A stretch of DNA of 64,000 bases from a virus: positions 7,785 to 71,784 of IMG/VR virus record IMGVR_UViG_3300017766_002362, one strand, 5' to 3'. This document shows positions 1 to 64,000 of the stretch, one piece after another. Below the pieces are notes generated by a model. The model ran no database searches and had not been told where the DNA came from. It saw nothing but the letters and a program-made list of their open reading frames with translations. Positions within the stretch are counted from its first letter, which is position 1. Every line of letters begins with the position of its first letter. The position numbers were made by a program, and so were the translations under genes.

Positions 1-9
1 TGCATTCAT

Positions 10-564
10 TTATTTAGTTGTCCACCAGTCGGGCTGTCCACGAACTTTCCATGTAGCAAATCTAACCTTATGGACTCGGTAATAGTTCCGATAAGCCTCA
101 ACGGAATCGTTTATAATCTTTACATCTTCGGGCATGGCTTGGGGCGGCTCGGTAAAGATTCCCGCTCTGGGGATGTTATTGGGGGCGAAACTCAGAGACT
201 GTATAACGAGGGAAGTCTTGTGCTGTTTGTCTTGATCGCCGCCATAACGGAAACGGTACTCTTGGCATAACTCTGAGGCAAGATTCCACAGCCACTGGTA
301 ATGACTGAGTTCCTGGCGTGCCCAGACCGCTGAGGGATGGTTAATATGGCTCGCCTTATACAGTATCGGCTCACGGTGATCTTCCAACTTCCAGCGTTTC
401 ATCTTACGACCATTCGCGTTTGGCTGGATATAAGTTGTACCATCAAGCATACGATGTGCTGTTGACATCAACTGAGCATACTCAATGATCATCTTTACGA
501 CATGTTTGTCGCAGTGATATTGCGCAGCAAGTTTAGCATCACGATCTAGGTAGAAGATATTCAC
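10..564 (-). CDS. Pyrimidine-dimer DNA glycosylase / endonuclease V-like (Pyr_excise family)
   Basis: NIFYLD...HCDKHVVKMIIEYAQLMSTAH...H.NHPSAVW...PPQAMP motifs; GTG start at 564 with GAGG RBS (ORF track start 624 is too long). Confidence 0.8.
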   Translation of the reverse strand: MNIFYLDRDAKLAAQYHCDKHVVKMIIEYAQLMSTAHRMLDGTTYIQPNANGRKMKRWKLEDHREPILYKASHINHPSAVWARQELSHYQWLWNLASELCQEYRFRYGGDQDKQHKTSLVIQSLSFAPNNIPRAGIFTEPPQAMPEDVKIINDSVEAYRNYYRVHKVRFATWKVRGQPDWWTTK

Positions 565-796
565 TCTGTACCTCAAACGTTCTGTCTTTCTCATTCCAAT
601 GTTCTTCAACAGCACGCTTTGCAAAATCTAACGTTACATACTGACCGAGCACTAGTTCTTCAGTTGCTGATAAAGGAATCTTGGCACCCCATATAGAAGT
701 ATACGCCATATTATACACTTGACCAACTATCAAGCCATCGCGCACTTGATAGAAGTATTGCACACCCTTATCTACATCACGCCAATCTCGCCTCAT
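539..796 (-). CDS. Hypothetical protein
   Basis: 85-aa ORF tightly coupled to neighbours (ATGA overlap). Confidence 0.6.
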   Translation of the reverse strand: MRRDWRDVDKGVQYFYQVRDGLIVGQVYNMAYTSIWGAKIPLSATEELVLGQYVTLDFAKRAVEEHWNEKDRTFEVQSEYLLPRS

Positions 797-1338
797 TCAG
801 CCAATTCCTTAATAGTATGGACTTGATATTTGCCAGCCCAACTTTTAGTTTTGGTAGTCAATTCGTCATCTGTTGATGAGAAATAAAAATGCAATCCTGT
901 GGTGCACATTGCTTTCTTCCAGACATTATACGGAAGAAGAAACATTAAAAACTTGTGTGTATCAGTTTTATCATGGTGAAATGTAATGAACACACGAAGC
1001 GGTCCACGCTTTGTCCTCAATGCAGCGGCAGGCAATGTTGCGTAATTGCGATATACAATTCTCCCATTACAATTCTGTACACTATGTTTCTTTAAACGCG
1101 CAGTCAAATACTTCGCGTCTGAGCCATCAGTGAAATCTTCACCAACCTTGTTAGAATGTTGTAGACTACCATTATCTAACAGAATTCGTTCTAACAGATT
1201 GGACATAGAAATAATTCCTTCAGCCGCCATCTTTCTAACAGCGACAGCAGAAATACTTGTTTTCTTTTTATGCTTCCAAAGAAACTCAGCAGCCAAAGAA
1301 TCGCAAACAGAAAGTTCTTGAGTATGATTTGTAGCCAT
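793..1338 (-). CDS. Hypothetical protein, possible PD-(D/E)xK nuclease-like
   Basis: LLE...GEDFTDGSDAK motif; ATG at 1338 preferred. Confidence 0.45.
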   Translation of the reverse strand: MATNHTQELSVCDSLAAEFLWKHKKKTSISAVAVRKMAAEGIISMSNLLERILLDNGSLQHSNKVGEDFTDGSDAKYLTARLKKHSVQNCNGRIVYRNYATLPAAALRTKRGPLRVFITFHHDKTDTHKFLMFLLPYNVWKKAMCTTGLHFYFSSTDDELTTKTKSWAGKYQVHTIKELAE

Positions 1339-1355
1339 GATAATTTTATCCAAGT

Positions 1356-1388
1356 AAAAGAATCTGGGGGACTTTCGCCCCCCAGATT
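1356..1388 (-). terminator. Rho-independent terminator
   Basis: Minus strand AATCTGGGGGGC-GAAA-GTCCCCCAGATT followed by CTTTT. Confidence 0.75.
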
Positions 1389-1398
1389 TATCATCATC

Positions 1399-1812
1399 TT
1401 ACTCAGCGTAAGATTCAGAAAGACCCAACTCAGCCTTCAGCGAGGCAAGTTCGGCGTCGCTATCAATCTCTTCAACATCAAGGGTAGGAACATCGCTGTC
1501 AGCAACAGCCGACTTACGAGAAACCGTAGCCTTCGTGCGAGAAACAGCAACCTTAGTAGCCTTCGGCTTCGCAGCCTTGGCAACCTTCGCGACCTTCGTC
1601 GGGATCTTGACCTTATCAGCATTCAACAACTGATACGTCAAAACCTTACGACCATCACGAACTGTCTCAATCTCAGCACCAAAATCATTTCGGAGAGCCG
1701 AGATCAAACACATGATAGAACCCTGCTTCACGTCGAGAGTCTTGAGCATATTCTCAACCGCAACAGGCTTACCATCAGCCATCATCGTAAACAACACTTC
1801 AACTTTCTTCAT
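1399..1812 (-). CDS. Putative DNA-binding protein (winged-helix-like N-terminus, Lys/Ala-rich linker, acidic tail)
   Basis: 137 aa; KVAKVAKAAKPKATK basic tract, acidic C-terminus; own promoter and RBS. Confidence 0.55.
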   Translation of the reverse strand: MKKVEVLFTMMADGKPVAVENMLKTLDVKQGSIMCLISALRNDFGAEIETVRDGRKVLTYQLLNADKVKIPTKVAKVAKAAKPKATKVAVSRTKATVSRKSAVADSDVPTLDVEEIDSDAELASLKAELGLSESYAE

Positions 1813-1818
1813 AACAAT

Positions 1819-1892
1819 ACCTCAATAGAATTAACAACGGACAATAACAATTATACTACCAACAATCGCAAAAGTAAAGCACCAAGAATTAG
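1819..1892 (-). repeat. 74-bp direct repeat copy 1 (early promoter TTTACT-N17-TATAAT plus GAGG RBS)
   Basis: Identical to 2252-2325. Confidence 0.95.
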
Positions 1893-2242
1893 GCAATCCG
1901 CTCAACCTTGAGCGCAGACTGCGTATCGGTGAACAGATAATCCGCATTATACTTGTTTCGCAAAGACCAGCGAGCGCGCAGCCACTTCTGTCGAAACTTG
2001 GTGCGACGCATATTTCGCGGAAACAGAAGATACTTCACACCACCAACAGGAATATCAAGCAGCGTCTTGCGATTACTGAATTCCCAAGTTTTGCTAGGAT
2101 TTGATATTCCGAGTTCTACGCGCAATTCCCTGAGTTCACTCTGATTGATATCCACACTCTTTTCCCGACGCTCAAAGAAACGCTCAAGAACAATTTCACG
2201 GATGACCTCTTTCGTCAAATTTTCGATGTTCAAATTACTCAT
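1889..2242 (-). CDS. Hypothetical protein flanked by 74-bp direct repeats
   Basis: 117-aa ORF with RBS inside the repeat. Confidence 0.7.
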   Translation of the reverse strand: MSNLNIENLTKEVIREIVLERFFERREKSVDINQSELRELRVELGISNPSKTWEFSNRKTLLDIPVGGVKYLLFPRNMRRTKFRQKWLRARWSLRNKYNADYLFTDTQSALKVERIA

Positions 2243-2251
2243 AATAAAATA

Positions 2252-2325
2252 ACCTCAATAGAATTAACAACGGACAATAACAATTATACTACCAACAATC
2301 GCAAAAGTAAAGCACCAAGAATTAG
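2252..2325 (-). repeat. 74-bp direct repeat copy 2 (promoter plus RBS)
   Basis: Identical to 1819-1892. Confidence 0.95.
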
Positions 2326-2543
2326 CAGACACTAACCTCAACGCGCCACAATTTCTGTCGACCACATCGAGGATGATCCCGTCGCGCCTCATTCTCGAGG
2401 CGCTTAATTAGCGTAGGCAATTCTTTAGCACGAAACGTGTGAACCTCAGTGTAGTCTAGATATGTTGCTGATGATCCGTTACAAATATCTCGACCACGAG
2501 CAGCAATACCAAACCACATTTCAACATGAAATTTCTTTTTCAT
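2322..2543 (-). CDS. Hypothetical protein
   Basis: 73-aa ORF coupled by TAATG overlap. Confidence 0.6.
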   Translation of the reverse strand: MKKKFHVEMWFGIAARGRDICNGSSATYLDYTEVHTFRAKELPTLIKRLENEARRDHPRCGRQKLWRVEVSVC

Positions 2544-2881
2544 TAGACCTCCACCAGACCAAGAGTCTTATTCAACTCAGCAATCTGCTCAGGCGAATAC
2601 ACAACGCCATCGCTCGGCTTACGGTAGTTCTTACGAATTTGCTTCGGAGCCGAAGCCTTCAGACGCAAGTCAGCAAGACGCTGCTCCATCGCAGTAATCT
2701 TCGCCGCACGCTTCTGCTCGCGCTCAATCTTTCGCGTCTGCTTCAGCATTTCGCGCTCAAGTCGAACGGTCAATCGTAGACCATCGATCGTCTCGCGCAA
2801 TTCCTTTACACGCTTGAGGGCGACCCCAAGATCCTGACGCGCATTATCCAGCGCGACTTGGCTTTGTAATTTAGTCTTCAT
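2543..2881 (-). CDS. Basic coiled-coil protein (leaderless)
   Basis: 112 aa; ATG 6 nt after the -10; resembles 2945..3223 (AKI.AME.RLA.L). Confidence 0.7.
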   Translation of the reverse strand: MKTKLQSQVALDNARQDLGVALKRVKELRETIDGLRLTVRLEREMLKQTRKIEREQKRAAKITAMEQRLADLRLKASAPKQIRKNYRKPSDGVVYSPEQIAELNKTLGLVEV

Positions 2882-2887
2882 ACAATT

Positions 2888-2947
2888 ATTATCCTATAAT
2901 CAGATAAAATTAGCAATAGTAAAAAATCGTTTAGAATCAACGACTTA
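2888..2947 (-). promoter_or_regulatory. Sigma70-type promoter (TTGCTA-N17-GATAAT) with IHF-like box at 2935-2947
   Basis: Hexamers read directly; AATCAACGACTTA matches WATCAANNNNTTR. Confidence 0.7.
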
Positions 2948-3223
2948 CGCAGCAGCCTTCAGAGCGGCAAGTTTGGCTTCCATCGCGGCGATCTTGGCGA
3001 ATCGCTTTTCGTTGCGCTTCGCAAGTCGCAGAGTGCGCTGCTCCATCATCACGATGCGCTTGTACTTGCGCTCATCCGCGAGGACTTCCTGGTGCATCGT
3101 GATGTTCAGACGACACTGCTTGATCGCAGCGCGAATCTTGCGTTGGTCGTCGAGGAGATTCTTGATAGCCTCGCGCTCAATTTCAACCATGTGACGACGC
3201 TGCTTTAATGTTAAACCTGACAT
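2945..3223 (-). CDS. Basic coiled-coil protein
   Basis: 92 aa, AGGA RBS; similar to 2543..2881. Confidence 0.7.
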   Translation of the reverse strand: MSGLTLKQRRHMVEIEREAIKNLLDDQRKIRAAIKQCRLNITMHQEVLADERKYKRIVMMEQRTLRLAKRNEKRFAKIAAMEAKLAALKAAA

Positions 3224-3273
3224 ATTTTATTCCTTCCTACTTCGGGGGGACCAATTTCCCATCCCATACAATC

Positions 3274-3428
3274 ATTATACTATTGGGACCAAGACTTGTA
3301 AATAGGAAAAAAACTAATGGAATCAATGACTTACCCGATCGGGAAAAAATCTAGTAAAATCAATAACTTACGCACATATTATCCCGAACGGGAATGGCTG
3401 GAAAAAGCCTAATAGAATCAATAACTTG
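3274..3428 (-). promoter_or_regulatory. Promoter TTTACA-N17-TATAAT with three IHF-like boxes (3321, 3358, 3416)
   Basis: AATCAATGACTTA, AATCAATAACTTA, AATCAATAACTTG. Confidence 0.75.
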
Positions 3429-3524
3429 CGTGTGGGCTGTGGAGTCCTGTGGAGTCCTTGGAGGGACGACCCGAAAACAGGGGGGATAGCCTACCCTGTA
3501 GCACAAAAGAGCCAATAGAAGATC

Positions 3525-3598
3525 TGGTAGCGGAGCCAGGAGTTGCACCTGGAATTGAGGATTATGAGTCCTCTGTGATGCTGTTTCACTACCCCGCA
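3525..3598 (-). tRNA. tRNA-Met(CAT), initiator-like
   Basis: Cloverleaf, CTCATAA loop, 1:72 mismatch, encoded CCA. Confidence 0.85.
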
Positions 3599-3697
3599 AC
3601 AGGTTGTTTCTTTTCTTCCCTTTTCTTTCCGAAGATGCGATCCCAGTTATCATCAAACTGTTTTCTCGGAATACTAATTGGTCTTGGCTTGCTTCCC

Positions 3698-3880
3698 TTA
3701 CCTGCCATTTTGTTTCAACCACTCTTCTTCACCATAAAACTTTGGTGAGTCTTCTAATTGTTTTTGCGTCTCCCATAGAATCTTATATAGTTGTTGCTTT
3801 GCGCCAAACTGAAAGAATCCATCCATGTAATTGTCGCGCATGTCAAAACCTAAGTCGCGAATTCGGTCAATGGTGCTCAT
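3698..3880 (-). CDS. Hypothetical protein
   Basis: 60-aa ORF with GGAG RBS. Confidence 0.6.
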   Translation of the reverse strand: MSTIDRIRDLGFDMRDNYMDGFFQFGAKQQLYKILWETQKQLEDSPKFYGEEEWLKQNGR

Positions 3881-3881
3881 A

Positions 3882-4448
3882 TCAATTTCTCCACACTCTA
3901 GAATGTTTTGGGATACTTGCTTTTAGATATTCCATCTGGTCAGCAAGAACCTTGCGATTCTTTAGCAGTATCCGTTCATGTACTGTTGGCGCATAAGGAA
4001 CATAGAGGAGATGCATCTTTGCTTCTTCTGGCGTCTTCCAACCTTTGCGATGATTACAGGGACGGCAAGCAGTGACGCAATTTGTCCACTGGTTGCTACC
4101 TCCACGTGACTTTGGATGCACGTGATCAATTGTAAGTTGGCTTGAACTAAACTCATTACCGCAATATGCACACATATGTTGATCGCGAGAATAAAGAGTC
4201 ATGCGATCTGCGAATTTAGTTTGCTGATTATAAAACTTATCGCCGAGTAATGGTCCACTGACACCAATAATGCATGAAATGTCTATTCGTGATTGTTCGC
4301 CTCGGTAATTATGACCACCGAACATGGTTTTTACTTTTTCGCCAAGTTCCCAGATAACTTTGTCTTTTGCATAGTAACATGCTGCAACTTCAAAGTTACA
4401 CCAGTCTTTGGGCATACCACCTTTATCTACAACTAAGACTAACGACAT
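3882..4448 (-). CDS. HNH endonuclease
   Basis: CAYCG...TIDHVHPKSRGG.NQWTNCVTACRPCN.RKG; true start MSLVLVV at 4448 (longer track ORF runs into tRNA-Leu). Confidence 0.9.
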   Translation of the reverse strand: MSLVLVVDKGGMPKDWCNFEVAACYYAKDKVIWELGEKVKTMFGGHNYRGEQSRIDISCIIGVSGPLLGDKFYNQQTKFADRMTLYSRDQHMCAYCGNEFSSSQLTIDHVHPKSRGGSNQWTNCVTACRPCNHRKGWKTPEEAKMHLLYVPYAPTVHERILLKNRKVLADQMEYLKASIPKHSRVWRN

Positions 4449-4468
4449 ATTCTCCTCTACTTTATTTA

Positions 4469-4552
4469 TGGTGCCCAGAAGAGGACTCGAACCTCCATGC
4501 CTTTCGGCAGTGGCTTCTAAGACCACCGTGTATACCATTCCACCATCTGGGC
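4469..4552 (-). tRNA. tRNA-Leu(TAG)
   Basis: Cloverleaf with long variable arm, CCA end. Confidence 0.9.
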
Positions 4553-4563
4553 GTTTTAAATCT

Positions 4564-4653
4564 TGGCGGAAGTGGTAGGATTCGAACCTACGGTTCCCGT
4601 GAAGAAACGACAGTTTTCAAGACTGTTGCGATCAACCGCTCTGCCACACTTCC
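4564..4653 (-). tRNA. tRNA-Ser(TGA)
   Basis: Cloverleaf with long variable arm, CCA end. Confidence 0.9.
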
Positions 4654-4973
4654 TAATTGTTAACCTTATTGTATTCCTTTCGTATGAAAATGTCAAGTGC
4701 TTCTACAATCTTAGCAATTCTAAGAGTTTGATTGTTTCCAGCAAACTCCATTGTCTCTGCCTTGTATGTATGTAGCATCATCTCAAGATCATAACCTGAG
4801 ATTTCTTTTGCTCTGACTTTTGCTAGCAAGTTTCGATATGCTTGTGCTTGTGGATAGACTCTTGGATCATAAGAGATTCCACTTGAACTTGCTCCTTTGT
4901 TCTCAAGTGCGTCACAGAGCACTTCAACATGAGGCTGCAAATCTTCAAATCTAAGTTTCTTTTGTTCTGACAT
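4653..4973 (-). CDS. Hypothetical protein between tRNAs
   Basis: MSEQKKL start at 4973. Confidence 0.55.
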   Translation of the reverse strand: MSEQKKLRFEDLQPHVEVLCDALENKGASSSGISYDPRVYPQAQAYRNLLAKVRAKEISGYDLEMMLHTYKAETMEFAGNNQTLRIAKIVEALDIFIRKEYNKVNN

Positions 4974-4977
4974 AAAT

Positions 4978-5053
4978 TGGTGCACGGAGTAGGACTCGAA
5001 CCTACATAATTCACCGTGTAAAGGTGACGCTTAACCTCTCAGACCATCCGTGC
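4978..5053 (-). tRNA. tRNA-Val(TAC)
   Basis: Cloverleaf, TTTACAC loop, CCA. Confidence 0.88.
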
Positions 5054-5068
5054 ATAAACTCCTATATC

Positions 5069-5242
5069 TTACAGAGTAGGACCCCATTTATCTATGGGGC
5101 ATTTAGCAGGTTTCCATTGAGTTTTTAGATGGATGACGCAACCGCACTTTGAGCAAACACCAAGTTTATTGTGATCGCATGACTGGCAGATAGCCAATCT
5201 TTCTTGTTTAACTTTATCAGATGCTATCTTATCATCAAACAT
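5069..5242 (-). CDS. 57-aa Cys-rich protein (not in ORF track)
   Basis: Manual translation MFDDKIASDKVKQERLAICQSCDHNKLGVCSKCGCVIHLKTQWKPAKCPIDKWGPTL. Confidence 0.75.
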   Translation of the reverse strand: MFDDKIASDKVKQERLAICQSCDHNKLGVCSKCGCVIHLKTQWKPAKCPIDKWGPTL

Positions 5243-6256
5243 TTAAAAATTCCGAAGATCAAGTGGCTTTTCAATAGGAATCAATATCTCATCATTAATA
5301 ACAGCAAACTGTGGATATTTTATTTGATTTTGTATCAACCCATGCAAAATCATTGTCATGTTCTTTTCGCTTCTACCAACAAAGAATAAGTGCGTTGCTT
5401 CCATATCATAAAAATTATAAAGATAATCATCAGACTGCCTGTCGCTTATAGTAAAGAAAATGCATGGTCTGTTGACATTATCCTTCACATGAGAATATAT
5501 GTGTGGTCCTGAACTCTTACCGATAATTATATCACAGAAAGTGCTTAGATAAGCAATCTCATTCATATCTCCGCCCAATACACCAGCAAAGATATCATCA
5601 GTAAAATATACATTCTTTATTTTTTCTGGAATTTGTATAGAATGTGTGCAAACAAATGTGTAATTAGGATTATTCATTGCCAAGGTTATGATTGCTCCTT
5701 CCATTAAATGGATGTTAGAGTATGTTGTTTGCCCAGACATAGAAAAACCATTACAGAATAATATGATATTGCGTTTACCATTTAGAGTTTTTTCTAGAAA
5801 TTCATTTGCTGGTCCAATAACAAACTTACTCCAATCAGTGGTTGGAATACCATCCTTTGGAGAAAGTCTTTCTTGAAAATCGCGAAATAAACGTACCCCA
5901 ATTAAACTTTGTAGTGTGTAGAATATAGAAAACCACATCACGTTTATCATGCCTATCGTGGCATGTTCTTGTGTTTTTGTAAAGAATCCTCTATACGCAC
6001 CAACCCATGTATTAATGTATATCGTATCTTCTATTTTAGTGACGGTCTGGTTGTCGTCTACTGGCAGCGTATCAGTTCTATTTAATGAAATGATCTCAAT
6101 TCCCAAATCAGACAATAACTTTGGGCTGTTTTTATGAGCAAAACTAAATGTGAATTTACCTGAAGGAGTGAGCGTTTGTATTAAACGCTGCATGTAACCT
6201 TTAGATAAAAACAAATCTCCGTTATGCATACGGTTATAGAATACTATTTTGATCAT
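5243..6256 (-). CDS. Putative glycosyltransferase (GT9/GT-B-like)
   Basis: N-terminal HNGDL and C-terminal CDIIIGKSSGPH resemble GT9 GD and DSGP.H motifs; follows nucleotide-sugar genes. Confidence 0.5.
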   Translation of the reverse strand: MIKIVFYNRMHNGDLFLSKGYMQRLIQTLTPSGKFTFSFAHKNSPKLLSDLGIEIISLNRTDTLPVDDNQTVTKIEDTIYINTWVGAYRGFFTKTQEHATIGMINVMWFSIFYTLQSLIGVRLFRDFQERLSPKDGIPTTDWSKFVIGPANEFLEKTLNGKRNIILFCNGFSMSGQTTYSNIHLMEGAIITLAMNNPNYTFVCTHSIQIPEKIKNVYFTDDIFAGVLGGDMNEIAYLSTFCDIIIGKSSGPHIYSHVKDNVNRPCIFFTISDRQSDDYLYNFYDMEATHLFFVGRSEKNMTMILHGLIQNQIKYPQFAVINDEILIPIEKPLDLRNF

Positions 6257-7410
6257 AAATTTTTGAGAATATTAGAAAGAAGATTTAAATGTTCATCGCC
6301 AACAAACTGACTGTTACCAATATACAAACCATGATCGTTAATTAGATCTGCAGTATATGTTTCCTTTGTTGCGCCAAAATCATATCCCTTTAAGAAAGGT
6401 TGACGCAGTAAATTACCACCAATAACTGGTCTGTGTTCAACGTTGTTGTTGTCGAATGCCAACTTCAGTTTACTGATTGTTTCTTTTTCTTTCGCAATGA
6501 ATGGGAAGCAAAAATTACTGTTTTGTTGTTGCAGATGGATCAGATAGAACTTATCAGCGTGTTCAGAAATTATGCCAACAAATTTTGTAAAGTTTTCTCT
6601 TCGGATTAGAATATTATCATCCAATCTCTTCAATTGCGACAAGCCTAGCACAGCGTTTAGATCTGAACTTCTGAAATTATAACCATCGGTCATAAACAAA
6701 AATTGCGGATGAATTTCTGGGTGTTGATTCTTATACTTTTCCAGATTTCCGCTTTCTCTAGCCAAACCGTGGCTTCGTTTCATTCGCATCAATTCATATA
6801 AGTCTGGATCATTTGTGCTGACCATACCACCTTCTACTGTTGTCATGTGGTGACCGAAGTAGAAACTAAATGTTGCTCCAAGGGAATCTGCGCCCCGACG
6901 CTTACCATCTGGAGCAAGGCACCCATGGCTTTCGCAGATGTCATCGATAATGATTGCTTGTGGGAAAATCTCTTTATATCTTTCGGTTTCTGCGCTAAAT
7001 CCTAGAAGATGAGAAACAAATATCATTTTAATATCTGGATGATGCTGGCGGATTTGTAGCATGTGTTCAATATCAAAACTAAAATTCTGAATGTTCACAT
7101 CGCAGAATACAGGTTGAAGTCCCAATTGAAAAACGGGACTGACATTTGTAACCCAAGTACATGCAGGAAGAAGAACCTTATCACCATTCTTCAAACCGAA
7201 CTTTTCTTTTACTGCAGCAACAAGAAGAAAGTTTGCCGTTGATCCTGAACTAACCATCAACGAATATTTTGATCCTAGCCAGTTAGACCATTCTTGTTCG
7301 AATTCTCTTACTTTAGGTCCATTGGTGTATCGATCAGAAGTTAGAATAAATCTAACTAGATCAAGTTTATCCGAATCAGTTACCGCATTATCCATTAAAC
7401 TCCAACGCAT
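6253..7410 (-). CDS. DegT/DnrJ-family PLP enzyme, ColD-like GDP-4-keto-6-deoxymannose 3-dehydratase
   Basis: SSGSTAN, DDICESHG, FSFYFGHHMTTVEGG (His at the usual catalytic Lys position). Confidence 0.8.
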   Translation of the reverse strand: MRWSLMDNAVTDSDKLDLVRFILTSDRYTNGPKVREFEQEWSNWLGSKYSLMVSSGSTANFLLVAAVKEKFGLKNGDKVLLPACTWVTNVSPVFQLGLQPVFCDVNIQNFSFDIEHMLQIRQHHPDIKMIFVSHLLGFSAETERYKEIFPQAIIIDDICESHGCLAPDGKRRGADSLGATFSFYFGHHMTTVEGGMVSTNDPDLYELMRMKRSHGLARESGNLEKYKNQHPEIHPQFLFMTDGYNFRSSDLNAVLGLSQLKRLDDNILIRRENFTKFVGIISEHADKFYLIHLQQQNSNFCFPFIAKEKETISKLKLAFDNNNVEHRPVIGGNLLRQPFLKGYDFGATKETYTADLINDHGLYIGNSQFVGDEHLNLLSNILKNL

Positions 7411-8402
7411 TTTAAATCCTCCTCGCACATCTCATTTACCAATGAGTGAATATCGTATTTCGGCTGCCAATTCAACAGCGTTTTCGCTTTGGTCGGATCA
7501 CCAAGTAGATTTACTACATCAACTGGTCTGTAGAAATCCTTATTGACCTTAACCCAGATTTTTCCATTCGGATCTCTAGCAACTTCGTCTATGCCAGATC
7601 CTTCCCATGTTAGGTTGACACCAAAATATTTTGCTGCTAGATTACAAAACTCTCGAATAGAGTATTGTTGACCTGTTGCTATAACAAAGTCATCTGGTTC
7701 GTTATGCTGTAGAATTAGCCACATTGCCTCAACATAATCTTTAGCATGACCCCAATCTCTGAGGCTGTCTAGATTGCCTAATTCTACATGACTTTGTAAG
7801 CCACGATGAATATTTGCAAATGCCTTTGTAATCTTTTTAGTCACAAACATCTCGCCTCTTCTGGGACTTTCGTGATTGTATAAAATTCCAGTAGAGGCAA
7901 ACATGTTATAACTGTGTCTGTAATTCTGAACGATCCAGTGAGCATAAAGTTTTGCAACACCATACGGACTTCCTGGATGAAATGGTGTTGATTCATTTTG
8001 AGGAACATTAATGTTAGTTCCATACATCTCACTAGTGCTTGCTTGATAGAATTTACAATTTAATTTAATAGAACGAATAGCCTCTAGAATTCTCAGTGGT
8101 CCCAACCCATCGATTTCGGCAGTGGCTATTGGCATTTCAAAACTGAGTTTTACATGACTTTGAGCAGCCAAGTTGTAAACTTCATCAGGTTGAATGTTTA
8201 AAAGACAGTTCGCCAATGCAGCACTGTCAGTTAGATCTCCGTTATGAAGAACTAACTTGTCTTTGACGTTGGCTATATTAGGATGATTAACAGAAGAAAT
8301 CCTTCTAACCAATCCATGGACTTCGTATCCTTTTTCTAAAAGGAATTCCGCAAGATAACTACCATCTTGTCCAGTCACACCAGTAATAAATGCTTTTTTC
8401 AT
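7395..8402 (-). CDS. gmd: GDP-mannose 4,6-dehydratase
   Basis: ITGVTGQDGSYLAEFLL, YNLAAQSHV, FYQASTSEMYG, NHESPRRG, RDWGHAKDYV. Confidence 0.97.
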   Translation of the reverse strand: MKKAFITGVTGQDGSYLAEFLLEKGYEVHGLVRRISSVNHPNIANVKDKLVLHNGDLTDSAALANCLLNIQPDEVYNLAAQSHVKLSFEMPIATAEIDGLGPLRILEAIRSIKLNCKFYQASTSEMYGTNINVPQNESTPFHPGSPYGVAKLYAHWIVQNYRHSYNMFASTGILYNHESPRRGEMFVTKKITKAFANIHRGLQSHVELGNLDSLRDWGHAKDYVEAMWLILQHNEPDDFVIATGQQYSIREFCNLAAKYFGVNLTWEGSGIDEVARDPNGKIWVKVNKDFYRPVDVVNLLGDPTKAKTLLNWQPKYDIHSLVNEMCEEDLKCVGV

Positions 8403-8426
8403 AACAACCTCTTTCTATATATAATC

Positions 8427-8503
8427 TGGCGCGATCGGAGGGACTCGAACCCCCAACCTAGAGATTAGAAATCTCTTGCACTATCCGATTGTGCTACGAC
8501 CGC
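8427..8503 (-). tRNA. tRNA-Arg(TCT)
   Basis: Cloverleaf, CCA. Confidence 0.9.
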
Positions 8504-8509
8504 AGATAG

Positions 8510-8583
8510 TGGAGCGGGATATCAGAATCGAACTGATGACGAAAGTTTGGAAAACTTTAGTTTTACCATTAAACTAATCCCGC
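8510..8583 (-). tRNA. tRNA-Gly(TCC)
   Basis: Cloverleaf, CCA. Confidence 0.9.
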
Positions 8584-8587
8584 ATTC

Positions 8588-8672
8588 TGGTGCGAATGGT
8601 CGGACTCGAACCGACAAGGCTATCGCCGACAGATTTTAAGTCTGTTGAGTTTACCGATTTCTCCACACTCGC
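8588..8672 (-). tRNA. tRNA-Leu(TAA)
   Basis: Cloverleaf, long variable arm, CCA. Confidence 0.9.
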
Positions 8673-8677
8673 AAAAA

Positions 8678-8754
8678 TGGTCGGACAGAGAGGATTCGAA
8701 CCTCCGACCCTCTGCTCCCAAAGCAGATGCACTACCAGGCTGTGCTACTGTCCG
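8678..8754 (-). tRNA. tRNA-Pro(TGG)
   Basis: Cloverleaf, CCA. Confidence 0.9.
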
Positions 8755-8792
8755 ATGTTTATATCTTACTATATCTATTCCCAAAAGTCAAC

Positions 8793-8869
8793 TGGTGCGC
8801 CCACTAGGACTTGAACCTAGAATCAACAAATTATGAGTTTGCTGCATTAACCAATTATGCTATAGGCGC
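8793..8869 (-). tRNA. tRNA with CAT anticodon (Ile2/lysidine type or Met)
   Basis: CTCATAA loop, CCA; identity ambiguous. Confidence 0.8.
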
Positions 8870-8874
8870 AAATT

Positions 8875-8965
8875 TGGTGCTCCTGCTTGGACTTGAACCA
8901 AGACTAACCTCTAATCTGGAGTTCGGGATTATAAGTCCCGTCGTGCTACCTTACACTACAGGAGC
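8875..8965 (-). tRNA. tRNA with TAT anticodon (Ile) and long variable arm
   Basis: GCTCCTG/CAGGAGC acceptor, CGGGA-CTTATAA-TCCCG anticodon arm, 21-nt variable region, CCA. Confidence 0.85.
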
Positions 8966-8969
8966 AAAA

Positions 8970-9056
8970 TGGCGGAAGGCAGTGTATTCGAAACACATTC
9001 CCGAAGGGAATCATCTGTTTAGCAAACAGCGACAGATCCTCTCTGCTATACCTTCC
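8970..9056 (-). tRNA. tRNA-Ser(GCT)
   Basis: Cloverleaf, long variable arm, CCA. Confidence 0.85.
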
Positions 9057-9060
9057 AAAC

Positions 9061-9137
9061 TGGTGGGACAAGATGGATTCGAACCATCGACCTCAGTCTT
9101 ATCAGGACTGTGCGCTAACCAACTGTGCCATTGTCCC
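9061..9137 (-). tRNA. tRNA-Ile(GAT)
   Basis: Cloverleaf, CCA. Confidence 0.9.
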
Positions 9138-9141
9138 GAAA

Positions 9142-9216
9142 TGGAGTTGCGAACTGGAGTCGAACCAGCATAAGACAGTTTTGCAGACTGTCGCCTGACC
9201 TTTCAGCCACCGCAAC
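9142..9216 (-). tRNA. tRNA-Cys(GCA)
   Basis: Cloverleaf, CCA. Confidence 0.88.
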
Positions 9217-9220
9217 AAAT

Positions 9221-9297
9221 TGGCACCCTCTGAGAGACTTGAACTCCCGACCTCAACGTCCGTAGCGTTGCGTTCTAATCCACTGAACTAAGAGGGC
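9221..9297 (-). tRNA. tRNA-Arg(ACG)
   Basis: Cloverleaf, CCA. Confidence 0.88.
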
Positions 9298-9379
9298 AAA
9301 TAAAGCCTGGTCGTCGTAGAAGGACTTTTCTCGCATCCAGGAATGCGCTACCGATTAACGATGGTAGAACCGCTGCAGG

Positions 9380-9454
9380 TGGTGCCAAGTGTTGGTATCG
9401 AGCCAACCTATCGAGTTCTTCAGACTCGCACTAATCCATCTCAGTTAACTTGGC
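9380..9454 (-). tRNA. tRNA-Phe(GAA)
   Basis: Cloverleaf, CCA. Confidence 0.88.
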
Positions 9455-9461
9455 AAAAAAA

Positions 9462-9537
9462 TGGTAGCAGTGGTGTGATTCGAACACACGATCTTCACCG
9501 TATGAAGGTGCCGCATTAGCCGCTATGCTACACTGCC
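9462..9537 (-). tRNA. tRNA-Met(CAT), elongator-like
   Basis: TTCATAC loop, CCA. Confidence 0.85.
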
Positions 9538-9541
9538 AAAA

Positions 9542-9627
9542 TGGTGGGTAGTGATGGATTCGAACCACCGTAGCCGATAGGCAACAGATTTACAGTCTGT
9601 CTGTTTTAACCACTCACACAACTACCC
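9542..9627 (-). tRNA. tRNA-Tyr(GTA)
   Basis: Cloverleaf, long variable arm, CCA. Confidence 0.9.
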
Positions 9628-9631
9628 GAAC

Positions 9632-9705
9632 TGGCTGAGGCGCATGGATTCGAACCACGGTAAGCAGGATCAAAACCTGCTGTCCTACCACTAGACGACG
9701 CCTCA
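9632..9705 (-). tRNA. tRNA-Gln(TTG)
   Basis: Cloverleaf, CCA. Confidence 0.9.
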
Positions 9706-9710
9706 AGAAT

Positions 9711-9963
9711 TAGTTGCTTCCCCCTGCTGGTGGTCACTTTTCATCCACTTCACAACACAGGGAGATTCTCGTATTGCCAACGACCGTTCGGTTGGACGGC
9801 AGATTTCTCTGGGCTTCATTGACTCATCTGCGTTGCCACAGTGAGGTGTTGCCAAACCACCCATGCTTGTCACAGCATTTCTTTATCGTCTGGGTCAGAC
9901 TAGCCACTAACAATGGCGCGACATGATAGCCGAAGCGTACATTGCTGCAGAGGCTTCGGGCAT
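9711..9963 (-). ncRNA. Candidate structured ncRNA (~250 nt) inside tRNA array
   Basis: Many stems and GCAA tetraloops on the minus strand; no credible ORF. Confidence 0.55.
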
Positions 9964-9967
9964 ATTT

Positions 9968-10042
9968 TGGTGGAGGATGAGAGAATCGAACTCTCAACTC
10001 TGCGATGCAAACGCAGCGTGTTCCCATTAGCACTAATCCCCC
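9968..10042 (-). tRNA. tRNA-Ala(TGC)
   Basis: Cloverleaf, CCA. Confidence 0.9.
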
Positions 10043-10047
10043 AAATA

Positions 10048-10122
10048 TGGCTGGCGTGGTAGGGATCGAACCTACGACAGAGTGATTAACAGTCACTTGA
10101 TCTACCGCTGATCTACACGCCA
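10048..10122 (-). tRNA. tRNA-Asn(GTT)
   Basis: Cloverleaf, CCA. Confidence 0.9.
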
Positions 10123-10132
10123 AAAAATAAAC

Positions 10133-10206
10133 TGGTATCCCGATACGGACTCGAACCGCAACCAAGAGTTTTGGAGACTCGTATGCTACCATTACACCAT
10201 CGAGAT
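10133..10206 (-). tRNA. tRNA-Trp(CCA)
   Basis: Cloverleaf, CCA end. Confidence 0.88.
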
Positions 10207-10210
10207 AAGT

Positions 10211-10286
10211 TGGTGGGTCTAGCAGGATTCGAACCTGCATCAAACTGGTTAAGAGCCAGATATAATCACCGTTATACGATAGACCC
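10211..10286 (-). tRNA. tRNA-Lys(CTT)
   Basis: Cloverleaf, CCA. Confidence 0.88.
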
Positions 10287-10293
10287 AAACGTA

Positions 10294-10367
10294 TGGTAGG
10301 GCTGGAGGGTAACGCTCCCTCTTTTACGGATTAAAAGTCCGTTACATCACTTTAATGTTTCAACCCC
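10294..10367 (-). tRNA. tRNA-Lys(TTT), non-canonical T-loop
   Basis: CTTTTAA loop; T-loop AGCGTTA. Confidence 0.8.
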
Positions 10368-10390
10368 AAAAAAATCATAACAAAGTAATC

Positions 10391-10465
10391 TGGTGAACCC
10401 AAGGGAATTCGAATCCCTATTCCATCCGTGAAAGGGATGTGTCCTAACCGTTAGACGATGGGTCC
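10391..10465 (-). tRNA. tRNA-Glu(TTC)
   Basis: Cloverleaf, CCA. Confidence 0.9.
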
Positions 10466-10471
10466 GCAAAA

Positions 10472-10597
10472 ACCATATTGAAGCACACTCAATACATTCT
10501 ACTATGCTGGTACATAATATTTTCGCAGTCTACCAGGACCACCGAACAGAGCACCGTTTCCGCACGGTGATGTCCGTTGAATATGCTTCAATATGGT
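10472..10597 (-). ncRNA. Candidate small RNA closed by a 21-bp stem
   Basis: ACCATATTGAAGCATATTCAA pairs with TTGAGTGTGCTTCAATATGGT (two G-U pairs); internal hairpins. Confidence 0.55.
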
Positions 10598-10668
10598 GCC
10601 TTCAGAGAGATTTGAACTCCCAACCTACTGATTACAAATCAGTTGCACTACCGTTGTGCTATGAAGGC
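10594..10668 (-). tRNA. tRNA-Thr(TGT)
   Basis: Cloverleaf, CCA. Confidence 0.9.
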
Positions 10669-10754
10669 AGAATTGATACCTGCCCCAACTCCCGCAGAAT
10701 ATCGTGGTCTCCCATCTCTGAATAGAGAATCAAAACCTTACCCAAGAAACCTAC

Positions 10755-10863
10755 AATTTTAAACAGCAAGAGCAATCGCGAAGGACGCTCAACTCATACA
10801 ATCATTATACCGTATGAGGTCTTACAAGTAAACTAAAAAAACTCTATAAAAATCAATAACTTA
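10755..10863 (-). promoter_or_regulatory. tRNA-operon promoter (TTTACT-N17-TATAAT) with IHF-like box (10851-10863), leader hairpin and boxA-like element (10755-10768)
   Basis: Read directly; TGCTGTTTAAAATT compared with rrn boxA TGCTCTTTAACA. Confidence 0.7.
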
Positions 10864-10998
10864 GAAAAAGGTCGCAGTTTTCGATGCAGGGAGGGAAACA
10901 ACTAGTAGCATCTTGGGACTTTGTCCTACCAAACAAGTTTTGGGCGTCGCGAATCACGCAGAAATACATTTAAATTATATAGTACAATTTCGAAAAAA

Positions 10999-11883
10999 TC
11001 AACCTTCTTTAATAAATTTTATGACTAGATATGTTTGAACAAAAACAGCAATTGACATTAACCAGCCGACCGTAGTTCCAGCATTAACTAAAGCAAGATA
11101 TACGCTGATGCTCAATAAAAAAATATCAAGAACAGGAATCATGCGTACTCCGTGACTTTGTCTAGACGCTTCATAGGATAAGCACACTTGGCTTCCTTGC
11201 GCATCTTACTCTGATATTCTACCGTACAGTCGAAGCAAATGTCAAGCGTCTTGCTGTTCTTAACAATTTGTAGTTCTTGTTGGTAAATCTTCCACTGGTA
11301 TTCAGTGAAGCATAGTGGTTTTATATCAACGCGCATTGTCGTTTTCCTTGTTCAATATATCTTTTAAATTTTTAAAAAGATCTCTATCATTTAATTTTAA
11401 GTCTGTGGCGAATTGTCTAAGATCTATTTGTTTTAGAGTTTCTAAAAGGACAACTAAATCATGATCATATTCATCTACTTCCGATTCAATGTCAAATTTA
11501 TTAAACTTGTTCATCTTTCACATCCTCAAAGTGAAACCACTCACAAATCTCATTCAGAACTGCTCGCTCAATCTGTTCGCGAACATGATGATCTTCTGGT
11601 TGATCAGTATGCTTATACGCACGATTCCAACCAAGCATAACGCCAGTCTCAACACACTGAGCAATTAGATTATATTCTTTTGCTTTCATTTTCCAAGCAT
11701 CTCCTTTCGTTCCTTCCACCAACGAATGGCTTCTTTGATTTCATCCATCTGTTCCAATCGAATTGTATCTAGAAAGCCCATTCCAAGAAACTCGCATTCT
11801 ATGTTTCGTTTCGTCATTTCCCAAAGTTTGTCATGGTGCTTTTGCAGCACATCAAGAACGACATCGTATTCTTCTTCGATCAT
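10999..11883 (-). CDS. Run of five small coupled hypothetical ORFs (10999-11142, 11139-11336, 11326-11514, 11501-11689, 11686-11883)
   Basis: Overlapping stop/start codons typical of a phage early operon. Confidence 0.6.
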
Positions 11884-11998
11884 TCTTCATCTCCAAAAAA
11901 TGCGAATCAAAATTGGTCCAATGCGAACATCACGATAAGGATTGCCATTGTTGAATCGCACGGTTGATCCGAATGACCATCGCTTGACCCAATGAATA

Positions 11999-12454
11999 TC
12001 AAACTTCACCATAGACCTCAAACTCAAACTCACCATCGACAACAGTCACCTTGACCAACTTGCCATCAGCACCACCGCTTGTGCGCAGATAGTCACGACC
12101 ACCATCAATCATGTATGGTCCCTTTGCGACATAATCATGGCGATAACGACTCACAAGAACCTCACCATCATTCGTCAGCAAGCCAGTGATCGGTTCGCTG
12201 AATGCACTTTTGGCATCTGTAATCATCACACCCTGTCCTGGAACAGTGAAGATTCCAAAGTAGTGTGAGTGACCCTGTGACAGATCAGGATTCGGTTGAT
12301 AGAAAACATCAACAGGCATCTCGCTCCAACCACTATCGCGTTTGATTGCCCAGTATCCCATGTACTTGGCTTTGTACTGCTCTTCGATAATGTTGAGAGC
12401 ATACTTGTGGTCAAAGTGATACGATTCGGGTGTCTTGATAAACATTGTATTCAT
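11999..12454 (-). CDS. Hypothetical phage protein (SRYRHDY...IDGGRDYLR), leaderless
   Basis: 151 aa; promoter TTTACT-N17-TATAAT ends 6 nt before ATG. Confidence 0.7.
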   Translation of the reverse strand: MNTMFIKTPESYHFDHKYALNIIEEQYKAKYMGYWAIKRDSGWSEMPVDVFYQPNPDLSQGHSHYFGIFTVPGQGVMITDAKSAFSEPITGLLTNDGEVLVSRYRHDYVAKGPYMIDGGRDYLRTSGGADGKLVKVTVVDGEFEFEVYGEV

Positions 12455-12499
12455 AACTTAATTATACTCTCGCAAGAGACACAAGTAAAGCAATTCTTG

Positions 12500-12889
12500 C
12501 TAACTAAACTCTCTTGAACAGAACGAATAACCTTCTGGGTCATCCCAATCCCACTCTGGATTGAACCAGCCTTCCTTGCGACCTTCTTCGTTGTGAACCT
12601 TCACTTTGTAACCTTGTGGGTGATACTCATTTACCACCACATAACCTGGTCTGCCATAAATTTCTATCAATTCAACAAACTTATCAAATGGAACCGTACC
12701 ACCATACTCATCGTAGATAATTTTGTCAACAAGATACTCTTTCCACTTTTGCCAAGTGGTCAAACCATCATACTTGTAACCATGGAATGAGAATGCCCAG
12801 CCATATGAATTCTTGCCGATGTGATACTTTTCATCGTATCGCTTACAGCATTCGCAAACATTTTCAACAACATAATAATTAGTACCCAT
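12500..12889 (-). CDS. Hypothetical phage protein (MGTNYY...HIGK.SYGWAFSF)
   Basis: 129 aa, GGAG RBS. Confidence 0.7.
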   Translation of the reverse strand: MGTNYYVVENVCECCKRYDEKYHIGKNSYGWAFSFHGYKYDGLTTWQKWKEYLVDKIIYDEYGGTVPFDKFVELIEIYGRPGYVVVNEYHPQGYKVKVHNEEGRKEGWFNPEWDWDDPEGYSFCSREFS

Positions 12890-13345
12890 TATTCCACACT
12901 CCTAACTGTTTGCCAAACTCACCCCTCGCCCGAATCGCGGCGGCACAGTCAAACTCAGCAAACGCAAAGCCGTGCCCACGCCCCAAGTCCTCACACACCT
13001 TTGCACACGCCTCGCGCTCGCTTGCTACTCTCTGCTCAATATGCTCGGCAATTAACTCGACTTGCCAATCTGCTATCTCAGGGCAAAGTTCTTGTATCCA
13101 CTCGGCGCTCATGACTGCCCCCGAGCGCGGATTTTTCTCGCGCACTCATTCGCAGTCTGCCTTTCTTCTATCATCATGGAAGAGCCACACTCAACTTCAT
13201 CACACACCTTCGCACACGCCTCCCGCTCGGCAGCAGCAACGAGGGCGGCGAAGGTTTCCAGTCGCTGCAACTCAACAGCGTGCAAAAGTGAATACTCTGT
13301 CCATCCCGCCTCCCTCGCCATGCGGATGATGTCGTCGCGGGTCAT
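12879..13345 (-). CDS. Two tandem small proteins sharing EREACAKVC...AIRARG (12879-13112, 13109-13345)
   Basis: Shared motif visible in both translations. Confidence 0.65.
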
Positions 13346-13716
13346 CGCACAACTCCATAAGTCTGCACAGTCTCGCGAATCCAGAACGCAGCATCTTCAG
13401 ACTCAGAGTCCCAAGAAGAATCTGCATCATACTGACGCAATAATTGCTCCGTCGTTTGCAGATCATCCAAGTAGCCACGACCGAACTGAGCAAAACGATC
13501 TTGTACATCTTCGCATGCAAAATCAGAATCCCAAGAAAACTCTGATTGAAACGCATCGCAGTAGTCGCAAGAACCATATGATCCCTGCACCCAGCCACGT
13601 TGCCCTTGGTACTCGACCAAAGCAACCCATGAGCCTTGCCAATCACCAAACTCCTGGAACGCGATCACTCGCGCACCAGCAGCAACTAATGATTGTTGAT
13701 AATCATTCACACTCAT
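13342..13716 (-). CDS. Hypothetical protein (GSYGSCDYCD)
   Basis: 124-aa coupled ORF. Confidence 0.65.
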   Translation of the reverse strand: MSVNDYQQSLVAAGARVIAFQEFGDWQGSWVALVEYQGQRGWVQGSYGSCDYCDAFQSEFSWDSDFACEDVQDRFAQFGRGYLDDLQTTEQLLRQYDADSSWDSESEDAAFWIRETVQTYGVVR

Positions 13717-14120
13717 TACTTTTTACTCACAGCACCCACATGCCTACAATCTTTGCGAAACTCAAAACCCTTACACGTGCAACTGAATTTACCATTGACA
13801 CGTTCAACAATGTAGAACCCATCACCCTTGCCGCTCTTGACCTTCCAGGCTTTCTTGTCAGTGGCGACTTGCGTTGCTGATCCAGTTACAAACTCGATCT
13901 TTACAACATGTTGCGACTTCGCATTGTACTCGCTCACAGGATGATCAGGATCACCAGTCTCGACAGCGAACATGAACGGATCGCGGAAAATTGACTCAAC
14001 GACAACACCCTCGCGAGTGTATGTGACATAATTGTCATACTCATTGCGATACGCATAGGTGTTCGGATACATCGTAGTGACACGAACACGTGAACCAATT
14101 TTAGGAACGGAGACTGTCAT
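13716..14120 (-). CDS. SWIM zinc-finger protein
   Basis: C-terminal CTCKGFEFRKDCRH. Confidence 0.75.
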   Translation of the reverse strand: MTVSVPKIGSRVRVTTMYPNTYAYRNEYDNYVTYTREGVVVESIFRDPFMFAVETGDPDHPVSEYNAKSQHVVKIEFVTGSATQVATDKKAWKVKSGKGDGFYIVERVNGKFSCTCKGFEFRKDCRHVGAVSKK

Positions 14121-14121
14121 A

Positions 14122-14751
14122 TTAAATACTCAAAACTGCGGTTGGATAATCAAACTTGCCTTTCAAAAAATAATTAAATGCTATAGAAATTCTAGGCTCC
14201 TTAGAATTATTCAATTCTACTTTATGATTTAAGATAGAAGGAAACAAAATTAATATTGACTTCTGTATGCTGAAGACGCACAATCTTGTGTTATATTCAT
14301 TAACTGTCTCAATTTTAGGCATGAACGTTGGCATAATTTCTTTATCATAAACGTTGTTAGTGGTAAAGGAGATATTTCCTGAATTTTCTGGAACTGAGAT
14401 GTACCAAACACCACTAAAGATCGAATTTTTGTGAAGATGATATGCGCTTTGATTGTTTGGTTGTGATTTAACAACCCAAGAATTTACCATCTCAAGATAG
14501 TTTTGTTTAGAGAATCCTAAAACATTGTAATAGAAGTTATGTACATGTTTGTCGATTTCTGATTTATACCCAACAAAAAATGTATCGTTCAATATTTGCT
14601 GCTCTTCAGAAATTAAAACTTTGTCAGCCTCTTCTTGAGCGCGTGAATAGTTGAGATTCTGAATTTCAGCAAGAACATCCTCACCAACATTTACAGTTGA
14701 TGTGTATATTGGGGTTGGGAAAATATTATCGATTTGATATCGCAAATCCAT
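14122..14751 (-). CDS. 2OG-Fe(II) oxygenase (TIGR02466-like)
   Basis: IFPTPIY, SWV, HLH.NSIFSGVWY, LFPS.L.HKV, RISIAFN. Confidence 0.85.
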   Translation of the reverse strand: MDLRYQIDNIFPTPIYTSTVNVGEDVLAEIQNLNYSRAQEEADKVLISEEQQILNDTFFVGYKSEIDKHVHNFYYNVLGFSKQNYLEMVNSWVVKSQPNNQSAYHLHKNSIFSGVWYISVPENSGNISFTTNNVYDKEIMPTFMPKIETVNEYNTRLCVFSIQKSILILFPSILNHKVELNNSKEPRISIAFNYFLKGKFDYPTAVLSI

Positions 14752-14755
14752 AAAA

Positions 14756-14905
14756 TTATTCTTCAAACTCCCCTTCGATTACAGACTTTGCTTCATCGAC
14801 CAATTCTCGCAAGTCTTCGCTATAGTCGATGTGCTTGCCTTGCTCAACAGCAACAACAAGACGCATCAATACATCTTCAAGATTCTCAACACGCTTGTCG
14901 AGCAT
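14756..14905 (-). CDS. 49-aa hypothetical protein (not in ORF track)
   Basis: MLDKRVENLEDVLMRLVVAVEQGKHIDY... fills the gap between neighbours. Confidence 0.55.
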   Translation of the reverse strand: MLDKRVENLEDVLMRLVVAVEQGKHIDYSEDLRELVDEAKSVIEGEFEE

Positions 14906-14910
14906 TTTCA

Positions 14911-15225
14911 TTATAATCCCACCCAACGATGATCTTTGTACGATTCAGTATTCAACACATTACCGCGAACGAAATTCTTCGCAGGTTGTGCCCACGATGC
15001 TGCCTTCAGAATGTCGCCATACTTCCAGCCATCGTGTTCCTTGATGCAGATGAAACTATGCACCGAAGGAGAATTCCAAGAAGTAGACACAACCTTCAGA
15101 AACTTGCGACCCCTCACATAACTGATAGAATATCCGCCAGTAGAACCAGTGGAGTTATAATCCGCTGTAAGATGGTCAGTATACTTGTAGAGAGCCATGT
15201 CAAAATCATAATTTTCAAAAAGCAT
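14911..15225 (-). CDS. Hypothetical phage protein (GRKFLKV...GDILKAASWAQPAKN.RGN)
   Basis: Motif typical of T4-like early proteins; start MLFENY. Confidence 0.7.
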   Translation of the reverse strand: MLFENYDFDMALYKYTDHLTADYNSTGSTGGYSISYVRGRKFLKVVSTSWNSPSVHSFICIKEHDGWKYGDILKAASWAQPAKNFVRGNVLNTESYKDHRWVGL

Positions 15226-15227
15226 AA

Positions 15228-15599
15228 TCAACCCCAGTTCTTTCCACTCAAATAACCATACGGCACGCCAAGACAATGCTCGAGATACTCAACATCGCCT
15301 CGCGTTTCGTGCGCGTCATGCAACATGCGAATGCAATCTTCGCGAGTCGAGTCAACAACGATTTTCATCGTCTGCGCCACCCAACCCTCAAACTCAGCAA
15401 TCGCCATATTGTGGTAACGCTGTTCCTCGCGGATAGAATCGCCGACAGCGTCGACCAATCGATCCCAGAGATGCTGCTTGGCGTCATCGCTGCACGCATC
15501 CCAATCAGCCCAGAAGTATTCTCCTGGACGATGCCCATAAGCATCCTTGTAGAGATCTGAAACGATGTTTTCGTCGAAGGTGTAATTTCTTGTTTCCAT
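15228..15599 (-). CDS. Hypothetical protein (SDLYKDAYGHRP), leaderless
   Basis: ATG 6 nt after the -10 GATAAT. Confidence 0.75.
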   Translation of the reverse strand: METRNYTFDENIVSDLYKDAYGHRPGEYFWADWDACSDDAKQHLWDRLVDAVGDSIREEQRYHNMAIAEFEGWVAQTMKIVVDSTREDCIRMLHDAHETRGDVEYLEHCLGVPYGYLSGKNWG

Positions 15600-15605
15600 A
15601 CATTC

Positions 15606-15665
15606 ATTATCCTATAAAAGGACGAAATAGTAAAGGGATAAAACTCTAATGGAATCAATAACTTG
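15606..15665 (-). promoter_or_regulatory. Promoter TTTACT-N17-GATAAT with IHF-like box 15653-15665
   Basis: Read directly. Confidence 0.75.
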
Positions 15666-15726
15666 CGCAATGGGGCTAAAACGCCCTCCAGTCCTATTGC
15701 AGCGGTCTTGTTTTGGTCGGTAGTTT

Positions 15727-15751
15727 AGCCTACCCCAGAACAGGGTAGGCT
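15727..15751 (-). terminator. GC-rich hairpin, possible terminator
   Basis: AGCCTACCC...GGGTAGGCT right after the stop of 15756..15947; no clear U-tract. Confidence 0.45.
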
Positions 15752-15755
15752 GGAA

Positions 15756-15947
15756 TCATCTGTAATCAGTTTCATCAAAGTCTGGGTCTTGGAACCAATC
15801 TTCCTCTTCAGAGAGAGATGACTCAACATAATCTGAGTTTGGATTGTATTTCCATCGTGCTTCATTTTTCAAGCGTCGCTGCTTCAATCCTTCGTTGTTC
15901 CGACTGTAGTCCTTTTCTCGGAACTCATAATTCTTTTTCTTTGCCAT
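15756..15947 (-). CDS. Small basic/acidic protein
   Basis: 63 aa. Confidence 0.6.
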   Translation of the reverse strand: MAKKKNYEFREKDYSRNNEGLKQRRLKNEARWKYNPNSDYVESSLSEEEDWFQDPDFDETDYR

Positions 15948-15949
15948 GA

Positions 15950-16483
15950 CTATTTACTCAAACGCTCCTCTTTTAAATTATTACAAAAGATCTTATACAG
16001 ACCCCACTCTCTTCCATATGCTTCAACTTCCCATGGTGAATCGAAATACTTTTCTTCATCCATGTAATGTGAAGCATCAAAGATCAAACCTTTGTAGCGA
16101 ACATCGCCATTCTTATAATCAAAAATTTCATTATTGAGATATTGCTTGATGTGTGTCAACTCATGACCAAGATCAATGAGCAACTGTTTGAGTCGTGTTT
16201 GTGGTTTCTTGCCAAGTTTACTAATACGTTTATAATTCAGAACAATAGTAAACTTTTTGTTACCTTCCTCGTCAAGACCATCATAGGTGCACCATGCTTT
16301 GTACTTCTTTAGATCAAGAAGATCAGCAGCATCTCGAATTTCATCTTCACCAAGAACCTTGATGTTGATCTTCGAACGCTTTTGAATGCATGGTCGTACC
16401 AGACGATTCAAGACGAATCTTGAATACTTCCGAATCATCGCAGAATCGGATCGTCTTAGATAATTGCTTGTGACTGCAATCAT
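15950..16483 (-). CDS. Putative zincin-like metallopeptidase
   Basis: HELTHIKQY (HExxH) and PWEVEAY. Confidence 0.65.
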   Translation of the reverse strand: MIAVTSNYLRRSDSAMIRKYSRFVLNRLVRPCIQKRSKINIKVLGEDEIRDAADLLDLKKYKAWCTYDGLDEEGNKKFTIVLNYKRISKLGKKPQTRLKQLLIDLGHELTHIKQYLNNEIFDYKNGDVRYKGLIFDASHYMDEEKYFDSPWEVEAYGREWGLYKIFCNNLKEERLSK

Positions 16484-17589
16484 TACTCCACCCGCAGAAG
16501 AATTGTATCTTTATTGATACGACCGTTCAACTCACTGGGCTTGGAATTAATCTCGCCCATGACCTTACGCAATACAATCTTGCCACCGTTGAGGACTCTG
16601 TCCAGCACATCCTTTGGCTTTCGCAGGGTCTTCGATATCGACTCAGAATATTTATAATTCTCAATCCCAGAACCCTTCACACCCAAGCCAGCCTGATCTG
16701 TTGCCACATAGACGCCAAGTTTGCGAGTCTTAACGTTATAGATCCATAACTTTTCGGCTCCCATGATCTTGACGGGATCGATCGAGACCAGTTTGTTCTC
16801 TGTATCATCCTTCTTGAACTTGAGGTTCTTGACCTTTTTCTCGAACGAGACTGGCTTCTTCTTGCGTGGCTTGCGAGCAGCATTCTTGTTAGAAGCAAGT
16901 TTCTCGGCATCGGTTGCAACTGCTGTAAAGAACTTCGCACCTTCAATCATTTCCTTTCGAGGGCGCGGATACGATTCTTTCACATACTCATCTTTTGATT
17001 CAATAATTGCAATCCAATCAGCAGCACGCTTTTTAAAATATTCTGCAATCTTCGAAGCATGCATTGGCTTTACTTCGTTCTCGACCATCCAAGTATATGG
17101 AACGAAAGTCTCGCCTGACTGCTTGTGCCATACATCATCAAACTTACTCTCAAGTTCCATGATGAATGTATCTGCCTTCGCCGTCACACGCTCTTGAATA
17201 GAGATGACGTTACTTGTATCCTGAACCTGCGGCAGATCAAGTTGACGTTCGCGAACGATTGCGTCAAGACGTTCCTTCATCTGCGGGATACGATTATCAC
17301 GGAAGTTGTTGTAAACGCTGTCAGGAACCCATGCGCCACGAGACAGACAACGCGCCAACCAGCCATCTACGATATTCCAAGAATCGTTCAGATAACTTGC
17401 GGCTTGTCGCTGCGGCTCAGTAATCAGATTATTCTTGACAAGATACTCAATCAAATACTTGCGAGCATCCTTGTTGTCTTTATGATGATTGTACCACTGA
17501 AACGCATGAACCAAATCAAATTGGCTGCAAGGTTGAGTGCGTGTTTCCCAGGTAGGTTCGGGAACAACCTTTGGTATAAACTTTGCCAT
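16483..17589 (-). CDS. Hypothetical T4-like phage protein
   Basis: 368 aa; promoter TTTACT-N17-TAATAT 7 nt before ATG. Confidence 0.75.
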   Translation of the reverse strand: MAKFIPKVVPEPTWETRTQPCSQFDLVHAFQWYNHHKDNKDARKYLIEYLVKNNLITEPQRQAASYLNDSWNIVDGWLARCLSRGAWVPDSVYNNFRDNRIPQMKERLDAIVRERQLDLPQVQDTSNVISIQERVTAKADTFIMELESKFDDVWHKQSGETFVPYTWMVENEVKPMHASKIAEYFKKRAADWIAIIESKDEYVKESYPRPRKEMIEGAKFFTAVATDAEKLASNKNAARKPRKKKPVSFEKKVKNLKFKKDDTENKLVSIDPVKIMGAEKLWIYNVKTRKLGVYVATDQAGLGVKGSGIENYKYSESISKTLRKPKDVLDRVLNGGKIVLRKVMGEINSKPSELNGRINKDTILLRVE

Positions 17590-17635
17590 GACTTATATAT
17601 TACTCTCTAATTTCGCAATAGTAAAGTTAAAATTG

Positions 17636-17839
17636 TTACTCGGTGATGATGTCGGTGCTTTCGCCGCTACCGTAGTCGGTGATCTCTTCGACCCACCGTG
17701 TTTTTTCTTTCTGGCGGTATAGGTCTAGTGCCTTCGCTCGGCTCTTGGTTGTGAGAATTTTCTTGTTCCCGTCTACTCGCTCCCCTGTAATCGGGTGGTT
17801 GACTCGGGCGTTTTCGTAAACTTCGTAATATTGCTTCAT
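17636..17839 (-). CDS. Hypothetical protein, leaderless
   Basis: MKQYYEV start at 17839, 6 nt after TATAAT. Confidence 0.65.
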   Translation of the reverse strand: MKQYYEVYENARVNHPITGERVDGNKKILTTKSRAKALDLYRQKEKTRWVEEITDYGSGESTDIITE

Positions 17840-17845
17840 ACAACC

Positions 17846-17905
17846 ATTATAGTCCAAAAAGCCAAATTTGTAAACAGAAAAAACTCTAATAAAATCAATA
17901 ACTTG
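17846..17905 (-). promoter_or_regulatory. Promoter TTTACA-N17-TATAAT with IHF-like box 17893-17905
   Basis: Read directly. Confidence 0.78.
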
Positions 17906-17914
17906 CGCACCAAC

Positions 17915-17938
17915 AAAAAAGGGGACTTTCGTCCCCTT
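17915..17938 (-). terminator. Rho-independent terminator after pstS-porin
   Basis: AAGGGGAC-GAAA-GTCCCC-TTTTTT. Confidence 0.85.
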
Positions 17939-17962
17939 CTTCGTTTCTAGTAGCAGACTAGA

Positions 17963-18934
17963 TTAGAACGCAAATACAAGGTCTACCATTAGACGCTTGT
18001 AATCGGCTTTGGCTGCACCAACCTCTACATCAAAGAGACTGCCGCGAACCTTCCAACCGTCAGCGAGCCCATAGGCTACGCGAATGGCTGTACCGTCATG
18101 AAGTGTTGCTTCACCACCAAAGTCACTATCAGTCCAAACGGCTGAGAGCGCATTGGCTTCTGCATCTTGCTTCAATAGACTTACTTCCCAATCACCTGCA
18201 TTTTTTGCATTTCCAAAGGTAACACCGTATGCTGTTGCCTTTTCTTGGGTTTTAGCCTCATCGTTGGTTAGTTGCTCAACAAAAAGTTTTACTGGAACAC
18301 CAGCAACATCCTTCTTGAGTGATGCACCAAGAACTAGTTGATCATGCTTTACGAGAGCATTACCAACTTTGACTTCCTGCTTCAATGTTGTCGCATGAGC
18401 AGCAACATCAAGACCAGCAAGTTTCTTGCTCAAACCAACTTGTAGACCAACAAGATCGCTGTCTTTTGCAACACCACCTTCAACTAATTTTAGATTGAAA
18501 GCACTGGCTGAAAGACCGCTGTCATGTTTCACCGCAACTGCCAATCCTTCTGGCTTGATGTCGTTATCGAAAAATAACGCATCAGAATGCCAAGGACGAT
18601 TCATCTTGCCAAGTGTTACCTTTGCAAATGGCGCAGCTGCATATTCAACATATGCCAAATTAAGTCCAACATTCTTCAATGAATTGCCTTCGCCAATGTC
18701 ATTCCAAGATGACTTTGTTGATCCAGTGCGAACACCGAATACAACTTTTGTCTTGTCATTGACATCAGCAGTTGCATTTAATTGCAAACGAAGACGATCA
18801 CGATTAGAGTTGACTGAACCAACTTCAAGATCATCGCTACGATAACCAAAGTCGCCACTCAACTTCACATCAGCAGCCTGTGCTACTGAGAACATTGCAC
18901 TCAAAATAACAGATGCTAGAATTGCTTTACGCAT
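17963..18934 (-). CDS. Putative outer-membrane porin
   Basis: Signal peptide (AQA), amphipathic beta-strands, RDRLRL and FDNDIKPEG motifs, C-terminal Phe. Confidence 0.8.
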   Translation of the reverse strand: MRKAILASVILSAMFSVAQAADVKLSGDFGYRSDDLEVGSVNSNRDRLRLQLNATADVNDKTKVVFGVRTGSTKSSWNDIGEGNSLKNVGLNLAYVEYAAAPFAKVTLGKMNRPWHSDALFFDNDIKPEGLAVAVKHDSGLSASAFNLKLVEGGVAKDSDLVGLQVGLSKKLAGLDVAAHATTLKQEVKVGNALVKHDQLVLGASLKKDVAGVPVKLFVEQLTNDEAKTQEKATAYGVTFGNAKNAGDWEVSLLKQDAEANALSAVWTDSDFGGEATLHDGTAIRVAYGLADGWKVRGSLFDVEVGAAKADYKRLMVDLVFAF

Positions 18935-18962
18935 ATCATATACTCCTTATTATACCGCGAAA

Positions 18963-19961
18963 TTACGGCTTAAAGTTTTTCATGACTTTGACATCTTTTC
19001 TTACTTGCGCAAGTTCAGATGAGTCAAGAGAAACTAGACCACGGTCTGAAAGATAACCTTCCTCGCCAATGGCTTTGTTACTCACGTACTCTTCCGCAAA
19101 TTCTTTTAGACCAGGAATGACACCAATGTGTGCTTTCTTGATATAAACGAAAAGTGGTCGAGCCGCAGTATATTTAGCACTGGAGATTGTTTCGAATGTA
19201 GGAGCAATACCGTCGATTTTTAACGCTTTGATTCGATCAGCGTTCTCTTCTAGGAAACTATAACCAAAAATACCAAGAGCATTCTTATTGCCAACTAATT
19301 TTTGAACAATCAAATTATCATTCTCACCTGCTTCAACGTAAGCACCGTCTTCACGAATTAGATGACACTTCTTTTTGTCATCAAATGGGCAACCTGATTC
19401 CATAAACAATTCATGAAATGAATCGCGTGTGCCAGAAGTTGGTGGCGGACCAAGCACTTCAATTTTTGTTGCTGGTAATTTTGCATCAATTTGATTCCAT
19501 GTCTTATATGGATTTGGAATTAAATTTCCTGATGCATCTGGAATTTGCTTTGCTAATGCTTTCCAAAGTTGTTCCTTTGTGATGTTAGTGAACTTACCTG
19601 CTTTTGATTCGGCAACTGTTAAGCCATCGTAACCAATTTTAATTTCAATGATTTCATTGACACCATTTTTGGCGCAAGTATCAAACTCGCCTTTCTTCAT
19701 TGCGCGTGATGCATTCGCAACATCTGGGAATTGTGGACCAACACCATTACAAAATAACTTGATGCCACCACCAGTGCCTGTTGATTCTACTTTTGGTGTC
19801 TTGAACTTCCCAACACGACCAAATTGTTCAGCAACAGTTGTTGTGAATGGATATACTGTTGAAGATCCTACTGCTGTAATTTGATCTCTGCCTTGTGCGT
19901 TTGCGACATGAGAGACAACGAGTAGGGTGAAAGCAAAAAGAATTGCTAGTTTAGATTTCAT
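18963..19961 (-). CDS. pstS: Phosphate ABC transporter substrate-binding protein
   Basis: VGSSTVYPF, ESTGTGGG.KLFC, NASR, GPPPTSGTRDSF. Confidence 0.93.
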   Translation of the reverse strand: MKSKLAILFAFTLLVVSHVANAQGRDQITAVGSSTVYPFTTTVAEQFGRVGKFKTPKVESTGTGGGIKLFCNGVGPQFPDVANASRAMKKGEFDTCAKNGVNEIIEIKIGYDGLTVAESKAGKFTNITKEQLWKALAKQIPDASGNLIPNPYKTWNQIDAKLPATKIEVLGPPPTSGTRDSFHELFMESGCPFDDKKKCHLIREDGAYVEAGENDNLIVQKLVGNKNALGIFGYSFLEENADRIKALKIDGIAPTFETISSAKYTAARPLFVYIKKAHIGVIPGLKEFAEEYVSNKAIGEEGYLSDRGLVSLDSSELAQVRKDVKVMKNFKP

Positions 19962-19987
19962 GGGCTGACTCCTTTAGGGTTGGAATC

Positions 19988-20035
19988 AGTATATAGAGAA
20001 AAAGTATTACGAACAGGTTAAAATCTCGGTTCATC
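19988..20035 (-). promoter_or_regulatory. Possible Pho-box promoter of pstS
   Basis: TTAAC-N6-GTAAT (11-bp period) about 10 bp upstream of TATATACT. Confidence 0.4.
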
Positions 20036-20147
20036 TATCGTCACGCGCTGCGCATCGCGTCCTAGATTCCTCTTTTACAAAGACAGCCATCGCTATGCGA
20101 CAAACCTTACACCGAAAGGTAGGGCGGCTGGTTGTGTATTTAGTATT

Positions 20148-20402
20148 TTATCCGATCGAGATGGATTTTACGCTATTAATTTTAAACGAGCGCCAACCAC
20201 TTACCTCAGTATCCCAAACAGAAAGGGTTTCTGAATTCGATTCTCGAAGCACAATTTGACCATTTGTTGTTGATGCATTAGGAATATAATCTGTCAACAA
20301 CGTACACTTCATAATTCTTTCTTCGCCATTTACTTTTGTAAATGTTACAGTCACAACATTGTGGCGGAGCATATCAACTAAACCATCACGAGTAAAAATC
20401 AT
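20148..20402 (-). CDS. WYL_2/SH3-like beta-barrel protein
   Basis: VTFTKVNGEER.MKCTL...VWD....GWRSF. Confidence 0.8.
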   Translation of the reverse strand: MIFTRDGLVDMLRHNVVTVTFTKVNGEERIMKCTLLTDYIPNASTTNGQIVLRESNSETLSVWDTEVSGWRSFKINSVKSISIG

Positions 20403-20408
20403 ATAACC

Positions 20409-20783
20409 TCACACTTGTTTAATTAATTCTTTGATTTTATTATTAGGGAATTGCCAGTTAGAAAGTATTTTCTCAAACATTGCTCTGACGTCACGTTTTG
20501 GAATTACTTTATTCTTTACCATCATACCATTGTAACCTGCTTTCGCATAGTTACTGATAAAATGCTGTATATCTCCAATGTATGCACACATTACCTCAGC
20601 TGAATCAGTATCACCACCCTTATAGGTTAAGATATGATATTTAAATCCTAATTCATCTGGTTTTAATTTTTTATCAACGTATTTGTAAACAGTAGAATCG
20701 AGTTCTTGCCTGATTTCGTTTTTTTCTACTATGGTATCGACATGCCACAACGCACCGTCGCATTCATCGTAAGTTATTTCCAT
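20409..20783 (-). CDS. Hypothetical protein
   Basis: Start MEITY after GAGGGG RBS. Confidence 0.6.
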   Translation of the reverse strand: MEITYDECDGALWHVDTIVEKNEIRQELDSTVYKYVDKKLKPDELGFKYHILTYKGGDTDSAEVMCAYIGDIQHFISNYAKAGYNGMMVKNKVIPKRDVRAMFEKILSNWQFPNNKIKELIKQV

Positions 20784-21348
20784 GGCTTTTCCCCCTCTCT
20801 TCTTCTTTTTTGCAACACATATATCTTGCAATATACCAAGCGTCAACAATGTCTGTTGTTGGTGAACCTAGTTTTGTCGTAGGAGATATTATACTATGTA
20901 AATCTACAAAAGTATCCTTTACAAATGACTCATACATCTTTTCTTTTGTAGCGTTACCTTTTCCCGTTGCATATTTTTTAACAACAGTTGGCGCTACTGT
21001 AAAAAAATTGTATCCTGCTTTGTAAAGCATGTACTTTAGAATGCCACAATTTTCAGCCAAATTAAAAACTCTACCCTTTGAGCCAAAAGAATAATCTTCA
21101 ATGAGTATTGTTACTTCTCTCTTATCAAAGTCAGAAAGTATTGATAACACCCAAGAGGCATTGTTCTCATATCTTTCTTGATCGGTCAAATACTCTTGGT
21201 GTTCTTCGCCAAGAATGTTATGAAATTTTCCTTGTACAGTCTTTCGATCATTCAAAAAATAAAAAAATGAATTTGAGAATGTCTTGTCGCGACTAACGCA
21301 AACGCAAGGAGAAGTTAGGCTGTAATCAATTCCAACTATTACTGTCAT
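20764..21348 (-). CDS. RuvC-like Holliday junction resolvase
   Basis: VGIDYS, IEDY, VKKYATGKGNATKEKM, DIVDA. Confidence 0.85.
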   Translation of the reverse strand: MTVIVGIDYSLTSPCVCVSRDKTFSNSFFYFLNDRKTVQGKFHNILGEEHQEYLTDQERYENNASWVLSILSDFDKREVTILIEDYSFGSKGRVFNLAENCGILKYMLYKAGYNFFTVAPTVVKKYATGKGNATKEKMYESFVKDTFVDLHSIISPTTKLGSPTTDIVDAWYIARYMCCKKEEERGKSHGNNLR

Positions 21349-21550
21349 CTTCTTCTTTATTCAATTCATCATCTAAATAATCCATATCTTCATCGTCATC
21401 GTTGAAGTTTAGTTCTTCATTCTCATTGTCATAAAAATCGCCACAAAATGGGCAATGACTTGGAGAATAACTTACTTCGTCTTCTTCATATGACAATGTG
21501 AATGTTGATCCACAGTTATCGCAAATTAATTTTAAATCTGGCATCATCAA
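21326..21550 (-). CDS. Zinc-ribbon protein with acidic tail
   Basis: CDNC...CPFCG. Confidence 0.7.
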   Translation of the reverse strand: MMMPDLKLICDNCGSTFTLSYEEDEVSYSPSHCPFCGDFYDNENEELNFNDDDEDMDYLDDELNKEEDDSNSWN

Positions 21551-21894
21551 CTCCTGGTTACTGCGAGAATCTTTTCTATTTGTTTTTTGATTACCGCTTC
21601 TCTATTTTCCCATTTAATCATAGGCTTATCTGGGTTCTTCATTAAATTATATAGTAAAGGCAACATTAATCCTTCTAACTCTTTTAATTTAGCCTTATGC
21701 TTTTCTTCTAGCGCAGCAACATATGCATTCTGCAAAGTTTGTTCTTGCGCGTCTAGCAAAGAATCAATCTTAGCCTGTAGTGTTTGTAATTGATCATTGT
21801 TAATGGACTGAGTTGTCGGCGCAGTTGATGGTGTAGTTGTTTCATCATCTGCGAAACTAAATCCAAAATCAAAATCGTTTTCTACCGTTGACAT
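21547..21894 (-). CDS. Hypothetical T4-like phage protein
   Basis: DFDFGFS...LPLLYNLMKNPDK..IKW.NR. Confidence 0.7.
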   Translation of the reverse strand: MSTVENDFDFGFSFADDETTTPSTAPTTQSINNDQLQTLQAKIDSLLDAQEQTLQNAYVAALEEKHKAKLKELEGLMLPLLYNLMKNPDKPMIKWENREAVIKKQIEKILAVTRS

Positions 21895-21906
21895 TTTATC
21901 TTTCCT

Positions 21907-22482
21907 CTACCAAGTCCAAGACACATAACTGTATCTTATGCCTTTTGTTACTTCTGTTACTTTATGAGGATACATAAAGGTGCTTGGGAAAATCATAATC
22001 TGCCCTGCTTTGAGTTCAATCTTTTCCTGTTCCCAAAATATTAAATCGCCACCTTCATAATCATCATTTAAACAACCAAGAATTGAAAGTACTGGTACAC
22101 CTTTTCTGGTTCCATCAAACATACTGTGTATGTGATCGCAATGTAATTTCATTCTTGTGTCGACATCATAACGATTATAACGAATTTGAGTGTAACCATT
22201 CCAACTAGAAAACCATTCGCTCATATAATCACAATCTTTTTGAATGTACTGCTGTATCGCAAACCATATTTTATCTTGAATAATTTTTGTTTCTGGTATT
22301 TCTTGCCCATACCCAACTGAAAGTTCTTTTTCGTGACTTATAAATTGGTTTGTACGTGGGGTGTAAAAGGTGTGAGTAGACCAGTCAGTTTTGTTTAATT
22401 GTTTTACGACTTTCTTACATAGTTTTTTATCTAGAAAATCATCATAAATTTTGACATAATCTTTTACATTCATGGACATCAT
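21907..22482 (-). CDS. Prolyl-4-hydroxylase-like 2OG-Fe(II) oxygenase
   Basis: HCD, LNDDYEGG, FPS.FMYPHKV..VTKG.RYS. Confidence 0.85.
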   Translation of the reverse strand: MMSMNVKDYVKIYDDFLDKKLCKKVVKQLNKTDWSTHTFYTPRTNQFISHEKELSVGYGQEIPETKIIQDKIWFAIQQYIQKDCDYMSEWFSSWNGYTQIRYNRYDVDTRMKLHCDHIHSMFDGTRKGVPVLSILGCLNDDYEGGDLIFWEQEKIELKAGQIMIFPSTFMYPHKVTEVTKGIRYSYVSWTW

Positions 22483-23123
22483 TTTTTATTGACCTCATAA
22501 TCATATCGGTCGTCGTCTGAAAGAACCCACTTAGATGTGTTTTCAACAGACCACATCTGCGTACCAAGTTTACGTTCAATTATATTTTGTCCAGGTTTTG
22601 TAACAAACGAAGGTTCAAATGCGCGACAACGATTATTTGGTTGAATAGCAAAATTTCCATTGTCTAGTCTAATTACATGACCGCACTTATGTTGTCCAGG
22701 AACCTCACTAAATCCTGTGTCCAACATATTACGATCTTCCTGCGACCAATCTAGAGTAAACATATAAGTGCCTTCGTTCCATTTTTTATTTCTATCAATG
22801 TACTTCATTCTCTTGTTACAGAGAAAGTCATATTGAGTCACACCAATATAAGAACTAAAGCAATCCCACAAAACTAGATTATAGAGTTCTTCTTGCGCCG
22901 CAGGAACTTTATGACAGAAAGCGTGGATTGGCATGCGGAACCAAAGCCCTTCGTCTTCCATAATGAAATGAAAAAGCGGGGCACGATGCGGTATCGACGC
23001 CACGCCGAATATAAGGACGGGAAGATATGTGTCCTTCGCTTCATCGAACTCTGTTCTGTTCTGAAGAAAATTAGTCCGCACATAACATTCTATGGGCGGG
23101 ATGTTTGCATTTAAATATGCCAT
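22479..23123 (-). CDS. Hypothetical T4-like phage protein
   Basis: MAYLNANIP...WDCFS...HKCGHV...QPNNR. Confidence 0.75.
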   Translation of the reverse strand: MAYLNANIPPIECYVRTNFLQNRTEFDEAKDTYLPVLIFGVASIPHRAPLFHFIMEDEGLWFRMPIHAFCHKVPAAQEELYNLVLWDCFSSYIGVTQYDFLCNKRMKYIDRNKKWNEGTYMFTLDWSQEDRNMLDTGFSEVPGQHKCGHVIRLDNGNFAIQPNNRCRAFEPSFVTKPGQNIIERKLGTQMWSVENTSKWVLSDDDRYDYEVNKK

Positions 23124-23138
23124 GCTAGTATATAGTTT

Positions 23139-23720
23139 TTAGTCAAAGAAAAACATTTGCCACAATCTACCGTCTAGCATATTTTGTCCGAAATACTCAC
23201 TAGCAGAGTGAATTGAACTTGCGTCAAAAATTACTAAGCGATTAAACACATTACCAGCAACATCAACTGGCTCGAATGGCGTTTTATCTAAATGAGTTTT
23301 TTCTGATGTTTCCCATACTTCGCTCCATCTAGAATCATAATAATCTCTTACGCGAGATTTTTTATGAGCATATAACGTAGTTCCAGATTCAAATGGAGCG
23401 TCTGGAGTCAAATACAACATGCCACCCCAACGTTGCTGATCGCAGTGATATACCAATGGTTCTCCAGCCCAACAAACTTGGAATCTTCCATTCATCCCAT
23501 GCTCTTCCCATTTTTCAATTTTTCTCCCAATAATATTCTCGAATTGCTCTTTTAATCCAGAAAATAAAAATTGATGTGCAGTTCTTCGACCTATAAACCC
23601 TTTTCCCAATCCACCCTCAATATATTCTTGTTTTAATGCATTTTCTCTGATTGCGTATGGGTTTTGGTAAAAGTCGTCTACAATCCACAATCGATTTCTT
23701 TGGTTTTTGTTAAACAACAT
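23139..23720 (-). CDS. Putative 2OG-Fe(II) oxygenase-like protein
   Basis: IVDDFY.NP..IRE, HCD, NVFNRLVIFD..IHSA, R..QMFFF. Confidence 0.7.
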   Translation of the reverse strand: MLFNKNQRNRLWIVDDFYQNPYAIRENALKQEYIEGGLGKGFIGRRTAHQFLFSGLKEQFENIIGRKIEKWEEHGMNGRFQVCWAGEPLVYHCDQQRWGGMLYLTPDAPFESGTTLYAHKKSRVRDYYDSRWSEVWETSEKTHLDKTPFEPVDVAGNVFNRLVIFDASSIHSASEYFGQNMLDGRLWQMFFFD

Positions 23721-23733
23721 TTTTTTGCACCAT

Positions 23734-24987
23734 TTATGTGTTATTTAAAAAATATTTTTCTATTTGTTTTATCCCATTTACGTCTTTCATTTTTTCAATA
23801 ATTTCACGCGAGACCAGTTCTGGATGCACCCACCAATCTTCGAATGTAGAAACACCATCTGGTGAAACATCGCTTACGACTAATTCATAACCTATCGATT
23901 CCAAATATTTTCTGGATTTAAATCGATAACTTCTAGTAATATCCACATAATGATCATGCTCATATGTGATCACTCCAAATTTAAACTGTTCAAAAGGAAT
24001 CATGAGCAAAATATCGAACGTTGTTTTTGATGGTTCGCAATCTAGTTGGAGATAATCTACTATTCCATCTGGAGAAATTTCTTTTAGAATTTTTTTATAA
24101 TTAACCTTTGTGGCGTCAGCCAACATCACTTTATTTTTTCTATCTTTATTATATTCCTCTACAAATTCTTGCTTATACTCTAAACCAACTCCTACCCAAT
24201 CGAATTCAGTTTCTAGGAGTGCAGTATTATTACCCAACCATGGCTTGGCGCTTCCAATTTCTAGATATTTACCGCCACGTTTCCCATTGAGCATGGAAAG
24301 AATAAACATATCTTGATACACTTGAGCATAACTTCTAGTGATATTTTCAGATCCTGGAAATTTATATCTTAATTTAGAATGTTTAGATTTATCATAGTAT
24401 CTAAATGCTTGACTTTCTGGACCACTTCCAAGTTTGGTCATATTAGTTTGCACTGCATTATAGTGCACCTCATCCATAATATCAGCATACTCATCTGCTA
24501 ACAAATGGAACAGACCACGCGATTCCATTCCTCTCCCCCACCACCAAGCAGAAACTGCCTTTTGAAAAATTAACGCATATTTACCAGGATAGCCTACATG
24601 TTTTTTTAATGGAGGATTAATTTTGTCAGCATATTTTAATCCCATTTCGGCAAAGGTATATGAATCAGTGTATTCATTTATTCTTTCATAATGTCTGCTT
24701 AATAAAAAATAAGCCTCTGGTCTTTCTGGCAATAGAGATATTGCGTGTTTGTAAAGACAACGTACTGTGTTGTCACGTTTTCCTTGATACTCAAAACACT
24801 CTGCTATCTTTAAGAGACAATAGTATGACAGATGATTATCGCTGGTTCTTTCCGCAGCACGAAGATAAAACGAAATAGCACCAGCACTTTGATTTTTATC
24901 ATGATAAAAATGAGCCAGAATTAAATTTTTCTCTGGATCTTCAGGATTGTACGCATATTCACGCAACGCATTTTCTAACTCAAACAT
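23734..24987 (-). CDS. TPR domain plus FkbM-like methyltransferase
   Basis: N-terminal TPR-like helices (P.RPEAY); QD.F, YLEIGS, NNTALLE, DYLQLDCE. Confidence 0.75.
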   Translation of the reverse strand: MFELENALREYAYNPEDPEKNLILAHFYHDKNQSAGAISFYLRAAERTSDNHLSYYCLLKIAECFEYQGKRDNTVRCLYKHAISLLPERPEAYFLLSRHYERINEYTDSYTFAEMGLKYADKINPPLKKHVGYPGKYALIFQKAVSAWWWGRGMESRGLFHLLADEYADIMDEVHYNAVQTNMTKLGSGPESQAFRYYDKSKHSKLRYKFPGSENITRSYAQVYQDMFILSMLNGKRGGKYLEIGSAKPWLGNNTALLETEFDWVGVGLEYKQEFVEEYNKDRKNKVMLADATKVNYKKILKEISPDGIVDYLQLDCEPSKTTFDILLMIPFEQFKFGVITYEHDHYVDITRSYRFKSRKYLESIGYELVVSDVSPDGVSTFEDWWVHPELVSREIIEKMKDVNGIKQIEKYFLNNT

Positions 24988-25937
24988 AATTCCCCCATCT
25001 TAATACCAGGAATTTTTAGTATGTATGCTGTATTGTCTTGAAAACCAAAAGTAATTAAAAAGTCATTGTTTAAGTCTTGAGTCATACCAGCACAAAATTC
25101 TATCTCAGCGCCCATAAAGTCGAACGGATCTGTATACTTTACAACGTTCCAGTTTTTATCCCATACAACAAAACAATGTCTGTATGTTGCGTTTTTGCGA
25201 CCTGCTTCGCTCTTAAATAAATTAACCACATGAACGCAAGCAATTCTATAGTCGCCCACAGGAATTACTTGCGAGCCGCCTCTGTAGTCATATGATTTTT
25301 GTGCATATGACCCTAAAAAAACTGTTTCGCATGTCTTATTGATTGGATCAACTTTTACTACTTCTGTTGGATTGCACCACTTAACATAATGGTATGGCAT
25401 ATCCGTTATTGGCATCCAATTTTTTTCGCAATAAGAACTATTTGGCGGTGGCGCAGGTATTCTAAATCGAGAAATTTCTTTATAGTCTACGATTTCTGAG
25501 AGTTCCATTCTGCCAACACCGTTTGTTGTTGTATCTCGTCTAACGCCACTAGTATAAAGTTTATTATCCCATCTGACTAAGCGTACATCTTCTAATCCAA
25601 TAAATTCCCATATTGGTTTTACGTCTAACTTCGAAGTATCAATTACAGTTGATTTTGTAATTTGTAAATCGTTGTTTAATTCGCAAAGATAATTTTTTGT
25701 CGTTAAGGTAATGTCGTTTTCTGGATTTAGATAAACTAATGGACCATATTGATGTTCGAATCTATTTTTTTCTGCGTGATAAATCGTGTATTGGCAGTGT
25801 CTAACATTGACCAATAATTTATCTTTGTCCAAATACACAGAAGGATTGAACAATCCAGTTCCTTTGTATACTAGATCATCAATGATGAGGGGAGCAATCC
25901 TCCCCCCAGCATTTAACACTTTTGTTACGAAGTTCAT
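24975..25937 (-). CDS. Beta-propeller glycoside hydrolase/phosphorylase-like protein
   Basis: FNPSV, GLEDVRLV, EKNWMP, RGGSQ, IEFCAG. Confidence 0.6.
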   Translation of the reverse strand: MNFVTKVLNAGGRIAPLIIDDLVYKGTGLFNPSVYLDKDKLLVNVRHCQYTIYHAEKNRFEHQYGPLVYLNPENDITLTTKNYLCELNNDLQITKSTVIDTSKLDVKPIWEFIGLEDVRLVRWDNKLYTSGVRRDTTTNGVGRMELSEIVDYKEISRFRIPAPPPNSSYCEKNWMPITDMPYHYVKWCNPTEVVKVDPINKTCETVFLGSYAQKSYDYRGGSQVIPVGDYRIACVHVVNLFKSEAGRKNATYRHCFVVWDKNWNVVKYTDPFDFMGAEIEFCAGMTQDLNNDFLITFGFQDNTAYILKIPGIKMGELCLS

Positions 25938-25953
25938 AGTGTATCACTTACAG

Positions 25954-26145
25954 TTAGTTAGCAACTACTTCCTCTGAAGCAACTTCGGCAGCAGGTGCTG
26001 CTTCAGCAGCAGGAGCGGCTTCTTCGGCAACAGGGGCTTCGACAGCAACTTCAGCAGCAGGGGCTGCTTCAACTGCGACTTCTTCCTTTGCGCCACAAGC
26101 AACGAGACCAAGAGCAACTAGACCAACAAGAATTGACTTTGACAT
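25954..26145 (-). CDS. Small lipoprotein with Ala/Glu/Pro repeats
   Basis: LVAC lipobox; EAAPAAE repeats. Confidence 0.75.
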   Translation of the reverse strand: MSKSILVGLVALGLVACGAKEEVAVEAAPAAEVAVEAPVAEEAAPAAEAAPAAEVASEEVVAN

Positions 26146-26168
26146 ATATTTTCTCCTTTATTAATTTA

Positions 26169-26939
26169 TCATCTTTCTATCATCGCATCATCTAAATTTA
26201 AATTTTTCCCTACTGTTTTCCAGTAGTGACGTATTATATAGTTACTAATAAGTTTACTTTCGTTAGCGTTTAAGTATTTTCCATCCACTGGATCTAAATT
26301 AAAATTATTCTCAAACAGTAATGGAAAATTGCAAACAGTGTTATAATTAAAAGATAAACAATTTTCAACGCAAGGATCATAGGCTCCATCTTGAGATGTT
26401 ATTCTATATTTGTTTTTACCAACATACAGAATATCTAGTAATCGTTTTACATGAGACCTTCTAAACATAAAAGAAGATCCCCACCATCGACCCCATCTAA
26501 AGTCTAATTGTAATTCGTCGATGGTAGAAGGTCTTATATCAGAAGACATTCTAATTAATTGCAAACATTCCCATTGTTTTGGTATTTTACTATAAAACTC
26601 TTCCCAAGTAAAATTCCAATGTTCTATGCTTTCGAAGGAAACATCATCTTCACAAAATATAGCATATTCTTCATCAGTATTATTGTACCAATCGTTCATA
26701 ATACTAACAAATGATATTGTTGCTCCAATGTGTAAGTTAGGAAGTGTTGTTTTGGTTGGAGTATCCACATCTACAGAAATGTCATCTTTAAATGTGACGT
26801 ATCTTGGCGTGGTAAAAATATTATACTTTATACCATATTTGATAAATTGATTGGTCATGTATTCCCTTCTGTCTACACTTTCTTCTAGATTAATCGTGTA
26901 AACAGAAGGGAATCCTTTCAACTTATCAGCATAACTCAT
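26169..26939 (-). CDS. Glycosyltransferase family 25-like
   Basis: YTINL..S.DRR, AIFCEDDV, W..LQL. Confidence 0.75.
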   Translation of the reverse strand: MSYADKLKGFPSVYTINLEESVDRREYMTNQFIKYGIKYNIFTTPRYVTFKDDISVDVDTPTKTTLPNLHIGATISFVSIMNDWYNNTDEEYAIFCEDDVSFESIEHWNFTWEEFYSKIPKQWECLQLIRMSSDIRPSTIDELQLDFRWGRWWGSSFMFRRSHVKRLLDILYVGKNKYRITSQDGAYDPCVENCLSFNYNTVCNFPLLFENNFNLDPVDGKYLNANESKLISNYIIRHYWKTVGKNLNLDDAMIER

Positions 26940-26940
26940 A

Positions 26941-28827
26941 TCAAATCTCACAAACTCCAGCAGAACATGCTAGTTCTTTTGCTGAAGTTGTTGTATCTGT
27001 TTCTTCCATAAACTCCACCCAGTTGATGTCAACGTTTTGGAGCGCAAGAAGTTCAGTATACTTCGCTTCATCAATTTCTTCATAAGGTGCTTGGCGATAA
27101 GAACCATTATCTCGTGGCAAGAATGAAACACCAGAGAGAATTGAAATATTCTTATAGACCCATGCACCAACTTCCATCCACTCATCATCACCAACGTATA
27201 CGGTGATTGATGGCTTGTGTTCACACCAGTGATCCTGATAGATCTTCCACAATTCCAACTGCTCGATGGCAGTCATATCATTGCGTGTAACAGAGTTCTT
27301 TGGGGCTTTCATTGGGAATGAGAACACCCAGTTAGATTTGCTGTAAAAATCTTCTTCAGCCTTGTATCCCTTGTCAATCATAAACTGAGCAAGAGGATCT
27401 TTCATATCAGCCCTAACTCTACGAATATAATATTGGGCATAGCGTGGGTGAATGCCTGAAGCGGAATCAACCAACTGTGATACAGTGCCTGAAGGTTTGA
27501 CGCAAGTAATTGCAGCCGACTGTGGAACACCAAGAGCGTCGGCGAATTCCTTATTCGTTTCAACGCAGTGTAGTCGAATAGCATCTAACGCATCCGCGAG
27601 TTTTTGTGACGGTTTATTTAGCAACTTGCTATCACAAATACCAGTAAGAGATACACCTAACAAACGCTCTTCATCACAATTATTTTTCCAACGTTTGTTG
27701 ATATAACGGAAATCTGTAAGCATTGACTGAAGTGTGCCGATAATTGTAGCAAGACGAGCCTTGCGCTTCAATGAATCAACATCATCGTTTGCGCGAACAA
27801 CGATTTCAGAAAGATTACAAAACTCAAACGGACGCAAGATAATTTCAGAGCAAGGATTAGTGCCGAACTCATGCTTTGGATCGCGACGACCATTCTTTGT
27901 AGCAACAGCCTGTGATGCAGCACGCGAGAAGATACCACGCTCACCTGACTTGGACATATAGAGAGCATGCCATTCATTCATGAATGTGTCCATGTCTACT
28001 TGTTTATCGTACACCGCCGAAATGTTTGCCAATGCACGCTGCCCGTTGTGCGTCCACCAGTCACCTGACTTTGCATGACGCAAGTGGTCATCGTTGAGGT
28101 CGGTAAGAGAAATGAGAGCAGAACGGCGAACACCACCGCAAACAACAATGTCAGCAATTTTGCATACAATGTCATGACATTCCAACGTGGTCAACTTTCT
28201 ACCACGAGCCTTTTGAAAAATGTTAAGAGTAAATTTGATGAGATCAACAAATGGTTCTGGTCCAGAAGCACGACCACCGAATGTCTTAAGACGCTCACCT
28301 GCTGGGCGAACTTTTGATACATCCCACTTTGGAATCTTTCCAGAATACAAAAGCGAAATGATTTCACGATATGCTGAAGCCCAACCAATTTTTGAGTCGG
28401 CGACAACAACAGTTGTGTCTGAATCGTGCAACTCTTCTGGAACTTCAGGAAGTTTGTTCGTGTACTTTGATTCAACAGAAAAACCTACACCAGTTCCGCA
28501 CATCAAAATATACATGATTTCGTCGAATGCTTTTGTGTTATCAATGGCGACATAGGAGCAATTATATCCAGCCACTTGATCTTTTTCCAAAGCAGGTCCA
28601 GCAGTCATCAAGCAACGCATTGATGGCATGACTTCGAGATTAATAATTGCTGAACGCAACTCATCCCAAGGAACCTTCTTATTATTGTTTGTTTTGTTCT
28701 TAAAATAACTGATGTAGCGATCTACGGTCTCATCCCACGTTTCGCGACGACCAAGTTCATCGTTGAATCTTGCGTAACGTGAAATATGAATAAAATCTTG
28801 ATAGATACTTGGTAATCTTGTAGCCAT
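26941..28827 (-). CDS. nrdJ: Class II (adenosylcobalamin-dependent) ribonucleotide reductase
   Basis: PSMR, YNCSY, GTGVGFS, GTNPCSEI, CNLSE, TCVKPSGTVSQL, C-terminal CxxGxCE. Confidence 0.92.
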   Translation of the reverse strand: MATRLPSIYQDFIHISRYARFNDELGRRETWDETVDRYISYFKNKTNNNKKVPWDELRSAIINLEVMPSMRCLMTAGPALEKDQVAGYNCSYVAIDNTKAFDEIMYILMCGTGVGFSVESKYTNKLPEVPEELHDSDTTVVVADSKIGWASAYREIISLLYSGKIPKWDVSKVRPAGERLKTFGGRASGPEPFVDLIKFTLNIFQKARGRKLTTLECHDIVCKIADIVVCGGVRRSALISLTDLNDDHLRHAKSGDWWTHNGQRALANISAVYDKQVDMDTFMNEWHALYMSKSGERGIFSRAASQAVATKNGRRDPKHEFGTNPCSEIILRPFEFCNLSEIVVRANDDVDSLKRKARLATIIGTLQSMLTDFRYINKRWKNNCDEERLLGVSLTGICDSKLLNKPSQKLADALDAIRLHCVETNKEFADALGVPQSAAITCVKPSGTVSQLVDSASGIHPRYAQYYIRRVRADMKDPLAQFMIDKGYKAEEDFYSKSNWVFSFPMKAPKNSVTRNDMTAIEQLELWKIYQDHWCEHKPSITVYVGDDEWMEVGAWVYKNISILSGVSFLPRDNGSYRQAPYEEIDEAKYTELLALQNVDINWVEFMEETDTTTSAKELACSAGVCEI

Positions 28828-28839
28828 GATTGCTCCTTG

Positions 28840-29502
28840 TTATTCTTTTGTTATAAATTCGTTTGATAGTGGAAAAACCTCAGCAATCACTTTCGCGCAT
28901 TCTTTAGCAATTTCCATATGTTCCCTTTGAGTGCCATTAGCACTTCGGAGTTGTATATAGTGAATCCAGGATCTTAATGTACCGTTCATGTACATACGAG
29001 ACATAATTAATCCTTCTGGAAGAACTGCTCTAGCCTGTTCTTTTGCTATGCCGTTTCTTACAGCCCAACGATAAGTGTTTTCTGCAAGCGCAATTAGATC
29101 ACGTTGACGCGCATCCCATTCATATTGTAGCATGATGTCAACACCATCAACGATAGAATTTTGACGATTCTTCGGATCTTGTAAACGCGCTTGACGTGTT
29201 ACAAATTTTAGATCGTTTGTCGGGTCAGCATAACGCTGAGAAAATTCTTGAAACGAAAAACTACGATGACGTAGAATTTGTCTGGCAATGTCGCGTGTTG
29301 TTTCTATTTCTAAAACAACATTACACAACTCTAGTGGAGACCAATGCTGATGTTTGACCAAATATTTGATCAACTTTTCTGCAGTGTCACTATTTATTTG
29401 ATTAGAGGGATTGGACACTCTTGCGCAGAAGGCTACAAGGTCCGTTGGTGTGTCCAATCCCTCAAGAACTGGCTTGCTATAAGAAATCAATTTTACTTTC
29501 AT
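28840..29502 (-). CDS. thyX: Flavin-dependent thymidylate synthase
   Basis: HWSPLE, QILRHRSFSFQEFSQRY, EQARAVLP. Confidence 0.95.
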   Translation of the reverse strand: MKVKLISYSKPVLEGLDTPTDLVAFCARVSNPSNQINSDTAEKLIKYLVKHQHWSPLELCNVVLEIETTRDIARQILRHRSFSFQEFSQRYADPTNDLKFVTRQARLQDPKNRQNSIVDGVDIMLQYEWDARQRDLIALAENTYRWAVRNGIAKEQARAVLPEGLIMSRMYMNGTLRSWIHYIQLRSANGTQREHMEIAKECAKVIAEVFPLSNEFITKE

Positions 29503-29504
29503 GA

Positions 29505-29762
29505 TTATTCGCTCGCTACATTAAATACTTGTACTTGTTTTGGTTTAATTTCCTTTGTGCCACCTTGCGCGGCGAGAGTTTGTGCTCGAACGTATGCATC
29601 AGTATACTCTGCATGGGTGCTGTCGTCAAACCACCACCACTGATCAAAATAATACTTTGGTTTGCGCTTGTACTCAACATACCACATGTTGTTGTAGTGA
29701 GAAAGGCGCACTTGTACTATTGGATTTAAAACAATTTCTAAACCTTGATCTGATAGTGTCAT
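29505..29762 (-). CDS. Hypothetical protein
   Basis: 85-aa ORF between primase and thyX. Confidence 0.6.
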   Translation of the reverse strand: MTLSDQGLEIVLNPIVQVRLSHYNNMWYVEYKRKPKYYFDQWWWFDDSTHAEYTDAYVRAQTLAAQGGTKEIKPKQVQVFNVASE

Positions 29763-29763
29763 C

Positions 29764-30843
29764 TTAGCACCTTTTCCAATGCATAAACTTCAGTTTGGCA
29801 GACAACCCACTGAATGTATTGTTATCTATAATACTCTTTATTTCTTCTTCTGTCAAGCCATTTTGTATCATATCATTTATATCTTTGCCCTTAGTATTTT
29901 CAGGGAAAAGACAAACACTGTAACCTTTATCGATCGACTTCTCAATTTGTTTTACAATGTCACGATTGCGTGGCTCATTATCATAAACAAGAACTACATC
30001 TAGTTCTGGAAAAACTGTTGCCACGCCGCCCAAATTACTATCACCAGAGGCAATACTATTCTTGACAAAATAAGAATCAAACTGCCCTTCCAAGACATAG
30101 ATACGTTCTTGCTTACGCAAGCGATGCAATCCAAACACCTTCTTCTCATCTGTTATTTTGACCGTAACGTAACGAATCTTGGTATCAGACAATGCCCTTC
30201 CTGCGACGTTGGTAATCTCACCCTTTTCGTTAGTATAAAGGAGAACTACACGATCGTCGTTTGGAACCTCTTCTTTGCCATGTTCTGGAAATTCTTCATC
30301 GAGAAAGTCTTTGAACTTGGAAACAAATAATATCTCTTCCCAATAATTCTTAGGAATCTTTCTCTTTTTTATATAGTCGCGAGCATAGTGCTCTTCGGGT
30401 AAATTTGCTACACTATAATGTGTAAACGCTCGCCATGTTCTCTCCAGTTTTTCAGATTCTGCTGAATCTCCTCTGGAGTTGTTGAGAGAAGACTGGAACC
30501 TGGAGTGGGCGTTTCCCTTGAGTTGTTCGAAATCAGGCTTTTTGATGTTAGAGCCGTATCCTGTTTCACCAGTTGAGTATCGTTCCAGGATGTACTGCTT
30601 ATAGGATGTACCATCGACGTGCTCCAGAAACTTCGCAAACGTCGTAGACTTGCCGCAATTGTGGCAGATGAAGAAGTAGTCGTTTGACTTGCGATAAACA
30701 TAGCCTCGTGCCTTCAGTTTATTTTTCTTCGAATCACCGCAATAGGGACAACGAAAGTTATACAGATCAGTGCTCTTTTGCTTGAACTGTTCTAACTTCG
30801 ATGATACAAAACCAAGAAATTTTCTATCAATATAAATTGACAT
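29764..30843 (-). CDS. T4 gp61-like DNA primase
   Basis: NFRCPYCGDS...CHNCG Zn finger; EGQFDS, YDNEPRN, KDINDM TOPRIM motifs. Confidence 0.93.
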   Translation of the reverse strand: MSIYIDRKFLGFVSSKLEQFKQKSTDLYNFRCPYCGDSKKNKLKARGYVYRKSNDYFFICHNCGKSTTFAKFLEHVDGTSYKQYILERYSTGETGYGSNIKKPDFEQLKGNAHSRFQSSLNNSRGDSAESEKLERTWRAFTHYSVANLPEEHYARDYIKKRKIPKNYWEEILFVSKFKDFLDEEFPEHGKEEVPNDDRVVLLYTNEKGEITNVAGRALSDTKIRYVTVKITDEKKVFGLHRLRKQERIYVLEGQFDSYFVKNSIASGDSNLGGVATVFPELDVVLVYDNEPRNRDIVKQIEKSIDKGYSVCLFPENTKGKDINDMIQNGLTEEEIKSIIDNNTFSGLSAKLKFMHWKRC

Positions 30844-30881
30844 AATGTAAAATTATTCACCAACGGACTCATCATTATATA

Positions 30882-31226
30882 CTATTTGATCTCGAAAGGC
30901 AACCCGACTCGAGATAAAATCCATCCAACAACAGCAGCGCCACCAATAACAATCCAGCGCCACTTGTTTAAATCTTCGATCTTTTGTTTTTCAACTTCGT
31001 GTTGATCAGCCATATCTTTGCGAAGAGATTTAATTTCATCCATGATAGAGACTTCAATCTCTTCAATCTTCTTATGGACTTCACGGAGTTCGTCATTATG
31101 CTGCTTCTCAAGTTTATCAAGAGTTCTATCGAACTTCTCATATATTACTGAGAAGAAAGAAATCTTCTCTCTCATTGCAGCGACCTCAGTCTCTATTTTA
31201 CTGAGTTTGCTCTCAAAGTCAATCAT
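30882..31226 (-). CDS. Coiled-coil protein with C-terminal TM segment
   Basis: Heptads followed by KWRWIVIGGAAVVGW. Confidence 0.7.
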   Translation of the reverse strand: MIDFESKLSKIETEVAAMREKISFFSVIYEKFDRTLDKLEKQHNDELREVHKKIEEIEVSIMDEIKSLRKDMADQHEVEKQKIEDLNKWRWIVIGGAAVVGWILSRVGLPFEIK

Positions 31227-31419
31227 TTTCTTCTATCCCAAAATGGTGTTTTAAAAGATATGCTCTTGTTTTATTATTTTTATTATTGCAAATCTCACCA
31301 CTCACTTTAGTTTCCCATATAAATGGGAATAATCCATGCACTAATAACATAAACGCCCATTTCCATGCGCGAAATAAATGCTTTACATATGATGTATTAT
31401 TGTCCTGTAGGTGGGACAT
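31219..31419 (-). CDS. Small hypothetical protein
   Basis: MSHL...SYVKHL..AW....LLVHGLFPF. Confidence 0.6.
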   Translation of the reverse strand: MSHLQDNNTSYVKHLFRAWKWAFMLLVHGLFPFIWETKVSGEICNNKNNKTRAYLLKHHFGIEEND

Positions 31420-31573
31420 TTTGAGTAGGCGCAGGAACAATTGTTTTTAATGATTTAGGTGGAGTCATTAATTCTTTTGGCGGCTCAGGCATTTCAATTT
31501 TTGGCACCAAACGTGTTAATGGATTTCCGCATCCAACAAGAAACAAGAAAGAAAGTGCTACAAGATATTTCAT
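31397..31573 (-). CDS. Putative o-spanin (Rz1-like lipoprotein)
   Basis: LVGC lipobox, Pro-rich mature part, directly after i-spanin candidate. Confidence 0.7.
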   Translation of the reverse strand: MKYLVALSFLFLVGCGNPLTRLVPKIEMPEPPKELMTPPKSLKTIVPAPTQNVPPTGQ

Positions 31574-32124
31574 TGTGCTGCCTCCTTTTTCTTCCATGGC
31601 ATATCTGGTAGTTTAATATCTAAACCGCGATCTGCATTTTGTTTGTCAACAGATGCTTTGGTCTCAAGAATCCAAGACTGAAGTGATACCAACTGCTGCG
31701 CGTTTTGCAAGCAAACAGAATAATTAGCAAGAACAGTTCCGAGTGCTTGATTGTCTTTTACGGCAGAATCAGTATCATCTGTTGTCATTTCAGGATTAAG
31801 TTCCTCACCCTTTACACTCGTGTCGTGTAAGTAAACCCAACCATTTGTGAGATTAAACTTGCCAGGAACTTGTTTTTCTGCAGCATCGCGATAGATTGTC
31901 TCTTTCTGAGTGACAACTTTAATCTTGTCAACATACTCAGTGACAACTCGTTCTTTGATGTTGGCTTGTTCTTTTTCAAGTTCAATTTTCAATTGTTCTG
32001 CTTCATTTGCAGCCTTTTGAATCATGACTTCGCCTTGATCTGTGCCTTTCTTATAGCCAGCAGCAAATGCGCCGCCGACAATAAAAATCACTGCAAGGAT
32101 CTTATATGGTAATGGTATAAGCAT
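31570..32124 (-). CDS. Putative i-spanin (Rz-like)
   Basis: N-terminal TM, coiled coil, GWV.LHD, NY..C..NA.QL..LQ.W. Confidence 0.7.
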   Translation of the reverse strand: MLIPLPYKILAVIFIVGGAFAAGYKKGTDQGEVMIQKAANEAEQLKIELEKEQANIKERVVTEYVDKIKVVTQKETIYRDAAEKQVPGKFNLTNGWVYLHDTSVKGEELNPEMTTDDTDSAVKDNQALGTVLANYSVCLQNAQQLVSLQSWILETKASVDKQNADRGLDIKLPDMPWKKKEAAQ

Positions 32125-32294
32125 AATTTAATCTCTTGGCCAAATGTTACTTTCAACTGCATCATTCAACCACATGCTTGCTCCCAATAATTTGGAGTAT
32201 GTCCAGTATGTGGCATTAGAAAGCCATAAGAATACAGCAGCCAACCACTTGAACAAGTAGATGAACGGGATTGCGAATGGCTCTAATATGAACA

Positions 32295-32714
32295 TCAATC
32301 ACACCAGCTGGCTTTCTTTTCGCCAAAGTATGCGCGAGCGTGACCATTTTTGATTAGAAGTTCTGAAAGTTTCTGACCATCAATAATAACGTCACCAAGC
32401 ACACGTCCACCAAACTTGTCGTGCTCTTTCAATTCGATTTGAATTGACTTTGCATTTGCGACTAGGTTTTTGGTGAAGGCACTTGCTGCTTCGGCAGCAG
32501 CTGCTTCTTTTGGGCAACCAGCACGCGCTCCTTTTTCTGGAGTGTCGACACCCAAGACACGCAAACTGAGTTGCGGCTTGAGTGGCTTTGGCATGAATGG
32601 CGCTTCAAAGACTACAGTGTCACCGTCAGCAACCTTAATGATTTTATAGTCATAAGGGTTCGCAAGCGCAAGCGATGAAAATGTTAGCGCAAATAATGCT
32701 ATTAACTTCTTCAT
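32295..32714 (-). CDS. Thermonuclease (SNase-like) with signal peptide
   Basis: V.DGDT, LRV.GVDTPE, DKFGGRVLG, L...GHA..Y. Confidence 0.88.
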   Translation of the reverse strand: MKKLIALFALTFSSLALANPYDYKIIKVADGDTVVFEAPFMPKPLKPQLSLRVLGVDTPEKGARAGCPKEAAAAEAASAFTKNLVANAKSIQIELKEHDKFGGRVLGDVIIDGQKLSELLIKNGHARAYFGEKKASWCD

Positions 32715-33172
32715 GCCTTTGGTGCCTTTGGCTTGCGTGCTTTCTTGACTTTCTCAACAGCAACTTCAGCAACCTTTGTTGCCTCAGCCTTTGCTTCAAC
32801 AGCAACTTCTTTAGCGGCATGTAAAACATCTTTGTGATCGACGACACCATCATCGTTCTTGTCTGGGTCTTTGATCAACTTCCAGGCAATCCAACCAGCA
32901 ACAACAAGTAGTAATAAAACAAGTAATGTACCCATGATTATCTCCTATTATTTTTTAGCAAATTTTTCTACAACAGTAGTACCAAGTCCAGCAATAACAA
33001 TCATCATCATTGAATCATACATATTTTTATCGACACTTAGACCAAAAAACATATTTAATAAAAACGCAAGAGCAACCAAAAACGTCGCAAGTGTTGTAAT
33101 AACACGCTTAGATGAAACAGAACCATCTGCGCCATCGGCGACCATTGATCTTAAACCTGCTAATAGACTCAT
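32711..33172 (-). CDS. Two small membrane proteins (32711-32935; 32948-33172, holin-like 2-TM)
   Basis: Hydrophobic segments; DKNDDGVVD EF-hand-like loop; SSKR motif before TM. Confidence 0.6.
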
Positions 33173-33323
33173 TTTTTGTCTCCTATTACATTTCTCGCAA
33201 TTTTTACGAAATCCATATACTTTATCGCGACATAATAGTCATGAGTCAGTATAAGAATCCTATTACGAAAACTCACAATGTATCGCTTTGGTTCATTGCG
33301 GAGACATAATGTTTCCATCATTC

Positions 33324-33863
33324 TTATTTAGCCAACGGATTTTCCCATGCTTTCTGAATCTTCTCGTCGACTTTCTTTTCCAGTTCCTTCAATTTAGCGT
33401 CTGTTTCGCGCTCGATCGTTCTCAATCGGGCATTCATATCGCGATCTGTGACGCCAACGAAACCACGAACTTCCTTATCGAGTTCGCGATTGCGTCTTTC
33501 GGCTGCATCTACATCGGCTTGGAGGCTATCAATGTCGCCCTTTAGATCTGAACGAACGTCGCGGAGAATGTCGCCGCTCTCGTCGACCATGACAACTGCA
33601 TTATCGACGCGCTCTTCCATCTTGGTGATGCGCTCTTGGATTGCAGATAGGTCAGGTGCAACATACTCCTGAATCTGTTGCTTCATATCCATGTAATCTT
33701 TATAGAACTCAAATGCGCCATAAAGACCGCCCAATACTGAAGAAACAATGCCACCAGCGATCATTAATTTTGCTGGGGTAAAACTGTACCCACCAATGCT
33801 GATGACCGTATTTGGATCAACTGCTGCTTCTAGTTTATCTACCTTCTCGTCTAAATCGCTCAT
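33324..33863 (-). CDS. Membrane-anchored coiled-coil protein
   Basis: TM segment then heptads, ends ENPLAK. Confidence 0.7.
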   Translation of the reverse strand: MSDLDEKVDKLEAAVDPNTVISIGGYSFTPAKLMIAGGIVSSVLGGLYGAFEFYKDYMDMKQQIQEYVAPDLSAIQERITKMEERVDNAVVMVDESGDILRDVRSDLKGDIDSLQADVDAAERRNRELDKEVRGFVGVTDRDMNARLRTIERETDAKLKELEKKVDEKIQKAWENPLAK

Positions 33864-33886
33864 TTGTATTGCTCCTTGTCTATACT

Positions 33887-34330
33887 TTATCTAGTTATAA
33901 TATAAGCAAATCCAAAAATTATGCCAACAAGCATAAAAAATAAAATTCCTACACAAACCATTAATGTAATTTCTTCTTGCTTTTGCGCGGCTTCAATGTC
34001 AGCGCGACGCTTTGCTTGCGCCGCTGCTAATTCCATCTGCGCATGCATTTTTTGAAACTTTACCCAATCATCCCATAATCCAGGTCGTCCAGCAATCAAC
34101 ATATAGTCTTTAAGTTCTTTTTCTTTCCTTCGCACTTCTTCTAATGCAAAAAATTCTTCTAGTCGACTACGCTCATTTGCAGGTGTTTCAATAACTTTCT
34201 TTTCTAACTTTCGCTTACCTTCAAAAAACTTTCCTAATTGACCTGCGCAATCACCTAATTCTCTGCCGTTAGAGACAACCTCTTTGATAACCGCATATGC
34301 AGCATTGATTGCTGCGAGTTCTGCTAACAT
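33887..34330 (-). CDS. Protein with C-terminal TM segment
   Basis: MLAELAAINAA...GRPGLWDDW; hydrophobic C-terminus. Confidence 0.7.
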   Translation of the reverse strand: MLAELAAINAAYAVIKEVVSNGRELGDCAGQLGKFFEGKRKLEKKVIETPANERSRLEEFFALEEVRRKEKELKDYMLIAGRPGLWDDWVKFQKMHAQMELAAAQAKRRADIEAAQKQEEITLMVCVGILFFMLVGIIFGFAYIITR

Positions 34331-36579
34331 TACTTGTACTGCTCTTCGACCATTTTTTTATATGTGTCAGTGTTTCCTTTTTCGAGAAAATACGAACCGC
34401 GAACATTATCTTTGATGATTACACCTTTGTAAATATCCTCTGGTTTATAAAACGGCACATCTTGAAGTCTTTGCGAGAGATATGAACTTACATCTGCTTC
34501 TGCGCCAATTGCTGCTACGATACCTGATTGATCAGCGTCCATGTAGTTTGCATTAATTGCATCTTGTTGTTCTTTGTTCGCAGCAACTACTTGCTCGGCA
34601 CGAACTTCAGCATCAGACTTTTCAATTGGTTTTAACACACCAATAATTTCAAGATTCATCATGCTTGGTGGTTGATTAAACGTACTTGCCACGGCAAGTG
34701 CTGGATCAATCAATGCATTTGTTGTCTCGGCATCTTTTGCAGACTCATCATCAAACTTTTGCTCTGATGATGCAACAGCCGCCGCAACGATGTTTAGTGC
34801 TTCAGCCTCTTGAGCCTCTGCCGTTACTGTTTGATCAGCATTCTCAGCCATCATTTCTTTACCAACATCAAAACTCATTTCAGCAGATGCTTCTGCTTGT
34901 AACGTTGCTTCGGCAACTACGGTTTCGGTTGTTGTTTCAGTCGCTTCAGCCAAAACAGTTGATTCTTGTGCCTGCGCTTCTTCAGCCGCTACAGTTTCTT
35001 CTGATTGAGTTGCTGTAGATGAACTATCGCTGGCAACCATTGATGCATCGGCTGAAGTTGCTGATACTGATTCAGCCTCTGCGACGGATTCATTTGCAGA
35101 TGCTTCCGTTCCAGCAAGAGTTGCAGCCAATGCTTCTTGCCCCAACGCTCTACCTGTTTCCAAAAGTTCAGCAGAGGCATCACCTTCATTTGATGCCAAA
35201 GCAACTTCTTCGTTTGCTGTTTCGCTTGATGGCGCTGCCTCAGCAACTGCAGTTTCAGAAGTTTCATTTGCAGTTTTTGATGATGAAGAAGATGCAGTAG
35301 TTGATGTTGTTTCGCCAGCAACGCTTCCTGCAGCAGTTACATCAGCAGCAATTGATAGCGCAGCCTCAAGAACATCTTTTGAAATTGAGTCAGATAGCAC
35401 TGATGCCTTTTCTTCGTTTTCTAATGTCTTGGCTACAGCAACAGTTTCAACAACTTCCTCTTCATCATCATCAATTGCTTCTTCATCAGCAAGCAACTCT
35501 TCAAGATCTTCATCAATCATTTCTTCATCAGCAATTTCTTCAGCGACAAGAACTTCTTCTGCGACTGAATCGTCTACTGTTTCTTCTTCATCTTCAGTAA
35601 ATGCATCTGAACCGTCATCTGAACCACTGTCAAATCCAGTATCAGCAAGCATTTCTTCATCAATAGCATCACTTGTTATACTGTCAATAATACAAGTTGG
35701 ATCAGTTGGGTCAGTGGCGCAATCGACTTCAGCAACAGATGGTGGTATATTACTACCGAATGAGCAACTTTTAACAACACCACCAATTGGATCACTGCCC
35801 CAGTCGCCATTAGTACAAGCATACGTTCCTGCTTGAAATTCTTGATAGATGTAAACACCATCAGCACCATATCTTACAACACCTGGTTCAGTGAGTGTAA
35901 ACAATTCATTTTCACCAGCCAATCTTTCCCAATATAAAAAATCTGTTGGAGGTGGTGCCGCAGCATATGTTAAACTTAAATCAAGACTTCTAACTTGCGG
36001 ACCATAGTAGCCAGCCCAAAATCTATCATCTTTACCTGTAAAACTAATTTGTATTCGACCAATTTCAGATATATCGTATGGATTAGTAAAACTTATTTCA
36101 CCGCCAAATAATGTCCAACCATTTGTGGTTTGTCCTAATTGAAAATTAAAATCTTCTAGGATATTGTTGTTTGGATCATAAAATTTAATGGCTGCGGACA
36201 ACGTACCCCTGCTAAACTCTTGGTTAAAATATTCCCAACTATATTTGAAACTGTTTATTTGAGTTCCGTTTCCTGGAAACTCACTTGTATCAAATAAGTT
36301 GTAATTTACTGTGCCCTGCGCATAACCAAATATAAAAGTTCCTGTTTGACTATTATACGCAGGAACGTTACCACCTGACAAACCACCACCACTTGTATTG
36401 AAGTTAACGAATCCAGTCCAAGTATAATTTGTTCCCTGTGGTGGAGGGTTCAATGTAGTATAAATTAAATTCTCAGTTTCACCAGTGGGAGGTGATGCTG
36501 GAATGTATGGACCAGGAGTGTACTCCTGCGCGAACGCAGGAGCCACTGCTAATAAAAGTAGAGCGAGAAGTCGCTTCAT
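34330..36579 (-). CDS. Secreted acidic protein (beta-sandwich N-domain, long Glu/Ala/Ser/Thr region)
   Basis: Signal peptide AFA; DDRFWAGYYGPQV; 749 aa. Confidence 0.75.
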   Translation of the reverse strand: MKRLLALLLLAVAPAFAQEYTPGPYIPASPPTGETENLIYTTLNPPPQGTNYTWTGFVNFNTSGGGLSGGNVPAYNSQTGTFIFGYAQGTVNYNLFDTSEFPGNGTQINSFKYSWEYFNQEFSRGTLSAAIKFYDPNNNILEDFNFQLGQTTNGWTLFGGEISFTNPYDISEIGRIQISFTGKDDRFWAGYYGPQVRSLDLSLTYAAAPPPTDFLYWERLAGENELFTLTEPGVVRYGADGVYIYQEFQAGTYACTNGDWGSDPIGGVVKSCSFGSNIPPSVAEVDCATDPTDPTCIIDSITSDAIDEEMLADTGFDSGSDDGSDAFTEDEEETVDDSVAEEVLVAEEIADEEMIDEDLEELLADEEAIDDDEEEVVETVAVAKTLENEEKASVLSDSISKDVLEAALSIAADVTAAGSVAGETTSTTASSSSSKTANETSETAVAEAAPSSETANEEVALASNEGDASAELLETGRALGQEALAATLAGTEASANESVAEAESVSATSADASMVASDSSSTATQSEETVAAEEAQAQESTVLAEATETTTETVVAEATLQAEASAEMSFDVGKEMMAENADQTVTAEAQEAEALNIVAAAVASSEQKFDDESAKDAETTNALIDPALAVASTFNQPPSMMNLEIIGVLKPIEKSDAEVRAEQVVAANKEQQDAINANYMDADQSGIVAAIGAEADVSSYLSQRLQDVPFYKPEDIYKGVIIKDNVRGSYFLEKGNTDTYKKMVEEQYK

Positions 36580-37943
36580 CAGCCACCTACGGAGGCTACT
36601 GGAATATCAGTTGATTTTTCTTGCTCTTTCTTTTCCCAAAATTTCCACCACTTCTTCTTGAAGTCTGGACGTTCTTCTTGGTTGCCTGTCCACTCTGTTG
36701 TTGCTTCTTTGCCGATTTTACCCATGTATGGGCAAGGTGTTCCAGCCATTTCCATAGCCTTGAACACTCTTTCGTCTTGGCACATTAATGACACAGCAGC
36801 AACCTTCATACCCATGTCGTATAGAGTCTTAGATAATTTCAAGCGTTCGCAATTCATATCACGAACTGCCTTACCAGCAGAGACACCGAACACTTGAGTT
36901 TGTACAGCGCCAGAAACGCCTGACACACAGACATCTTGGCTGTATGTTGAGATCATTGGAGCGATAGCAGAAGCAGGAGGTGCTTTGATTGTTGTTTCTG
37001 TTTTTGTAAAGTTTTCGTTACGATTGATATTCGTATTTGTATTTTCAGTTTTTACATTTGATTGGCTTGTGCTTTCAGACTTGTTAACGTTTTCGTTTTT
37101 GTTTACAGCTGTTGATGTGCTTACATTAACATTGTTATTTGTGTTTACGCTAGTGCTATCGTTTTTATTAACATTGGTATTTGTTGAAGTTGAGACGTTG
37201 TTGTTATTATTTGTGTTGGTTGAAGTTGATACGTTATTGTTGTTATTCGTATTCACGCTATTTGCATTAATATTTGTGTTGTTTGTGTTATTGTTATTAT
37301 AAGTCACTTCACCAGATAGGTTGTTATTATTGTTATTTGTGTTCGTAGATGTTGAGGTGTTCACATTGTTATTATTATTTGTATTTGTGCTCACTGATTC
37401 ATTCGTACTATTATTGTAATTAACGTTCGTATTTGTCGATACGTTGTTATTATTATTTGTAGAAGTGTTAACATTCGTATTTGTGGAAACACTGTTATTA
37501 TTATTCACGTTGGTATTCGTAGAAACACTGTTGTTATTATTTGTGCTTGTACTGTTCACCGTTGACGTATTCACATTGTTATTGTTATTCGTCGATGTGG
37601 TGTTGTTGTTATTATTATATGTCACTTCACCAGACATATTATTGTTGTTGGTGTTGACGTTCGTATTCGTAGACGTCGAATTGTTCGTGTTTACGTTGTT
37701 GTTATTATTCGTATTCGTACTTGTAGAAGTCGAATTATTCGTGTTAATATTCGTATTGAGATTCGTATTATTCGTCGTCTCAGTACTGGTATTAACGTTC
37801 GTGTTGTTATTCGTGTTTGTATTCGTCGTCGTTGACGTAGTGTTGACATCAGACGTTGAGTTTACAGTTGAAACTGTTGTGGTTTGCGCGAATGCTGCTC
37901 CAGAAAGGAGCATTAGACCTAAAGCTGCTATTATCTTTTTCAT
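36579..37943 (-). CDS. Secreted Asn/Thr-repeat protein with Cys-containing C-domain
   Basis: Signal peptide AFA; about 290 aa of NTNNNNNVST-type repeats; CERLKLSK...CQD.RV...AGTPCP. Confidence 0.8.
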   Translation of the reverse strand: MKKIIAALGLMLLSGAAFAQTTTVSTVNSTSDVNTTSTTTNTNTNNNTNVNTSTETTNNTNLNTNINTNNSTSTSTNTNNNNNVNTNNSTSTNTNVNTNNNNMSGEVTYNNNNNTTSTNNNNNVNTSTVNSTSTNNNNSVSTNTNVNNNNSVSTNTNVNTSTNNNNNVSTNTNVNYNNSTNESVSTNTNNNNNVNTSTSTNTNNNNNNLSGEVTYNNNNTNNTNINANSVNTNNNNNVSTSTNTNNNNNVSTSTNTNVNKNDSTSVNTNNNVNVSTSTAVNKNENVNKSESTSQSNVKTENTNTNINRNENFTKTETTIKAPPASAIAPMISTYSQDVCVSGVSGAVQTQVFGVSAGKAVRDMNCERLKLSKTLYDMGMKVAAVSLMCQDERVFKAMEMAGTPCPYMGKIGKEATTEWTGNQEERPDFKKKWWKFWEKKEQEKSTDIPVASVGG

Positions 37944-38018
37944 TGTACCCTCTGATTGTTATAATAACAAAACAATCAACAAGGACAATAATTTAAATTC
38001 ACTCTTTATAATTAACTG

Positions 38019-38025
38019 TATTTAG
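38019..38025 (-). promoter_or_regulatory. T4-like late promoter (CTAAATA)
   Basis: Intergenic; related motifs at 20137, 44201, 46745, 56041 and 56089 (TATAAATA). Confidence 0.55.
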
Positions 38026-38028
38026 TTA

Positions 38029-40596
38029 TTATTTGTCTTTAAACTGCGCAGTAGGTGCTGTAAAGTTGGCTGTGTAACGAGCATATCCTTTGGTGATGCG
38101 AAGGTCGTCGATGTAGCCATAACTTGCAAATGTAGCAGATAATAACCCACCTGGACCAATATTAAGATTACCAGCAGACGCTAAAATGGTATTTGTATAT
38201 GTGCCTTGCGTTACTTGAGTCCCATCAACAAAAACTTTTACGTTATTGCTTCCAGATCCACTTCTTGAGATTGCAAAATGGTACCAGTCTGCTTTACTTA
38301 TTGCTGCGGAAATATCCGTTTGTCCGTTTGATCTCCAGCGAATTTCTGATGTTGTCAATCCAATCAAAAAACCATTGGTTTCGTTCACACCCTGCACAAT
38401 AAAAAAGTCTTCGCCTCCCGCAATTGAAGGTTTTACCCAACCTTCGATAGTGAAATCGCCTTGTAAATCTACTCCTGGCATTTTAACCGATTCGGATATT
38501 GATGAGATGAATATACTACCAGTCCCATACTTGTACTGCGCAGTGCTTACTTTTGCGCCACCAACACACTCAAGAACATTCTTCGCTGTTTGATCGAAGA
38601 TCTGTGCATTGGTGAAATTACAGAGTAGTGATGTGTTGGCGATATTTGTGAGTGGAGCTGTTGGTACAGTAATTGACGCATTACCTACACCGTATACATC
38701 GGTGCCTTTGACGAGGCGAAAGTTAGTAAGGTATCCACCAACTGCATATCCGTCGGAAGCCGCGCCAAAGTTAATTCCGTTTTGCCCCGCACTAGTCGGG
38801 GAAACTGTGTTTGTTGCAACGCGAGTGCCGTTAATCCAAATGGCAAGGCTGTTTGATCCGTTCCAGCCAATCGCAATGTGATACCATTGCCCACGAGTGG
38901 GAGCCCACGTATAGGTGGTTTCATTGGTGCTTGTTCCGCGTTGTTGCCAATACAACGTTCCACCAGAATACAAAAGGTTTGCATAACCTGTTGTTCCGGA
39001 ACCGTTCAAGCCAAACATAATTGTTACTGAAGGCGCGGTAGTAAAGTACACCCACATTTCAAACGTGTATGCACTTGCACTAACATCAAATGCAGCATTA
39101 CTCGCTGCCGTCAAATAATCCCCACTCCCATCAAAATACCCACTACCGCCAACATTTGCTGTTGAATATGCTGCTGTTGGAGCAAATGGAGACCATGCTT
39201 GAATAGAAACATCACCATTACGAGTAATCGTAAATGCATTCGTAGAGTTATCAATAAATCGATTTGATTGGAGAGTAAGTAATGATGTATTAGAAATAGC
39301 AGTTAATGCAGCAGTAGGTGGAGTAAATGCAGATGTATAAACTGCACTACCCTTTACCATGCGGAAGTTAGATATATAACCTGTAAAAGTATAACCTAAA
39401 TTTGTAGGATCGCCGCCTATTCCCAAAGACGCGGTACTGTTTAAGTTCACGGAATTTGTAACCGAGCCCGTTGATACTCCATTTCTGTATAATACAAGTG
39501 ATGTACCGCTTCTAACTACAGCTATATGATACCAATTATTAGGAGAATATGTTCCCGAAGATTCTGTTATCACTAAAGAACCATTGACCCAAAGTTCTAT
39601 TCTTCCACTGGTAGAAAGTGTTTGCATTAAAATAGCACCTGAATCAGTAAACCCCTTTCCAAATACAGTTGCTACCCCAGTACTTGTTGGTTGCATCCAA
39701 AATTCAATAGTAAAATCACCACTTCCCATTCTTAAAGCAGCATTGTCAGCAACTGTTAAGTAATCCCCAGTCCCATCAAAATATGCACTCCATCCAGTCT
39801 GACTGAACGGACTAAATGTCCCTTGAGTCGCATTACCATTTCGAGTAATTGTAAAATTATTATTCGAAGAATCTAAGAAAGAATGATTATTTCCATTATT
39901 TGTTCCATCAGCATGAATCAATAGAACGTTATTTGCAAACAATACACCTTCGCCAGTTGTTACAGTAACGCTGAATGCTCTTGATGATGATTGATTTTGC
40001 GCATCAGAAACATCAACAGTAAAATTGTATGTCGTTTCTGATGCTGGCGGTGAACTCATTGTTCCGCTGATGACGCCATTAGAAGCGAGAGAAATACCAC
40101 TAGGTAGTGAACTTCCTGCTGCAAGAGCGTATGTGAGTGGAGTATCACCAGTCGCAGAAAGGGAAATGCTCCAAGCAGCAGCTGCGTCTTGAGTAGTCAA
40201 CGTTGCTCCTGTGACCCATGTTGGCTCACCAGAAATTTGTAATCCAGGAACTAGAATTGCTGTTGCACCATCGTCTGGATTTGTGACATAAAGAGGATAG
40301 GTTGCAGCAGAAAGAGCAGGAGTTGTAAACCCTACGTTACTTGCGCTGATATATGTCACAGATGGGACAGAAGCATTGTTTACATAAACAGCAACATTCG
40401 AATCAAATCCGCTACCATTAATATAAATGGTTTGTCCACCAACAGTGTTCGCTGCAGTATCATCACCAGGATAAATCAAACTTTTTATTTTTGGTCCACC
40501 ACCAGCAGCAATAGAGTCACTGAGCCCAGTCGCAAATTGTGTTGTAGTAATTGTACCACTAGCGATTGATTTACTACCGTCTAATTTTCCTGGCAT
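38029..40596 (-). CDS. Virion protein with IPT/TIG, Ig-like and three LamG/concanavalin-like domains
   Basis: YFDG.GDYL, FTIE.W, WYHIA, GYI..FR repeats. Confidence 0.85.
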   Translation of the reverse strand: MPGKLDGSKSIASGTITTTQFATGLSDSIAAGGGPKIKSLIYPGDDTAANTVGGQTIYINGSGFDSNVAVYVNNASVPSVTYISASNVGFTTPALSAATYPLYVTNPDDGATAILVPGLQISGEPTWVTGATLTTQDAAAAWSISLSATGDTPLTYALAAGSSLPSGISLASNGVISGTMSSPPASETTYNFTVDVSDAQNQSSSRAFSVTVTTGEGVLFANNVLLIHADGTNNGNNHSFLDSSNNNFTITRNGNATQGTFSPFSQTGWSAYFDGTGDYLTVADNAALRMGSGDFTIEFWMQPTSTGVATVFGKGFTDSGAILMQTLSTSGRIELWVNGSLVITESSGTYSPNNWYHIAVVRSGTSLVLYRNGVSTGSVTNSVNLNSTASLGIGGDPTNLGYTFTGYISNFRMVKGSAVYTSAFTPPTAALTAISNTSLLTLQSNRFIDNSTNAFTITRNGDVSIQAWSPFAPTAAYSTANVGGSGYFDGSGDYLTAASNAAFDVSASAYTFEMWVYFTTAPSVTIMFGLNGSGTTGYANLLYSGGTLYWQQRGTSTNETTYTWAPTRGQWYHIAIGWNGSNSLAIWINGTRVATNTVSPTSAGQNGINFGAASDGYAVGGYLTNFRLVKGTDVYGVGNASITVPTAPLTNIANTSLLCNFTNAQIFDQTAKNVLECVGGAKVSTAQYKYGTGSIFISSISESVKMPGVDLQGDFTIEGWVKPSIAGGEDFFIVQGVNETNGFLIGLTTSEIRWRSNGQTDISAAISKADWYHFAISRSGSGSNNVKVFVDGTQVTQGTYTNTILASAGNLNIGPGGLLSATFASYGYIDDLRITKGYARYTANFTAPTAQFKDK

Positions 40597-40608
40597 TGTA
40601 TTCTCTTA

Positions 40609-40980
40609 TTAGTATACTGTGACTGACAAACCTGGAACTTTAACAGCAAACCCACCATCTGTGTTTATAACATACACAGCATAATTCGCGGCTGGTAATG
40701 CAGGTGTTGTAAATTGTAGATTGCTTGCACTTATATAACTCATCGCTGGGACCGCAGCATTATTAACATAAACATTCGAATTCGCATAAAACCCTGAGCC
40801 TGTTAAATATATTGTCTGTCCACCATTCGAGTTCGCGCTAGTATTTGCCCCAGGATATATAATTGTTTTTATTTTTGGACCACTACCAGCAACGATAGTG
40901 TCGCTCAATGCTGTTGTAAGTTGTGTTGAAGTAATCGTATTATTTGCAAACGCCTTACTTCCGTCTAACTTACCAGGCAT
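40609..40980 (-). CDS. Stand-alone IPT/TIG protein, paralogue of the N-terminus of 38029..40596
   Basis: Both begin MPGKLDGSK and share GPKIK..IYPG, GGQTIY..GSGF, FTTPAL. Confidence 0.8.
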   Translation of the reverse strand: MPGKLDGSKAFANNTITSTQLTTALSDTIVAGSGPKIKTIIYPGANTSANSNGGQTIYLTGSGFYANSNVYVNNAAVPAMSYISASNLQFTTPALPAANYAVYVINTDGGFAVKVPGLSVTVY

Positions 40981-40989
40981 TAATCAACC

Positions 40990-41367
40990 TCAAGGTGTTG
41001 GTTCTGGTGCTGGTACTACAACCCAAGACAATGTTTCTTCATTCCATGAATATGATTGTCCATCGGTTGGCATCGCAACTGGCGCTTCCCATGAACAACT
41101 TGTTTCATTTAATACCCAAGAAGCATGTGGTTTTGGTGGAATGAATGCATTGCGCGTAGCATCAAAAGTATATCCGTTACCAGCATAATGCTTACGAAAA
41201 TTTGCATTGTAACTTGTTTGCTTCCAAGTACCGCCAAATAATCTTTCACAAAATGCAGCGCCAATGTATTCTTTCTCTACGCCATTTGCGTCAGAGGTAT
41301 CCTTGTTGCCAACAACAATAACTTCTGTAACTATATTATTTTCGTCTAATTTTGCAAAATGTGCCAT
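40990..41367 (-). CDS. Phage tail-region protein (MAHFAKLD...WKQTSYN...YAG.GY)
   Basis: Motif pattern familiar from aquatic phage tail loci. Confidence 0.75.
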   Translation of the reverse strand: MAHFAKLDENNIVTEVIVVGNKDTSDANGVEKEYIGAAFCERLFGGTWKQTSYNANFRKHYAGNGYTFDATRNAFIPPKPHASWVLNETSCSWEAPVAMPTDGQSYSWNEETLSWVVVPAPEPTP

Positions 41368-41978
41368 TAAACTTTATCTCCTAATATCAATTCCGTTAAA
41401 TTTTCATTTAATCCACATGTACCCTTAAAGAAGGTATTAAATGCCAAACTAATTCTTGTATTCTCAGCCTCAACAGTTTGAACCATATGAGTCAATGAGG
41501 AAGGAAATACAACCATCTTTTTAGTTGCAACTTCAAACCACCAAGAATCAGAGTTCGACAAATTCCATTCTTTTGGTTCAAATTTAATTTGACTATATCC
41601 TTCTTTAAAAAAATAAATTTTATCTTTCGTCGGATCAGCCTCTATATAAAACACACCAGATAAAAAACTATTTGGATGCGCATGTTTATGATGATATTGA
41701 CCCTTCTCACTAAAATTCAACCAAGACTGAGTTACATACAATTCTACGTCAGTTTTTGGTGCATAAATTTGTTGAAAATATGTATTAACAGAATCCTCAA
41801 TAAATTTATTCAATCCCTTCAACTGTTTTTTTCGTAAAATATAATTATCTACACTCGTTGTATTTCCCTGGTTTGGTCTTTTTTCCTGCTTTAGAACAAA
41901 ATCAATTTCTGCTTTAGTCAATTCACGATCTAGTTCAAACATTCCAACTGTCGTTGGAAAAATATTATATAAATTCAC
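41367..41978 (-). CDS. 2OG-Fe(II) oxygenase (TIGR02466-like)
   Basis: IFPT, TQSWLN, HHKHAHPNSFLSGVFY, FPSSLTHMV, RISLAFN. Confidence 0.88.
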   Translation of the reverse strand: MNLYNIFPTTVGMFELDRELTKAEIDFVLKQEKRPNQGNTTSVDNYILRKKQLKGLNKFIEDSVNTYFQQIYAPKTDVELYVTQSWLNFSEKGQYHHKHAHPNSFLSGVFYIEADPTKDKIYFFKEGYSQIKFEPKEWNLSNSDSWWFEVATKKMVVFPSSLTHMVQTVEAENTRISLAFNTFFKGTCGLNENLTELILGDKV

Positions 41979-42247
41979 GCAGCACTCTCCTCTATCATTT
42001 TAGCGTACACACCAATTTCTTCTAATTGCTCTTTAGTCCAAATAGTATTTATAGAATCTTCAAAATCTTTAATTTTTTGCATTGTTTCTTCAACTTCTTC
42101 TACCGAAGGTTTTGGTCTTTCGTCATCCCAACGTGTAAACCCAACACCACCAGTCCATTCCCATTTTGCTCCTGGGCGAAGAAGTTCTATCGCACCATTA
42201 ATACCATAAAATCTATAAATTTTTGCTATATTTTCCATAATATTCAC
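41975..42247 (-). CDS. Small tail-associated protein (XkdW-like)
   Basis: AIELLRPGAKWE...WDDERPKPS. Confidence 0.6.
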   Translation of the reverse strand: MNIMENIAKIYRFYGINGAIELLRPGAKWEWTGGVGFTRWDDERPKPSVEEVEETMQKIKDFEDSINTIWTKEQLEEIGVYAKMIEESAA

Positions 42248-42256
42248 CTTTATTAA

Positions 42257-42439
42257 TTATTCAACATATGCAACCCATTTATTTATTGGGCAACTTTCTG
42301 CAGCATCTCTTGTTTTCATTAGAAGTAAATGATCATTTATTTTACAAACTAAATCTGGGTTTCTAATCTCAGAGTGCTCACATGTTCTACATGTATCATA
42401 TCTTTGAAATTGTACATTTGCTGGTGATAGTGTGATCAT
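42257..42439 (-). CDS. Cys-rich small protein, related to 5069..5242
   Basis: R...CRTC...C...KT....ESCPINKW. Confidence 0.7.
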   Translation of the reverse strand: MITLSPANVQFQRYDTCRTCEHSEIRNPDLVCKINDHLLLMKTRDAAESCPINKWVAYVE

Positions 42440-42451
42440 GAGAAATTCCTG

Positions 42452-43417
42452 TTAAATGATAGTCATGTATACTCTTGAGATGCCATTGGCGCTTGGAGTT
42501 CCTGTATTGCCAGCATCACCTCTGTTTGGATCTGAGCTGTTTCCTACGGTGGTTCCTGAACCAGAAAAATGAGTTACTGCGGTTGCACGACTTAAATTTG
42601 TTGTGTTACTGCTGGATCCACCACCACCACCTCCGCCAGCGATACAACATAGCATTCCCCCACCGCCGCCGCCGTAGTATCCACCACCGCCACCGCCACC
42701 AGTACCATTGGTGTATGTTCCACCAGAACCACCGAATAATGCTGCACCTGCAGTTCCTGTGCCTGCAGGTGCTGTGCCTGGACCAGCGCCACCACCACCC
42801 GCTTGTGATCCACCGCCTGCAGTGGTGCCTGGGTATCCACTGCTTGATTGTCCACTTGGATATCCACCAGCACCACCAGTGGCTCCTCTTCCACCAGTGT
42901 CGTAAGCAGCACCGCCACCGCCACCTGCTATAAGAATTGTATTTGCATGAACAACGGTGCTTCCATGAAATATGCCAGCATAGTTTCCACCCTCACCTGA
43001 TGCTCCAGCTTGACCGCCAGTATTACCACCACCAAAGTGAACGTTAATTGTCTGGTCTACTGTAAATATGAGTGTTGCCATTAACGCAGCACCAGCACCA
43101 CCAACATAGTCGACTGTGTTAGATCCACCAGCACCCCACATTTTTACGTTAACATTAAACGATTTTTGTGGCGTTAGCACATAACTTCCGTTACTTGAAC
43201 TGATGTTTAATGCTCCGTCAACATTAAAGTCCCATGTGGTTTTTCCTTCGAATGCTGGGCTAATTGACACAGAATTTGCAGTTACAGCAGCTCCTGGCCA
43301 ATTGCTTGTTTGTCGACCAAATCGAAAATCTTCAACGCTGAATACTCTTCCAGTTGTTGATATTGTTACTGGAGTTTGATTTGCGCCGATAATATTAAAA
43401 TTATTTCTAATTCTCAT
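42452..43417 (-). CDS. Glycine-rich virion protein (cassette 3)
   Basis: WGAGG, IAGGGGG, GGGGGGYYGGGGG. Confidence 0.8.
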   Translation of the reverse strand: MRIRNNFNIIGANQTPVTISTTGRVFSVEDFRFGRQTSNWPGAAVTANSVSISPAFEGKTTWDFNVDGALNISSSNGSYVLTPQKSFNVNVKMWGAGGSNTVDYVGGAGAALMATLIFTVDQTINVHFGGGNTGGQAGASGEGGNYAGIFHGSTVVHANTILIAGGGGGAAYDTGGRGATGGAGGYPSGQSSSGYPGTTAGGGSQAGGGGAGPGTAPAGTGTAGAALFGGSGGTYTNGTGGGGGGGYYGGGGGGMLCCIAGGGGGGGSSSNTTNLSRATAVTHFSGSGTTVGNSSDPNRGDAGNTGTPSANGISRVYMTII

Positions 43418-43419
43418 AG

Positions 43420-43776
43420 TTAGGAAATTGTCTCATAACTTGCTGTAATTGTTACAGACGCATTTGCACTGACATTTGCCTGCAGCACATCACCTTCTAG
43501 CATATAGATAGACATATCCTTTGCTAAAAGAACCAATGCTGAGGTTGCTGGAATACTAACATTGCCGCCCAAAAAATATTTTGTAGAACTTCTGTCTACG
43601 ACAACATTTGCCAATACTGTACTAGCAGAATAGTTGCTCAATATAATATTATTTAATTTATGCACAGTTCCACTTGCCGCGCTGTTGGTAAGCACATTCG
43701 TTGTTGCAGTGGTAAGATTATTTAATGCTGTATTGCCGTAAATTGATGCTACAGCCACTATATTAGGATTAGCCAT
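43420..43776 (-). CDS. Small beta-sandwich virion protein (MANPNIV type; cassette 3)
   Basis: SIPATSALVLL.K...Y.LEGD.L...SYE.IS. Confidence 0.75.
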   Translation of the reverse strand: MANPNIVAVASIYGNTALNNLTTATTNVLTNSAASGTVHKLNNIILSNYSASTVLANVVVDRSSTKYFLGGNVSIPATSALVLLAKDMSIYMLEGDVLQANVSANASVTITASYETIS

Positions 43777-43777
43777 T

Positions 43778-44173
43778 TTATCCTCCGAAGACAATAGACA
43801 TTGCTATTGCTTTTCCTGTTGTTACTGTTACTGTTGCATTTGATCCTGCTGCTGTATACACATCGATCACTGAATTAGCATCTGGAGCAGATGTAAACGA
43901 AAGAGTTGTATATGATACATTGTATTCATTATTTCTTTGTAAAACTCTATCTACATAAACAGAGCAATGATCTTCATTTATCGGGATTACAGTCAGTATA
44001 AAGTTTGTATTCGATCCATCACCAACAAATGAGTCTCTTGTAATTCCAAGATTTACCGTTCCATCTACGACGTAAATAGACCACGCATTTGCAGCTGAAT
44101 TGTATTTCCACGTACGATTGTTGTAGGAATACGTTTCATTGTTGACTGGTGAATTTGGAAAATTAATTGGCAT
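43778..44173 (-). CDS. MPINFP-type virion protein ending TGKAIAMSIVFGG (cassette 3)
   Basis: Shared N-terminus with 46292..46717. Confidence 0.75.
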   Translation of the reverse strand: MPINFPNSPVNNETYSYNNRTWKYNSAANAWSIYVVDGTVNLGITRDSFVGDGSNTNFILTVIPINEDHCSVYVDRVLQRNNEYNVSYTTLSFTSAPDANSVIDVYTAAGSNATVTVTTGKAIAMSIVFGG

Positions 44174-44208
44174 TTTCTAATGCGCCTCTGTGTATTGTTG
44201 TATTTATT

Positions 44209-45936
44209 TTACGCATTAAGTTTAATTATAACAACACCTGAGCCACCAGCGCCACCACTTACAGATACAGTTGGAGCGTTATAAGGATAACCTCCTCCAC
44301 CTCCTCCGCTACCTGTATTTACAGTACCAGTTCCAGCAGCGGTTGGTGAAGTTGATCCAGCACCACCACCGCCGCTGCCTCCAGCACCTGTGCTAAATGG
44401 TCCGCAACATCCAGGACCTGTGTTCCATCCGCCGCCTCCGCCACCTCCTGCGCGAGTTACCGATGTTCCTGTAATTGTTGATGCTGCTCCAGCACCACCA
44501 TTTCCAGAAAAACCACCATACTGACCACTTACTCCACCATCACCACCAACAGCACTTGCGCCGCCACCGCCAGCACCTTGCGTAAAACCGTCCTGATAGC
44601 CAGGAGAACCACCACCTCTAAATCCTTGAGCTGGTGATGTTGATGGAACATTCCCTAAACCATAAGTCGCGCCAGTTCCACCACCACCAGAACCTCCATC
44701 TCTTCCAGCGGTATTGGCTCTTCCGCCACCACCGCCACCACCAGCAGAAGTTATAGTATCAAAAATAGAACTGCTGCCATTGGCGCCTCTGCCGTTATCA
44801 GCAAATCCAGGCGAACCTGCTCCACCAGCACCACCAGCACCAACTGTAATCGTGTAGGTATTGCCAGCAGTTATTGGATATGATGTTCCTGTTCTATATC
44901 CGCCAGCACCACCACCACCGCCAGAACCAGATCCGCCACCGCCGCCACCGCCGATAACTAGATAATCGACAGAAGTAAAGCCTGTTGGACAAATCCATTC
45001 TGCTGTTGAACTGAAGATTTGGACTTGACCAGTTTCAATTGGTATACCATATTTTAGAATGACAACACCAGAACCGCCAGCTGCTCCTGCTCCAATTGGT
45101 TGGCCATCATTATTGCCGCCTCCGCCTCCGCCACCACCTAGATTGGCTGTTCCAACGGTTGCCACAGTCCCTGGATAAACTCCACCATTTCCGCCACCGC
45201 CTGTGCCGCCAGGACCAGGACTATTAGCACCGCCACCGCCACCGCCAGCATAAGTTGTTGACGTTCCTGTAATCGAAGAAGCAGATCCATTACCACCACC
45301 TTGAGCAGTAGCAGCAGCACCAGCTCCTCCTCCTCCACCACCATAATATGGTGCACCGCTTGCGCCAGAAGCACCATTGTTTCCTTGTGATGGTGATGTT
45401 GATGGGGTGTTACCTGCGCCACCTGATCCACCATTAAATTTGCCACCACCACCAGAACCTCCACTTAGACCAGGTATACCCTGTGTGGATCCGCTCGCGC
45501 CACCGCCACCGCCACCACCTGCAGAAGTAACTGATGGGAAAATAGAACTTGATCCGTTTGATCCTGAAGTGCTAGAACTACCTGCTCCACCAGCACCTAC
45601 TGTAATTGTATATGTTGTTCCAGCAGTAACTAATAAACCTGTTCCTGTTCTAAATCCACCAGCACCGCCACCACCACTTCCACCAGAATTTGGTCCTGCA
45701 TTTCCACCACCACCGCCACCACCGATAACTAGATAATCAACAGAAATAACACCTGTTGGACAAACCCATGTTCCAGATTCTTTAAAGGTAACAATAACAG
45801 TACGGCGCAACGATGCATCGCTGATAAAATTATAATGACGCATCTCATTAATGTCATGTAAAGACCAAATACCAACTGTGTTGGCAGGAGTTTCGCTTTT
45901 TAAATTTCTTTTTCCGAGGAAAATTGTATTATTCAT
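44209..45936 (-). CDS. Glycine-rich virion protein with two repeated domains (cassette 2)
   Basis: W.CPTG..SVDYLVIGGGGGGG twice; ends GVVIIKLNA. Confidence 0.85.
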   Translation of the reverse strand: MNNTIFLGKRNLKSETPANTVGIWSLHDINEMRHYNFISDASLRRTVIVTFKESGTWVCPTGVISVDYLVIGGGGGGGNAGPNSGGSGGGGAGGFRTGTGLLVTAGTTYTITVGAGGAGSSSTSGSNGSSSIFPSVTSAGGGGGGGASGSTQGIPGLSGGSGGGGKFNGGSGGAGNTPSTSPSQGNNGASGASGAPYYGGGGGGAGAAATAQGGGNGSASSITGTSTTYAGGGGGGANSPGPGGTGGGGNGGVYPGTVATVGTANLGGGGGGGGNNDGQPIGAGAAGGSGVVILKYGIPIETGQVQIFSSTAEWICPTGFTSVDYLVIGGGGGGGSGSGGGGGAGGYRTGTSYPITAGNTYTITVGAGGAGGAGSPGFADNGRGANGSSSIFDTITSAGGGGGGGRANTAGRDGGSGGGGTGATYGLGNVPSTSPAQGFRGGGSPGYQDGFTQGAGGGGASAVGGDGGVSGQYGGFSGNGGAGAASTITGTSVTRAGGGGGGGWNTGPGCCGPFSTGAGGSGGGGAGSTSPTAAGTGTVNTGSGGGGGGYPYNAPTVSVSGGAGGSGVVIIKLNA

Positions 45937-45952
45937 AACTCTTTAACTTGTA

Positions 45953-46279
45953 TTAAGTTATTTGTAGTAAACTGATTGTAACATCAATATGGCTGTTTGC
46001 TGATGCAAGTCCAGAAATATAGTCTCCTGCTTCAAGAACAAGTTTTCCAGTGAGAAATGTCGTGGCAGAATCTGCAGGAACAGGAACTGTTCTTGTTAGA
46101 TACTTCTTAGTTGCTGCGCTGCTGTCTGTTGCGAACATCGTTATATCTGCAGAGTTAGCACCATCGCTATTCGCTGCTTGACTCAATATGAGTATAGATG
46201 TTGTATTTGCTGGTGACACATAGACGTTTGCTTCCGCAGTCGTCAATGTTTGATTCACCATTTTAAATGTTTCTGCCAT
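45953..46279 (-). CDS. Small beta-sandwich virion protein (MAETFK type; cassette 2)
   Basis: VPADS....GKLVLEAGD...SLLQIT. Confidence 0.75.
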   Translation of the reverse strand: MAETFKMVNQTLTTAEANVYVSPANTTSILILSQAANSDGANSADITMFATDSSAATKKYLTRTVPVPADSATTFLTGKLVLEAGDYISGLASANSHIDVTISLLQIT

Positions 46280-46291
46280 TTTATTCTCCGA

Positions 46292-46717
46292 TTATGATAT
46301 GGCGATTACTAAACCTAACGATACTCCGCCAGTGCCACTCGCGCCTTGTACGCCAAGAGTACCTTGTGAGCCTACAGTTCCTTGGATTCCTTGGCTTCCA
46401 ATAGTGCCTTGCGCACCTGATCCAATAGTGCCTTGCACACCTTGAGGACCAGTAACGCCCTGGAGTCCTGGTGGACCAAGTTCTATCCATTGATCACTGT
46501 CGCCATCATTGATATACTTATACAATGCTCCAGTATCAGGATTAAACCATTCATCACCAACAGCTGGAGAAACTGGAGCAGTATTTGTAGACGCAAATCC
46601 AGTTGATCCTATCGTTTGAATAATCCAGGCGCCAGACGCTGAATTATAAACCCATGAACGACCACCATACGAATAAGTTTGATTATTTGTTGGTGAATTT
46701 GGAAAATTAATTGGCAT
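46292..46717 (-). CDS. MPINFP-type protein with short collagen stretch, ending GVSLGLVIAIS (cassette 2)
   Basis: GDEWFN..TG.LYKY..DGDS.QW module plus GxQ triplets. Confidence 0.8.
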   Translation of the reverse strand: MPINFPNSPTNNQTYSYGGRSWVYNSASGAWIIQTIGSTGFASTNTAPVSPAVGDEWFNPDTGALYKYINDGDSDQWIELGPPGLQGVTGPQGVQGTIGSGAQGTIGSQGIQGTVGSQGTLGVQGASGTGGVSLGLVIAIS

Positions 46718-46752
46718 AGTTTATTTTATCTCTAAAATTTTAGATATTTATT

Positions 46753-48402
46753 TTACGCATTAAGTTTAATTATAACGACACCAGAACCGCCAGAAGCGCC
46801 ATTTGTAGAGTTACCTCCACCGCCACCTCCTCCACCGAGATTAGCAGTTCCAGATGTTGCTGCAATTGAAGATGATCCATTACCTCCACCACCAGAGCCA
46901 CCAGTTCCAACAGTAGCTGGAGCAGCTGCAACAACACCACCACCACCTCCACCAGCATAGGTCACTGATGTGCCAGAAAGAGATGATGCAGTTCCAGTTC
47001 CGCCATTACCTCCTGCAGAATTAGTTCCATTTGAACCAACAGCACCTGCACCACCACCACCTGCACCACCATAATTAGGCGCATTACCACCTGATCCACC
47101 ATTATTTCCTTGTGATGGTGATGTTGATGGTGTGTTGCCAGTGCCTGCATTTGATCTATTTGCTCCTCCTCCACCTGATCCACCACTTGCTCCTGCTGCA
47201 GGTGCATTCGGTAATGCTGGACCATTTGAACCACCACCACCACCGCCATTAGAGGTTATTGTACTAAATGTTGAATTCCCGCCAGAACTTCCTTGCGCTG
47301 TTGTTGATGATCCTGCTCCTCCAGCACCTACTGTAATCGTGTAGGTATTGCCAGCAGTAACTGATAAGCCAGTGCCAGTTCTAAATCCACCTGCTCCTCC
47401 ACCACCAGCACCAGTAAATCCTCCTCCACCACCACCAGCAACAACGAGATAATCAACAGATGTGACACCTTCTGGGCAAATCCATTCGGCTGATGAGTTG
47501 AATACTTGTGCACCTGTTCCTGGCATTGTGTATTTAAGAATAACGACACCAGAGCCGCCAGCAGCACCAGCGTTCGCAATATTGCCGCCACCACCACCGC
47601 CACCACCTAAATTGGCTGTTCCTGCTGTTCCTGTGCTGCCGCTACCAGCACCGCCGCCACCAGAGCCACCTGCACCACCAGTACTATTTCCACCACCACC
47701 ACCACCTCCTGCGCGAGTTACTGCCGTTCCTGTAATGGTTGATGATGCTCCAGCACCACCAGCACCACCAGCAGCATTTGGTGCATTTCCACCAACAGCC
47801 CCTGCGCCTCCGCCTCCACCGCCACCAAATCCTGGTCCGCCTGGTGCTGGTGAACCATTTCCTCCAGCATTTCCTTGTGATGGTGATGTTGATGGAGTAT
47901 TTCCTGGATATCCGAAACCAGATGGTCGACCACCACCGCCTGATCCACCAGCAGCAGCATCTCCAGTTGGATATCTGCCTCCACCACCACCACCATTTGA
48001 TGTTATAGTGCTAAAAATTGTATTTCCGCCAGGAAATCCAATAGTACCGCTCGGAGCAACGCCAGTTCCACCAGCACCACCAGCACCTACTGTAACTGTG
48101 TAAGTGTTTCCAGCAGTGACTGATAGACCTGTTCCTGTTCTGTAACCACCTGCTCCTCCGCCACCCGAAAGAGTACATCCACCTCCAGCTCCACCAGCAA
48201 TCACAAGATATTCAACTTCAGTGACGCCTGTTGGTGCAGTCCATGAACCAGATTGATTGAATACAAGAACAACAGTTCTAGGTGGCGCCACAAAATTCCA
48301 TAATGGATTATTGATTCTGCCAGGATTTAATGCATTGTATTTGCCCGTCGGAGAGTATCCGAGAGCAGTTAAAGATGCTAATGAAAAAACTTTAATAGCC
48401 AT
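46753..48402 (-). CDS. Glycine-rich virion protein with two repeated domains (cassette 1)
   Basis: Paralogue of 44209..45936; ends GVVIIKLNA. Confidence 0.85.
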   Translation of the reverse strand: MAIKVFSLASLTALGYSPTGKYNALNPGRINNPLWNFVAPPRTVVLVFNQSGSWTAPTGVTEVEYLVIAGGAGGGCTLSGGGGAGGYRTGTGLSVTAGNTYTVTVGAGGAGGTGVAPSGTIGFPGGNTIFSTITSNGGGGGGRYPTGDAAAGGSGGGGRPSGFGYPGNTPSTSPSQGNAGGNGSPAPGGPGFGGGGGGGAGAVGGNAPNAAGGAGGAGASSTITGTAVTRAGGGGGGGNSTGGAGGSGGGGAGSGSTGTAGTANLGGGGGGGGNIANAGAAGGSGVVILKYTMPGTGAQVFNSSAEWICPEGVTSVDYLVVAGGGGGGFTGAGGGGAGGFRTGTGLSVTAGNTYTITVGAGGAGSSTTAQGSSGGNSTFSTITSNGGGGGGSNGPALPNAPAAGASGGSGGGGANRSNAGTGNTPSTSPSQGNNGGSGGNAPNYGGAGGGGAGAVGSNGTNSAGGNGGTGTASSLSGTSVTYAGGGGGGVVAAAPATVGTGGSGGGGNGSSSIAATSGTANLGGGGGGGGNSTNGASGGSGVVIIKLNA

Positions 48403-48403
48403 A

Positions 48404-48736
48404 TTAGGTAATTTCTACACCAAAGACGCTAAACGAAACATTACTATTTGCTGAATAAACAGAAACCACATCGGTATTTCCTAAAGAAAGACCAAGAGAA
48501 AGAGCAACTGTATCAAGTGCAGTTACAGTTGAATCGTATGCAATATAATGTTGATTTGCTAATGCTGCTCCAGCTGGCTGTACGGCAAGACGATATGTAA
48601 TATTTGCGTTGTTATTTCTGTTTGTAACTACAATAGAAGAAACAACTGCTTGCGTACTTGCTGGGACAGTGTAAACATTTGCGGTTGTTGCTGCGTTTGG
48701 AGCAGATTGACCTAATACTTTATATGTTTGTGGCAT
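48404..48736 (-). CDS. Small beta-sandwich virion protein (MPQTYKVLGQ type; cassette 1)
   Basis: YTVPASTQAVVSS...YIAYD...FSVFGVEIT. Confidence 0.75.
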   Translation of the reverse strand: MPQTYKVLGQSAPNAATTANVYTVPASTQAVVSSIVVTNRNNNANITYRLAVQPAGAALANQHYIAYDSTVTALDTVALSLGLSLGNTDVVSVYSANSNVSFSVFGVEIT

Positions 48737-48750
48737 TTAAAATTACCTTA

Positions 48751-51700
48751 TTATAAGCCAAGTAAAAATGGATGGAATACTTCAGTGACTGCAGCTCCTT
48801 GAACACCCTGAACACCCTGCGCACCTATTGTGCCTTGAACACCTGCGCCTGTTGTTCCAACTTCTGCCCACTGATTGCTGTCTCCATCGCTAATATATTT
48901 AAGCAAGACACCAAGATCGGTGTTGAACCATTCATCGCCAGAAGCTGGTGATACTGGAGCAGTGTTTCCAGAAGTAAATGTACCGCCACCACCGCCACCG
49001 CCTGTAATTGTAACAGTGACATCATTGTTTGAGTTGCTCGCAGTGACTCCAGCACCAACAAAGTTAATACTTGCAACATTTGTTGTTATATTAGAGCCTT
49101 CATCTTTGATTGTAATTGCAGCTGCGCCACCACCGCCACCACCAGAGGCACCTTGAATTCCTTGGATACCTTGTACACCTGTGCCAGTCGCACCTTGAGT
49201 GCCTGCTCCAGTGGTTCCTTGTGCTCCAATTGTTCCTTGAGTGCCTGTTGTTCCTTGTGGACCAAGATCAGATATATTAATTGGTCCACCCATTGCTGAG
49301 TGATTTTGGCAGACATAATATAATGTGCTAGGTGCATTATATGGAACTGCAAATGTTATTGCTCCAACCTGCGCGCCGCCATTCGTAACACCAGTGCTGT
49401 AAGTATTTCCAGCATTGTAAGCACCAGAACTTGTCTGGAACCAGAAAGGATGCCCAGAAGCATTTACATCAAAAATATAAGTAAATCCACGCAACAGATT
49501 TAGTGTTGGATTATTTGATCCATCAATTGTGTAAGCACTAGAACCACTGTTTGTAACAGTGTATGTTCTTGCGCCGAGAGCACCTTGTGTGCCTTGCGTT
49601 CCAATCGCTCCCTGTGATCCTATTGTTCCCTGCGAGCCTACTGCACCTTGAGTTCCTAATGTTCCTTGAGAACCATTAGTTCCTTGAGTTCCTGTTAGAC
49701 CTTGTGAACCTACAGCACCTTGAGTTCCTAATGTTCCTTGTGAACCTAATGCGCCTTGCGATCCTATAACACCTTGAGAACCTACAGCACCCTGAGTTCC
49801 TAGAGTTCCTTGAGTCCCTAATGTTCCTTGTGAACCAATAACACCTTGTGTTCCTAATGTTCCTTGAGAACCTACAGCACCCTGAGTTCCTAGAGTTCCT
49901 TGTGATCCTTCAATTCCTTGAGAACCTATTAGACCTTGTGATCCAACAGTTCCTTGAGTTCCTAATGTTCCTTGTGTTCCACTGGCTCCTTGTGTTCCAG
50001 TTGTTCCTTGCGCACCAGTGTCTCCCTTATCACCAGTGCGAACAAATGTAATAATAACGTTTGTTGAGTTTGGTAGTGCGGTTATGCCTGCTGTGTGAGC
50101 AATCGGAACGGAGAAATAATTAGGAAGTTCGACATGCAAACCTGTGATATTAAAGAACGCAAATTCAAGAACATTTGCAGTGTTTGCAACTTTAAATGTT
50201 CCCTTAATTGAAGAAGTTGAATCATCAATTGTTTGCAAATAATTAAACACATTTGCTGTAGATTGATCAATGAAATCAATAAACAATGCATTTGCTGAAG
50301 AGAATGTTGTATTATTAAATTTAAGATTTCCGTTGCCTGGATCTGTGTTTGCAGTGTCAGTTAGATACGCATAATCAAAAGTTGCACCACCGAAGTCACC
50401 AGTGTCGCCCTTTACGCCTGTTGTACCTTGTGTTCCAATTAAACCTTGGGATCCAATTGTTCCCTGTGATCCAACTGTTCCTTGAGATCCATCAGTTCCT
50501 TGAGTTCCTGTTAGACCTTGTGAACCCACAGTGCCTTGTGAACCATTAGTGCCTTGCGATCCTACTGTTCCTTGCGTTCCTTCAGTTCCTTGAGATCCTG
50601 TAGTTCCTTGAGTGCCGTTTGTTCCTTGTGAACCAGTTGCGCCTTGAGATCCTGTTAGACCTTGCGTTCCTTCAGTTCCTTGAGATCCTGTAGTTCCTTG
50701 AGTGCCGTTTGTTCCTTGTGAACCTACAGTACCCTGAGAACCTTCAGTACCTTGTGAACCTGTAGTTCCTTGAGATCCTACTGTTCCTTGAGTTCCGTTT
50801 GTTCCTTGTGAACCCACAGTGCCCTGCGAGCCTACTGTTCCTTGTGATCCTGTTGTTCCCTGAGATCCTGCAGTACCCTGAGAACCTTCAGTTCCTTGCG
50901 AACCAGTGACACCTTGAGATCCAGTTAATCCTTGCGAACCTGTTAGACCTTGTGATCCAATTAAACCCTGCGATCCGTCAGTTCCTTGCGAGCCTGTTGT
51001 TCCCTGTGAGCCAGTGACGCCTTGAGATCCAGTTAATCCTTGCGAACCTGTTGTTCCTTGAGTTCCGTTTGTTCCTTGTGTACCTGTTGCTCCTTGCGAT
51101 CCTACTGTTCCTTGGATTCCAGTATCACCATTTCTTGATATATTAAATCCTGTTAGATCACCATCGTCTATTGCATCAGAAGATATTGAAAGTGTTGTAA
51201 CTCCAATCTCATAATATCCAGTTTTCTTTGTAATATTATCAACTTGAAGATACCATCTTTCAGTTGCCGCAGAACCACGAAGGCTCAAGAAACCCTTTGG
51301 TGTTGCTGATGAGTTGAATACTTGACTTATGAATGGATAAACATTAGCACCAGCAACATCATTATCATCTAACCAAATTTTTGTAATTGCTGATTGTGTG
51401 TTAGGATTATCGCAGTGGAATGATTGAGAATCTGGTGCAGTGTCTGTTGTTTTTGCAGTATCAAAGGTGTAGAAGAAGAATCCGCCGACAGCACCAACAG
51501 AACCTGTAGTACCTTGTGTACCATCAGTTCCTTGTAAACCTAATGTTCCTTGTGCGCCTGTTAATCCTTGAGATCCAGTTAAACCCTGCGAGCCTACTGT
51601 TCCTTGTGATCCTGTTGTTCCCTGTGAACCAGAGACGCCTTGAGATCCTACTGTTCCTTGAGTTCCCTCAGCTCCTTGAGATCCTGTAGCACCTTGAGTT

Positions 51701-54700
51701 CCATTAGTGCCTTGCGATCCTACTGTTCCTTGTGCGCCATTTGTTCCTTGCGCACCAGTTGTACCTTGTGATCCAGATCCTGTAGTACCTTGTGTACCAT
51801 CAGTTCCTTGTACGCCACTAGATCCTTGCGAACCAGTCGCACCTTGAACTCCAGTATCACCCTTGTCACCAGTTCGAACAAACGTAATGACAACATTTGT
51901 AGAGTCAGGTAATGTTGTTACGCCAACAGTATGAGCAACAGGAATAAAGAAGTAATTTGCAACATGACCATGCAAGCCATTAATATCAAAAAATGCAAAC
52001 TCAAGAACGTTTGCTGTATTCGCAACTTTAAATGTTCCCTTAATCGTTGATGTTGAATCATCAATCGTTTGGAGATAATTGAAAACGTTTGCAGCACTTT
52101 TATCTAGGAAATCAATGTATAATGTTGTTGCTGATGATAGTGTGGTGTTATCAAATTTTAAATTTGCTGTTCCAGGATCTGTGTTTGCTGTATTCGTTAA
52201 GTAGATGTAATCGAACGACGCACCACCAAAACTACCAGTGTCGCCCTTTAGACCTGTTGTTCCCTGTATTCCAGTTAGACCTTGGGATCCAATTGTTCCC
52301 TGTGATCCAACTGTTCCTTGAGATCCATCAGTTCCTTGTACACCAAGTGTTCCTTGTGAACCAATAACTCCCTGAGAACCATTAAGACCCTGAGATCCAA
52401 TTGTTCCCTGCGCTCCTAATGTTCCTTGAGATCCTGTTGTTCCTTGAGATCCAATTAAACCTTGCGCACCTTCTGTACCTTGCGAACCAGTAACTCCCTG
52501 AGAACCAGTTAATCCTTGAGAACCTGTTAAACCTTGAGATCCAATTGTTCCTTGTAAACCATCTGTTCCCTGCGTACCTGTTGATCCTTGAGAACCAGTT
52601 GTTCCTTGTGATCCTGTTGTTCCTGTTGAACCATTTGAACCAGTAAGACCTTGAGATCCAATCGTTCCCTGCGAACCGTCAGTTCCTTGAGTTCCTAATG
52701 TTCCTTGAGAACCTGTTAAACCTTGAGATCCAGTGGTTCCTTGTGATCCTATAATACCTTGAGAGCCTATTGTTCCTTGAGCACCTAACGAACCTTGAGT
52801 TCCATTAGTACCTTGCGATCCTTCAGCACCTTGAGATCCAGTGACACCCTGAGATCCTGTAGTTCCTTGTGAACCAAGAGTTCCTTGAGTTCCCAGTGCG
52901 CCTTGTATACCAGGATTTCCTAGTGTTCCTTGAGTACCAATAACACCTTGAACGCCTTGAGAACCAATTGCTCCTTGCGTCCCTGTCCCAGTTAAACCTT
53001 GTATACCAATTAATCCTTGCGTTCCTTCAGTTCCTTGAGATCCAGTAGTTCCTTGGGTTCCGTTTGTTCCTTGTGTACCTGTTAATCCTTGAGAACCAAT
53101 TGTTCCTTGAGCACCACTTCCTGTAGCACCTTGCGTACCGTCAGTTCCTTGTGTACCTGTTAATCCTTGAGAACCAATTGTTCCTTGAGCGCCACTTCCT
53201 GTTGTTCCTTGTGTTCCAAATGTTCCTTGAACACCCTGAACACCTTGCGATCCCAATGTTCCTTGAGGTCCAACAGCACCTTGAGCGCCTATAGCACCTG
53301 TTGCACCAGCAAGATTAACTTCCCAATTGTTGAAACTTCCAGAACCACTAGTGGTCGTCACATTAAGACTTAATTCACCAGTTGATTCATTATAATCTGT
53401 AACAACACCTTCCATGTAAATACTGGAAGTGTTAGCAACTCTTACTTCTTGAGAAATCGAGTATGCTAGATCTGCTGCGATAGTGAGTAATTTGATACCT
53501 TCAGAAATCGACAACGTTGTTGTACTTACAGTTTGATACGTATCTCCAGCTAAACCAATTAATCCTTGAGCACCAAGAGTTCCTTGAGATCCTAAAGTTC
53601 CTTGCGATCCTCGAGTTCCTTGAATGCCTTGAGTACCTTGTACTCCGAGGGAACCTTGCGTTCCTTGCGAACCTTGTGTTCCAGTTAAACCTTGGGATCC
53701 TTCTGTTCCTTGAGATCCTATTGTTCCCTGCGCACCTGTTGATCCTTGTACACCAAATGCGCCTTGAGATCCAGTAACACCCTGAGATCCTGTAGTTCCT
53801 TGTGAACCTCCAGTTCCTCCAGTTCCTTGCGATCCTGTGTTTCCTTGAGTTCCTGTTAATCCTTGTGAACCTGTAGTTCCCTGTGATCCAGTTGTTCCTT
53901 GATTACCAATCGCGCCTTGGGAACCTGTTGTTCCTTGCGTCCCATCAACGCCTTGAGAACCAATAGTTCCTTGAGCACCAAGAGTTCCTTGAGTGCCATT
54001 TGCGCCTTGCGTTCCACTAGCACCTTGAGAACCAATAGTTCCTTGAGCACCAAGAGTTCCCTGCGCTCCTAATGTTCCTTGAGATCCTGTTGTTCCTTGT
54101 GGACCACCTGATGGACCTTGTAAACCTGTAGATCCTTGTGGACCTGTTGTTCCTTGTGTTCCAACTTTAATGAGAAGTGAAGTAGCAGCCCATGTATCAA
54201 GAGTGCTAGTCGTAAATAATGCTTGATTATATCTTAGATAAACACCACTATATGTTTTTGCTCCTGCTGGAACAGAAATTTCTTTGAGCGTCCAAGTATT
54301 TCCAGTTTGATCAGCAACAGCAGATGTGTGCATTGTTGTCCATGTATTACCATCTGCGGAATACTGAACTAGGAAATCTTCATTTACATCAGGTGATTCA
54401 CCCCAATTACCATCCAATCCAGCATTAACATAATAGTACGCATAATCAACGAACACCAAGAAAACTTTATTCTTAGTAGTAACTGTTCTGTTTGATATTC
54501 CATCAAATTTTATAATTGATGCGGAACTTGGAACAACTGCTGTGGTACTTAAACCTGAGACTGAATTTACTGTGGTTACAGTTGCGCCAGAGCCAACATT
54601 TAATGTTGTTTCTGCGCTGAGGTCAAGTAACGCATAACCTGTTGTACCAGTAAATCCTTGTGTACCTTGTACACCTTGTGCTCCACTTCCTGTTGATCCT

Positions 54701-55671
54701 TGCACACCGAAAGGACCTTGTGTACCTGTTGCGCCTTGTGTACCTGTTGGACCTTGGAAAGTGCCCATGTCGACATACAATCCTTCTCCTGTATATGCAT
54801 ACAAATGTGGAGTAGGAATGCCGTCTAGTACAACATATGAATCACCAATATTTGGTGTTGGTGAAAGTGGTAGATTGGTGTTTGTAGAAACTGATCCTTT
54901 TAGAATCAATGTACCTGCTGAAACACCACCGATCGTTGATCCTGCTGGCAAACTAATTGCTGTGCCATCAGAGGACATTGAAACGCCACCGAGATTGATT
55001 GTTGTACCAGAAAGATACAAGTCTCTCCATCGGTGCGTAGGACTACCCAAGTCGTAAACTTCATTCAATGATGGGACGAGATTACCAGCAACATTTGATG
55101 TTACTCTCAATACACTCGCATTAAGAGTTGCAACGTTTGCTGATGTTGCATTTATTGTTGCGACATTCGTAATAGCAAAATTATTTGCGTCTAGATTTGC
55201 TGTGAGTGAACCACCAGTTAATATTCCACCACCAATCGCACCCTGAATACCAGCTAAACCTTGAGAGCCTGTTGCTCCTTGTACACTGGCGCCAGTTGTT
55301 CCTTGTGCGCCTAATGCTCCTTGAGCACCTAGTATTTGACCTGCGTTAATATATCCGCTTTGTGTTGATGAATAGATATAAAGATTGCTGTCTTCAATAA
55401 CAATATATCCATCACCATCATTCGCAGAAGGTGGTAGATCTGAAATTAGGCTGACTGTTCCTGCAACTTGTAATCCGCTGCCAGTATTACCCCTGACACC
55501 TTGTATTCCTTGTATTCCAGTGCCAGTCGTTCCTTGACTACCCTGCACACCTTGCGAGCCATCTTCTCCAATATGACCTTGTGCGCCTGTAGCACCTTGC
55601 GCACCACTTGGACCAGTGGCACCAACTGTTAACGAAACAAGTCTATTTTGGCTATTATTTGTAATCTTCAT
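48751..55671 (-). CDS. 2306-aa collagen-like fibre protein
   Basis: Hundreds of Gly-X-Y triplets (GSQGTT/GTQGAT) interrupted by globular modules; ends EVFHPFLLGL. Confidence 0.92.
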   Translation of the reverse strand: MKITNNSQNRLVSLTVGATGPSGAQGATGAQGHIGEDGSQGVQGSQGTTGTGIQGIQGVRGNTGSGLQVAGTVSLISDLPPSANDGDGYIVIEDSNLYIYSSTQSGYINAGQILGAQGALGAQGTTGASVQGATGSQGLAGIQGAIGGGILTGGSLTANLDANNFAITNVATINATSANVATLNASVLRVTSNVAGNLVPSLNEVYDLGSPTHRWRDLYLSGTTINLGGVSMSSDGTAISLPAGSTIGGVSAGTLILKGSVSTNTNLPLSPTPNIGDSYVVLDGIPTPHLYAYTGEGLYVDMGTFQGPTGTQGATGTQGPFGVQGSTGSGAQGVQGTQGFTGTTGYALLDLSAETTLNVGSGATVTTVNSVSGLSTTAVVPSSASIIKFDGISNRTVTTKNKVFLVFVDYAYYYVNAGLDGNWGESPDVNEDFLVQYSADGNTWTTMHTSAVADQTGNTWTLKEISVPAGAKTYSGVYLRYNQALFTTSTLDTWAATSLLIKVGTQGTTGPQGSTGLQGPSGGPQGTTGSQGTLGAQGTLGAQGTIGSQGASGTQGANGTQGTLGAQGTIGSQGVDGTQGTTGSQGAIGNQGTTGSQGTTGSQGLTGTQGNTGSQGTGGTGGSQGTTGSQGVTGSQGAFGVQGSTGAQGTIGSQGTEGSQGLTGTQGSQGTQGSLGVQGTQGIQGTRGSQGTLGSQGTLGAQGLIGLAGDTYQTVSTTTLSISEGIKLLTIAADLAYSISQEVRVANTSSIYMEGVVTDYNESTGELSLNVTTTSGSGSFNNWEVNLAGATGAIGAQGAVGPQGTLGSQGVQGVQGTFGTQGTTGSGAQGTIGSQGLTGTQGTDGTQGATGSGAQGTIGSQGLTGTQGTNGTQGTTGSQGTEGTQGLIGIQGLTGTGTQGAIGSQGVQGVIGTQGTLGNPGIQGALGTQGTLGSQGTTGSQGVTGSQGAEGSQGTNGTQGSLGAQGTIGSQGIIGSQGTTGSQGLTGSQGTLGTQGTDGSQGTIGSQGLTGSNGSTGTTGSQGTTGSQGSTGTQGTDGLQGTIGSQGLTGSQGLTGSQGVTGSQGTEGAQGLIGSQGTTGSQGTLGAQGTIGSQGLNGSQGVIGSQGTLGVQGTDGSQGTVGSQGTIGSQGLTGIQGTTGLKGDTGSFGGASFDYIYLTNTANTDPGTANLKFDNTTLSSATTLYIDFLDKSAANVFNYLQTIDDSTSTIKGTFKVANTANVLEFAFFDINGLHGHVANYFFIPVAHTVGVTTLPDSTNVVITFVRTGDKGDTGVQGATGSQGSSGVQGTDGTQGTTGSGSQGTTGAQGTNGAQGTVGSQGTNGTQGATGSQGAEGTQGTVGSQGVSGSQGTTGSQGTVGSQGLTGSQGLTGAQGTLGLQGTDGTQGTTGSVGAVGGFFFYTFDTAKTTDTAPDSQSFHCDNPNTQSAITKIWLDDNDVAGANVYPFISQVFNSSATPKGFLSLRGSAATERWYLQVDNITKKTGYYEIGVTTLSISSDAIDDGDLTGFNISRNGDTGIQGTVGSQGATGTQGTNGTQGTTGSQGLTGSQGVTGSQGTTGSQGTDGSQGLIGSQGLTGSQGLTGSQGVTGSQGTEGSQGTAGSQGTTGSQGTVGSQGTVGSQGTNGTQGTVGSQGTTGSQGTEGSQGTVGSQGTNGTQGTTGSQGTEGTQGLTGSQGATGSQGTNGTQGTTGSQGTEGTQGTVGSQGTNGSQGTVGSQGLTGTQGTDGSQGTVGSQGTIGSQGLIGTQGTTGVKGDTGDFGGATFDYAYLTDTANTDPGNGNLKFNNTTFSSANALFIDFIDQSTANVFNYLQTIDDSTSSIKGTFKVANTANVLEFAFFNITGLHVELPNYFSVPIAHTAGITALPNSTNVIITFVRTGDKGDTGAQGTTGTQGASGTQGTLGTQGTVGSQGLIGSQGIEGSQGTLGTQGAVGSQGTLGTQGVIGSQGTLGTQGTLGTQGAVGSQGVIGSQGALGSQGTLGTQGAVGSQGLTGTQGTNGSQGTLGTQGAVGSQGTIGSQGAIGTQGTQGALGARTYTVTNSGSSAYTIDGSNNPTLNLLRGFTYIFDVNASGHPFWFQTSSGAYNAGNTYSTGVTNGGAQVGAITFAVPYNAPSTLYYVCQNHSAMGGPINISDLGPQGTTGTQGTIGAQGTTGAGTQGATGTGVQGIQGIQGASGGGGGGAAAITIKDEGSNITTNVASINFVGAGVTASNSNNDVTVTITGGGGGGGTFTSGNTAPVSPASGDEWFNTDLGVLLKYISDGDSNQWAEVGTTGAGVQGTIGAQGVQGVQGAAVTEVFHPFLLGL

Positions 55672-55687
55672 CTATTATTATGCTACC

Positions 55688-56017
55688 TTATCTAGTAACT
55701 TGTGGCGTTACAGTGACAATTCCTTCCAAGATACGGTTTGTGGTTCCGCTTTGCAACATCTTTAAATCAAACAAATATCTTCCAGCTTTAATATTAGCAG
55801 TGTTAGCAGCATCAATACCTAAAATTATATCGCCATTGGCTGAATTCGCTTTTGTAACAGTTATATTAGCGGTTATATTTGACGAAAAGTATGATTTGCG
55901 GATTTGGCATGTGAATATGGCATTAGCCACGTTCATCGCAGAACCGTCGTCATTTGCTAGAGTAAGGTCAGAAGAAAACGTGGTTCCCTGATCTAAAGTT
56001 ATTTCTGCATATGCCAT
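55688..56017 (-). CDS. Small baseplate/fibre-attachment-like protein
   Basis: LDQGTTF...QIRKSY...AGRYLFD...RILEGIVTVTPQVT. Confidence 0.7.
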   Translation of the reverse strand: MAYAEITLDQGTTFSSDLTLANDDGSAMNVANAIFTCQIRKSYFSSNITANITVTKANSANGDIILGIDAANTANIKAGRYLFDLKMLQSGTTNRILEGIVTVTPQVTR

Positions 56018-56108
56018 TTAAACTTCTCTTTATATTACAATATTTAGGGTTGTTGTTAGTTTACTGCATAAAAAACCGCATTTTGTATTATTTATATTAA
56101 CAAAATTC

Positions 56109-57521
56109 CTAGTAAATCTCACGCCACTGCAAGGCTGCACCGACTGATGCAGTTTGATTTCCTGCTGTGGTAATTGTTCTAACTACGACTACATAAACTT
56201 CTGAATCTGTTGAGTCGAAATTCTGAACAATGATATTTTTCTTTGCCGCAGTCAATGCGCCTGATGCAACTGGAGAAAGGGAGTTCTGAGATGCGCCAGC
56301 AGGTACAAATCCTGTAGCAAATGACTCACCATTAGTAATGGTATCTGCATTGATACAGTACTCAACACCGCTTGATGGTGAAGCAGAAGTCCAAACAAGA
56401 GCACCAGTAAGATTAGCCAAATATGATGTATTTGCAAGTTTACGCACTTCGTAAACGATACTATTTGTTTCAGCATGCAGAGCAATTTGATTTAAACGAA
56501 CGCTGATTCGATTTGGAAATCCTTGGAAAGCATTTTTAAGTCGAATTGCAACTAATGGAAGTTCAGTAGCCGAAGGTGTTCTTGTTGAACGATTATTTGC
56601 AGTGATTGCAAAATCAATACCTGATTCAATATAACCGCCTTCGCTGGCGACAGTAGAACAAATCTGTTCCATCGACCCACCAGTTCCTGCTCCAGTATTG
56701 CGAATCTCGCATCGAACTGGAAGGTTTGGATTTGCGATATAAACCTCATCAAGAACATTTGAATGAAGGTACTCATGAGCAATAATTACTTTACCATTAT
56801 GAACAAATCCGCAACGAACACGACCAACACCAAGCCACTGAAAGTCTGTATAGGTTAATTGAGTTTTGGTGATGTCTAGATTAAATCCGCTCAATCCTGT
56901 TCCATCACATTTATCAACATTCCAATCTGATTGTGGAACACGACGCTGGTAAGTATACGGTGCGCCATTAATTGTTGTAACTACATTGGCTTCATTTGCT
57001 GTATTGCCAGTATATGAACGAATAACCCAGTTGAGCGTCTGTGTCGTATTTGCGACTAGATTTCCATTTGCTGTATCACTTCCCACTTGTTCGAAGTAGA
57101 TACCATCTCGATCATCGAAATATCCAGTCCTTTTCGTTACATTTCGATCTGGTGCACCAAAATTGAAAGAAGAAAAGATTAATTGACTCTTTCCTGGTTG
57201 ATAATGGTGATAGAATTTAGTTTGGTGAATTGCATAAGCAGAAGAATTACTATTTGTAGAGAGTGTTGCTTGTGCTTTATTTTGTTCAAATGTAACTGAG
57301 CCATTTGAAGTGACATCCAAAAAGTTTGGATCGATTGCAAAGAGATGTTTATAATCACCGAGTGTGAACAACTCAGAAACACGAGTACGACCAAACGCAT
57401 CTGGTGAAATACCTTTGACTTCTAATCCGTCACCAACGGCTGTTACGGGAAACGGATTACTTGTCGCAACAATCGCATTTGCGTTTAGAACATTTACATT
57501 TTTATTATACAGATAAGTCAT
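56109..57521 (-). CDS. Putative virion structural protein
   Basis: DAFGR.RVS, YQPGKSQL, DFQWLGVGRVRCGF. Confidence 0.7.
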   Translation of the reverse strand: MTYLYNKNVNVLNANAIVATSNPFPVTAVGDGLEVKGISPDAFGRTRVSELFTLGDYKHLFAIDPNFLDVTSNGSVTFEQNKAQATLSTNSNSSAYAIHQTKFYHHYQPGKSQLIFSSFNFGAPDRNVTKRTGYFDDRDGIYFEQVGSDTANGNLVANTTQTLNWVIRSYTGNTANEANVVTTINGAPYTYQRRVPQSDWNVDKCDGTGLSGFNLDITKTQLTYTDFQWLGVGRVRCGFVHNGKVIIAHEYLHSNVLDEVYIANPNLPVRCEIRNTGAGTGGSMEQICSTVASEGGYIESGIDFAITANNRSTRTPSATELPLVAIRLKNAFQGFPNRISVRLNQIALHAETNSIVYEVRKLANTSYLANLTGALVWTSASPSSGVEYCINADTITNGESFATGFVPAGASQNSLSPVASGALTAAKKNIIVQNFDSTDSEVYVVVVRTITTAGNQTASVGAALQWREIY

Positions 57522-58294
57522 TAGATAATTCTCCAAGAATCTCCGCGATATAACATGTGAACTGCACCGTTATTAATCGCAAGAATAAATCCGTTTGCGT
57601 CGTTATCGACTTTTGCAGTCACTGTGATATTATGAGTCTCGCAGTTTCCAGATTCATCTTTGATTACTACTTCTCGACCAGAAGAAATTCCTGCAGGAAT
57701 CGTAATCGTAACAGGACCAGCATAATTAATACCTATGTAATAATCTGAATCGATTACTGTGTATGTATTTGTGGTGACGAGTGTTGTGTTGTGGATAATT
57801 TCGAATGGATTAATTTCATCCATTACGAACCATCCATCTTGATACTTCATATATCGACCGTTAGCAACGGTTGATTTATCTAGATCGTCTTGATCAATAA
57901 TTCGAACAGCACCTGTTCCACCACCACCCCATGATAATGTTGAGATTTTTTGCATCATCTCAGCAATGGTGCGCCGCATTCCTTCTAATTCTTTATCTCT
58001 ATATACAAAATTATTTGCGTTTGCCTTCTTTGTATCAAGAACATTAATAACCTGTTGAACAAGTTCTTCTTTTGGTAAAACCTCAACTGCTGGTGGAGCA
58101 GGAGGTGGTGGGTCTGCTTCTTTTATTAGAACAACTTCTTGTGGTGGTTCTTTTTCTTCTTTAATTTCCTCTTTAAATAAAACCTTGGCAAATTCTTCTT
58201 CTCGACGAATCGACTCAACCAGTTCTTGGTCAACTGGTTGACCGAACGTCTTCATCATTTTGACGAGAAGTTTTTTCTCCTCAAGAGTTTTCAT
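57521..58294 (-). CDS. Hypothetical protein with C-terminal tail-fibre-like domain
   Basis: GGGG.VRI.D.DD; DYYIGINY...GR.VVIKDESG. Confidence 0.65.
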   Translation of the reverse strand: MKTLEEKKLLVKMMKTFGQPVDQELVESIRREEEFAKVLFKEEIKEEKEPPQEVVLIKEADPPPPAPPAVEVLPKEELVQQVINVLDTKKANANNFVYRDKELEGMRRTIAEMMQKISTLSWGGGGTGAVRIIDQDDLDKSTVANGRYMKYQDGWFVMDEINPFEIIHNTTLVTTNTYTVIDSDYYIGINYAGPVTITIPAGISSGREVVIKDESGNCETHNITVTAKVDNDANGFILAINNGAVHMLYRGDSWRII

Positions 58295-58295
58295 T

Positions 58296-59453
58296 TCACA
58301 CCACGAAGCCAGGTTTATACACTGTCTTTCCGCTCACGCTCACTGCTGTTAAAATTTGTTTACGATTCTTTCCCTCTGAATAAGAAGCATGGACCCATCC
58401 AGAATTTGGACCTTCTTTTGGGTCATAGAATTCTAGTATGATTTGATCAAACTCGCAATTATCTGCTACCCATTTTGCGAGGGTTGGATTTGCGAGTCCG
58501 TCGATTTCAAAGTCCACTGCTTCGCCGTTACAATGCTGAGACTTACTAGACCCACCCACAGCAGAGTTAAGGGCAGCACCACGATACCCAGAATTAATGC
58601 GGACAGGCTTGCCAAAATGTTTACGCACAGGTTCAAGAATCTTTTCACAGACTTTTTGTAGGTTTGATGCATGGGCTGGTCCTGGTGTATTATCAATTCG
58701 CTTTCTAATTGCGGTTTCTGATTTTGTAAATTCATTCAACTTAAAGTGTTCAGACAATTGCATGTCTGGTGTCACAGAACTAATTGCAGGAGCAGGTTTT
58801 GCGACTACGTTTGCGACTGGTGCTGCTGCTGGTGCAGCGCTTGTTGCCCAGCCAATGTATTTCTTCGTCTTATCCGAGCGATCCGCCAAGCCGTGAGTAC
58901 CACCATTAATTTTCTTAGTAAGGGATAATATCGCAGCATCTGTCACTCCTTGATCGCAGATTGCCCATAGTTTATTTCGTTCGAAGAAAAACATTGCAGA
59001 CTCAAATGCTAACTCTGTGGCAACAAGGTCTGGATTGCTCATTACATCTGGACGCTTACAATAATCAGCAAATGCTTTATAATTGTCGCGACCAGTCAAT
59101 TGAAGCGCACCACGTCCGCGATATCTCCAACCATCACCAGAAGACTCTGGTCCATTACCCATACGTGATGCATAAACACGATTGGCAATCGCTTCTGGTT
59201 TTCTTTCATATTTTGCTGCTGTTGCTGCATCTGGAAAATACTTCTTAAAGATTCCCATCAAACCTTTTGCATTATAGTTTAAATTCTCAGAGAATGCTTT
59301 AAACCCACCTGTTTCGTGGGCTGTCTGAGCAAAGAAGTGAGCAGCGCGCACGGGGGACAGTTTATAAAATGCCATTGCGGCTTTAAACGTTCCTGGACCC
59401 CATGCGCCGTCTGCTGGAATTCCAATTTTTGTCTGTAGACTTTTAAGACTCAT
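58296..59453 (-). CDS. Endolysin: PG-binding-like N-terminus, GH19 domain and peptidase M15 domain
   Basis: LQ.KIG..ADG.WGPGT; HFFAQTAHETGGF, YRGRGALQLTGR.NY, INGG; INSGYR, SQHCNGEAVD, WVH.SY. Confidence 0.9.
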   Translation of the reverse strand: MSLKSLQTKIGIPADGAWGPGTFKAAMAFYKLSPVRAAHFFAQTAHETGGFKAFSENLNYNAKGLMGIFKKYFPDAATAAKYERKPEAIANRVYASRMGNGPESSGDGWRYRGRGALQLTGRDNYKAFADYCKRPDVMSNPDLVATELAFESAMFFFERNKLWAICDQGVTDAAILSLTKKINGGTHGLADRSDKTKKYIGWATSAAPAAAPVANVVAKPAPAISSVTPDMQLSEHFKLNEFTKSETAIRKRIDNTPGPAHASNLQKVCEKILEPVRKHFGKPVRINSGYRGAALNSAVGGSSKSQHCNGEAVDFEIDGLANPTLAKWVADNCEFDQIILEFYDPKEGPNSGWVHASYSEGKNRKQILTAVSVSGKTVYKPGFVV

Positions 59454-59499
59454 GACTCACCTCAAGCAATGTGATCGTCAACCTCATCAACAACGTCCT

Positions 59500-59808
59500 T
59501 TACAGGCTCTGGAAGTAGATCTTCTGCCTTGGTTCTTCTGGTGTTGGTGCTTTAGGCTCTTCTGTTTTCTTGTCATCCTTACCAAGCATAATGCCTGATA
59601 GAATACCAGTTAAGAAGGTTGCGATTGGTGTGATAAGTTCGAAGAACTTTGCATCATTAGGTGACTGCTGCATTGGCTGCGTCACGAAGATGAGTGAGTA
59701 TAGAACTACGAACACAATTCCTGTAAGTGTGAAAGCAAGAGAAAGACCGACTGTAAACTTTAATCGCGCCATCAATTCACTTTCTGTATAGCGTGGACCT
59801 TTAAACAT
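59500..59808 (-). CDS. 2-TM membrane protein (holin-like); C-terminus probably frameshifted
   Basis: Two TM segments directly upstream of endolysin; alternative frame continues to 59462. Confidence 0.65.
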   Translation of the reverse strand: MFKGPRYTESELMARLKFTVGLSLAFTLTGIVFVVLYSLIFVTQPMQQSPNDAKFFELITPIATFLTGILSGIMLGKDDKKTEEPKAPTPEEPRQKIYFQSL

Positions 59809-59810
59809 AA

Positions 59811-60050
59811 TTATTCTCCTGTATTATTAATTTCTGCTTCTGGAGCAGGGGTTTCTTCAACTTGTGACTCAACTGTTTGTTTCGGCGGCAATCCATTTAA
59901 ACTATCATAACACATTCCATCACCTTCACAGGCTGGACGATTACATTCTTCTTTGTCCTTATTTGCAGGATCTTGACATGGATATCTATATGTATCTTCA
60001 CACGCAATTAGCGTTAATGACAAAGCAAGTAAAAACATTGCCTTTTTCAT
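59811..60050 (-). CDS. Small lipoprotein (RYPCQDP.N...C..P.C...G.C)
   Basis: LIAC lipobox. Confidence 0.75.
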   Translation of the reverse strand: MKKAMFLLALSLTLIACEDTYRYPCQDPANKDKEECNRPACEGDGMCYDSLNGLPPKQTVESQVEETPAPEAEINNTGE

Positions 60051-60051
60051 T

Positions 60052-60399
60052 TCATTTCTTCCCGTATTTTAAATACACCATTGCGCCTGTCATCTCATCC
60101 TCAATAATAATTGGCGCGTCTCTATTTTCTTTTGCATATTGGCGGATGGCTTCGCCGATTTCATCTCGACCAACATAACTCGAATAATGCTCAAACTTCT
60201 TTTTACCAAGTTTGGCTTTATTAAATGCATCTGAAGAAACAACAAAGACCTCTTTTCCAGCAAACTTTTTACGGCGAAGCATACTACCCTTTGTTGTTAT
60301 ACCCTTTGGAACTGGTGGAATGTCTGGTTCAAGACCAGCAACCTGTCCACTTCCAACAGTGTTTACAATTTCTTCTTTAATTTGTTTAATTTTTTTCAT
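60052..60399 (-). CDS. Hypothetical T4-like protein, possible internal head protein
   Basis: MKKIKQIKEE N-terminus. Confidence 0.65.
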   Translation of the reverse strand: MKKIKQIKEEIVNTVGSGQVAGLEPDIPPVPKGITTKGSMLRRKKFAGKEVFVVSSDAFNKAKLGKKKFEHYSSYVGRDEIGEAIRQYAKENRDAPIIIEDEMTGAMVYLKYGKK

Positions 60400-60449
60400 T
60401 TGACTTGTAATCAGTTGTATGTTATAATAACTATGTCCAGTTTTAAGGA

Positions 60450-60839
60450 TTATATTTCTTTTAGAATATTTACAAGATTATCATCTAACATTATATCACT
60501 AGATCTAATATCTTTTCCTCTCACACTCTTTACAATTTCAGGCATTGCTGATGTAAACGCTAACAAAGTTTTTAATGCTCCATAATCTCTTTCATGTATT
60601 TTTAAAAACAATATTCTTGTACTACCTTCAATCCCAAAAACATTTTGACATAATATTAAATGATTTAAAATTAATCTTTCTTTTATTTTACCACTAATTC
60701 TGTATTTGTGTAATAAACGTTTAACGTACCTAAATGCTCTGTAATCTTCTGCGAATTCGCTTTGTATACAGTTAGGTTTATCATAGCACTTGATTGCATA
60801 TAACAAAACATTTGAATCGTTTAAATCATCATAATACAT
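60450..60839 (-). CDS. Hypothetical T4-like phage protein
   Basis: LYAIK.YD.P.C...EF.ED..F.YVKRLL...ERLILNH. Confidence 0.75.
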   Translation of the reverse strand: MYYDDLNDSNVLLYAIKCYDKPNCIQSEFAEDYRAFRYVKRLLHKYRISGKIKERLILNHLILCQNVFGIEGSTRILFLKIHERDYGALKTLLAFTSAMPEIVKSVRGKDIRSSDIMLDDNLVNILKEI

Positions 60840-60845
60840 AAATTA

Positions 60846-61304
60846 TTAATATTCGCTAGTGTCGCCTGAGTCATCGTTTCTTTTTGCATACCATGTTGAT
60901 GGGCGGAATTCTATTTCTTCGCGATCTCCTAAAATATCTTCAGAATCCATGCTCAATAAATCTTGTAATTCATCGTCTGAAACTATTTGGGCATAACCAT
61001 CTACAAATCCATCTTCATTTGTATCATACACAATGTATAGATTATATGGAGATGTTCCAAGTATGTATACTAACTCTGCCCCCAAATCCAAAAAATTATT
61101 TGTTGCAGATTGAGGCAGCGGGAATCCATACCTTTCAGTAAATCCACGCAATTGAGTTAAAAACAATGGAGCGTTTTGATATGGCTTTTCAGTCAACTTA
61201 TCTAACTCTGCATTGATATCGTCCATATTTTGTGCAATATTGCGACTATCAACTTCAATAACATCGTTATATTGTTCTGTTAAAAATTGATTAAAGGTTT
61301 GCAT
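60846..61304 (-). CDS. Candidate internal head protein with capsid-targeting-like N-terminus
   Basis: MQTFNQFLTE resembles T4 IP capsid-targeting sequence MKTYQEFIAE. Confidence 0.6.
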   Translation of the reverse strand: MQTFNQFLTEQYNDVIEVDSRNIAQNMDDINAELDKLTEKPYQNAPLFLTQLRGFTERYGFPLPQSATNNFLDLGAELVYILGTSPYNLYIVYDTNEDGFVDGYAQIVSDDELQDLLSMDSEDILGDREEIEFRPSTWYAKRNDDSGDTSEY

Positions 61305-61887
61305 TTTTCTCACCTTCTATTTCTGGTTTCATATTTACTTTATTTTTCTTTCCTTTAACAATGTCTAAAGTTTTTTGAGCGACGGAGGCACTTTTTTCCT
61401 GCTCACGTTCTTTTTTAGCAGCAAGAGTTCCTGCTTGTTTCTTTCCCTTATTCTGGGCTTTTGTTTGTGCATCGAATTTTGCTTGAGCAGCCTTCACATA
61501 TGGTTTCATTTCTTCTGATTTAACAGAGACACCAGCCTTTGGATTTCCGTATGCTTTTTGTCTTTGTTTAGCAAGATCTTGTTTTGCTTTTAACTTTTTG
61601 GCTAATGGTGGATCAGCACGAAGCATCCAACCTGGACTGAGAGATTTTTTTACTTCATCAACTTGTTCGACTTCTTCGTTCATTTCGCCTTCCATATAGT
61701 TAGATGCTGTTAGAATATAATCTTCAGCAAGAGTAATTTTGCTCTGTACCCATTCTGGAAGATTAGACTCAGGTTTAAGCATGTCGTGCATTCTTTTAGC
61801 ATTAGCGATAATGCTCTTTAACTGCGACATTGCCATGTCACCTTCGTAATCGTATTCGCCTTTATCTTGTGGTGTAATGTCTGCCAT
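61291..61887 (-). CDS. Candidate internal head protein
   Basis: EYDYEGDMA..QL...LPEWVQSKITLA.DY; EEVEQVDE motif. Confidence 0.7.
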   Translation of the reverse strand: MADITPQDKGEYDYEGDMAMSQLKSIIANAKRMHDMLKPESNLPEWVQSKITLAEDYILTASNYMEGEMNEEVEQVDEVKKSLSPGWMLRADPPLAKKLKAKQDLAKQRQKAYGNPKAGVSVKSEEMKPYVKAAQAKFDAQTKAQNKGKKQAGTLAAKKEREQEKSASVAQKTLDIVKGKKNKVNMKPEIEGEKNANL

Positions 61888-61888
61888 A

Positions 61889-64000
61889 TTATTCACCTTT
61901 GTTTAATGTTTTCTTTTTTGCTGATGCGATACGTGCTTTGATAACATCACCGTAAGTGATCTTCTTTGGATCGCCGTGCTTTTTGGCTAGTTCAACTTCC
62001 GTTGCAGTTTCTGGTGTTTTGCCTTCAACTGCTTCTGAGTATGCGCCTTTCTTAGTTACTGCTGCAGTCACTTTTGGTGTTGCGTCGACTTTAGGTTTCA
62101 TTCCGATATAATTTAGACGACCAACCTTCGATCTTACTCTACCGATATCTTTTCGAAGATTCTTTTGCGCTACGTCGCTAAATGCGCGTTTCCAATCTTT
62201 AGTCGCCTCATCCATTTTTTCTTCTTTATCTTCGTCTTCCATTTCTTCTTCGTCTTCAATCTCATCTTCTTCGACTTCCTTCTCCATTTTTTCCATTTTT
62301 TTGGATTCTAGGAATTCGTTTTGCTCATTTTTATTACCTTTTGCTGCATAGTATGCACCAAGAGCCTGTTGAATGCGCTCTTTCTTGCTTTTACCAGCAA
62401 ACTTTGGATTGTCTGAAGCAACGAAATCGCTGATCCATTTTGATGCTGGATCAGCAGCTGTTAATTTTTCTTCGATGTATTCAACTTCTTCTTTCTTGAG
62501 TTCTTTTGCGCGGCGCTCTGAGGCTGGCATTTCTTGATCCTGTTTTCTCTGTAATTCAGCAGCGCGTTTGTCTGATGCTGGGACTTGACCCGTTGCACCA
62601 ATGTCCTTCAAACGCTGTGCTAATGCTGGACGCTCAGCGGCAAGTTGAGCAACTGACTTTGTTGTATCAGTGTGTGCCTTTGCTCCCATTGAAGCCAATG
62701 ACATTGCGCCAACTGCGAGTGCCTTTGCAATTTTGCCTTCTTCGAGTTCGACTTCTTCACCCAACTGAACCAAAGTTCTATTGATACCTTCGATTTTCTT
62801 TTTAGTTTTTGCTGTATCCAAACCATGTTTCTTTTGATGAGCGTGAACTGCGTTAAGATACTTCAAATGCATTTTCATTGCATCTTTTCCGCCAGTTATT
62901 GAGCCTTTTTCCATACTTTGAACTCTTTGCCAATCAGCGGCTTGATCTTCATTTACTGATTCGACTTCTTCACCCATACGAACTTTAGCACCACCATAAA
63001 TTTTCTTGGTGGCTAACTTGATACCAGCAGCGCGTTTGCGGATCTTGTCATCTTCATATGAGGTGTTATCATTATGAGCCTTAAAATATGCACGATTATC
63101 TTTAGCGTCTTCAATATCATCTCGAGCCTTATCGCGATATGCACGAACCATCTTTTGCGACACTTCATCAACCTGCTCGACTTCTTCTTTCTTGAGTCCA
63201 GCCTTCATCGCTTTGCGGGCAAGACCACGAACGTAACGATATCCTGCTGGTTGTTTTCCTGGTGGCATCTTTGGTTTCTCCTTGACTGGTCCGCCGAGCA
63301 TTGATTCGGCTTCCTTCTTTGTAACTTCTTCAATCTGCTCGACTTCTTCAAAATGAGCCTTCATGTGCGCTTCAGTGTCTTTCTTAGTTTGATTTGGACC
63401 AAGACCACCAAGTTTTGTCATGCGGCGAATATACTTTTTAGAAGCAGCAGCAGCACGAGGATTCTTATCTCGATTCAAAAAGTTTTTGACATCAGATGAC
63501 TTTGGACGAGCGGCTGCTTCATAATCGAAGCGCATATTTGCTTCTTCGAGTTCGACTTCTTCAGAAACTTTTCTATTTCCCAATTCATCACGAGAAGCCT
63601 GATACTCAAATGGATTTTTATGTTTATTCATAGGTGTGTAGCGTAATTTACTAACTTTATTCTTAAGAGTAGATGTTGCTTGGGTTCGAGCAACTCTGGT
63701 TGTTGCTCGTTCTAACCCAGCATCTCTGTTAGGGTTCTTTTCATATGCCTTAGAATCTACATTTTTCTTGATATATGACTTTAGAGTTTTTTGATTTAGT
63801 TCATCAATCTGCTCGACTTCTTCTTTCTTTAACATTTCGCGACCAAACCGTGTTGGGCTGTGACCTCTTGCTGGATCAACTTTACCAGCCTTCATTGCTT
63901 TGAGACCAACTTGACGAACATATGCATTTTTCTTGTCTTTATTTTTTGCGTTCGCCATTAAATTGGCAATTTTACCTAACGTATTTTTATCTTTATCTGA
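61889..64000 (-). CDS. Polyprotein-like charged protein with repeated EEVExxxE motifs (5' end outside window)
   Basis: Frame stays open from 63958 to 64000 (SDKDKNTLGKIANLM); seven EEVE motifs. Confidence 0.8.
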   Translation of the reverse strand, partial: SDKDKNTLGKIANLMANAKNKDKKNAYVRQVGLKAMKAGKVDPARGHSPTRFGREMLKKEEVEQIDELNQKTLKSYIKKNVDSKAYEKNPNRDAGLERATTRVARTQATSTLKNKVSKLRYTPMNKHKNPFEYQASRDELGNRKVSEEVELEEANMRFDYEAAARPKSSDVKNFLNRDKNPRAAAASKKYIRRMTKLGGLGPNQTKKDTEAHMKAHFEEVEQIEEVTKKEAESMLGGPVKEKPKMPPGKQPAGYRYVRGLARKAMKAGLKKEEVEQVDEVSQKMVRAYRDKARDDIEDAKDNRAYFKAHNDNTSYEDDKIRKRAAGIKLATKKIYGGAKVRMGEEVESVNEDQAADWQRVQSMEKGSITGGKDAMKMHLKYLNAVHAHQKKHGLDTAKTKKKIEGINRTLVQLGEEVELEEGKIAKALAVGAMSLASMGAKAHTDTTKSVAQLAAERPALAQRLKDIGATGQVPASDKRAAELQRKQDQEMPASERRAKELKKEEVEYIEEKLTAADPASKWISDFVASDNPKFAGKSKKERIQQALGAYYAAKGNKNEQNEFLESKKMEKMEKEVEEDEIEDEEEMEDEDKEEKMDEATKDWKRAFSDVAQKNLRKDIGRVRSKVGRLNYIGMKPKVDATPKVTAAVTKKGAYSEAVEGKTPETATEVELAKKHGDPKKITYGDVIKARIASAKKKTLNKGE

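Follow-up and report, generated by a model that had tools for sequence, protein, structure and literature searches.

What does a phage tRNA array encode where two of its tRNA genes stand far apart? The window analysed here, a 64,000-nt stretch of IMG/VR record IMGVR_UViG_3300017766_002362, is a fragment of a T4-like cyanophage whose minus strand carries all 22 tRNAs found in it by ARAGORN. Eleven of the 17 gaps between successive tRNAs of the array at 8427-10668 measure 10 nt or less, and among these tight spacers lies a 262-nt gap (9706-9967) that separates tRNA-Ala from tRNA-Gln. An earlier note, made from the sequence alone, had drawn attention to this long gap and placed in it a highly structured orphan RNA of about 250 nt, encoded on the minus strand and possibly representing an undescribed phage non-coding RNA. 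Our analysis upholds the strand assignment and the RNA itself, whose structure is real as judged by covariation, but divides the proposed element into a 211-nt core RNA gene and a separate 45-nt hairpin. The two units and their neighbours are as follows.

9968-10042, minus strand: tRNA-Ala(UGC), the upstream neighbour (ARAGORN, Rfam), whose CCA end abuts the unit of 45-nt hairpin and core
9923-9967, minus strand: accessory hairpin CCGAAGC..GCAA..GCUUCGG, 5' of the core and outside the family core
9712-9922, minus strand: core ncRNA gene, a full-length family member matching positions 1-200 of covariance model R1 (cmsearch, 93.7 bits, E = 5.8e-30)
9632-9705, minus strand: tRNA-Gln(UUG), the downstream neighbour (ARAGORN, Rfam), whose RNase P site would set the 3' end of the unit

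Model R1 was built from 51 members of the family, and with cmsearch the stretch 9712-9922 is its sole match in the window; a search of the whole record returns the same place. The outer helix CCGAAGC/GCTTCGG with its inner GCAA hairpin, which the earlier note had drawn as part of the RNA, is genuine and shows two compensatory changes (A-U to C-G and G-C to A-U). It is present in seven loci, counting the window's own, and stands directly 5' of a core in five of them and alone, in front of tRNA-Gln, in the other two (L091 and L104). Because it also occurs without a core, and because in most relatives the core begins directly after the tRNA CCA with no hairpin between, we treat it as a separate unit, which would be an additional module of the spacer.

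Covariation across the family defines a pseudoknotted fold

Folding energy alone does not justify calling the RNA highly structured, since the minus-strand stretch has a minimum free energy (MFE) of -80.7 kcal/mol with a z-score of only -1.28, and 22 of 200 shuffled sequences fold equally well (the plus strand gives z = -0.12). The structure is shown instead by covariation in relatives. When the model structure was scored on 100 members, 96.5% of cells were found to pair, compared to 72.3% in shuffles, and 35 of the 40 pairs carry compensatory changes on both sides. The covariation score of 0.644 compares with 0.214 after shuffling and is reached by none of 500 shuffles, while slid controls score 0.095 or less. 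A repeat on 15 sequences fetched without the family's own pattern gave 95.2% paired cells versus 74.5%, compensatory changes in 31 of 37 pairs and a covariation score of 0.542 versus 0.203. Finally, all 18 of the top 18 mutual-information column pairs are pairs of the model.

The family fold is built of hairpins P1 to P5 plus a long arm in which P6-P7 are usually extended by P8-P9, with expansions of variable size at three sites and around 35 near-invariant unpaired nucleotides. The loop of P2 (ACC) and the conserved GGGUGGU junction form a pseudoknot (PK1), for which the pair counts per 100 members are A-U 98 and G-C 1 for the first pair, C-G 92 and U-A 6 for the second, and C-G 94, A-U 2 and U-A 1 for the third, with ten doubly changed sequences over the three pairs. 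A second pseudoknot, in which the second GGU of J3/4 pairs with the ACC of the P4 loop, may also form. Both of its strands are invariant in 107 of 109 unique sequences, hence the pairing yields no covariation signal; the exceptions are L142, where an A-to-G change gives U-G, and L123, which has neither strand. Since most members were retrieved by a P4-P5 pattern, the invariance of P4-P5, the P5 loop included, is partly by construction. Four lone tertiary pairs (G4-C18, U43-A61, C274-G446 and G278-C445) covary and are consistent with Watson-Crick pairing, and each may reflect a single clade-level event.

These data bear directly on whether the gap has a function of its own or is instead made up of decayed tRNA genes, the remnant of an intron or mobile element, or spacer that folds by chance. 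Its length is close to that of three tRNAs, its folding z-score is unimpressive, and homing endonucleases shuffle such arrays, HNH genes being present in the window and in 10 of 125 loci. The compensatory changes across 100 diverged members nevertheless contradict a gap without function. Moreover, the RNA is found in a single copy per contig (100 sources yielded 100 matches), its core is conserved while the neighbouring genes change, and the gap matches no tRNA, intron or other model; specifically, neither ARAGORN nor Rfam RF00005 places a cloverleaf inside 9706-9967, and a decayed or aberrant tRNA was rejected on these grounds. We regard a functionless gap as highly improbable. The core is a genuine gene for a tightly folded, knotted non-coding RNA.

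The window copy lacks the apical extension and carries a large expansion

P1, P2, P3, P5, P6, P7 and the pseudoknot between the P2 loop and GGGUGGU are all present in the window sequence, the parts of which are listed from 5' to 3'.

9903-9917, minus strand: P1 hairpin GCCAU/GUGGC; compensatory changes in 5/5 pairs, 97.4% of cells pair
9888-9900, minus strand: P2 hairpin GUCUG-ACC-CAGAC; 99.5% paired, loop ACC at 9893-9895 forms pseudoknot PK1
9877-9887, minus strand: junction J2/3, GAUAAAGAAAU (family consensus GAUGAGAAG); G41, A42, A48 and A49 kept in 99-100 of 100 members
9863-9878, minus strand: P3 hairpin AUGCU-GUGACA-AGCAU; compensatory changes in 4/4 model pairs, 97.0% of cells pair
9856-9862, minus strand: junction J3/4, GGGUGGU; GGU at 9859-9861 is the partner of the P2 loop in PK1
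9800-9855, minus strand: expansion peculiar to the lineage, between J3/4 and P4; contains two GNRA hairpins at 9823-9845 (GCAA) and 9800-9811 (GAAA)
9784-9799, minus strand: P4 hairpin CCGU-CCAACCGA-ACGG with conserved loop ..AACCGAA, directly 5' of P5; compensatory changes in 4/4 family pairs, 97.9% of cells pair
9770-9782, minus strand: P5 hairpin CGU-[UGGCAAU]-ACG; 3-bp stem and 7-nt T-loop-like loop
9758-9764 with 9720-9726, minus strand: P6 CUCCCUG/CAGGGGG of the long arm (arm 9720-9764); covaries
9749-9757, minus strand: internal loop of the long arm, UGUUGUGAA
9745-9748 with 9730-9733, minus strand: P7 GUGG/CCAC; covaries
9734-9744, minus strand: shortened apex of the long arm, without P8/P9
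9712-9719, minus strand: 3' tail AAGCAACU (family ..AGCA..), which stops 6 nt before tRNA-Gln; A459, G460, C461 and A462 kept in 98-100 of 100 members

With its large expansion and no P8/P9, the window copy is atypical and has one of the lowest R1 scores among the 100 members. The 56-nt expansion led the R1 alignment to put P4 in an insert, and P4 of the window was read by eye. The expansion is absent from L156, L102, L094, L142 and L128 and differs in L113, L137, L136 and L089, while in L082 its hairpin CAGA-GAAA-UCUG has become CAGUA-GAAA-UACUG. At the other end of the molecule, P7 closes in a short loop of 9-11 nt in the window as in L083, L084 and L087, its closest relatives, whereas in L082 and most members the apex is lengthened by P8/P9 and an internal loop UGAU/UGAU; this apical extension is peripheral and dispensable. 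In P5, the third pair is C-G in 64 and U-A in 36 of 100 members, and the last base of the loop pairs with J5/6 (U-A 81, C-G 16, U-G 3).

Of eight helices proposed in the earlier note, six hold. Besides the outer hairpin described above, GCCA/TGGC, GTCT/AGAC, ATGCT/AGCAT and CCCTG/CAGGG correspond to P1, P2, P3 and P6, all four confirmed by covariation, and CTCA..GCAA..TGAG is a lineage-specific expansion hairpin whose pairing survives changes from C-G to U-G and the reverse in close relatives. The remaining two were mis-drawn. GGTG/CACC can pair in this lineage only and competes with the pseudoknot for the GGGUGGU junction, and the bases assigned to CCAAC/GTTGG in fact belong to two other elements, the loop of P4 (..AACCGAA), which is conserved, and the 5' side of the P5 hairpin CGY[UGGCAAU]RCG.

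Could the stretch encode a small protein instead? Open reading frames of 56 aa on the minus strand (9703-9873) and 70 aa on the plus strand (9714-9926) overlap it, and in 54 of 100 members some frame, mostly an antisense one, stays open across 90% or more of the length. Against this, 39% of shuffled sequences also contain such a frame, the spacings between conserved anchors take all residues modulo 3 (36/32/30 and 39/40/41/38 nt), member lengths modulo 3 split 40/31/29, and substitutions follow base pairs. No reading frame is preserved on either strand, and a coding role has a next to negligible likelihood.

A phage-only family absent from RNA catalogues

Rfam 15 (4227 models, among them tRNA, tmRNA, RNase P, SRP, 6S, T-box, group I/II introns, HDV-like and other ribozymes, GOLLD and ROOL) gave no match to the window RNA at gathering thresholds or at E<=10, the only signal inside the gap being a 10.5-bit plus-strand chance match to an lncRNA model (E<=10). 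The RNA is thus no known Rfam family, and the absence of tmRNA, RNase P and SRP signatures that had been asserted from inspection stands. Searching eight further members at E<=1 likewise returned nothing on the element; a 28.6-bit sX4 match in that run lies mostly over the adjacent tRNA. Two resemblances seen in the sequence were tried and rejected. An SRP-like reading of the ..GGAAGCA tail fails because the family has two types of tail, GAAGCA and CAGAGCA, and no SRP model matches, and a T-box reading of GGGUGGUA was dropped because its GGGU is taken up by the pseudoknot and T-box models give no match either.

Literature searches returned no paper describing such an RNA family. One study lists 8,495 candidate structured RNAs of 29-151 nt that were drawn from IMG/VR (PMC10690425), and pieces of the present family may be among the candidates of that report. 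With a T4-like cyanophage as the source of the window, strong covariation across the family, no preserved frame, no Rfam 15 match and no published description found, the suggestion of an undescribed phage ncRNA is supported.

With one search pattern, at least 120 viral contigs proved to carry the family. The same pattern applied to 185,579 prokaryote species genomes retrieved no family member; the nine stretches found, fewer than the roughly 17 that we estimate would be expected by chance, are all short local matches, none of full length. Among 50,697 records of cultured phages, blastn in its distant mode gave no match with either the window element or a consensus-like member, and the 56-nt core of the latter (blastn, E<=10) gave only three 23-nt chance matches in terminase genes of Pseudomonas phages. 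R1 found nothing in the whole genomes of S-RIM32, S-SRM01, S-CAM7, DSL-LC02 and S-CRM01 (0/5, a run without positive control), nor in a repeat on S-RIM32, S-SRM01, S-CRM01 and T4 (0/4) in which the window's record served as positive control. Loci sharing the neighbouring GDP-mannose dehydratase do not hold the RNA (0/80, L002-L081, nhmmer), and a scan by tRNA-Ala recovered a full-length member in 14 of 76 loci and none in 62, many of these loci being partial arrays. The family is widespread, phage-only and absent from RNA catalogues.

Genomic context fits a proposed release from a tRNA operon

Members range from 156 to 293 nt and are closely, though not uniformly, associated with tRNA genes. 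tRNAs are present in 89 of 100 loci, and in 88 of these 89 every tRNA lies on the strand of the RNA; in the other 11 loci, the stretch covered holds no tRNA. Forty-seven of the 100 members begin 0-4 nt behind a tRNA, the remaining 53 not directly behind one, while in 37 the following tRNA starts no more than 8 nt beyond the RNA (0-1 nt in 20 loci) and 27 are close to a tRNA at both edges. The adjoining tRNAs are of 12 different identities on each side. As to protein-coding neighbours, 1,358 ORFs within 4 kb of the RNA in 125 loci reveal no consistent partner, no cluster occurring in more than 27 loci, and the commonest is an RNaseH_like protein (27/125). A MazG gene is present in 12 of 125 loci, of which six are without tRNA.

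The element also occurs in contigs from four metatranscriptome runs of four studies, although these are assembled contigs and DNA may be present in such libraries. One 325-nt RNA-library contig is identical to window positions 9670-9994 and spans tRNA-Gln, the element and tRNA-Ala, and could derive from a precursor or from DNA. RNA-library contigs cover the 901-nt query stretch only in part, and the uncovered parts are neutral as evidence.

Scanning the window revealed no promoter-like or terminator-like site adjoining the element, and promoter-like sites lie upstream of the tRNA array at approximately 10.8-11.2 kb. Because no such site flanks it, we infer that the RNA is transcribed within a polycistronic tRNA operon. 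Its 5' end would then be made by 3' processing of the preceding tRNA and its 3' end by the RNase P cut at the 5' end of the next tRNA. Release by tRNA processing, as the earlier note had also suggested, would fit the geometry of the 47, 37 and 27 members that lie near tRNA edges. It cannot be the sole route, however, given the members that are not directly behind a tRNA and the loci that have none.

The position of the RNA could also mean that it cuts itself free. As a self-cleaving or processing ribozyme, it would cut at its own 5' edge and thereby free the 3' end of the preceding tRNA, which would suit the 47 members that begin at such an end; a knotted fold with some 35 near-invariant unpaired nucleotides is also more than a simple protein-binding hairpin would need. 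Precedent comes from the minimal HDV-like theta ribozymes, which are described as lying directly at the 3' ends of phage tRNAs and are proposed to mature them, and thus show phage use of a ribozyme at exactly such a position (PMC10879173). The family shares with them a knotted RNA beside phage tRNAs, but theta ribozymes are small, and the family RNA has another strand order, unlike that of the HDV fold, and often does not lie beside a tRNA. Nor do HDV-like or other Rfam ribozyme models match it, at E<=10 for the window or E<=1 for the eight further members. Covariation links its 5' leader to the P1 loop by one pair at most, the 45-nt hairpin stands between core and tRNA-Ala in the window, and the RNA-library contig, which may be precursor or DNA, is uncut across both junctions. 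Together with the 53 members not directly behind a tRNA and the 11 loci without one, this makes a ribozyme unlikely.

A third possibility is that the RNA acts in cis, as a riboswitch-like aptamer or leader that controls the downstream tRNAs or, in one clade, mazG. A MazG gene begins 19-44 nt downstream of the RNA, in the same orientation, in 10 of 125 loci, four of them without tRNA, and conserved junctions combined with a pseudoknot resemble ligand-binding cores. Yet no downstream gene is consistent, 12 different tRNAs directly follow the RNA, and in two loci MazG lies upstream of it. There is no terminator-like or sequestering expression platform, the next tRNA being 0-1 nt away in 20 of 100 loci, and the RNA, at 156-293 nt and with three expansions that vary in size, is bigger than would be expected of an aptamer. 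A cis-acting sensor thus appears very unlikely.

Relationship to known RNAs and a proposed role

By context, the closest analogues are RNAC (species 1, 139 nt) and RNAD (species 2, 119 nt) of phage T4, which are likewise non-tRNA RNAs of a T4-type tRNA cluster on the tRNA strand and, in the T4 annotation, directly beside tRNAs. To our knowledge, these T4 RNAs have gone fifty years without a known job. The family RNA is longer (156-293 nt), is pseudoknotted and lacks the T-arm-like 3' end that can be seen by eye in the rnaC sequence, and R1 searches gave no match, whether confined to T4's tRNA region (E<=1) or run over the entire T4 genome (E<=0.01), the latter with the window serving as positive control. 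The T4 tRNA region is described as yielding two small RNAs whose biological roles are unknown (PMC3014915).

GOLLD and ROOL are orphan structured phage RNAs that often lie beside tRNA genes and are several-fold larger than the knotted family; their Rfam models match neither the window nor the eight further members. Both are reported to form RNA-only oligomers (PMC12286853).

A further likeness concerns the double T-loop module of T-box Stem I, RNase P and the L1 stalk, which docks on the tRNA elbow and is described as a pair of conserved AG..A and UG..A T-loops (PMC3664808). The family has a UG..A pentad (UGGCA) in the 7-nt P5 loop, a purine-rich AGAA(G/A) junction and a life among tRNAs. The pentad is nearly invariant (U245 in 100, G246 in 99 and A249 in 98 of 100 members), the search pattern that retrieved most members having contained it, and the AG..A candidate, AGAA, is followed by G in 79 and A in 21 of 100 members. 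The closing pair and the U251-A258 pair differ from those of a tRNA-type T-loop, and neither T-box nor RNase P models match the family. This resemblance may be taken as a lead only.

What, then, does the RNA do? We propose, with moderate confidence, that a single-copy phage gene gives rise to a compact pseudoknotted ncRNA that is co-transcribed with tRNAs, released by the enzymes of tRNA maturation and, more speculatively, acts in trans. Once released, it would persist as a stable folded RNA, and its conserved core might serve as a surface, for binding or catalysis, that meets a partner belonging to tRNA or translation metabolism or to the host defence directed against that metabolism. Phage tRNA arrays are themselves reported to counter tRNA-targeting defences (PMC13096335). 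A bolder variant, which we hold to be distinctly unlikely, is that the family constitutes a new class of large functional RNA acting directly on tRNAs, gripping them as RNase P and T-box RNAs do, with a T-loop platform (the UGGCA loop and the purine-rich junction) for the elbow and the GGU tract for the ACCA end. If true, such a tRNA-gripping RNA would shield, sequester or process tRNAs during infection. It would in that case be either an RNA-only counter-measure in the struggle for the tRNA pool or a ribozyme of a new kind.

With a structural model, its pseudoknot and a covariance model to work from, direct tests become possible, and cataloguing the family would end the annotation of such phage gaps as empty. 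Uncultured lake phages of the large T4 type, some of them cyanophage-like, carry a much more elaborate RNA in the slot that RNAC and RNAD occupy in T4, to which it has no detectable relation. Its unpaired core is strongly conserved in the manner usual for ribozymes, riboswitches and RNP scaffolds, which makes the family a good candidate for a new class of functional RNA in the conflict between phage and host over translation.

A conserved RNA gene in a cyanophage tRNA array

The IMG/VR virus record behind the window comprises 71,784 bases at an estimated completeness of 41%, and its gene content points to a T4-like cyanophage: a GDP-mannose dehydratase and an aminotransferase lie beside the tRNA array, and window genes encode a PstS-like protein, a 2OG-Fe(II) oxygenase, ribonucleotide reductase, primase and baseplate proteins. 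DNA and protein searches matched almost exclusively Synechococcus and Prochlorococcus myoviruses, the nearest cultured phage being S-RIM32 (Kyanoviridae), with 62% identity in a virion protein. ARAGORN identified 22 tRNA genes in the window, every one on the minus strand, and Rfam added two tRNA-like genes that may be aberrant tRNAs. Within the main array (8427-10668), 11 of 17 inter-tRNA gaps measure 10 nt or less, and a 262-nt gap separates tRNA-Ala from tRNA-Gln.

Features of the array around the 262-nt gap
9383-9454, minus: tRNA-like gene (47.7 bits), Rfam only, missed by ARAGORN
9632-9705, minus: tRNA-Gln
9712-9922, minus: core RNA
9923-9967, minus: 45-nt hairpin, 5' of the core RNA
9968-10042, minus: tRNA-Ala
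10297-10367, minus: tRNA-like gene (41.9 bits), Rfam only, missed by ARAGORN

An earlier note had read this gap as a single, highly structured and possibly undescribed phage RNA of about 250 nt. No Rfam family matches the gap, either at the gathering cutoff or with the threshold relaxed to E<=10. A relic is one alternative, and a tRNA relic is ruled out, as no tRNA model touches the gap (ARAGORN; Rfam including E<=10). Because folding energy proved unremarkable (minus-strand MFE -80.7 kcal/mol, z = -1.28, with 22 of 200 shuffles folding equally well; plus strand z = -0.12), high structure is not established from this sequence alone; it is family covariation that establishes the fold.

Elsewhere in the array, tRNA-free spacers at 8966-9060 (95 nt), 9298-9382 (85 nt) and 10466-10593 (128 nt), together with about 1.3 kb upstream (10669-11990) that lacks any ORF of at least 90 aa, may contain further small RNA modules. 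The tRNA-Ile(UAU) at 8875-8965 (minus) is 91 nt as called, a length unusual among class I tRNAs. At 20085-20129 (minus) Rfam gives a strong match to the COG2908 RNA motif (73 bits; gathering score 58.7). About 125 nt further downstream is the PstS-like phosphate-binding protein gene (18963-19961, minus), an unusual host gene for this motif in a cyanophage.

Homologues define the borders of the unit

With the window element as query, blastn found no relatives among 50,697 GenBank records of cultured phages. Scanning viral contigs for exact 30-mers recovered three copies, 95-98% identical (L082, L083 and L084), whose alignment revealed a conserved block with sharp borders and differing flanks: L083 carries additional sequence upstream, and on the downstream side the block is followed by tRNA-Gln in the window and in L084, but by tRNA-Val in the other two. 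The few changes among these copies retain pairing on the minus strand (for example C-G replaced by U-G, U-G replaced by C-G, and CAGA-GAAA-UCUG lengthened to CAGUA-GAAA-UACUG by a paired insertion); the strand originally favoured is right. Diverged relatives were sought in 76 loci that match the window's tRNA-Ala at its 3' end, and iterated nhmmer found homologues in eleven more of these, flanked by many different tRNAs. Since most relatives begin right behind the tRNA CCA, with AACGU, the first 45 nt (the CCGAAGC...GCUUCGG hairpin) fall outside the conserved unit; the proposed RNA gene is real, and its borders had been misplaced. A 24-letter degenerate pattern from the best-conserved stretch then retrieved at least 120 viral-contig stretches, for a total of 127 long hits by nhmmer; the distinct sequences numbered 109 and measured 157-294 nt.

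The family folds into a covarying pseudoknot

Helices were first proposed from visual inspection of 51 short members aligned with MAFFT. In this alignment 91.6% of cells pair, against 72.0% for shuffled controls, both sides have changed in 33 of 40 pairs, and covariation scores 0.553, compared with 0.212 for shuffles and at most 0.118 for slid controls. R1, the covariance model built from these members, matches the window copy at full length (93.7 bits, E 5.8e-30) and gave 100 hits over 100 sources, one per source. In the model-fitted alignment of these 100 members, 96.5% of cells pair (72.3% in shuffles), compensatory changes occur in 35 of 40 pairs, and covariation reaches 0.644 against 0.214, matched by none of 500 shuffles and by no slid control (at most 0.095). 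Because this alignment leans to R1 and most members came via a pattern spanning P4-P5, we repeated the count on the 15 sequences obtained without that pattern, and the outcome stood: 95.2% of cells pair (74.5% in shuffles), 31 of 37 pairs show such changes, and covariation is 0.542 against 0.203. The top 18 places of an unsupervised mutual-information scan are all model pairs.

Fold of the core RNA, 5' to 3' (P, helix; J, junction)
Start: leader AACGU; P1; UA; P2 with loop gACCC; GAUGAGAAG; P3
Middle: GGGUGGU; P4 with loop ..AACCGAA; P5 CGY[UGGCAAU]RCG directly after P4; AGAA
End: long arm with internal loops, comprising P6, P7 and usually P8-P9; tail ..AGCA

Base pairing between the P2 loop and the GGU of GGGU makes the core RNA a pseudoknot; across the 100 members the three pairs are A-U 98 and G-C 1; C-G 92 and U-A 6; and C-G 94, A-U 2 and U-A 1. 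Five lone pairs also covary, all Watson-Crick-consistently, and some may reflect single clade-level events: the last P5-loop base with J5/6 (U-A 81, C-G 16, U-G 3), C274-G446 (C-G 76, U-A 11, U-G 6), G278-C445 (G-C 88, C-G 7), G4-C18 (G-C 66, C-G 16, G-U 9) and U43-A61 (U-A 72, A-U 17). About 35 unpaired positions are conserved in at least 95 of 100 members, those in the P4 loop and P5 having belonged to the search pattern; among independently fetched members, the P5 loop deviates in L082, L137 and L142, and L123 lacks P4. Members span 156-293 nt, the variation arising from expansions at three sites.

In the window copy, P1-P7 and the pseudoknot are accompanied by a 56-nt lineage-specific expansion between GGGUGGU and P4 that holds two GNRA hairpins, and a truncated arm without P8/P9; L082, 95% identical, retains a 44-nt apex insertion. 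Enforcing the family helices on the window sequence yields -77.0 kcal/mol, against -80.7 unconstrained. Two helices proposed earlier do not hold for the family: GGTG/CACC would pair the junction GGUG with a CACC of the expansion, is absent outside the window's lineage and would compete with the pseudoknot, and CCAAC/GTTGG would join the P4 loop to the P5 stem, which the family structure contradicts. With borders and fold corrected, the inference of a possibly undescribed phage ncRNA is supported.

The 45-nt hairpin is a separate module, present in seven loci including the window's own, directly 5' of the core in five and alone before tRNA-Gln in two, with two compensatory changes. Three loci carry a spacer of about 115 nt between tRNA-Ala and this hairpin (L083 9315-9428; L091 2382-2496; L104 1975-2089), probably another conserved small array unit.

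A small protein is another alternative. A frame is open over at least 90% of the length in 54 of 100 members, against 39% of shuffles, and such frames are common on the antisense strand; because the distances separating conserved anchors fall into all three classes modulo 3, no reading frame is kept, and a protein gene is ruled out.

Distribution

In one genome per species from 185,579 prokaryote species, the 24-letter pattern found nine stretches, no more than a rough chance estimate and none a full-length member. Three blastn queries against the 50,697 cultured-phage records gave no real match, and six cultured T4-type genomes, T4 among them, yielded no R1 hit in two runs, the second with a positive control. 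The T4-type capsid protein Gp23 occurs in 10 of 17 large carrier records, and in five of the six at least 90% complete. These counts and nulls indicate that carriers are mostly large T4-type phages known from metagenomes only. The family may extend beyond T4-type phages, as one carrier (G006, the record behind L180; 342,865 bases, 99% complete) gave no hit to the capsid family of T4 Gp23.

Genomic context and possible function

The core RNA is a conserved, single-copy, knotted RNA gene within tRNA operons. tRNAs occur in the loci of 89 of 100 members (11 have none), all on the core RNA's strand in 88 of the 89; 47 members start 0-4 nt behind a tRNA and 37 have the next tRNA within 8 nt of their end, 27 being tRNA-adjacent at both ends and 57 at either, with twelve tRNA identities per side. 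HNH genes lie nearby in 10 of 125 loci, which fits array shuffling. In the window's second tRNA cluster, the listed frame of an HNH homing-endonuclease gene (3882-4538, minus) runs into the start of tRNA-Leu (4469-4552).

Transcription is likely. Metatranscriptome contigs contain parts of a 901-nt stretch in six runs from six studies, four of which we aligned: one 325-nt contig, identical to 9670-9994, covers tRNA-Gln, the element and tRNA-Ala, another of 168 nt is identical to 9785-9952, and two runs also hold a relative with 90 other letters in place of 9783-9922. We say only likely because these are assembled contigs and such libraries can include DNA. No promoter-like or terminator-like sites flank the window element, and promoter-like sites are present upstream of the array. 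The core RNA would thus be co-transcribed with the array tRNAs and could be released when RNase P acts at the following tRNA and the preceding one undergoes 3' maturation. T4 RNAC and RNAD, the closest to the core RNA by context, are described as co-transcribed with tRNAs and freed in this way; R1 detects no homology to them. They are reported to be transcribed from the tRNA region, with unknown roles (PMC3014915).

By analogy with theta ribozymes (PMC10879173), the core RNA could alternatively be a ribozyme that cuts itself at the 3' end of the tRNA; Rfam searches of the window and further members gave no family match to theta ribozymes, GOLLD, ROOL, T-box or RNase P. A cis-acting sensor is another. 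MazG occurs in 12 of 125 loci, and in 10 of these, forming one clade at times without nearby tRNAs, it starts 19-44 nt downstream on the same strand (L165, L183, L214, L225, L254, L264, L266, L199, L210, L257); no protein neighbour is constant across the 125 loci, the best being an RNaseH_like protein in 27.

We speculate that the core RNA acts in trans, its conserved core binding a partner that belongs to tRNA or translation metabolism or to the defence directed against it; current work treats phage tRNA arrays as counter-defence loci (PMC13096335). As a bolder lead, the UGGCA loop and AGAA(G/A) junction are reminiscent of the UG..A and AG..A pentads found in the double T-loop module that docks at the tRNA elbow (PMC3664808), the second pentad fitting in only 21 of 100 members. 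Fremin et al. 2023 searched IMG/VR for structured RNAs 29-151 nt long, and the accessible portions of their text contain no description of the core RNA; fragments may be among their supplementary lists (PMC10690425). The gene is real and its family uncatalogued. Its biogenesis resembles a known kind, that of stable RNAs encoded in phage tRNA operons; as a molecule it is new and elaborate.

Follow-up and report, generated by a model that had tools for sequence, protein, structure and literature searches.

The host range of tailed phages is set by the tips of their fibres. In the abundant cyanophages of the ocean fibres are modular, and one locus of an uncultured cyanophage, which carries three fibre cassettes in tandem on the minus strand, raises a specific question: what would direct each fibre tip to its own stalk? 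We analysed a 64,000-nucleotide stretch of this phage (IMG/VR record IMGVR_UViG_3300017766_002362, positions 7,785 to 71,784; hereafter the window) together with homologous loci. The sequence comparisons point to a matching system in which each type of connector tracks its own stalk-end peptide, and which would sort tips onto stalks.

The initial annotation of this region described a three-gene order of stalk protein, small beta protein and glycine-rich protein that occurs three times. This order was confirmed, and all nine open reading frames (ORFs) are where it had placed them, on the minus strand and 1-16 nt apart within each cassette. We refer to the small and glycine-rich proteins as joint and distal proteins, after the putative roles argued for below. 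Stalk 1 (48751..55671) is a 2306-aa collagen-like fibre protein with globular repeats interspersed, scoring 491.3 bits over 19 stretches with Pfam Collagen (PF01391; gathering cut-off 27.2 bits), and ends in ..FHPFLLGL, the last residues of the type-1 C-terminal tail peptide (..EVFHPFLLGL, 48754..48783). It is followed by the type-1 joint protein (48404..48736; 110 aa, ending in GVEIT), a predicted 8-strand jelly roll, and by distal protein 1 (46753..48402; 549 aa, 34% Gly), in which a ~45-aa N-terminal head precedes two Gly_rich_2 domains, each a predicted TNF-like sandwich plus glycine-rich lattice. Stalk 2 (46292..46717; 141 aa) consists of an N-terminal anchor motif, a short collagen run (27.8 bits, above the same cut-off) and the type-2 tail ..SLGLVIAIS; the type-2 joint protein (45953..46279; 108 aa, ending in LLQIT) and distal protein 2 (44209..45936; 575 aa, 35% Gly, two Gly_rich_2 domains) follow. 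Stalk 3 (43778..44173; 131 aa) shares the anchor motif of stalk 2, had no PF01391 match in the Pfam search, and ends in ..GKAIAMSIVFGG, with ..TGKAIAMSIVFGG as the type-3 tail. The type-3 joint protein (43420..43776; 118 aa, ending in YETIS) was taken from the ATG used by its homologues instead of the earlier TTG at 43794 in the ORF list, and is followed by distal protein 3 (42452..43417; 321 aa, 26% Gly). A 109-aa gene lies 5' of stalk 1 on the same strand (55688..56017), with matches to PHROG 1084 and to PHROG 3304, 'L-shaped tail fiber protein assembly'. Since the same three-gene order was seen again in more than 100 viral contigs, the cassette pattern is far beyond chance.

A TAAATA late promoter had also been proposed upstream of each cassette, and this stood for cassettes 2 and 3, where ATAAATA late-promoter-like sites lie on the minus strand directly 5' of stalk 2 (46745..46751, within a 65-nt repeat that recurs at the cassette 2/3 boundary) and of stalk 3 (44201..44207). 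At 56041, the position proposed for cassette 1, only a weaker CTAAATA was present; the full T4-type late-promoter-like site, TATAAATA, instead occurs at 56089..56096 (minus strand), 5' of the 109-aa gene located ahead of stalk 1. All 8 ATAAATA sites of the window are on the coding strand, although shuffled sequence gives more sites in total, 14.3 on average when both strands are counted. Sigma-70-type promoter-like sites (28 vs 27.4) and terminator-like sites (7 vs 8.3) were at chance level in the region. The boundary formed by the 3' end of a glycine-rich gene, the promoter-like site and the 5' end of a stalk gene recurs in the window at a spacing of 2544 nt, and the tail and joint between its copies differ in type, a sign of module shuffling.

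The three small proteins of the window are paralogues that align over their full length with 23-33% identity, and a profile built from them matched just these three proteins in the whole 71.8-kb record. Clustered at 50% identity, the family has 1,498 representatives, and at 90% identity it forms 1,881 clusters. No Pfam family matched any of the three at E up to 0.01, and their PHROG matches (phrog_1276, 11338, 693 and 26609) were solely to families of unknown function or named 'tail fiber protein'. A literature search found no description of the small protein or of the tail motifs. The top match of the representative search (P0133; 4941 aa, 17 stretches) was discarded as a plant-like repeat protein containing TAXi domains. 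The structure prediction for the joint was an 8-strand jelly roll (pLDDT 93.4), and each of the three window copies is a ~110-aa predicted jelly roll encoded directly after an ORF with a type-matched hydrophobic end peptide. At Z 7-10 the model is similar to TNF/C1q heads and to the trimeric cement and turret proteins of phages. Jelly rolls are a generic fold, however, and nucleoplasmin cores are among the best matches (Z about 10). The sole match of the family profile among solved structures, MS2 coat protein (E 0.12), was treated as chance.

These features bear on a rival role for the small protein, that of an assembly chaperone or trimerisation nucleus, which would grip three stalk tails to start folding, for example in the collagen register, and leave before or after maturation without carrying a distal protein. 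A small gene directly after a fibre gene is in the usual position of a fibre chaperone, and the collagen-like stalks, two of the three here, need a nucleation site. In cyanophage Pam3, gp25 follows the fibre gene gp24 in this manner (PMC9608196). Like the joint proteins, Pam3 gp25 and the Tfa family are encoded beside fibre genes, and they recognise the distal fibre end. However, no chaperone-family profile (Tfa and similar) matched any of the three small proteins in Pfam or PHROG, and the predicted all-beta jelly roll is unlike the sandwich-plus-helix fold given for gp25 (PMC9608196).

The initial annotation had suggested checking whether each C-terminal motif is always followed by the same adaptor subfamily, and we ran this comparison across homologous loci. 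The loci were gathered with the three window proteins as seeds, so the typing is relative to those three. The 210 small-domain ORFs obtained were reduced to 74 representatives below 80% identity, 73 of which had an upstream ORF, encoding proteins of 29 to 2306 aa. When the last 10 aa of these upstream proteins were compared, the nearest tail preceded a joint of the same type in 70/73 non-redundant viral loci. Mean tail identity was 0.44 within and 0.20 between types, a difference unmatched in 10,000 label shuffles. By type (1, 2, 3), tail identity was 0.33, 0.51 and 0.55, against 0.10, 0.11 and 0.16 over the preceding 30 residues; conservation in the stalks is thus confined to the tail, with bodies otherwise unrelated. 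A single N-terminal anchor motif was found with type-1, type-2 and type-3 tails alike, and in 13 distinct multi-cassette loci every joint gene was preceded by a tail of its own kind. Tail patterns drawn up post hoc matched their own type alone in 24/30 (type 1), 13/18 (type 2) and 17/26 (type 3) cases, and several tails fall outside all three motifs (for example ..IRSIAMS, ..LWPAFILGG and ..QIMRIMGVW).

These counts are to be read in the light of the phylogeny, as the three types are three deep clades and the pairing therefore has few independent origins behind it. Moreover, tail and joint are only 0-16 nt apart and co-inherited. Type-specific recognition of the tail would also be compatible with a chaperone. 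A complex prediction with three copies each of the last 50 residues of stalk 1 and of joint 1, run without controls, scored 0.01 and 0.00, where the threshold was 0.32, and weighs neither for nor against the pairing.

Could the tails be conserved as DNA and not as peptides? On such a reading they would be recombination linkers at module borders without protein function, in keeping with the mosaic character of the region and the boundary DNA that is repeated in the window. We give this hardly any credence, as the mean nucleotide identity of the tails is just 0.46-0.59, and different codons are used at 50-74% of the identical tail residues. What is conserved is the protein sequence and not the DNA, and this comparison indicates that selection on the tail acts on the peptide.

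Natural fusions provided a further view of the small domain. In P0209 and P0227 the joint domain is N-terminal to a Laminin_G_3 domain, and in other proteins it precedes other C-terminal domains; in one locus (L063) the anchor is fused to the joint, and the junction is without the tail motif. The existence of fused forms of small domain and distal domain would fit a small protein that is just a distal-protein N-terminal domain split off into its own gene, with the tail serving stalk capping or folding; since neighbouring genes are inherited together, co-conservation would then follow from adjacency alone. This is improbable in our assessment. Recombination has repeatedly parted stalk body from tail but not tail from joint gene, although the intergenic gap is the natural break point, and both the protein-level conservation of the tail and its absence where anchor and joint are fused argue against it. 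The fusion of the joint domain to the N-terminus of lectin-like domains also argues against a chaperone that carries no distal protein.

We then considered family members in cultured phages. In cyanophage S-SCSM1, the 112-aa protein SSCSM1_27 matched the family profile (E 1.3e-14). Its gene begins 3 nt after that of a 'long tail fiber protein (virion protein)' with the tail ..PFILALGGN, and directly precedes that of a 'tail fiber protein (virion protein)'. SSCSM1_27 is itself labelled 'virion protein' in the database record, which would be unexpected for a chaperone that leaves the fibre. For this phage, the source paper reports 45 proteins identified by mass spectrometry of CsCl-purified virions (PMC9602691). 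In S-TIM5 and MaMV-DC, ~110-aa proteins of like fold bear the name 'Virion structural protein'. In S-SKS1, a fibre protein ending in ..PLIIALG is followed by a joint, a 1727-aa protein ending in ..PIMMGMIF, a type-3 joint and a 489-aa protein, so that two joint types occur in series. In the long tail fibre of T4, small proteins encoded between the fibre-segment genes, gp35 and gp36, join successive segments. The gene logic of S-SCSM1 and S-SKS1 is, by analogy, like that of these joints, but T4 has one fixed joint set without interchangeable types.

Type specificity extends to the protein encoded after the joint. By local alignment over its first 20 residues, the downstream protein had a nearest neighbour of the same type in 54/69 cases, compared with a mean of 24 and a maximum of 36 in shuffles; the same-type count dropped further into the protein, to 47 and then 35. 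When neighbours were limited to the other glycine class, the N-terminus still had a neighbour of the same type in 42/69. The local alignment superseded an initial crude similarity measure, which had given a weak difference (0.252 vs 0.205). The type specificity of downstream N-termini is weaker than that of the stalk tails. A type-specific N-terminus downstream is a further point against a chaperone, and a chaperone or trimerisation nucleus is on balance unlikely. We consider that the small protein is probably a structural, type-specific fibre joint linking the stalk and the distal protein. The joint proteins differ from Tfa and Pam3 gp25 in profile, in predicted fold and in the virion label of one homologue.

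What is mounted beyond the putative joint varies. Only 27/68 downstream proteins have at least 25% Gly, and among the rest are proteins with Laminin_G_3 lectin-like or unknown domains, so that a glycine-rich protein as a fixed part of the module was not borne out. In the window, Gly_rich_2 (PF21722; gathering cut-off 24.3 bits) matched distal protein 1 with 180.2 bits and distal protein 2 with 142.8 bits, with two domains in each. The model of domain 2 of distal protein 1 (pLDDT 95.4; Foldseek E 2e-6) has the TNF-like sandwich and multi-layer glycine-rich lattice of the Pam3 gp24-type receptor-binding domain. It shares the fold of the Pam3 fibre gp24 (PDB 7YPX/7YFW; 7ypx_A Z 16.4, rmsd 2.7, 183 residues, 30% identity) and of the glycine-rich tail-tip protein of mycobacteriophage Bxb1 (PDB 9D93, chains Qa/Qb; 9d93_Qa Z 15.8, 188 residues, 32% identity), while ALK/LTK glycine-rich domains scored Z 6.6-8.6. 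The Pam3 report proposes the TNF-like/glycine-rich part of gp24 as the receptor binder (PMC9608196). Pam3 gp24 is a single chain that includes its own helical domain for docking to the baseplate, and its chaperone, gp25, is a separate protein. In the phage studied here, by contrast, the domain is doubled, the N-terminal head is short, and separate stalk and joint genes lie ahead; because the Gly_rich_2 domains begin at about residue 45, there is no space for a long helical domain as in Pam3 gp24.

An analogy with gp38 adhesins had been drawn for the glycine-rich proteins. The T-even (S16/T2-type) gp38 likewise has a gene of its own and forms a glycine-rich tip attached non-covalently to the end of the trimeric fibre gp37, but has no third protein between fibre and adhesin, and no matched family of terminal peptides is described for it. 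No gp38 chain, including that of S16, was among the fold matches listed for the glycine-rich model, so membership of gp38 is unsupported; the glycine-rich proteins matched no Pfam gp38 family and had a weak match to PHROG 863 'tail fiber assembly' (E 8e-14 and 1e-5). We regard gp38 as an analogue only, with the Pam3 fibre and the Bxb1 tail-tip protein as the closest solved relatives. Of the plug-and-socket code put forward in the initial annotation, the pairing of motif class and adaptor subfamily is retained, the fixed glycine-rich partner is not, and gp38 serves as an analogy.

Distal protein 3 stands apart. It scored 10.1 bits (E 0.8) with Gly_rich_2, below the cut-off, and reached a probability of 4.7% against our in-house alignment of the domain (hhalign); BLASTP gave no similarity to distal protein 1 (E 3.7) or to the type-3-linked glycine-rich protein of another locus, L104 (E 16). 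A family shared with distal proteins 1 and 2 is not demonstrable for it at the sequence level. Among its 30 nearest Atlas clusters, which are viral glycine-rich neighbours found with a language model, 27 carry PF12810 ALK_LTK_GRD, a lead towards a possible kinship with ALK/LTK-type glycine-rich proteins. For distal protein 1, the sole matches among solved structures were monobodies (E above 0.1), which were not taken as relatives. Searches of a phage collection with distal protein 1 (tblastn, where the low-complexity filter strips glycine-rich queries) and with the DNA of the region (megablast, in a collection from which its own or near records may be absent) returned no match.

These observations are consistent with a model in which each cassette would encode a two-segment tail fibre or side fibre, its segments held together by the small joint protein. 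The stalk would begin with a proximal anchor, continue as a spacer, which in stalks 1 and 2 is collagen-like, and end in the conserved hydrophobic C-terminal tail of 8-13 residues. The ~110-aa jelly-roll protein would recognise this tail and would also receive the N-terminal head of the next-encoded protein, the putative distal receptor-binding part, here a predicted Pam3-type TNF-like and glycine-rich domain, present twice in each of distal proteins 1 and 2. There would be three or more matched types of tail, joint and head; with one set of each, this phage could attach each of its three tips to the stalk meant for it and avoid mix-ups. Other phages would use two types in series to set the order of segments in a longer fibre. 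We infer physical binding of tail to joint, and the joint stoichiometry likewise; the types would not cross-bind, and the tips may bind different receptors, giving several receptor specificities per virion.

A parallel is found in the cellulosome, where cohesin, a jelly-roll module, binds dockerin, a short terminal module of another protein, and several non-cross-reacting types direct assembly. The likeness is conceptual, with no kinship in sequence or context, and the partner here would be a peptide of 8-13 residues. By this analogy we tentatively propose, with a little less than even confidence, that the small jelly-roll family of marine and freshwater phages forms a cohesin-dockerin-like code of peptide-coded, mutually orthogonal connectors with at least three specificities. 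These connectors would assign each distal receptor-binding protein to its stalk and would also determine how the segments of long fibres follow one another.

The joint family is widespread and located right at the seams between fibre segments, and many 'hypothetical proteins' of cultured cyanophages, among them P-SSM2, S-SKS1, S-T4, S-CAM9, ACG-2014f, S-SCSM1 and the Ma-LMM01 group, can be re-annotated through it, in a family that has no Pfam model. If type-matched end peptides direct assembly, they would provide a simple rule for predicting fibre architecture from sequence, explain the mosaic pattern of fibre loci, and offer ready connectors that do not cross-react, with which the receptor-binding tips of laboratory phages could be exchanged. 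A connector code of this kind, if true, would account for the free shuffling of stalks and tips among these phages and may be usable for made-to-order fibres.

The source IMG/VR record is 71.8 kb long, with an estimated completeness of ~41%, and the window, which is part of it, has the gene content of a T4-like cyanophage. The initial annotation had described a three-gene fibre cassette occurring three times. All nine named genes were recovered in our ORF list exactly as described, on the minus strand at 42452-55671. Each cassette encodes a stalk with a hydrophobic C-terminal tail, a small protein of ~110 aa (here the joint protein, after its proposed role) and a distal protein. Stalk 1 (48751-55671, minus strand) is collagen-like and, at 2306 aa, very long (Pfam Collagen, 491 bits, 19 stretches), with repeated globular inserts in its translation. 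Stalk 2 (minus strand, 141 aa) carries a short Pfam Collagen run of 27.8 bits and stalk 3 (minus strand, 131 aa) has no Pfam collagen match; alignment showed that their first ~30 residues are common to both. Repeat families D16 and D17, spanning the 3' end of the upstream Gly-rich gene, a promoter-like region and the 5' DNA of stalks 2 and 3, recur at 2544-nt spacing. Translation and alignment also revealed at least two near-identical ~130-aa globular inserts amid the collagen runs of stalk 1 (..FDY.YLT.TANTDPG...VITFVRTGDKGDTG) and, near its C-terminus, a segment common to stalk 2 (..APVSPA.GDEWFN...).

The sequence ATAAATA lies 27-33 nt 5' of the start codons of stalks 2 and 3, and a full TATAAATA site lies 5' of the 109-aa gene preceding stalk 1. 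The window has eight copies of ATAAATA, every one on the minus (coding) strand, and shuffled sequence contains more (mean 14.3); this strand bias and rarity are consistent with a late-promoter motif being avoided at other positions. The 109-aa gene itself (55688-56017, minus strand), between TATAAATA and stalk 1, matches PHROG 1084 (unknown function) and also PHROG 3304 ('L-shaped tail fiber protein assembly', E 2e-16). Just downstream of the three fibre cassettes, two of which have a collagen-like stalk, is a 2OG-Fe(II) oxygenase gene (41367-41978, minus strand; PF13759, PHROG 81). Two further minus-strand genes encode an 855-aa protein with a TIG and three Laminin_G_3 domains (38029-40596) and a 123-aa TIG protein (40609-40980) with the same ~30-residue N-terminus (MPGKLDGSK..TIT.TQ). 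Short stalks in viral contigs L016 and L070 begin with a similar motif, and this N-terminus may be a shared virion-attachment peptide.

The three joint proteins align end to end at 23-33% identity and were the sole matches in a profile search of the record. None has a Pfam family. Their PHROG match is a family of unknown function where the domain makes up positions 1-110 of 325, with further matches to two 'tail fiber protein' families in which it is internal or C-terminal. A search at E up to 0.001 recovered 1,881 proteins among 90% identity clusters of similar length, and at the 50% level the family has 1,498 representatives. An AlphaFold2 model (105-row alignment, pLDDT 93.4) is an eight-strand beta sandwich whose closest structural matches are small jelly rolls: the plant HDT1 nucleoplasmin-like core (Z 10.1), the trimeric cement protein of phage KHP40 (Z 9.9), the HFTV1 turret (Z 9.2), Bacillus spore-appendage subunits (Z 9.0) and TNF/C1q heads (Z 7). 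The model says no more than that the fold is that of a generic oligomerising jelly roll. A viral structure library labels ~110-aa proteins of like fold from S-TIM5 and MaMV-DC as 'Virion structural protein', and the domain is also part of 'tail fiber-like' proteins in S-CAM1 and P-SSM2. Elsewhere it is fused directly to Laminin_G_3 (family proteins P0209 and P0227) or to unknown domains. Two IMG/VR contigs (L063 and L064) encode proteins of 171 and 194 aa in which an N-terminal anchor is fused to the joint domain without a tail motif, each followed downstream by a free joint gene and then a Gly-rich gene.

The initial annotation had inferred that each stalk tip recruits its own adaptor, and had suggested testing whether each C-terminal motif is always followed by the same adaptor subfamily. 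We collected 63, 33 and 80 viral contigs for the three window paralogues and ran a profile scan over all plus-strand ORFs of these loci, which yielded 210 joint-domain ORFs (206 single-domain, 131 non-identical). Joint type was assigned by best BLAST match among the three paralogues. Among 74 representatives below 80% identity, 73 had an ORF ending no more than 45 nt upstream. These upstream proteins ranged from 29 to 2306 aa, and their C-termini formed three visibly distinct motif classes according to joint type: ..(H/N)PFLL(M/A/G)G(A/M/L) for type 1, ..S(L/I/V)GL(V/L)(V/I)AL(S/G) for type 2 and ..TGK(A/S)IAMA(M/I)(V/I)FG(F/G) for type 3. Patterns drawn post hoc matched their own type alone in 24/30, 13/18 and 17/26 representatives, respectively. 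Six type 1, four type 2 and three type 3 tails fitted no pattern and one type 2 representative had no upstream ORF; of the remaining type 3 tails, three fitted both the type 1 and type 3 patterns and three the type 1 pattern only. A pattern-free comparison of the last 10 residues came out in favour of such a pairing, the nearest tail sharing joint type in 70/73 cases. Mean tail identity was 0.44 within and 0.20 between types, a difference matched by 0/10,000 label shuffles, although the shuffle test overstates the number of independent events because the types are deep clades and the tail adjoins the joint gene.

Linkage alone, or some other function of the tail, is an alternative that we consider improbable. 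The comparative case stands chiefly on how well tails are conserved beside stalk bodies that are unrelated: identity was 0.33-0.55 in the tail and 0.10-0.16, near background, in the preceding 30 residues. Thirteen distinct loci contain between two and four joint genes, and without exception each of these genes comes after a tail of the corresponding kind. Identical N-terminal anchor motifs were paired with differing tail types. Recombination has therefore shifted tail and joint as a pair against the stalk body and has not cut between them at the intergenic gap. That the tails are merely DNA-level recombination linkers is very hard to credit, since codons differ at 50-74% of identical tail residues and constraint therefore acts on the peptide.

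The distal proteins start -31 to +19 nt from the joint stop codon in the type 1 and type 2 loci listed. The first 20 residues of their N-terminal head are type-specific: the nearest neighbour was of the same type in 54/69 cases (shuffles: mean 24, maximum 36). The count dropped to 47 over the following 20 residues and to 35 over the 20 after those; with neighbours limited to the other glycine class, 42/69 were still of the same type. Beyond the head the proteins are variable. The cassette order in the initial annotation held, but a Gly-rich third protein was not a fixed part of it: only 27/68 reached 25% glycine, and others end in shared non-glycine domains. Distal proteins 1 and 2 each contain two Pfam Gly_rich_2 domains (180 and 143 bits). 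A model of a single domain (pLDDT 95.4) matched the Pam3 fibre (Z 16.4 over 183 residues, 30% identity; Foldseek E 2e-6), a Bxb1 tail-tip chain (Z 15.8) and ALK/LTK glycine-rich domains (Z 6.6-8.6). According to the Pam3 study, this counterpart is a TNF-like domain bearing a glycine-rich lattice, is a proposed receptor binder and resembles S16 gp38 only loosely (PMC9608196). Distal protein 3 is glycine-rich and fell below the Gly_rich_2 family threshold (E 0.8; hhalign probability 4.7%); its language-model neighbours, viral ALK/LTK-type glycine-rich proteins, provide a lead.

The same arrangement occurs in several isolates, among them P-SSM2. Pontimonas phage phiPsal1 has an 86-aa ORF (..ALMLMGG), a 111-aa 'putative virion structural protein' and a 298-aa Gly_rich_2 ORF. 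The last (6349-7245 of locus L002, E 1.4e-23), directly 3' of the joint gene, is unannotated in GenBank, where another ORF of 157 aa is given at this place. MaMV-DC encodes a 75-aa ORF (..LVGLGLGG) followed by proteins of 107 and 250 aa. Synechococcus phage S-SKS1 (locus L182, record 6206-18317) has two joints of different type in series: after a fibre and the first joint comes a 1727-aa protein that bears a tail for the second joint, which is followed by a 489-aa protein. This final gene is duplicated (489 and 470 aa, with lectin-like C-termini). In S-SCSM1, family member SSCSM1_27 (profile E 1.3e-14) is annotated 'virion protein' and is flanked by 'long tail fiber protein (virion protein)' and 'tail fiber protein (virion protein)'. 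Mass spectrometry detected 45 proteins in CsCl-purified S-SCSM1 virions (PMC9602691), and by the annotation of the record SSCSM1_27 would be among them. Many family members in cultured phages are annotated hypothetical.

The main competing explanation is that the small protein is an assembly chaperone recognising the tail. Four findings make this seem unlikely: SSCSM1_27 is annotated as a virion protein, joint domains occur fused to lectin-like domains, the head of the downstream protein is type-specific, and the small proteins match no chaperone family. All results combined, the small protein is probably a structural fibre joint.

Glycine-rich tips and fibre joints are already known kinds, and none of the papers that our literature searches listed describes the joint family, the three matched tail peptides or the type-specific heads. 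The fibre-joint reading is easily testable. The joint protein would grip the C-terminal tail of the stalk on one side and the N-terminal head of the distal protein on the other, with tail, joint and head forming at least three matched sets. One of each is present in the window phage, so that three tips could sort to three stalks, and S-SKS1 suggests that the same tail/joint code can set segment order in one long fibre.

Follow-up and report, generated by a model that had tools for sequence, protein, structure and literature searches.

A reshufflable gene of an uncultured T4-like phage that probably encodes a set of putatively capsid-carried proteins

The window, that is, the whole 64,000-nt stretch of viral DNA analysed here, derives from an uncultured freshwater relative of phage T4, and it ends inside a minus-strand gene, referred to as gene A, of which the last 703 codons are present, encoding the C-terminal part of a mosaic multi-module protein (61889..64000, stop codon at 61891-61889). 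The reading frame runs off the window, whose end coincides with that of the contig, and its 5′ part is missing. Because the near-identical full-length relatives P0001 and P0002 extend about 158 residues further at the N-terminus, the ATG at 63958 is not the gene A start; the full-length proteins begin with MA(I/D)KVPALLHKMS.... Gene B (61291..61896, minus strand) overlaps the gene A stop and encodes 201 amino acids, comprising an N-terminal EWVQSKIT module, one joint of the kind described below and a basic tail. The N-terminal module of gene B is located within gene A in the related genomes G001 and G005, and was found to be 42% identical to gp132 of Pelagibacter phage HTVC008M.

A preliminary description made from the letters alone had pointed to seven EEVE-type motifs splitting the gene A protein, and all seven were recovered on the minus strand: EEVEQIDE (joint 1, 63800..63823), EEVELEE (joint 2, the 7-residue form, 63542..63562), EEVEQIEE (joint 3, 63326..63349), EEVEQVDE (joint 4, 63164..63187), EEVESVNE (joint 5, 62948..62971), EEVELEE again (joint 6, 62738..62758) and EEVEYIEE (joint 7, 62468..62491). 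Joint 8, EEVEQVDE, lies within gene B on the same strand (61654..61677). Chance is no explanation for the joints, since none of 20,000 shuffles of the gene A protein reached its seven occurrences of EEVE (shuffle mean 0.05, maximum 2). Across the 94 open reading frames (20,187 aa) of the window, the strict joint pattern was confined to genes A and B, with the consensus (K/N)EEVEQ[VI]DE followed by A or G and the short form EEVEL[E/D]E. At the DNA level the joints are in-frame, translated stretches of 21-24 nt, and the similarity of the linkers in DNA that had been proposed is borne out, as 7 of the 8 start with GAAGAAGTCGA(A/G) and the remaining one with GAAGAAGTTGAA. Codon usage varies less in the joints than in the background: valine is encoded by GTC in 7/8 joints versus 16% in the background, and the CAG codon appears in 3/4.

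The sequence between and beside the joints was assigned to M0 through M7, all on the minus strand. M0 (63824..64000, aa 1-59; 37 matches, 120 relatives) is basic and continues the conserved N-terminal part of the relatives. It is followed by the cores of M1 (63563..63799, aa 68-146), which from joint to joint is 50% identical to a module of P0206; M2 (63350..63541, aa 154-217; 79 matches; dN/dS 0.10); M3 (63188..63325, aa 226-271; 66 matches); M4 (62972..63163, aa 280-343); M5 (62759..62947, aa 352-414; dN/dS 0.15); and M6 (62492..62737, aa 422-503), the most widespread module, with 87 matches at 88-100% identity and a dN/dS of 0.05. M7 (61892..62467, aa 512-703) consists of a DPASKWISDFV...KERIQQALGAYYA part, an acidic run and a conserved C-terminal tail, ...HGDPKKITYGDVIKARI.... 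The modules had been described as basic and about 45-85 aa long, which holds for the cores (46-82 aa, pI 9.9-10.5) but not for the last piece, which has 192 aa and is not strongly basic. They are mostly dissimilar, as was also noticed at the outset, only M1 and M4 being weakly alike (33% over 63 aa); the remaining between-module matches are weak and short (6-59 aa), and several of them are the shared joint alone. Of the hydrophobic helix said to begin one module, the Ala/Gly-rich stretch GKIAKALAVGAMSLASMGAKA does open the sixth module, M6, but its Kyte-Doolittle value is just 1.18 over 19 residues, too low for confidence, and a membrane span was rejected. The modules are under purifying selection (dN/dS 0.05-0.15 at dS 0.57-1.1); judged by these ratios, they are real proteins, each under its own purifying selection.

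By sequence comparison, genes A and B are members of a large mosaic "polyprotein" family of uncultured aquatic T4-like phages, laid out as a conserved head domain, a changing series of small and mostly basic modules, and a conserved tail. In total, 759 relatives of the gene A protein were obtained at E<=1e-3, with high identity and low coverage, and the clusters at 50% identity numbered 1,643. Neither megablast of positions 61000-64000 nor tblastn of the gene A protein and P0001 gave a match in the phage collection. Positional counterparts in phages Melnitz and HTVC008M were reached only via the neighbouring gene and were confirmed for one module; Melnitz_21 is matched only weakly (E=0.003). 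The literature searched yielded no published description of such a protein and no virion proteome covering this family. The gene A protein matched no Pfam family and no PHROG, and its modules matched no family of known function in Pfam, PHROGs, PDB sequences or the ESM Atlas. Similarly, 73 of 81 representative relatives were without a Pfam family, and the other scanned relatives gave only DUF5824, DUF6321, DUF7443 with a weak MlaC match, and one NinG.

M0-M7 match modules of the relatives over their full length, in different orders and combinations, and 240 proteins resolved into 160 module families and 182 architectures, with M6 having 17 different followers and 14 different predecessors. The window order M2, M5, M6 appears as M6, M5, M2 in the L005/L009 relative, and all three module-length DNA matches to L005/L009 begin at base 0 of a joint, that of M2 to L005 at the first base of joint 2. 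Of the internal boundaries of protein matches, 91 of 302 starts (p=7e-18) and 60 of 256 ends (p=1e-7) coincided with a joint to within 2 residues, each against 11.7% expected. Contigs from other samples likewise diverge from the window at joints, in 12 of 15 contig joints and 12 of 24 loose ends among those listed; several of both fall at joint 3, and joints 4 and 6 also figure in this comparison. In nine of the 15 listed contig joints one side is shorter than 30 letters, so these contigs share little beyond the joint with the window and indicate a differing neighbour module, not a clean deletion.

At both the protein and the DNA level, the joint is where related phages gain, lose and reorder modules. 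The earlier proposal of a shuffleable array with linkers acting as recombination joints is thus well supported by the reordered modules, the DNA matches starting at joints, the uniform codons and the contig divergence, and colinear orthologues lacking any exchange, the observation named beforehand as one that would speak against it, were not seen. Since the joint codons are unusually uniform, the joint probably serves as a short homology for crossover. Selection against crossovers within modules could by itself leave the surviving breakpoints at joints, without any promotion of recombination by the joint.

The linkers had further been called protease-site-like, a reading that stands by circumstance: through the final Glu, the aliphatic residue two positions before it, a gp21-type protease in a relative and leaders nearby. 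When EE[VAIT]E was used as a seed, 335 of 396 occurrences ran on in a (V/I/L)-x-E register, and this pattern is present at 8/8 window joints. At position 8 of the joint, 289 of 295 cases have Glu and not one has Asp, with an aliphatic residue two positions earlier. In the T4 targeting leader, according to the available text of PMC9026906, residues 8 and 10 control processing, which an Asp at position 10 prevents. As far as its residues tell, the joint agrees with the rule by which T4 gp21 cuts. A or G comes next after the joint in 186 of 395 cases, and A directly follows the site in the leaders of T4 ipI, ipII and ipIII. It counts against the protease-site reading that (V/I/L)-x-E is short and occurs 1.7 times per 100 aa anywhere in the family proteins.

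The relative G005, a 100% complete genome whose DNA polymerase is 91% identical to that of the locus-carrying G001, encodes at 93273-93917 a Peptidase_S77 (108 bits) that is 36% identical to T4 gp21, and on the strength of this relative the window phage would be expected to have a gp21-type protease. A search for the protease gene came back empty for the record that contains the window, which is 41% complete, and for four related fragments; it carries no weight on absence because all of them are fragments. Pfam detected no embedded peptidase domain in the gene A protein or the scanned relatives, and the locus, where annotated, showed no other protease gene. For the G005 capsid protein, a cut between LWE and A is proposed from the motif and its copy in a 121-aa protein; a BLAST comparison with T4 gp23 did not align the T4 cut site there.

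Leaders resembling the capsid-targeting sequence of T4 were observed around the locus. An acidic 155-aa open reading frame (60846..61313, minus strand) has a likely start at ATG 61304, which gives the T4 capsid-targeting-like leader MQTFNQFLTE, and its positional counterparts in G005, HTVC008M and Melnitz bear similar leaders. A 115-aa open reading frame (60052..60399, minus strand) is the orthologue of a G005 protein in which the leader MKSFKEFIKE is followed by a copy of the mature N-terminal arm of the capsid protein. Three of the four targeting-leader-like N-termini of G005 are found a short way downstream of its polyprotein genes. In the family itself, P0205, P0206 and P0224 have modules of the M1 or M7 type preceded by a MxxF[KQ]EY[IL]xE leader: P0206, the source of the M1-like module, begins with a capsid-targeting-like leader, and P0224 has one in place of joint 7, ahead of an M7-type module. 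The full-length gene A relatives were without a T4-type N-terminal leader (about 10 residues, aromatic at 4 and 7, I/L-x-E at 8-10), and the leader pattern fits only 5 of 353 relatives.

The locus is situated between replication or sugar genes and lysis and tail-fibre genes, outside the head module, and its genes are near the endolysin, like T4 ipII and ipIII. The T4 late-promoter word TATAAATA occurs at chance level in the window and in the locus L104, without enrichment, and the upstream regions of the G005 genes revealed no clear shared motif. Comparing gene order with cyanophage S-RIM32, to which a neighbouring virion protein matched best, was uninformative. Near-identical contigs are contained in an RNA library, which has no bearing on expression or timing.

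Taking these results together, we propose, at a probability of roughly 55%, that the mosaic protein is a shufflable chain that would be cut at its joints by a gp21-type protease in the prohead and whose pieces would travel with the DNA. The head protease would cut after the joint Glu, because the joint ends in a T4-type (aliphatic)-x-Glu, and cutting would free about eight mini-proteins of 6-10 kDa and a 21-kDa piece, with each freed piece retaining an acidic C-terminal tag. As the pieces are basic, they would be expected to stay with the packaged DNA, and they would enter the host along with it, like T4 internal proteins; candidate roles of the modules after entry are DNA charge balance, takeover, counter-defence and, for the hydrophobic module, membrane action. 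Read in this manner, the gene is probably a reshufflable set of putatively capsid-carried proteins. A bolder version, which we put forward tentatively and at rather less than even odds, would make the joint both the head-protease site and the crossover homology, in a phage form of exon shuffling: aquatic T4-like phages would draw on a library of well over 100 mini-protein families that recombines freely across the community, and one gene would co-load its members, which would then be cut apart and injected as independent effectors for counter-defence or takeover, a membrane-active M6 being the commonest.

The least unlikely alternative is an uncut string of beads, in which the whole chain acts, for example in condensing or coating DNA, and the acidic joint is a flexible or helical spacer tolerant of recombination. 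Basic modules joined by acidic joints, a full-length gene A protein that has no targeting leader and a gene outside the head module are all in keeping with such a chain. However, a spacer needs neither the final Glu, found almost always and never replaced by Asp, nor the aliphatic residue two positions before it. The modules moreover stand in any order and beside any neighbour, and the many followers and predecessors of M6 are easier to reconcile with independent units than with a single cooperative chain; in some relatives the same modules even stand behind a T4-like leader ending in the same site. We therefore regard the uncut chain as unlikely.

Somewhat harder to sustain is a prohead core or scaffold-like filler that would be loaded and cut, its pieces being expelled or serving as mere packing with no role after injection. 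This finds a precedent in T4, where gp21 cuts core proteins to short fragments that leave the capsid (described in the available part of PMC5694885), and the many sites per chain resemble gp22, just as the acidic run in the C-terminal piece resembles scaffold proteins. The same source presents T4 gp22, gp67 and gp68 as loaded into the prohead and bearing many gp21 sites, but their genes belong to the head module and the fragments are lost from the capsid, whereas the genes described here lie elsewhere and gene A does not match the T4 scaffold family. The gene A protein did not match the T4 capsid assembly scaffolding family, unlike the true scaffold gene of G005 (6e-65), and its locus is by the lysis and tail-fibre genes, not in a portal-protease-capsid block. 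Filler, moreover, needs neither the low dN/dS and the high identity of M6 across contexts nor combinatorial reassortment, and basic pieces would be expected to bind DNA instead of leaving, so that this explanation appears improbable.

A cytoplasmic polyprotein, cut at the joints by some other Glu-specific protease of phage or host and never packaged, would account for the missing leader of gene A and for the replication or auxiliary genes that adjoin on one side, and it could draw on the RNA-library contigs, although these are silent on timing. Against it, the annotated locus parts contain no other protease gene, the site matches the gp21 rule, and neighbours as well as some relatives bear capsid-targeting-like leaders; we consider it quite improbable. 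That the joint functions at the DNA level only, as a 21-24-nt repeat promoting recombination whose translation is incidental, would agree with the uniform codons and the breakpoints at the first base of joints but is very improbable, given that the residues relevant to cutting are kept despite DNA change in GAAGATATAGAACAAATTGATGAA (EDIEQIDE) and GAAGAAACAGAAATTGTTGCTGAA (EETEIVAE) and in the joints EEIEIDE and EEVELDE of Melnitz genes 20 and 21, and that the last Glu is near-invariant.

Among known systems, close parallels are the internal proteins IPI, IPII and IPIII (and Alt) of T4, from which the gp21 prohead protease removes a capsid-targeting leader. These are the classic capsid-delivered counter-defence proteins, encoded by single genes, each with its own leader. 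The likeness extends to the phage type, with a gp21-type protease in the complete relative, to the small and basic nature of the units, and to a site ending in (I/L/V)-x-Glu, often followed by Ala. The T4 internal proteins form a diverse, fast-changing set united by one short conserved sequence, as put in the available text of PMC3012670, and here too a diverse set shares one such sequence. They differ in that many units are fused in frame in our case, where the conserved element is internal (joint EEVEQ[VI]DE) and not an N-terminal 10-residue leader (MKTYQEFIAE), gene A has no T4-type leader, and cutting and packaging are predicted.

Polyvalent proteins were described as carrying many domains, and proposed to travel with DNA and be released by proteolysis, in analogy to RNA-virus polyproteins (Iyer et al. 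2017, PMC5512222, in its available text). The gene A family shares with them the joining of many unrelated domains in one polypeptide, and compared with the 2-15 distinct domains and variable architectures that mark that class, the window copy has at least 8 modules and the 240 relatives have 182 architectures. Known conflict domains and an embedded peptidase, the other marks of the class, were not found by Pfam. Polyvalent proteins have recognisable enzymatic or conflict domains and usually their own metallopeptidase, whereas the present units are orphans of 46-82 aa linked by one uniform joint that apparently fits a head protease.

Phages phiKZ, 201phi2-1 and SPN3US have a gp21-related protease that cleaves behind Glu, in many proteins more than twice over, and these proteins leave the head together with the DNA (available portions of PMC5694885 and PMC9026906). 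The head, inner-body and ejection proteins of these phages resemble the present ones in having short Glu-ending motifs, several per protein; their extra sites, however, lie in discarded propeptides, the motif is (S/A/G)-x-E or A-x-E, and no shuffling of units at the sites is described in those portions. For shuffling, the counterpart is the PeSL cassettes, which mediate modular exchange in the hyperplastic regions of T4-type genomes (Comeau et al. 2014, PMC4122927; Arbiol et al. 2010, PMC2839356). As the former study presents them, they too are short conserved repeats between unrelated segments that act as exchange points in T4-like genomes, but they are intergenic promoter or terminator elements that swap whole genes, whereas the present joints are translated and swap modules within a gene.

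In our reading, the polyprotein is a novel version of the T4-type internal proteins or of polyvalent proteins. If one gene loads and releases a re-sortable set, this would explain how injected cargo diversifies quickly in abundant aquatic T4-like phages; it would also make at least 160 orphan module families accessible to functional screens, and the joint would be a natural rule to follow in designing T4-type capsids that hold several proteins. The idea is directly testable, as the cultured Methylophilales phage Melnitz, with genes 20 and 21, and Pelagibacter phage HTVC008M, with gp132 and gp133, have simple versions of the locus.

The virus record (71,784 bp, judged 41% complete) ends where the window ends, the window being its bases 7785–71784, and gene A, a minus-strand ORF encoding 703 residues, runs from this edge to its stop at 61891–61889. 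Because the ORF runs into the contig end, its N-terminus is cut off; the full-length, near-identical relatives P0001 and P0002 carry about 158 extra N-terminal residues, starting MAIKVPALLHKMSK. All seven EEVE-type linkers that the preliminary description placed at 61889–64000 were located in the gene A product as short acidic joints, starting at residues 60, 147, 218, 272, 344, 415 and 504 (joints 1–7; minus-strand positions 63823, 63562, 63349, 63187, 62971, 62758 and 62491, respectively), and an eighth lies at 61677–61654 in gene B (61291–61896), the next ORF, whose start overlaps the gene A stop. The string EEVE occurred seven times in the gene A protein, compared with 0.05 times on average and never more than twice in 20,000 shuffles, and the strict joint pattern was confined to genes A and B among the 94 ORFs of the whole window. 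The pieces between joints were 46–82 residues long with pI values of 9.9–10.5, matching the mostly dissimilar, ~45–85-aa basic modules described earlier; the last piece comprised 192 residues with an acidic run inside, and the modules (M0–M7) were mutually unrelated except for a weak M1/M4 similarity. This confirmed the observation of joint-separated modules at 61889–64000. As for the hydrophobic helix said to begin one module, a hydrophobic stretch does open M6, but its Kyte-Doolittle score was only 1.18, and we therefore did not call it a membrane span.

Across 395 distinct contexts, the joint consensus was (K/N)-E-E-V-E-Q-[V/I]-D-E, or the shorter E-E-V-E-L-[E/D]-E, and the residue after the joint was A or G in 186. 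When joints were recounted without a presupposed motif end by seeding on EE[VAIT]E (n=396), x-[V/I/L]-x-E or [V/I/L]-[E/D]-E followed 335 seeds, and an aliphatic position 6 was accompanied by Glu at position 8 in 289/295 cases and by Asp in none. Among 113 further cluster representatives, at least two joints were found in 95, one in 11 and none in 7. The linkers had also been described as alike in DNA, which held at the window joints: the Val codon was GTC in 7/8 (a codon used for 16% of Val in long frames; binomial chance ~2e-5, for joints that are not mutually independent) and the Gln codon was CAG in 3/4 (versus 24%). Relatives with diverged joint DNA still keep the aliphatic residue and the terminal Glu. 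Given these uniform codons, and yet the retention of Glu and the aliphatic residue where the DNA diverges, the joint appears to be under constraint at both the DNA and the protein level.

A word-indexed search with the gene A protein, in which 8000 candidates were scored, found 759 relatives at E≤1e-3, typically with 70–99% identity and covering only 10–45% of the query, and scanning all 1.84 billion cluster representatives returned 1643, 412 and 69 at E≤1e-3, 1e-10 and 1e-30, respectively. When the eight gene A pieces were mapped onto the best 120 relatives, they matched end to end in altered order (for example, M3-M5-M6-M2, M3-M2-M5-M6, M6-M2...M1, M6-M5...M2, M6-M2-M3 and M5...M6-M3), and the orthologues, whose comparison had been suggested at the outset, were not colinear. 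Splitting 240 relatives at joints and clustering the pieces gave 160 module families in 182 distinct architectures, with the M6 family having 17 different followers and 14 different predecessors. Recurrent N-terminal head domains of types A, B and C were present in 93, 107 and 7 of 353 proteins, respectively, with other or truncated N-termini in 141, and the C-termini of relatives formed recurrent conserved tails. Modules also move between the adjacent genes A and B: the EWVQSKIT module, which opens gene B in the window, is internal to gene A in two related phage records, G001 and G005. With the whole protein as query, 91/302 internal match starts (p=7e-18) and 60/256 internal match ends (p=1e-7) lay within 2 residues of a joint versus 11.7% expected, the majority of internal match ends lying away from joints and many of those being weak matches. 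In the 187-aa relative P0216, a type-B head domain and the start of M6 run into a lambda NinG domain, which could reflect chimeric assembly or a genuine fusion.

At the DNA level, all three module-length matches between the window and the related loci L005/L009 started at the joint's first base and ended within the next joint, and the window order M2, M5, M6 is reversed in the relative (M6, M5, M2). The earlier suggestion of a shuffleable array with linkers as recombination joints is thus well supported by the reordered modules and by DNA matches starting at joint base one, and a mosaic, joint-mediated architecture is shown. Window 61200–64000 was further compared with contigs from one RNA library and three other DNA samples. 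Among the 15 contig junctions listed (16 in all), 12 had an end within 3 nt of a protein joint, and nine of the 15 had fewer than 30 letters on one side and therefore show only a differing neighbour module; 12 of the 24 loose ends listed (106 in all) lay within 4 nt of a joint, versus ~9% expected. In the clearest case (side 57), a joint links M0 straight to M3, an arrangement shared by P0001 and P0002. The summed contig depth in run X8 was 600–1500 over window 63174–63549 (M2 and M3) versus ~5–50 across most of the remaining gene; M2 and M3 are therefore common to much more abundant phages in that sample. Compared with L005, dN/dS was 0.10 for M2, 0.15 for M5 and 0.05 for M6 (dS 0.57–1.1), and these modules are under purifying selection. 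Another possible reason for breakpoints at joints is that recombinants survive only if their modules stay intact.

In 2010, Arbiol et al. reportedly described exchange through PeSLs in the hyperplastic regions of T4-type phages. Joint-mediated shuffling resembles such exchange as presented in PMC4122927 and, unlike it, occurs inside a gene, at a translated joint. The closest system to the polyprotein family is the T4 internal-protein set, whose members, according to PMC3012670, are diverse, small and basic, and have in common only a short conserved leader ending in a gp21 site. In contrast, full-length gene A proteins carry no T4-type leader, and many units are fused in one frame, so that the family was not filed as T4 internal proteins. 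Polyvalent proteins (Iyer et al., PMC5512222) follow a like logic, in which many domains travel as one and are set free by proteolysis; the polyprotein family lacks the domains recognisable in them and has no embedded peptidase. No published description of such polyproteins was found in the literature on internal proteins, capsid targeting, prohead proteases, ejection proteins and DUF5824, and "polyprotein", "internal protein" and "mass spectrometry" each had 0 occurrences in the paper on Melnitz, a cultured Methylophilales phage. Simple versions of the locus nevertheless occur in cultured phages, where they follow the same multi-module nucleotidyltransferase gene: one joint each is present in Melnitz genes 20 (EEIEIDE) and 21 (EEVELDE), and the EWVQxKIT module of window gene B recurs in gp132 of the Pelagibacter phage HTVC008M (42% identity, E=6e-12).

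Among 81 representative relatives, 73 had no Pfam family and the other eight had only DUF5824, DUF6321, DUF7443 (with a weak MlaC match) and one NinG fusion, which may be a chimeric assembly; no module matches were found in PDB sequences or the ESM Atlas. As no module matched a family of known function in these three resources, it is only by analogy with T4 IPI (PMC3012670) that injected modules may serve anti-defence or takeover. The gene upstream of the polyprotein genes (L104:7979-11101 in G005, L009:6279-9011 in G001) encodes a cytidylyltransferase-like domain fused to a string of small domains of unknown function (DUF5661, DUF5824 and others), DUF5824 being a module also in the polyprotein relatives P0026, P0066, P0085 and P0089; it has homologues in Melnitz and HTVC008M, and the Melnitz copy starts MKKFSEIIE/A. 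In G005, the polyprotein gene has a ferritin/Dps-like gene directly upstream (L104:11361-11867; Pfam Ferritin 1.6e-21), which is absent from the corresponding place in G001.

The window encodes ribonucleotide reductase, thymidylate synthase, primase, a baseplate-wedge-like protein, very long tail-fibre genes, an endolysin and 22 clustered tRNA genes (3525–10668, -), and G001, a 101-kb record with the same locus, also has a gp43-type DNA polymerase, UvsX, replicative helicase, RegA and a clamp-loader subunit; this gene set is T4-like. G005 (172,991 bp, judged 100% complete; polymerase 91% identical to that of G001) carries a T4 head block of portal, small core proteins, protease, scaffold and capsid protein. 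Its Peptidase_S77 protease (108 bits) is 36% identical to T4 gp21, its scaffold belongs to the T4 scaffold family, and its capsid protein is 35% identical to gp23 and <60% identical to every cultured phage, the nearest being cyanomyoviruses and HTVC008M (~55–56%). No protease gene was seen in the window's own, 41% complete record or in four related fragments; as these records are fragments, we infer a gp21-type protease for the window phage from G005.

Sequence logic and gene context make a head-protease and capsid-cargo mechanism the best-supported reading, with a probability of roughly 0.55. T4 gp21 cleaves after Glu. In the T4 record, the leaders read MKTYQEFIAE then A (ipII, ipIII) and MKTFKEF...ITE then A (ipI), and presumably are cut after the final Glu, before Ala. 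The joints share the (aliphatic)-x-Glu ending with these leaders, often with Ala next. A point against this reading is that (V/I/L)-x-E is a short pattern, found at a rate of 1.7 per 100 residues of these proteins. For loading, the N-terminal 10 residues of IPIII are enough, with residues 4 and 7 serving targeting and 8 and 10 processing, which Asp at 10 blocks (PMC9026906).

Three of the four leader-pattern N-termini in G005 lie directly downstream of its polyprotein genes (MLKFSEFLKE, MLNFKTFIVE and MKSFKEFIKE). The last of these, T4-like, starts a 121-aa protein (L104:16919-17284), in which the next 44 residues copy the capsid N-terminal arm (50% identity) from just past the capsid protein's LWE/A. 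As the arm copy starts after each, the leader end and LWE/A both likely mark mature N-termini, and the protein could mimic the capsid arm or be a minor component of the capsid; its window orthologue (60052–60399) is 53% identical overall and less capsid-like at the N-terminal end. The acidic, 155-aa window ORF 60846–61313 has a likely start giving MQTFNQFLTE, and its positional counterparts start MLKFSEFLKE (G005), MKSFKDFQNVNE (HTVC008M gp139) and MKNFKNHIAE (Melnitz gene 27), with a DUF7207 gene coming next in every case. Leaders also precede the same module types in three relatives: P0205 (MLSFQEYLQE), P0206 (MLRFKEYISE; an M1-type module, 50% identity joint to joint) and P0224 (MTQFKEYLGE), where the leader region aligns with joint 7 ahead of an M7-type module (69% identity). 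Between the portal and protease genes of G005, a 293-aa protein (L103:8093-8974) has a leader-like start, MKLKDLKQKLTE/A, with the same LTE/A ending as the T4 gp23 site.

Also speaking against the head-protease and capsid-cargo mechanism, gene A lacks a T4-type leader and the locus lies outside the head block, with sugar/nucleotidyltransferase genes upstream and lysis and tail-fibre genes downstream in relatives. Downstream of it in the window is a likely lysis cassette (58296–60050), composed of a two-domain endolysin (chitinase-like plus peptidase; 58296–59453), a membrane protein (phrog_25359; 59500–59808) and a small lipoprotein-like ORF (59811–60050), and the ORF at 48751–55671 encodes a tail-fibre-like protein of 2306 aa, to which many collagen-like repeats were matched (38 PHROG families).
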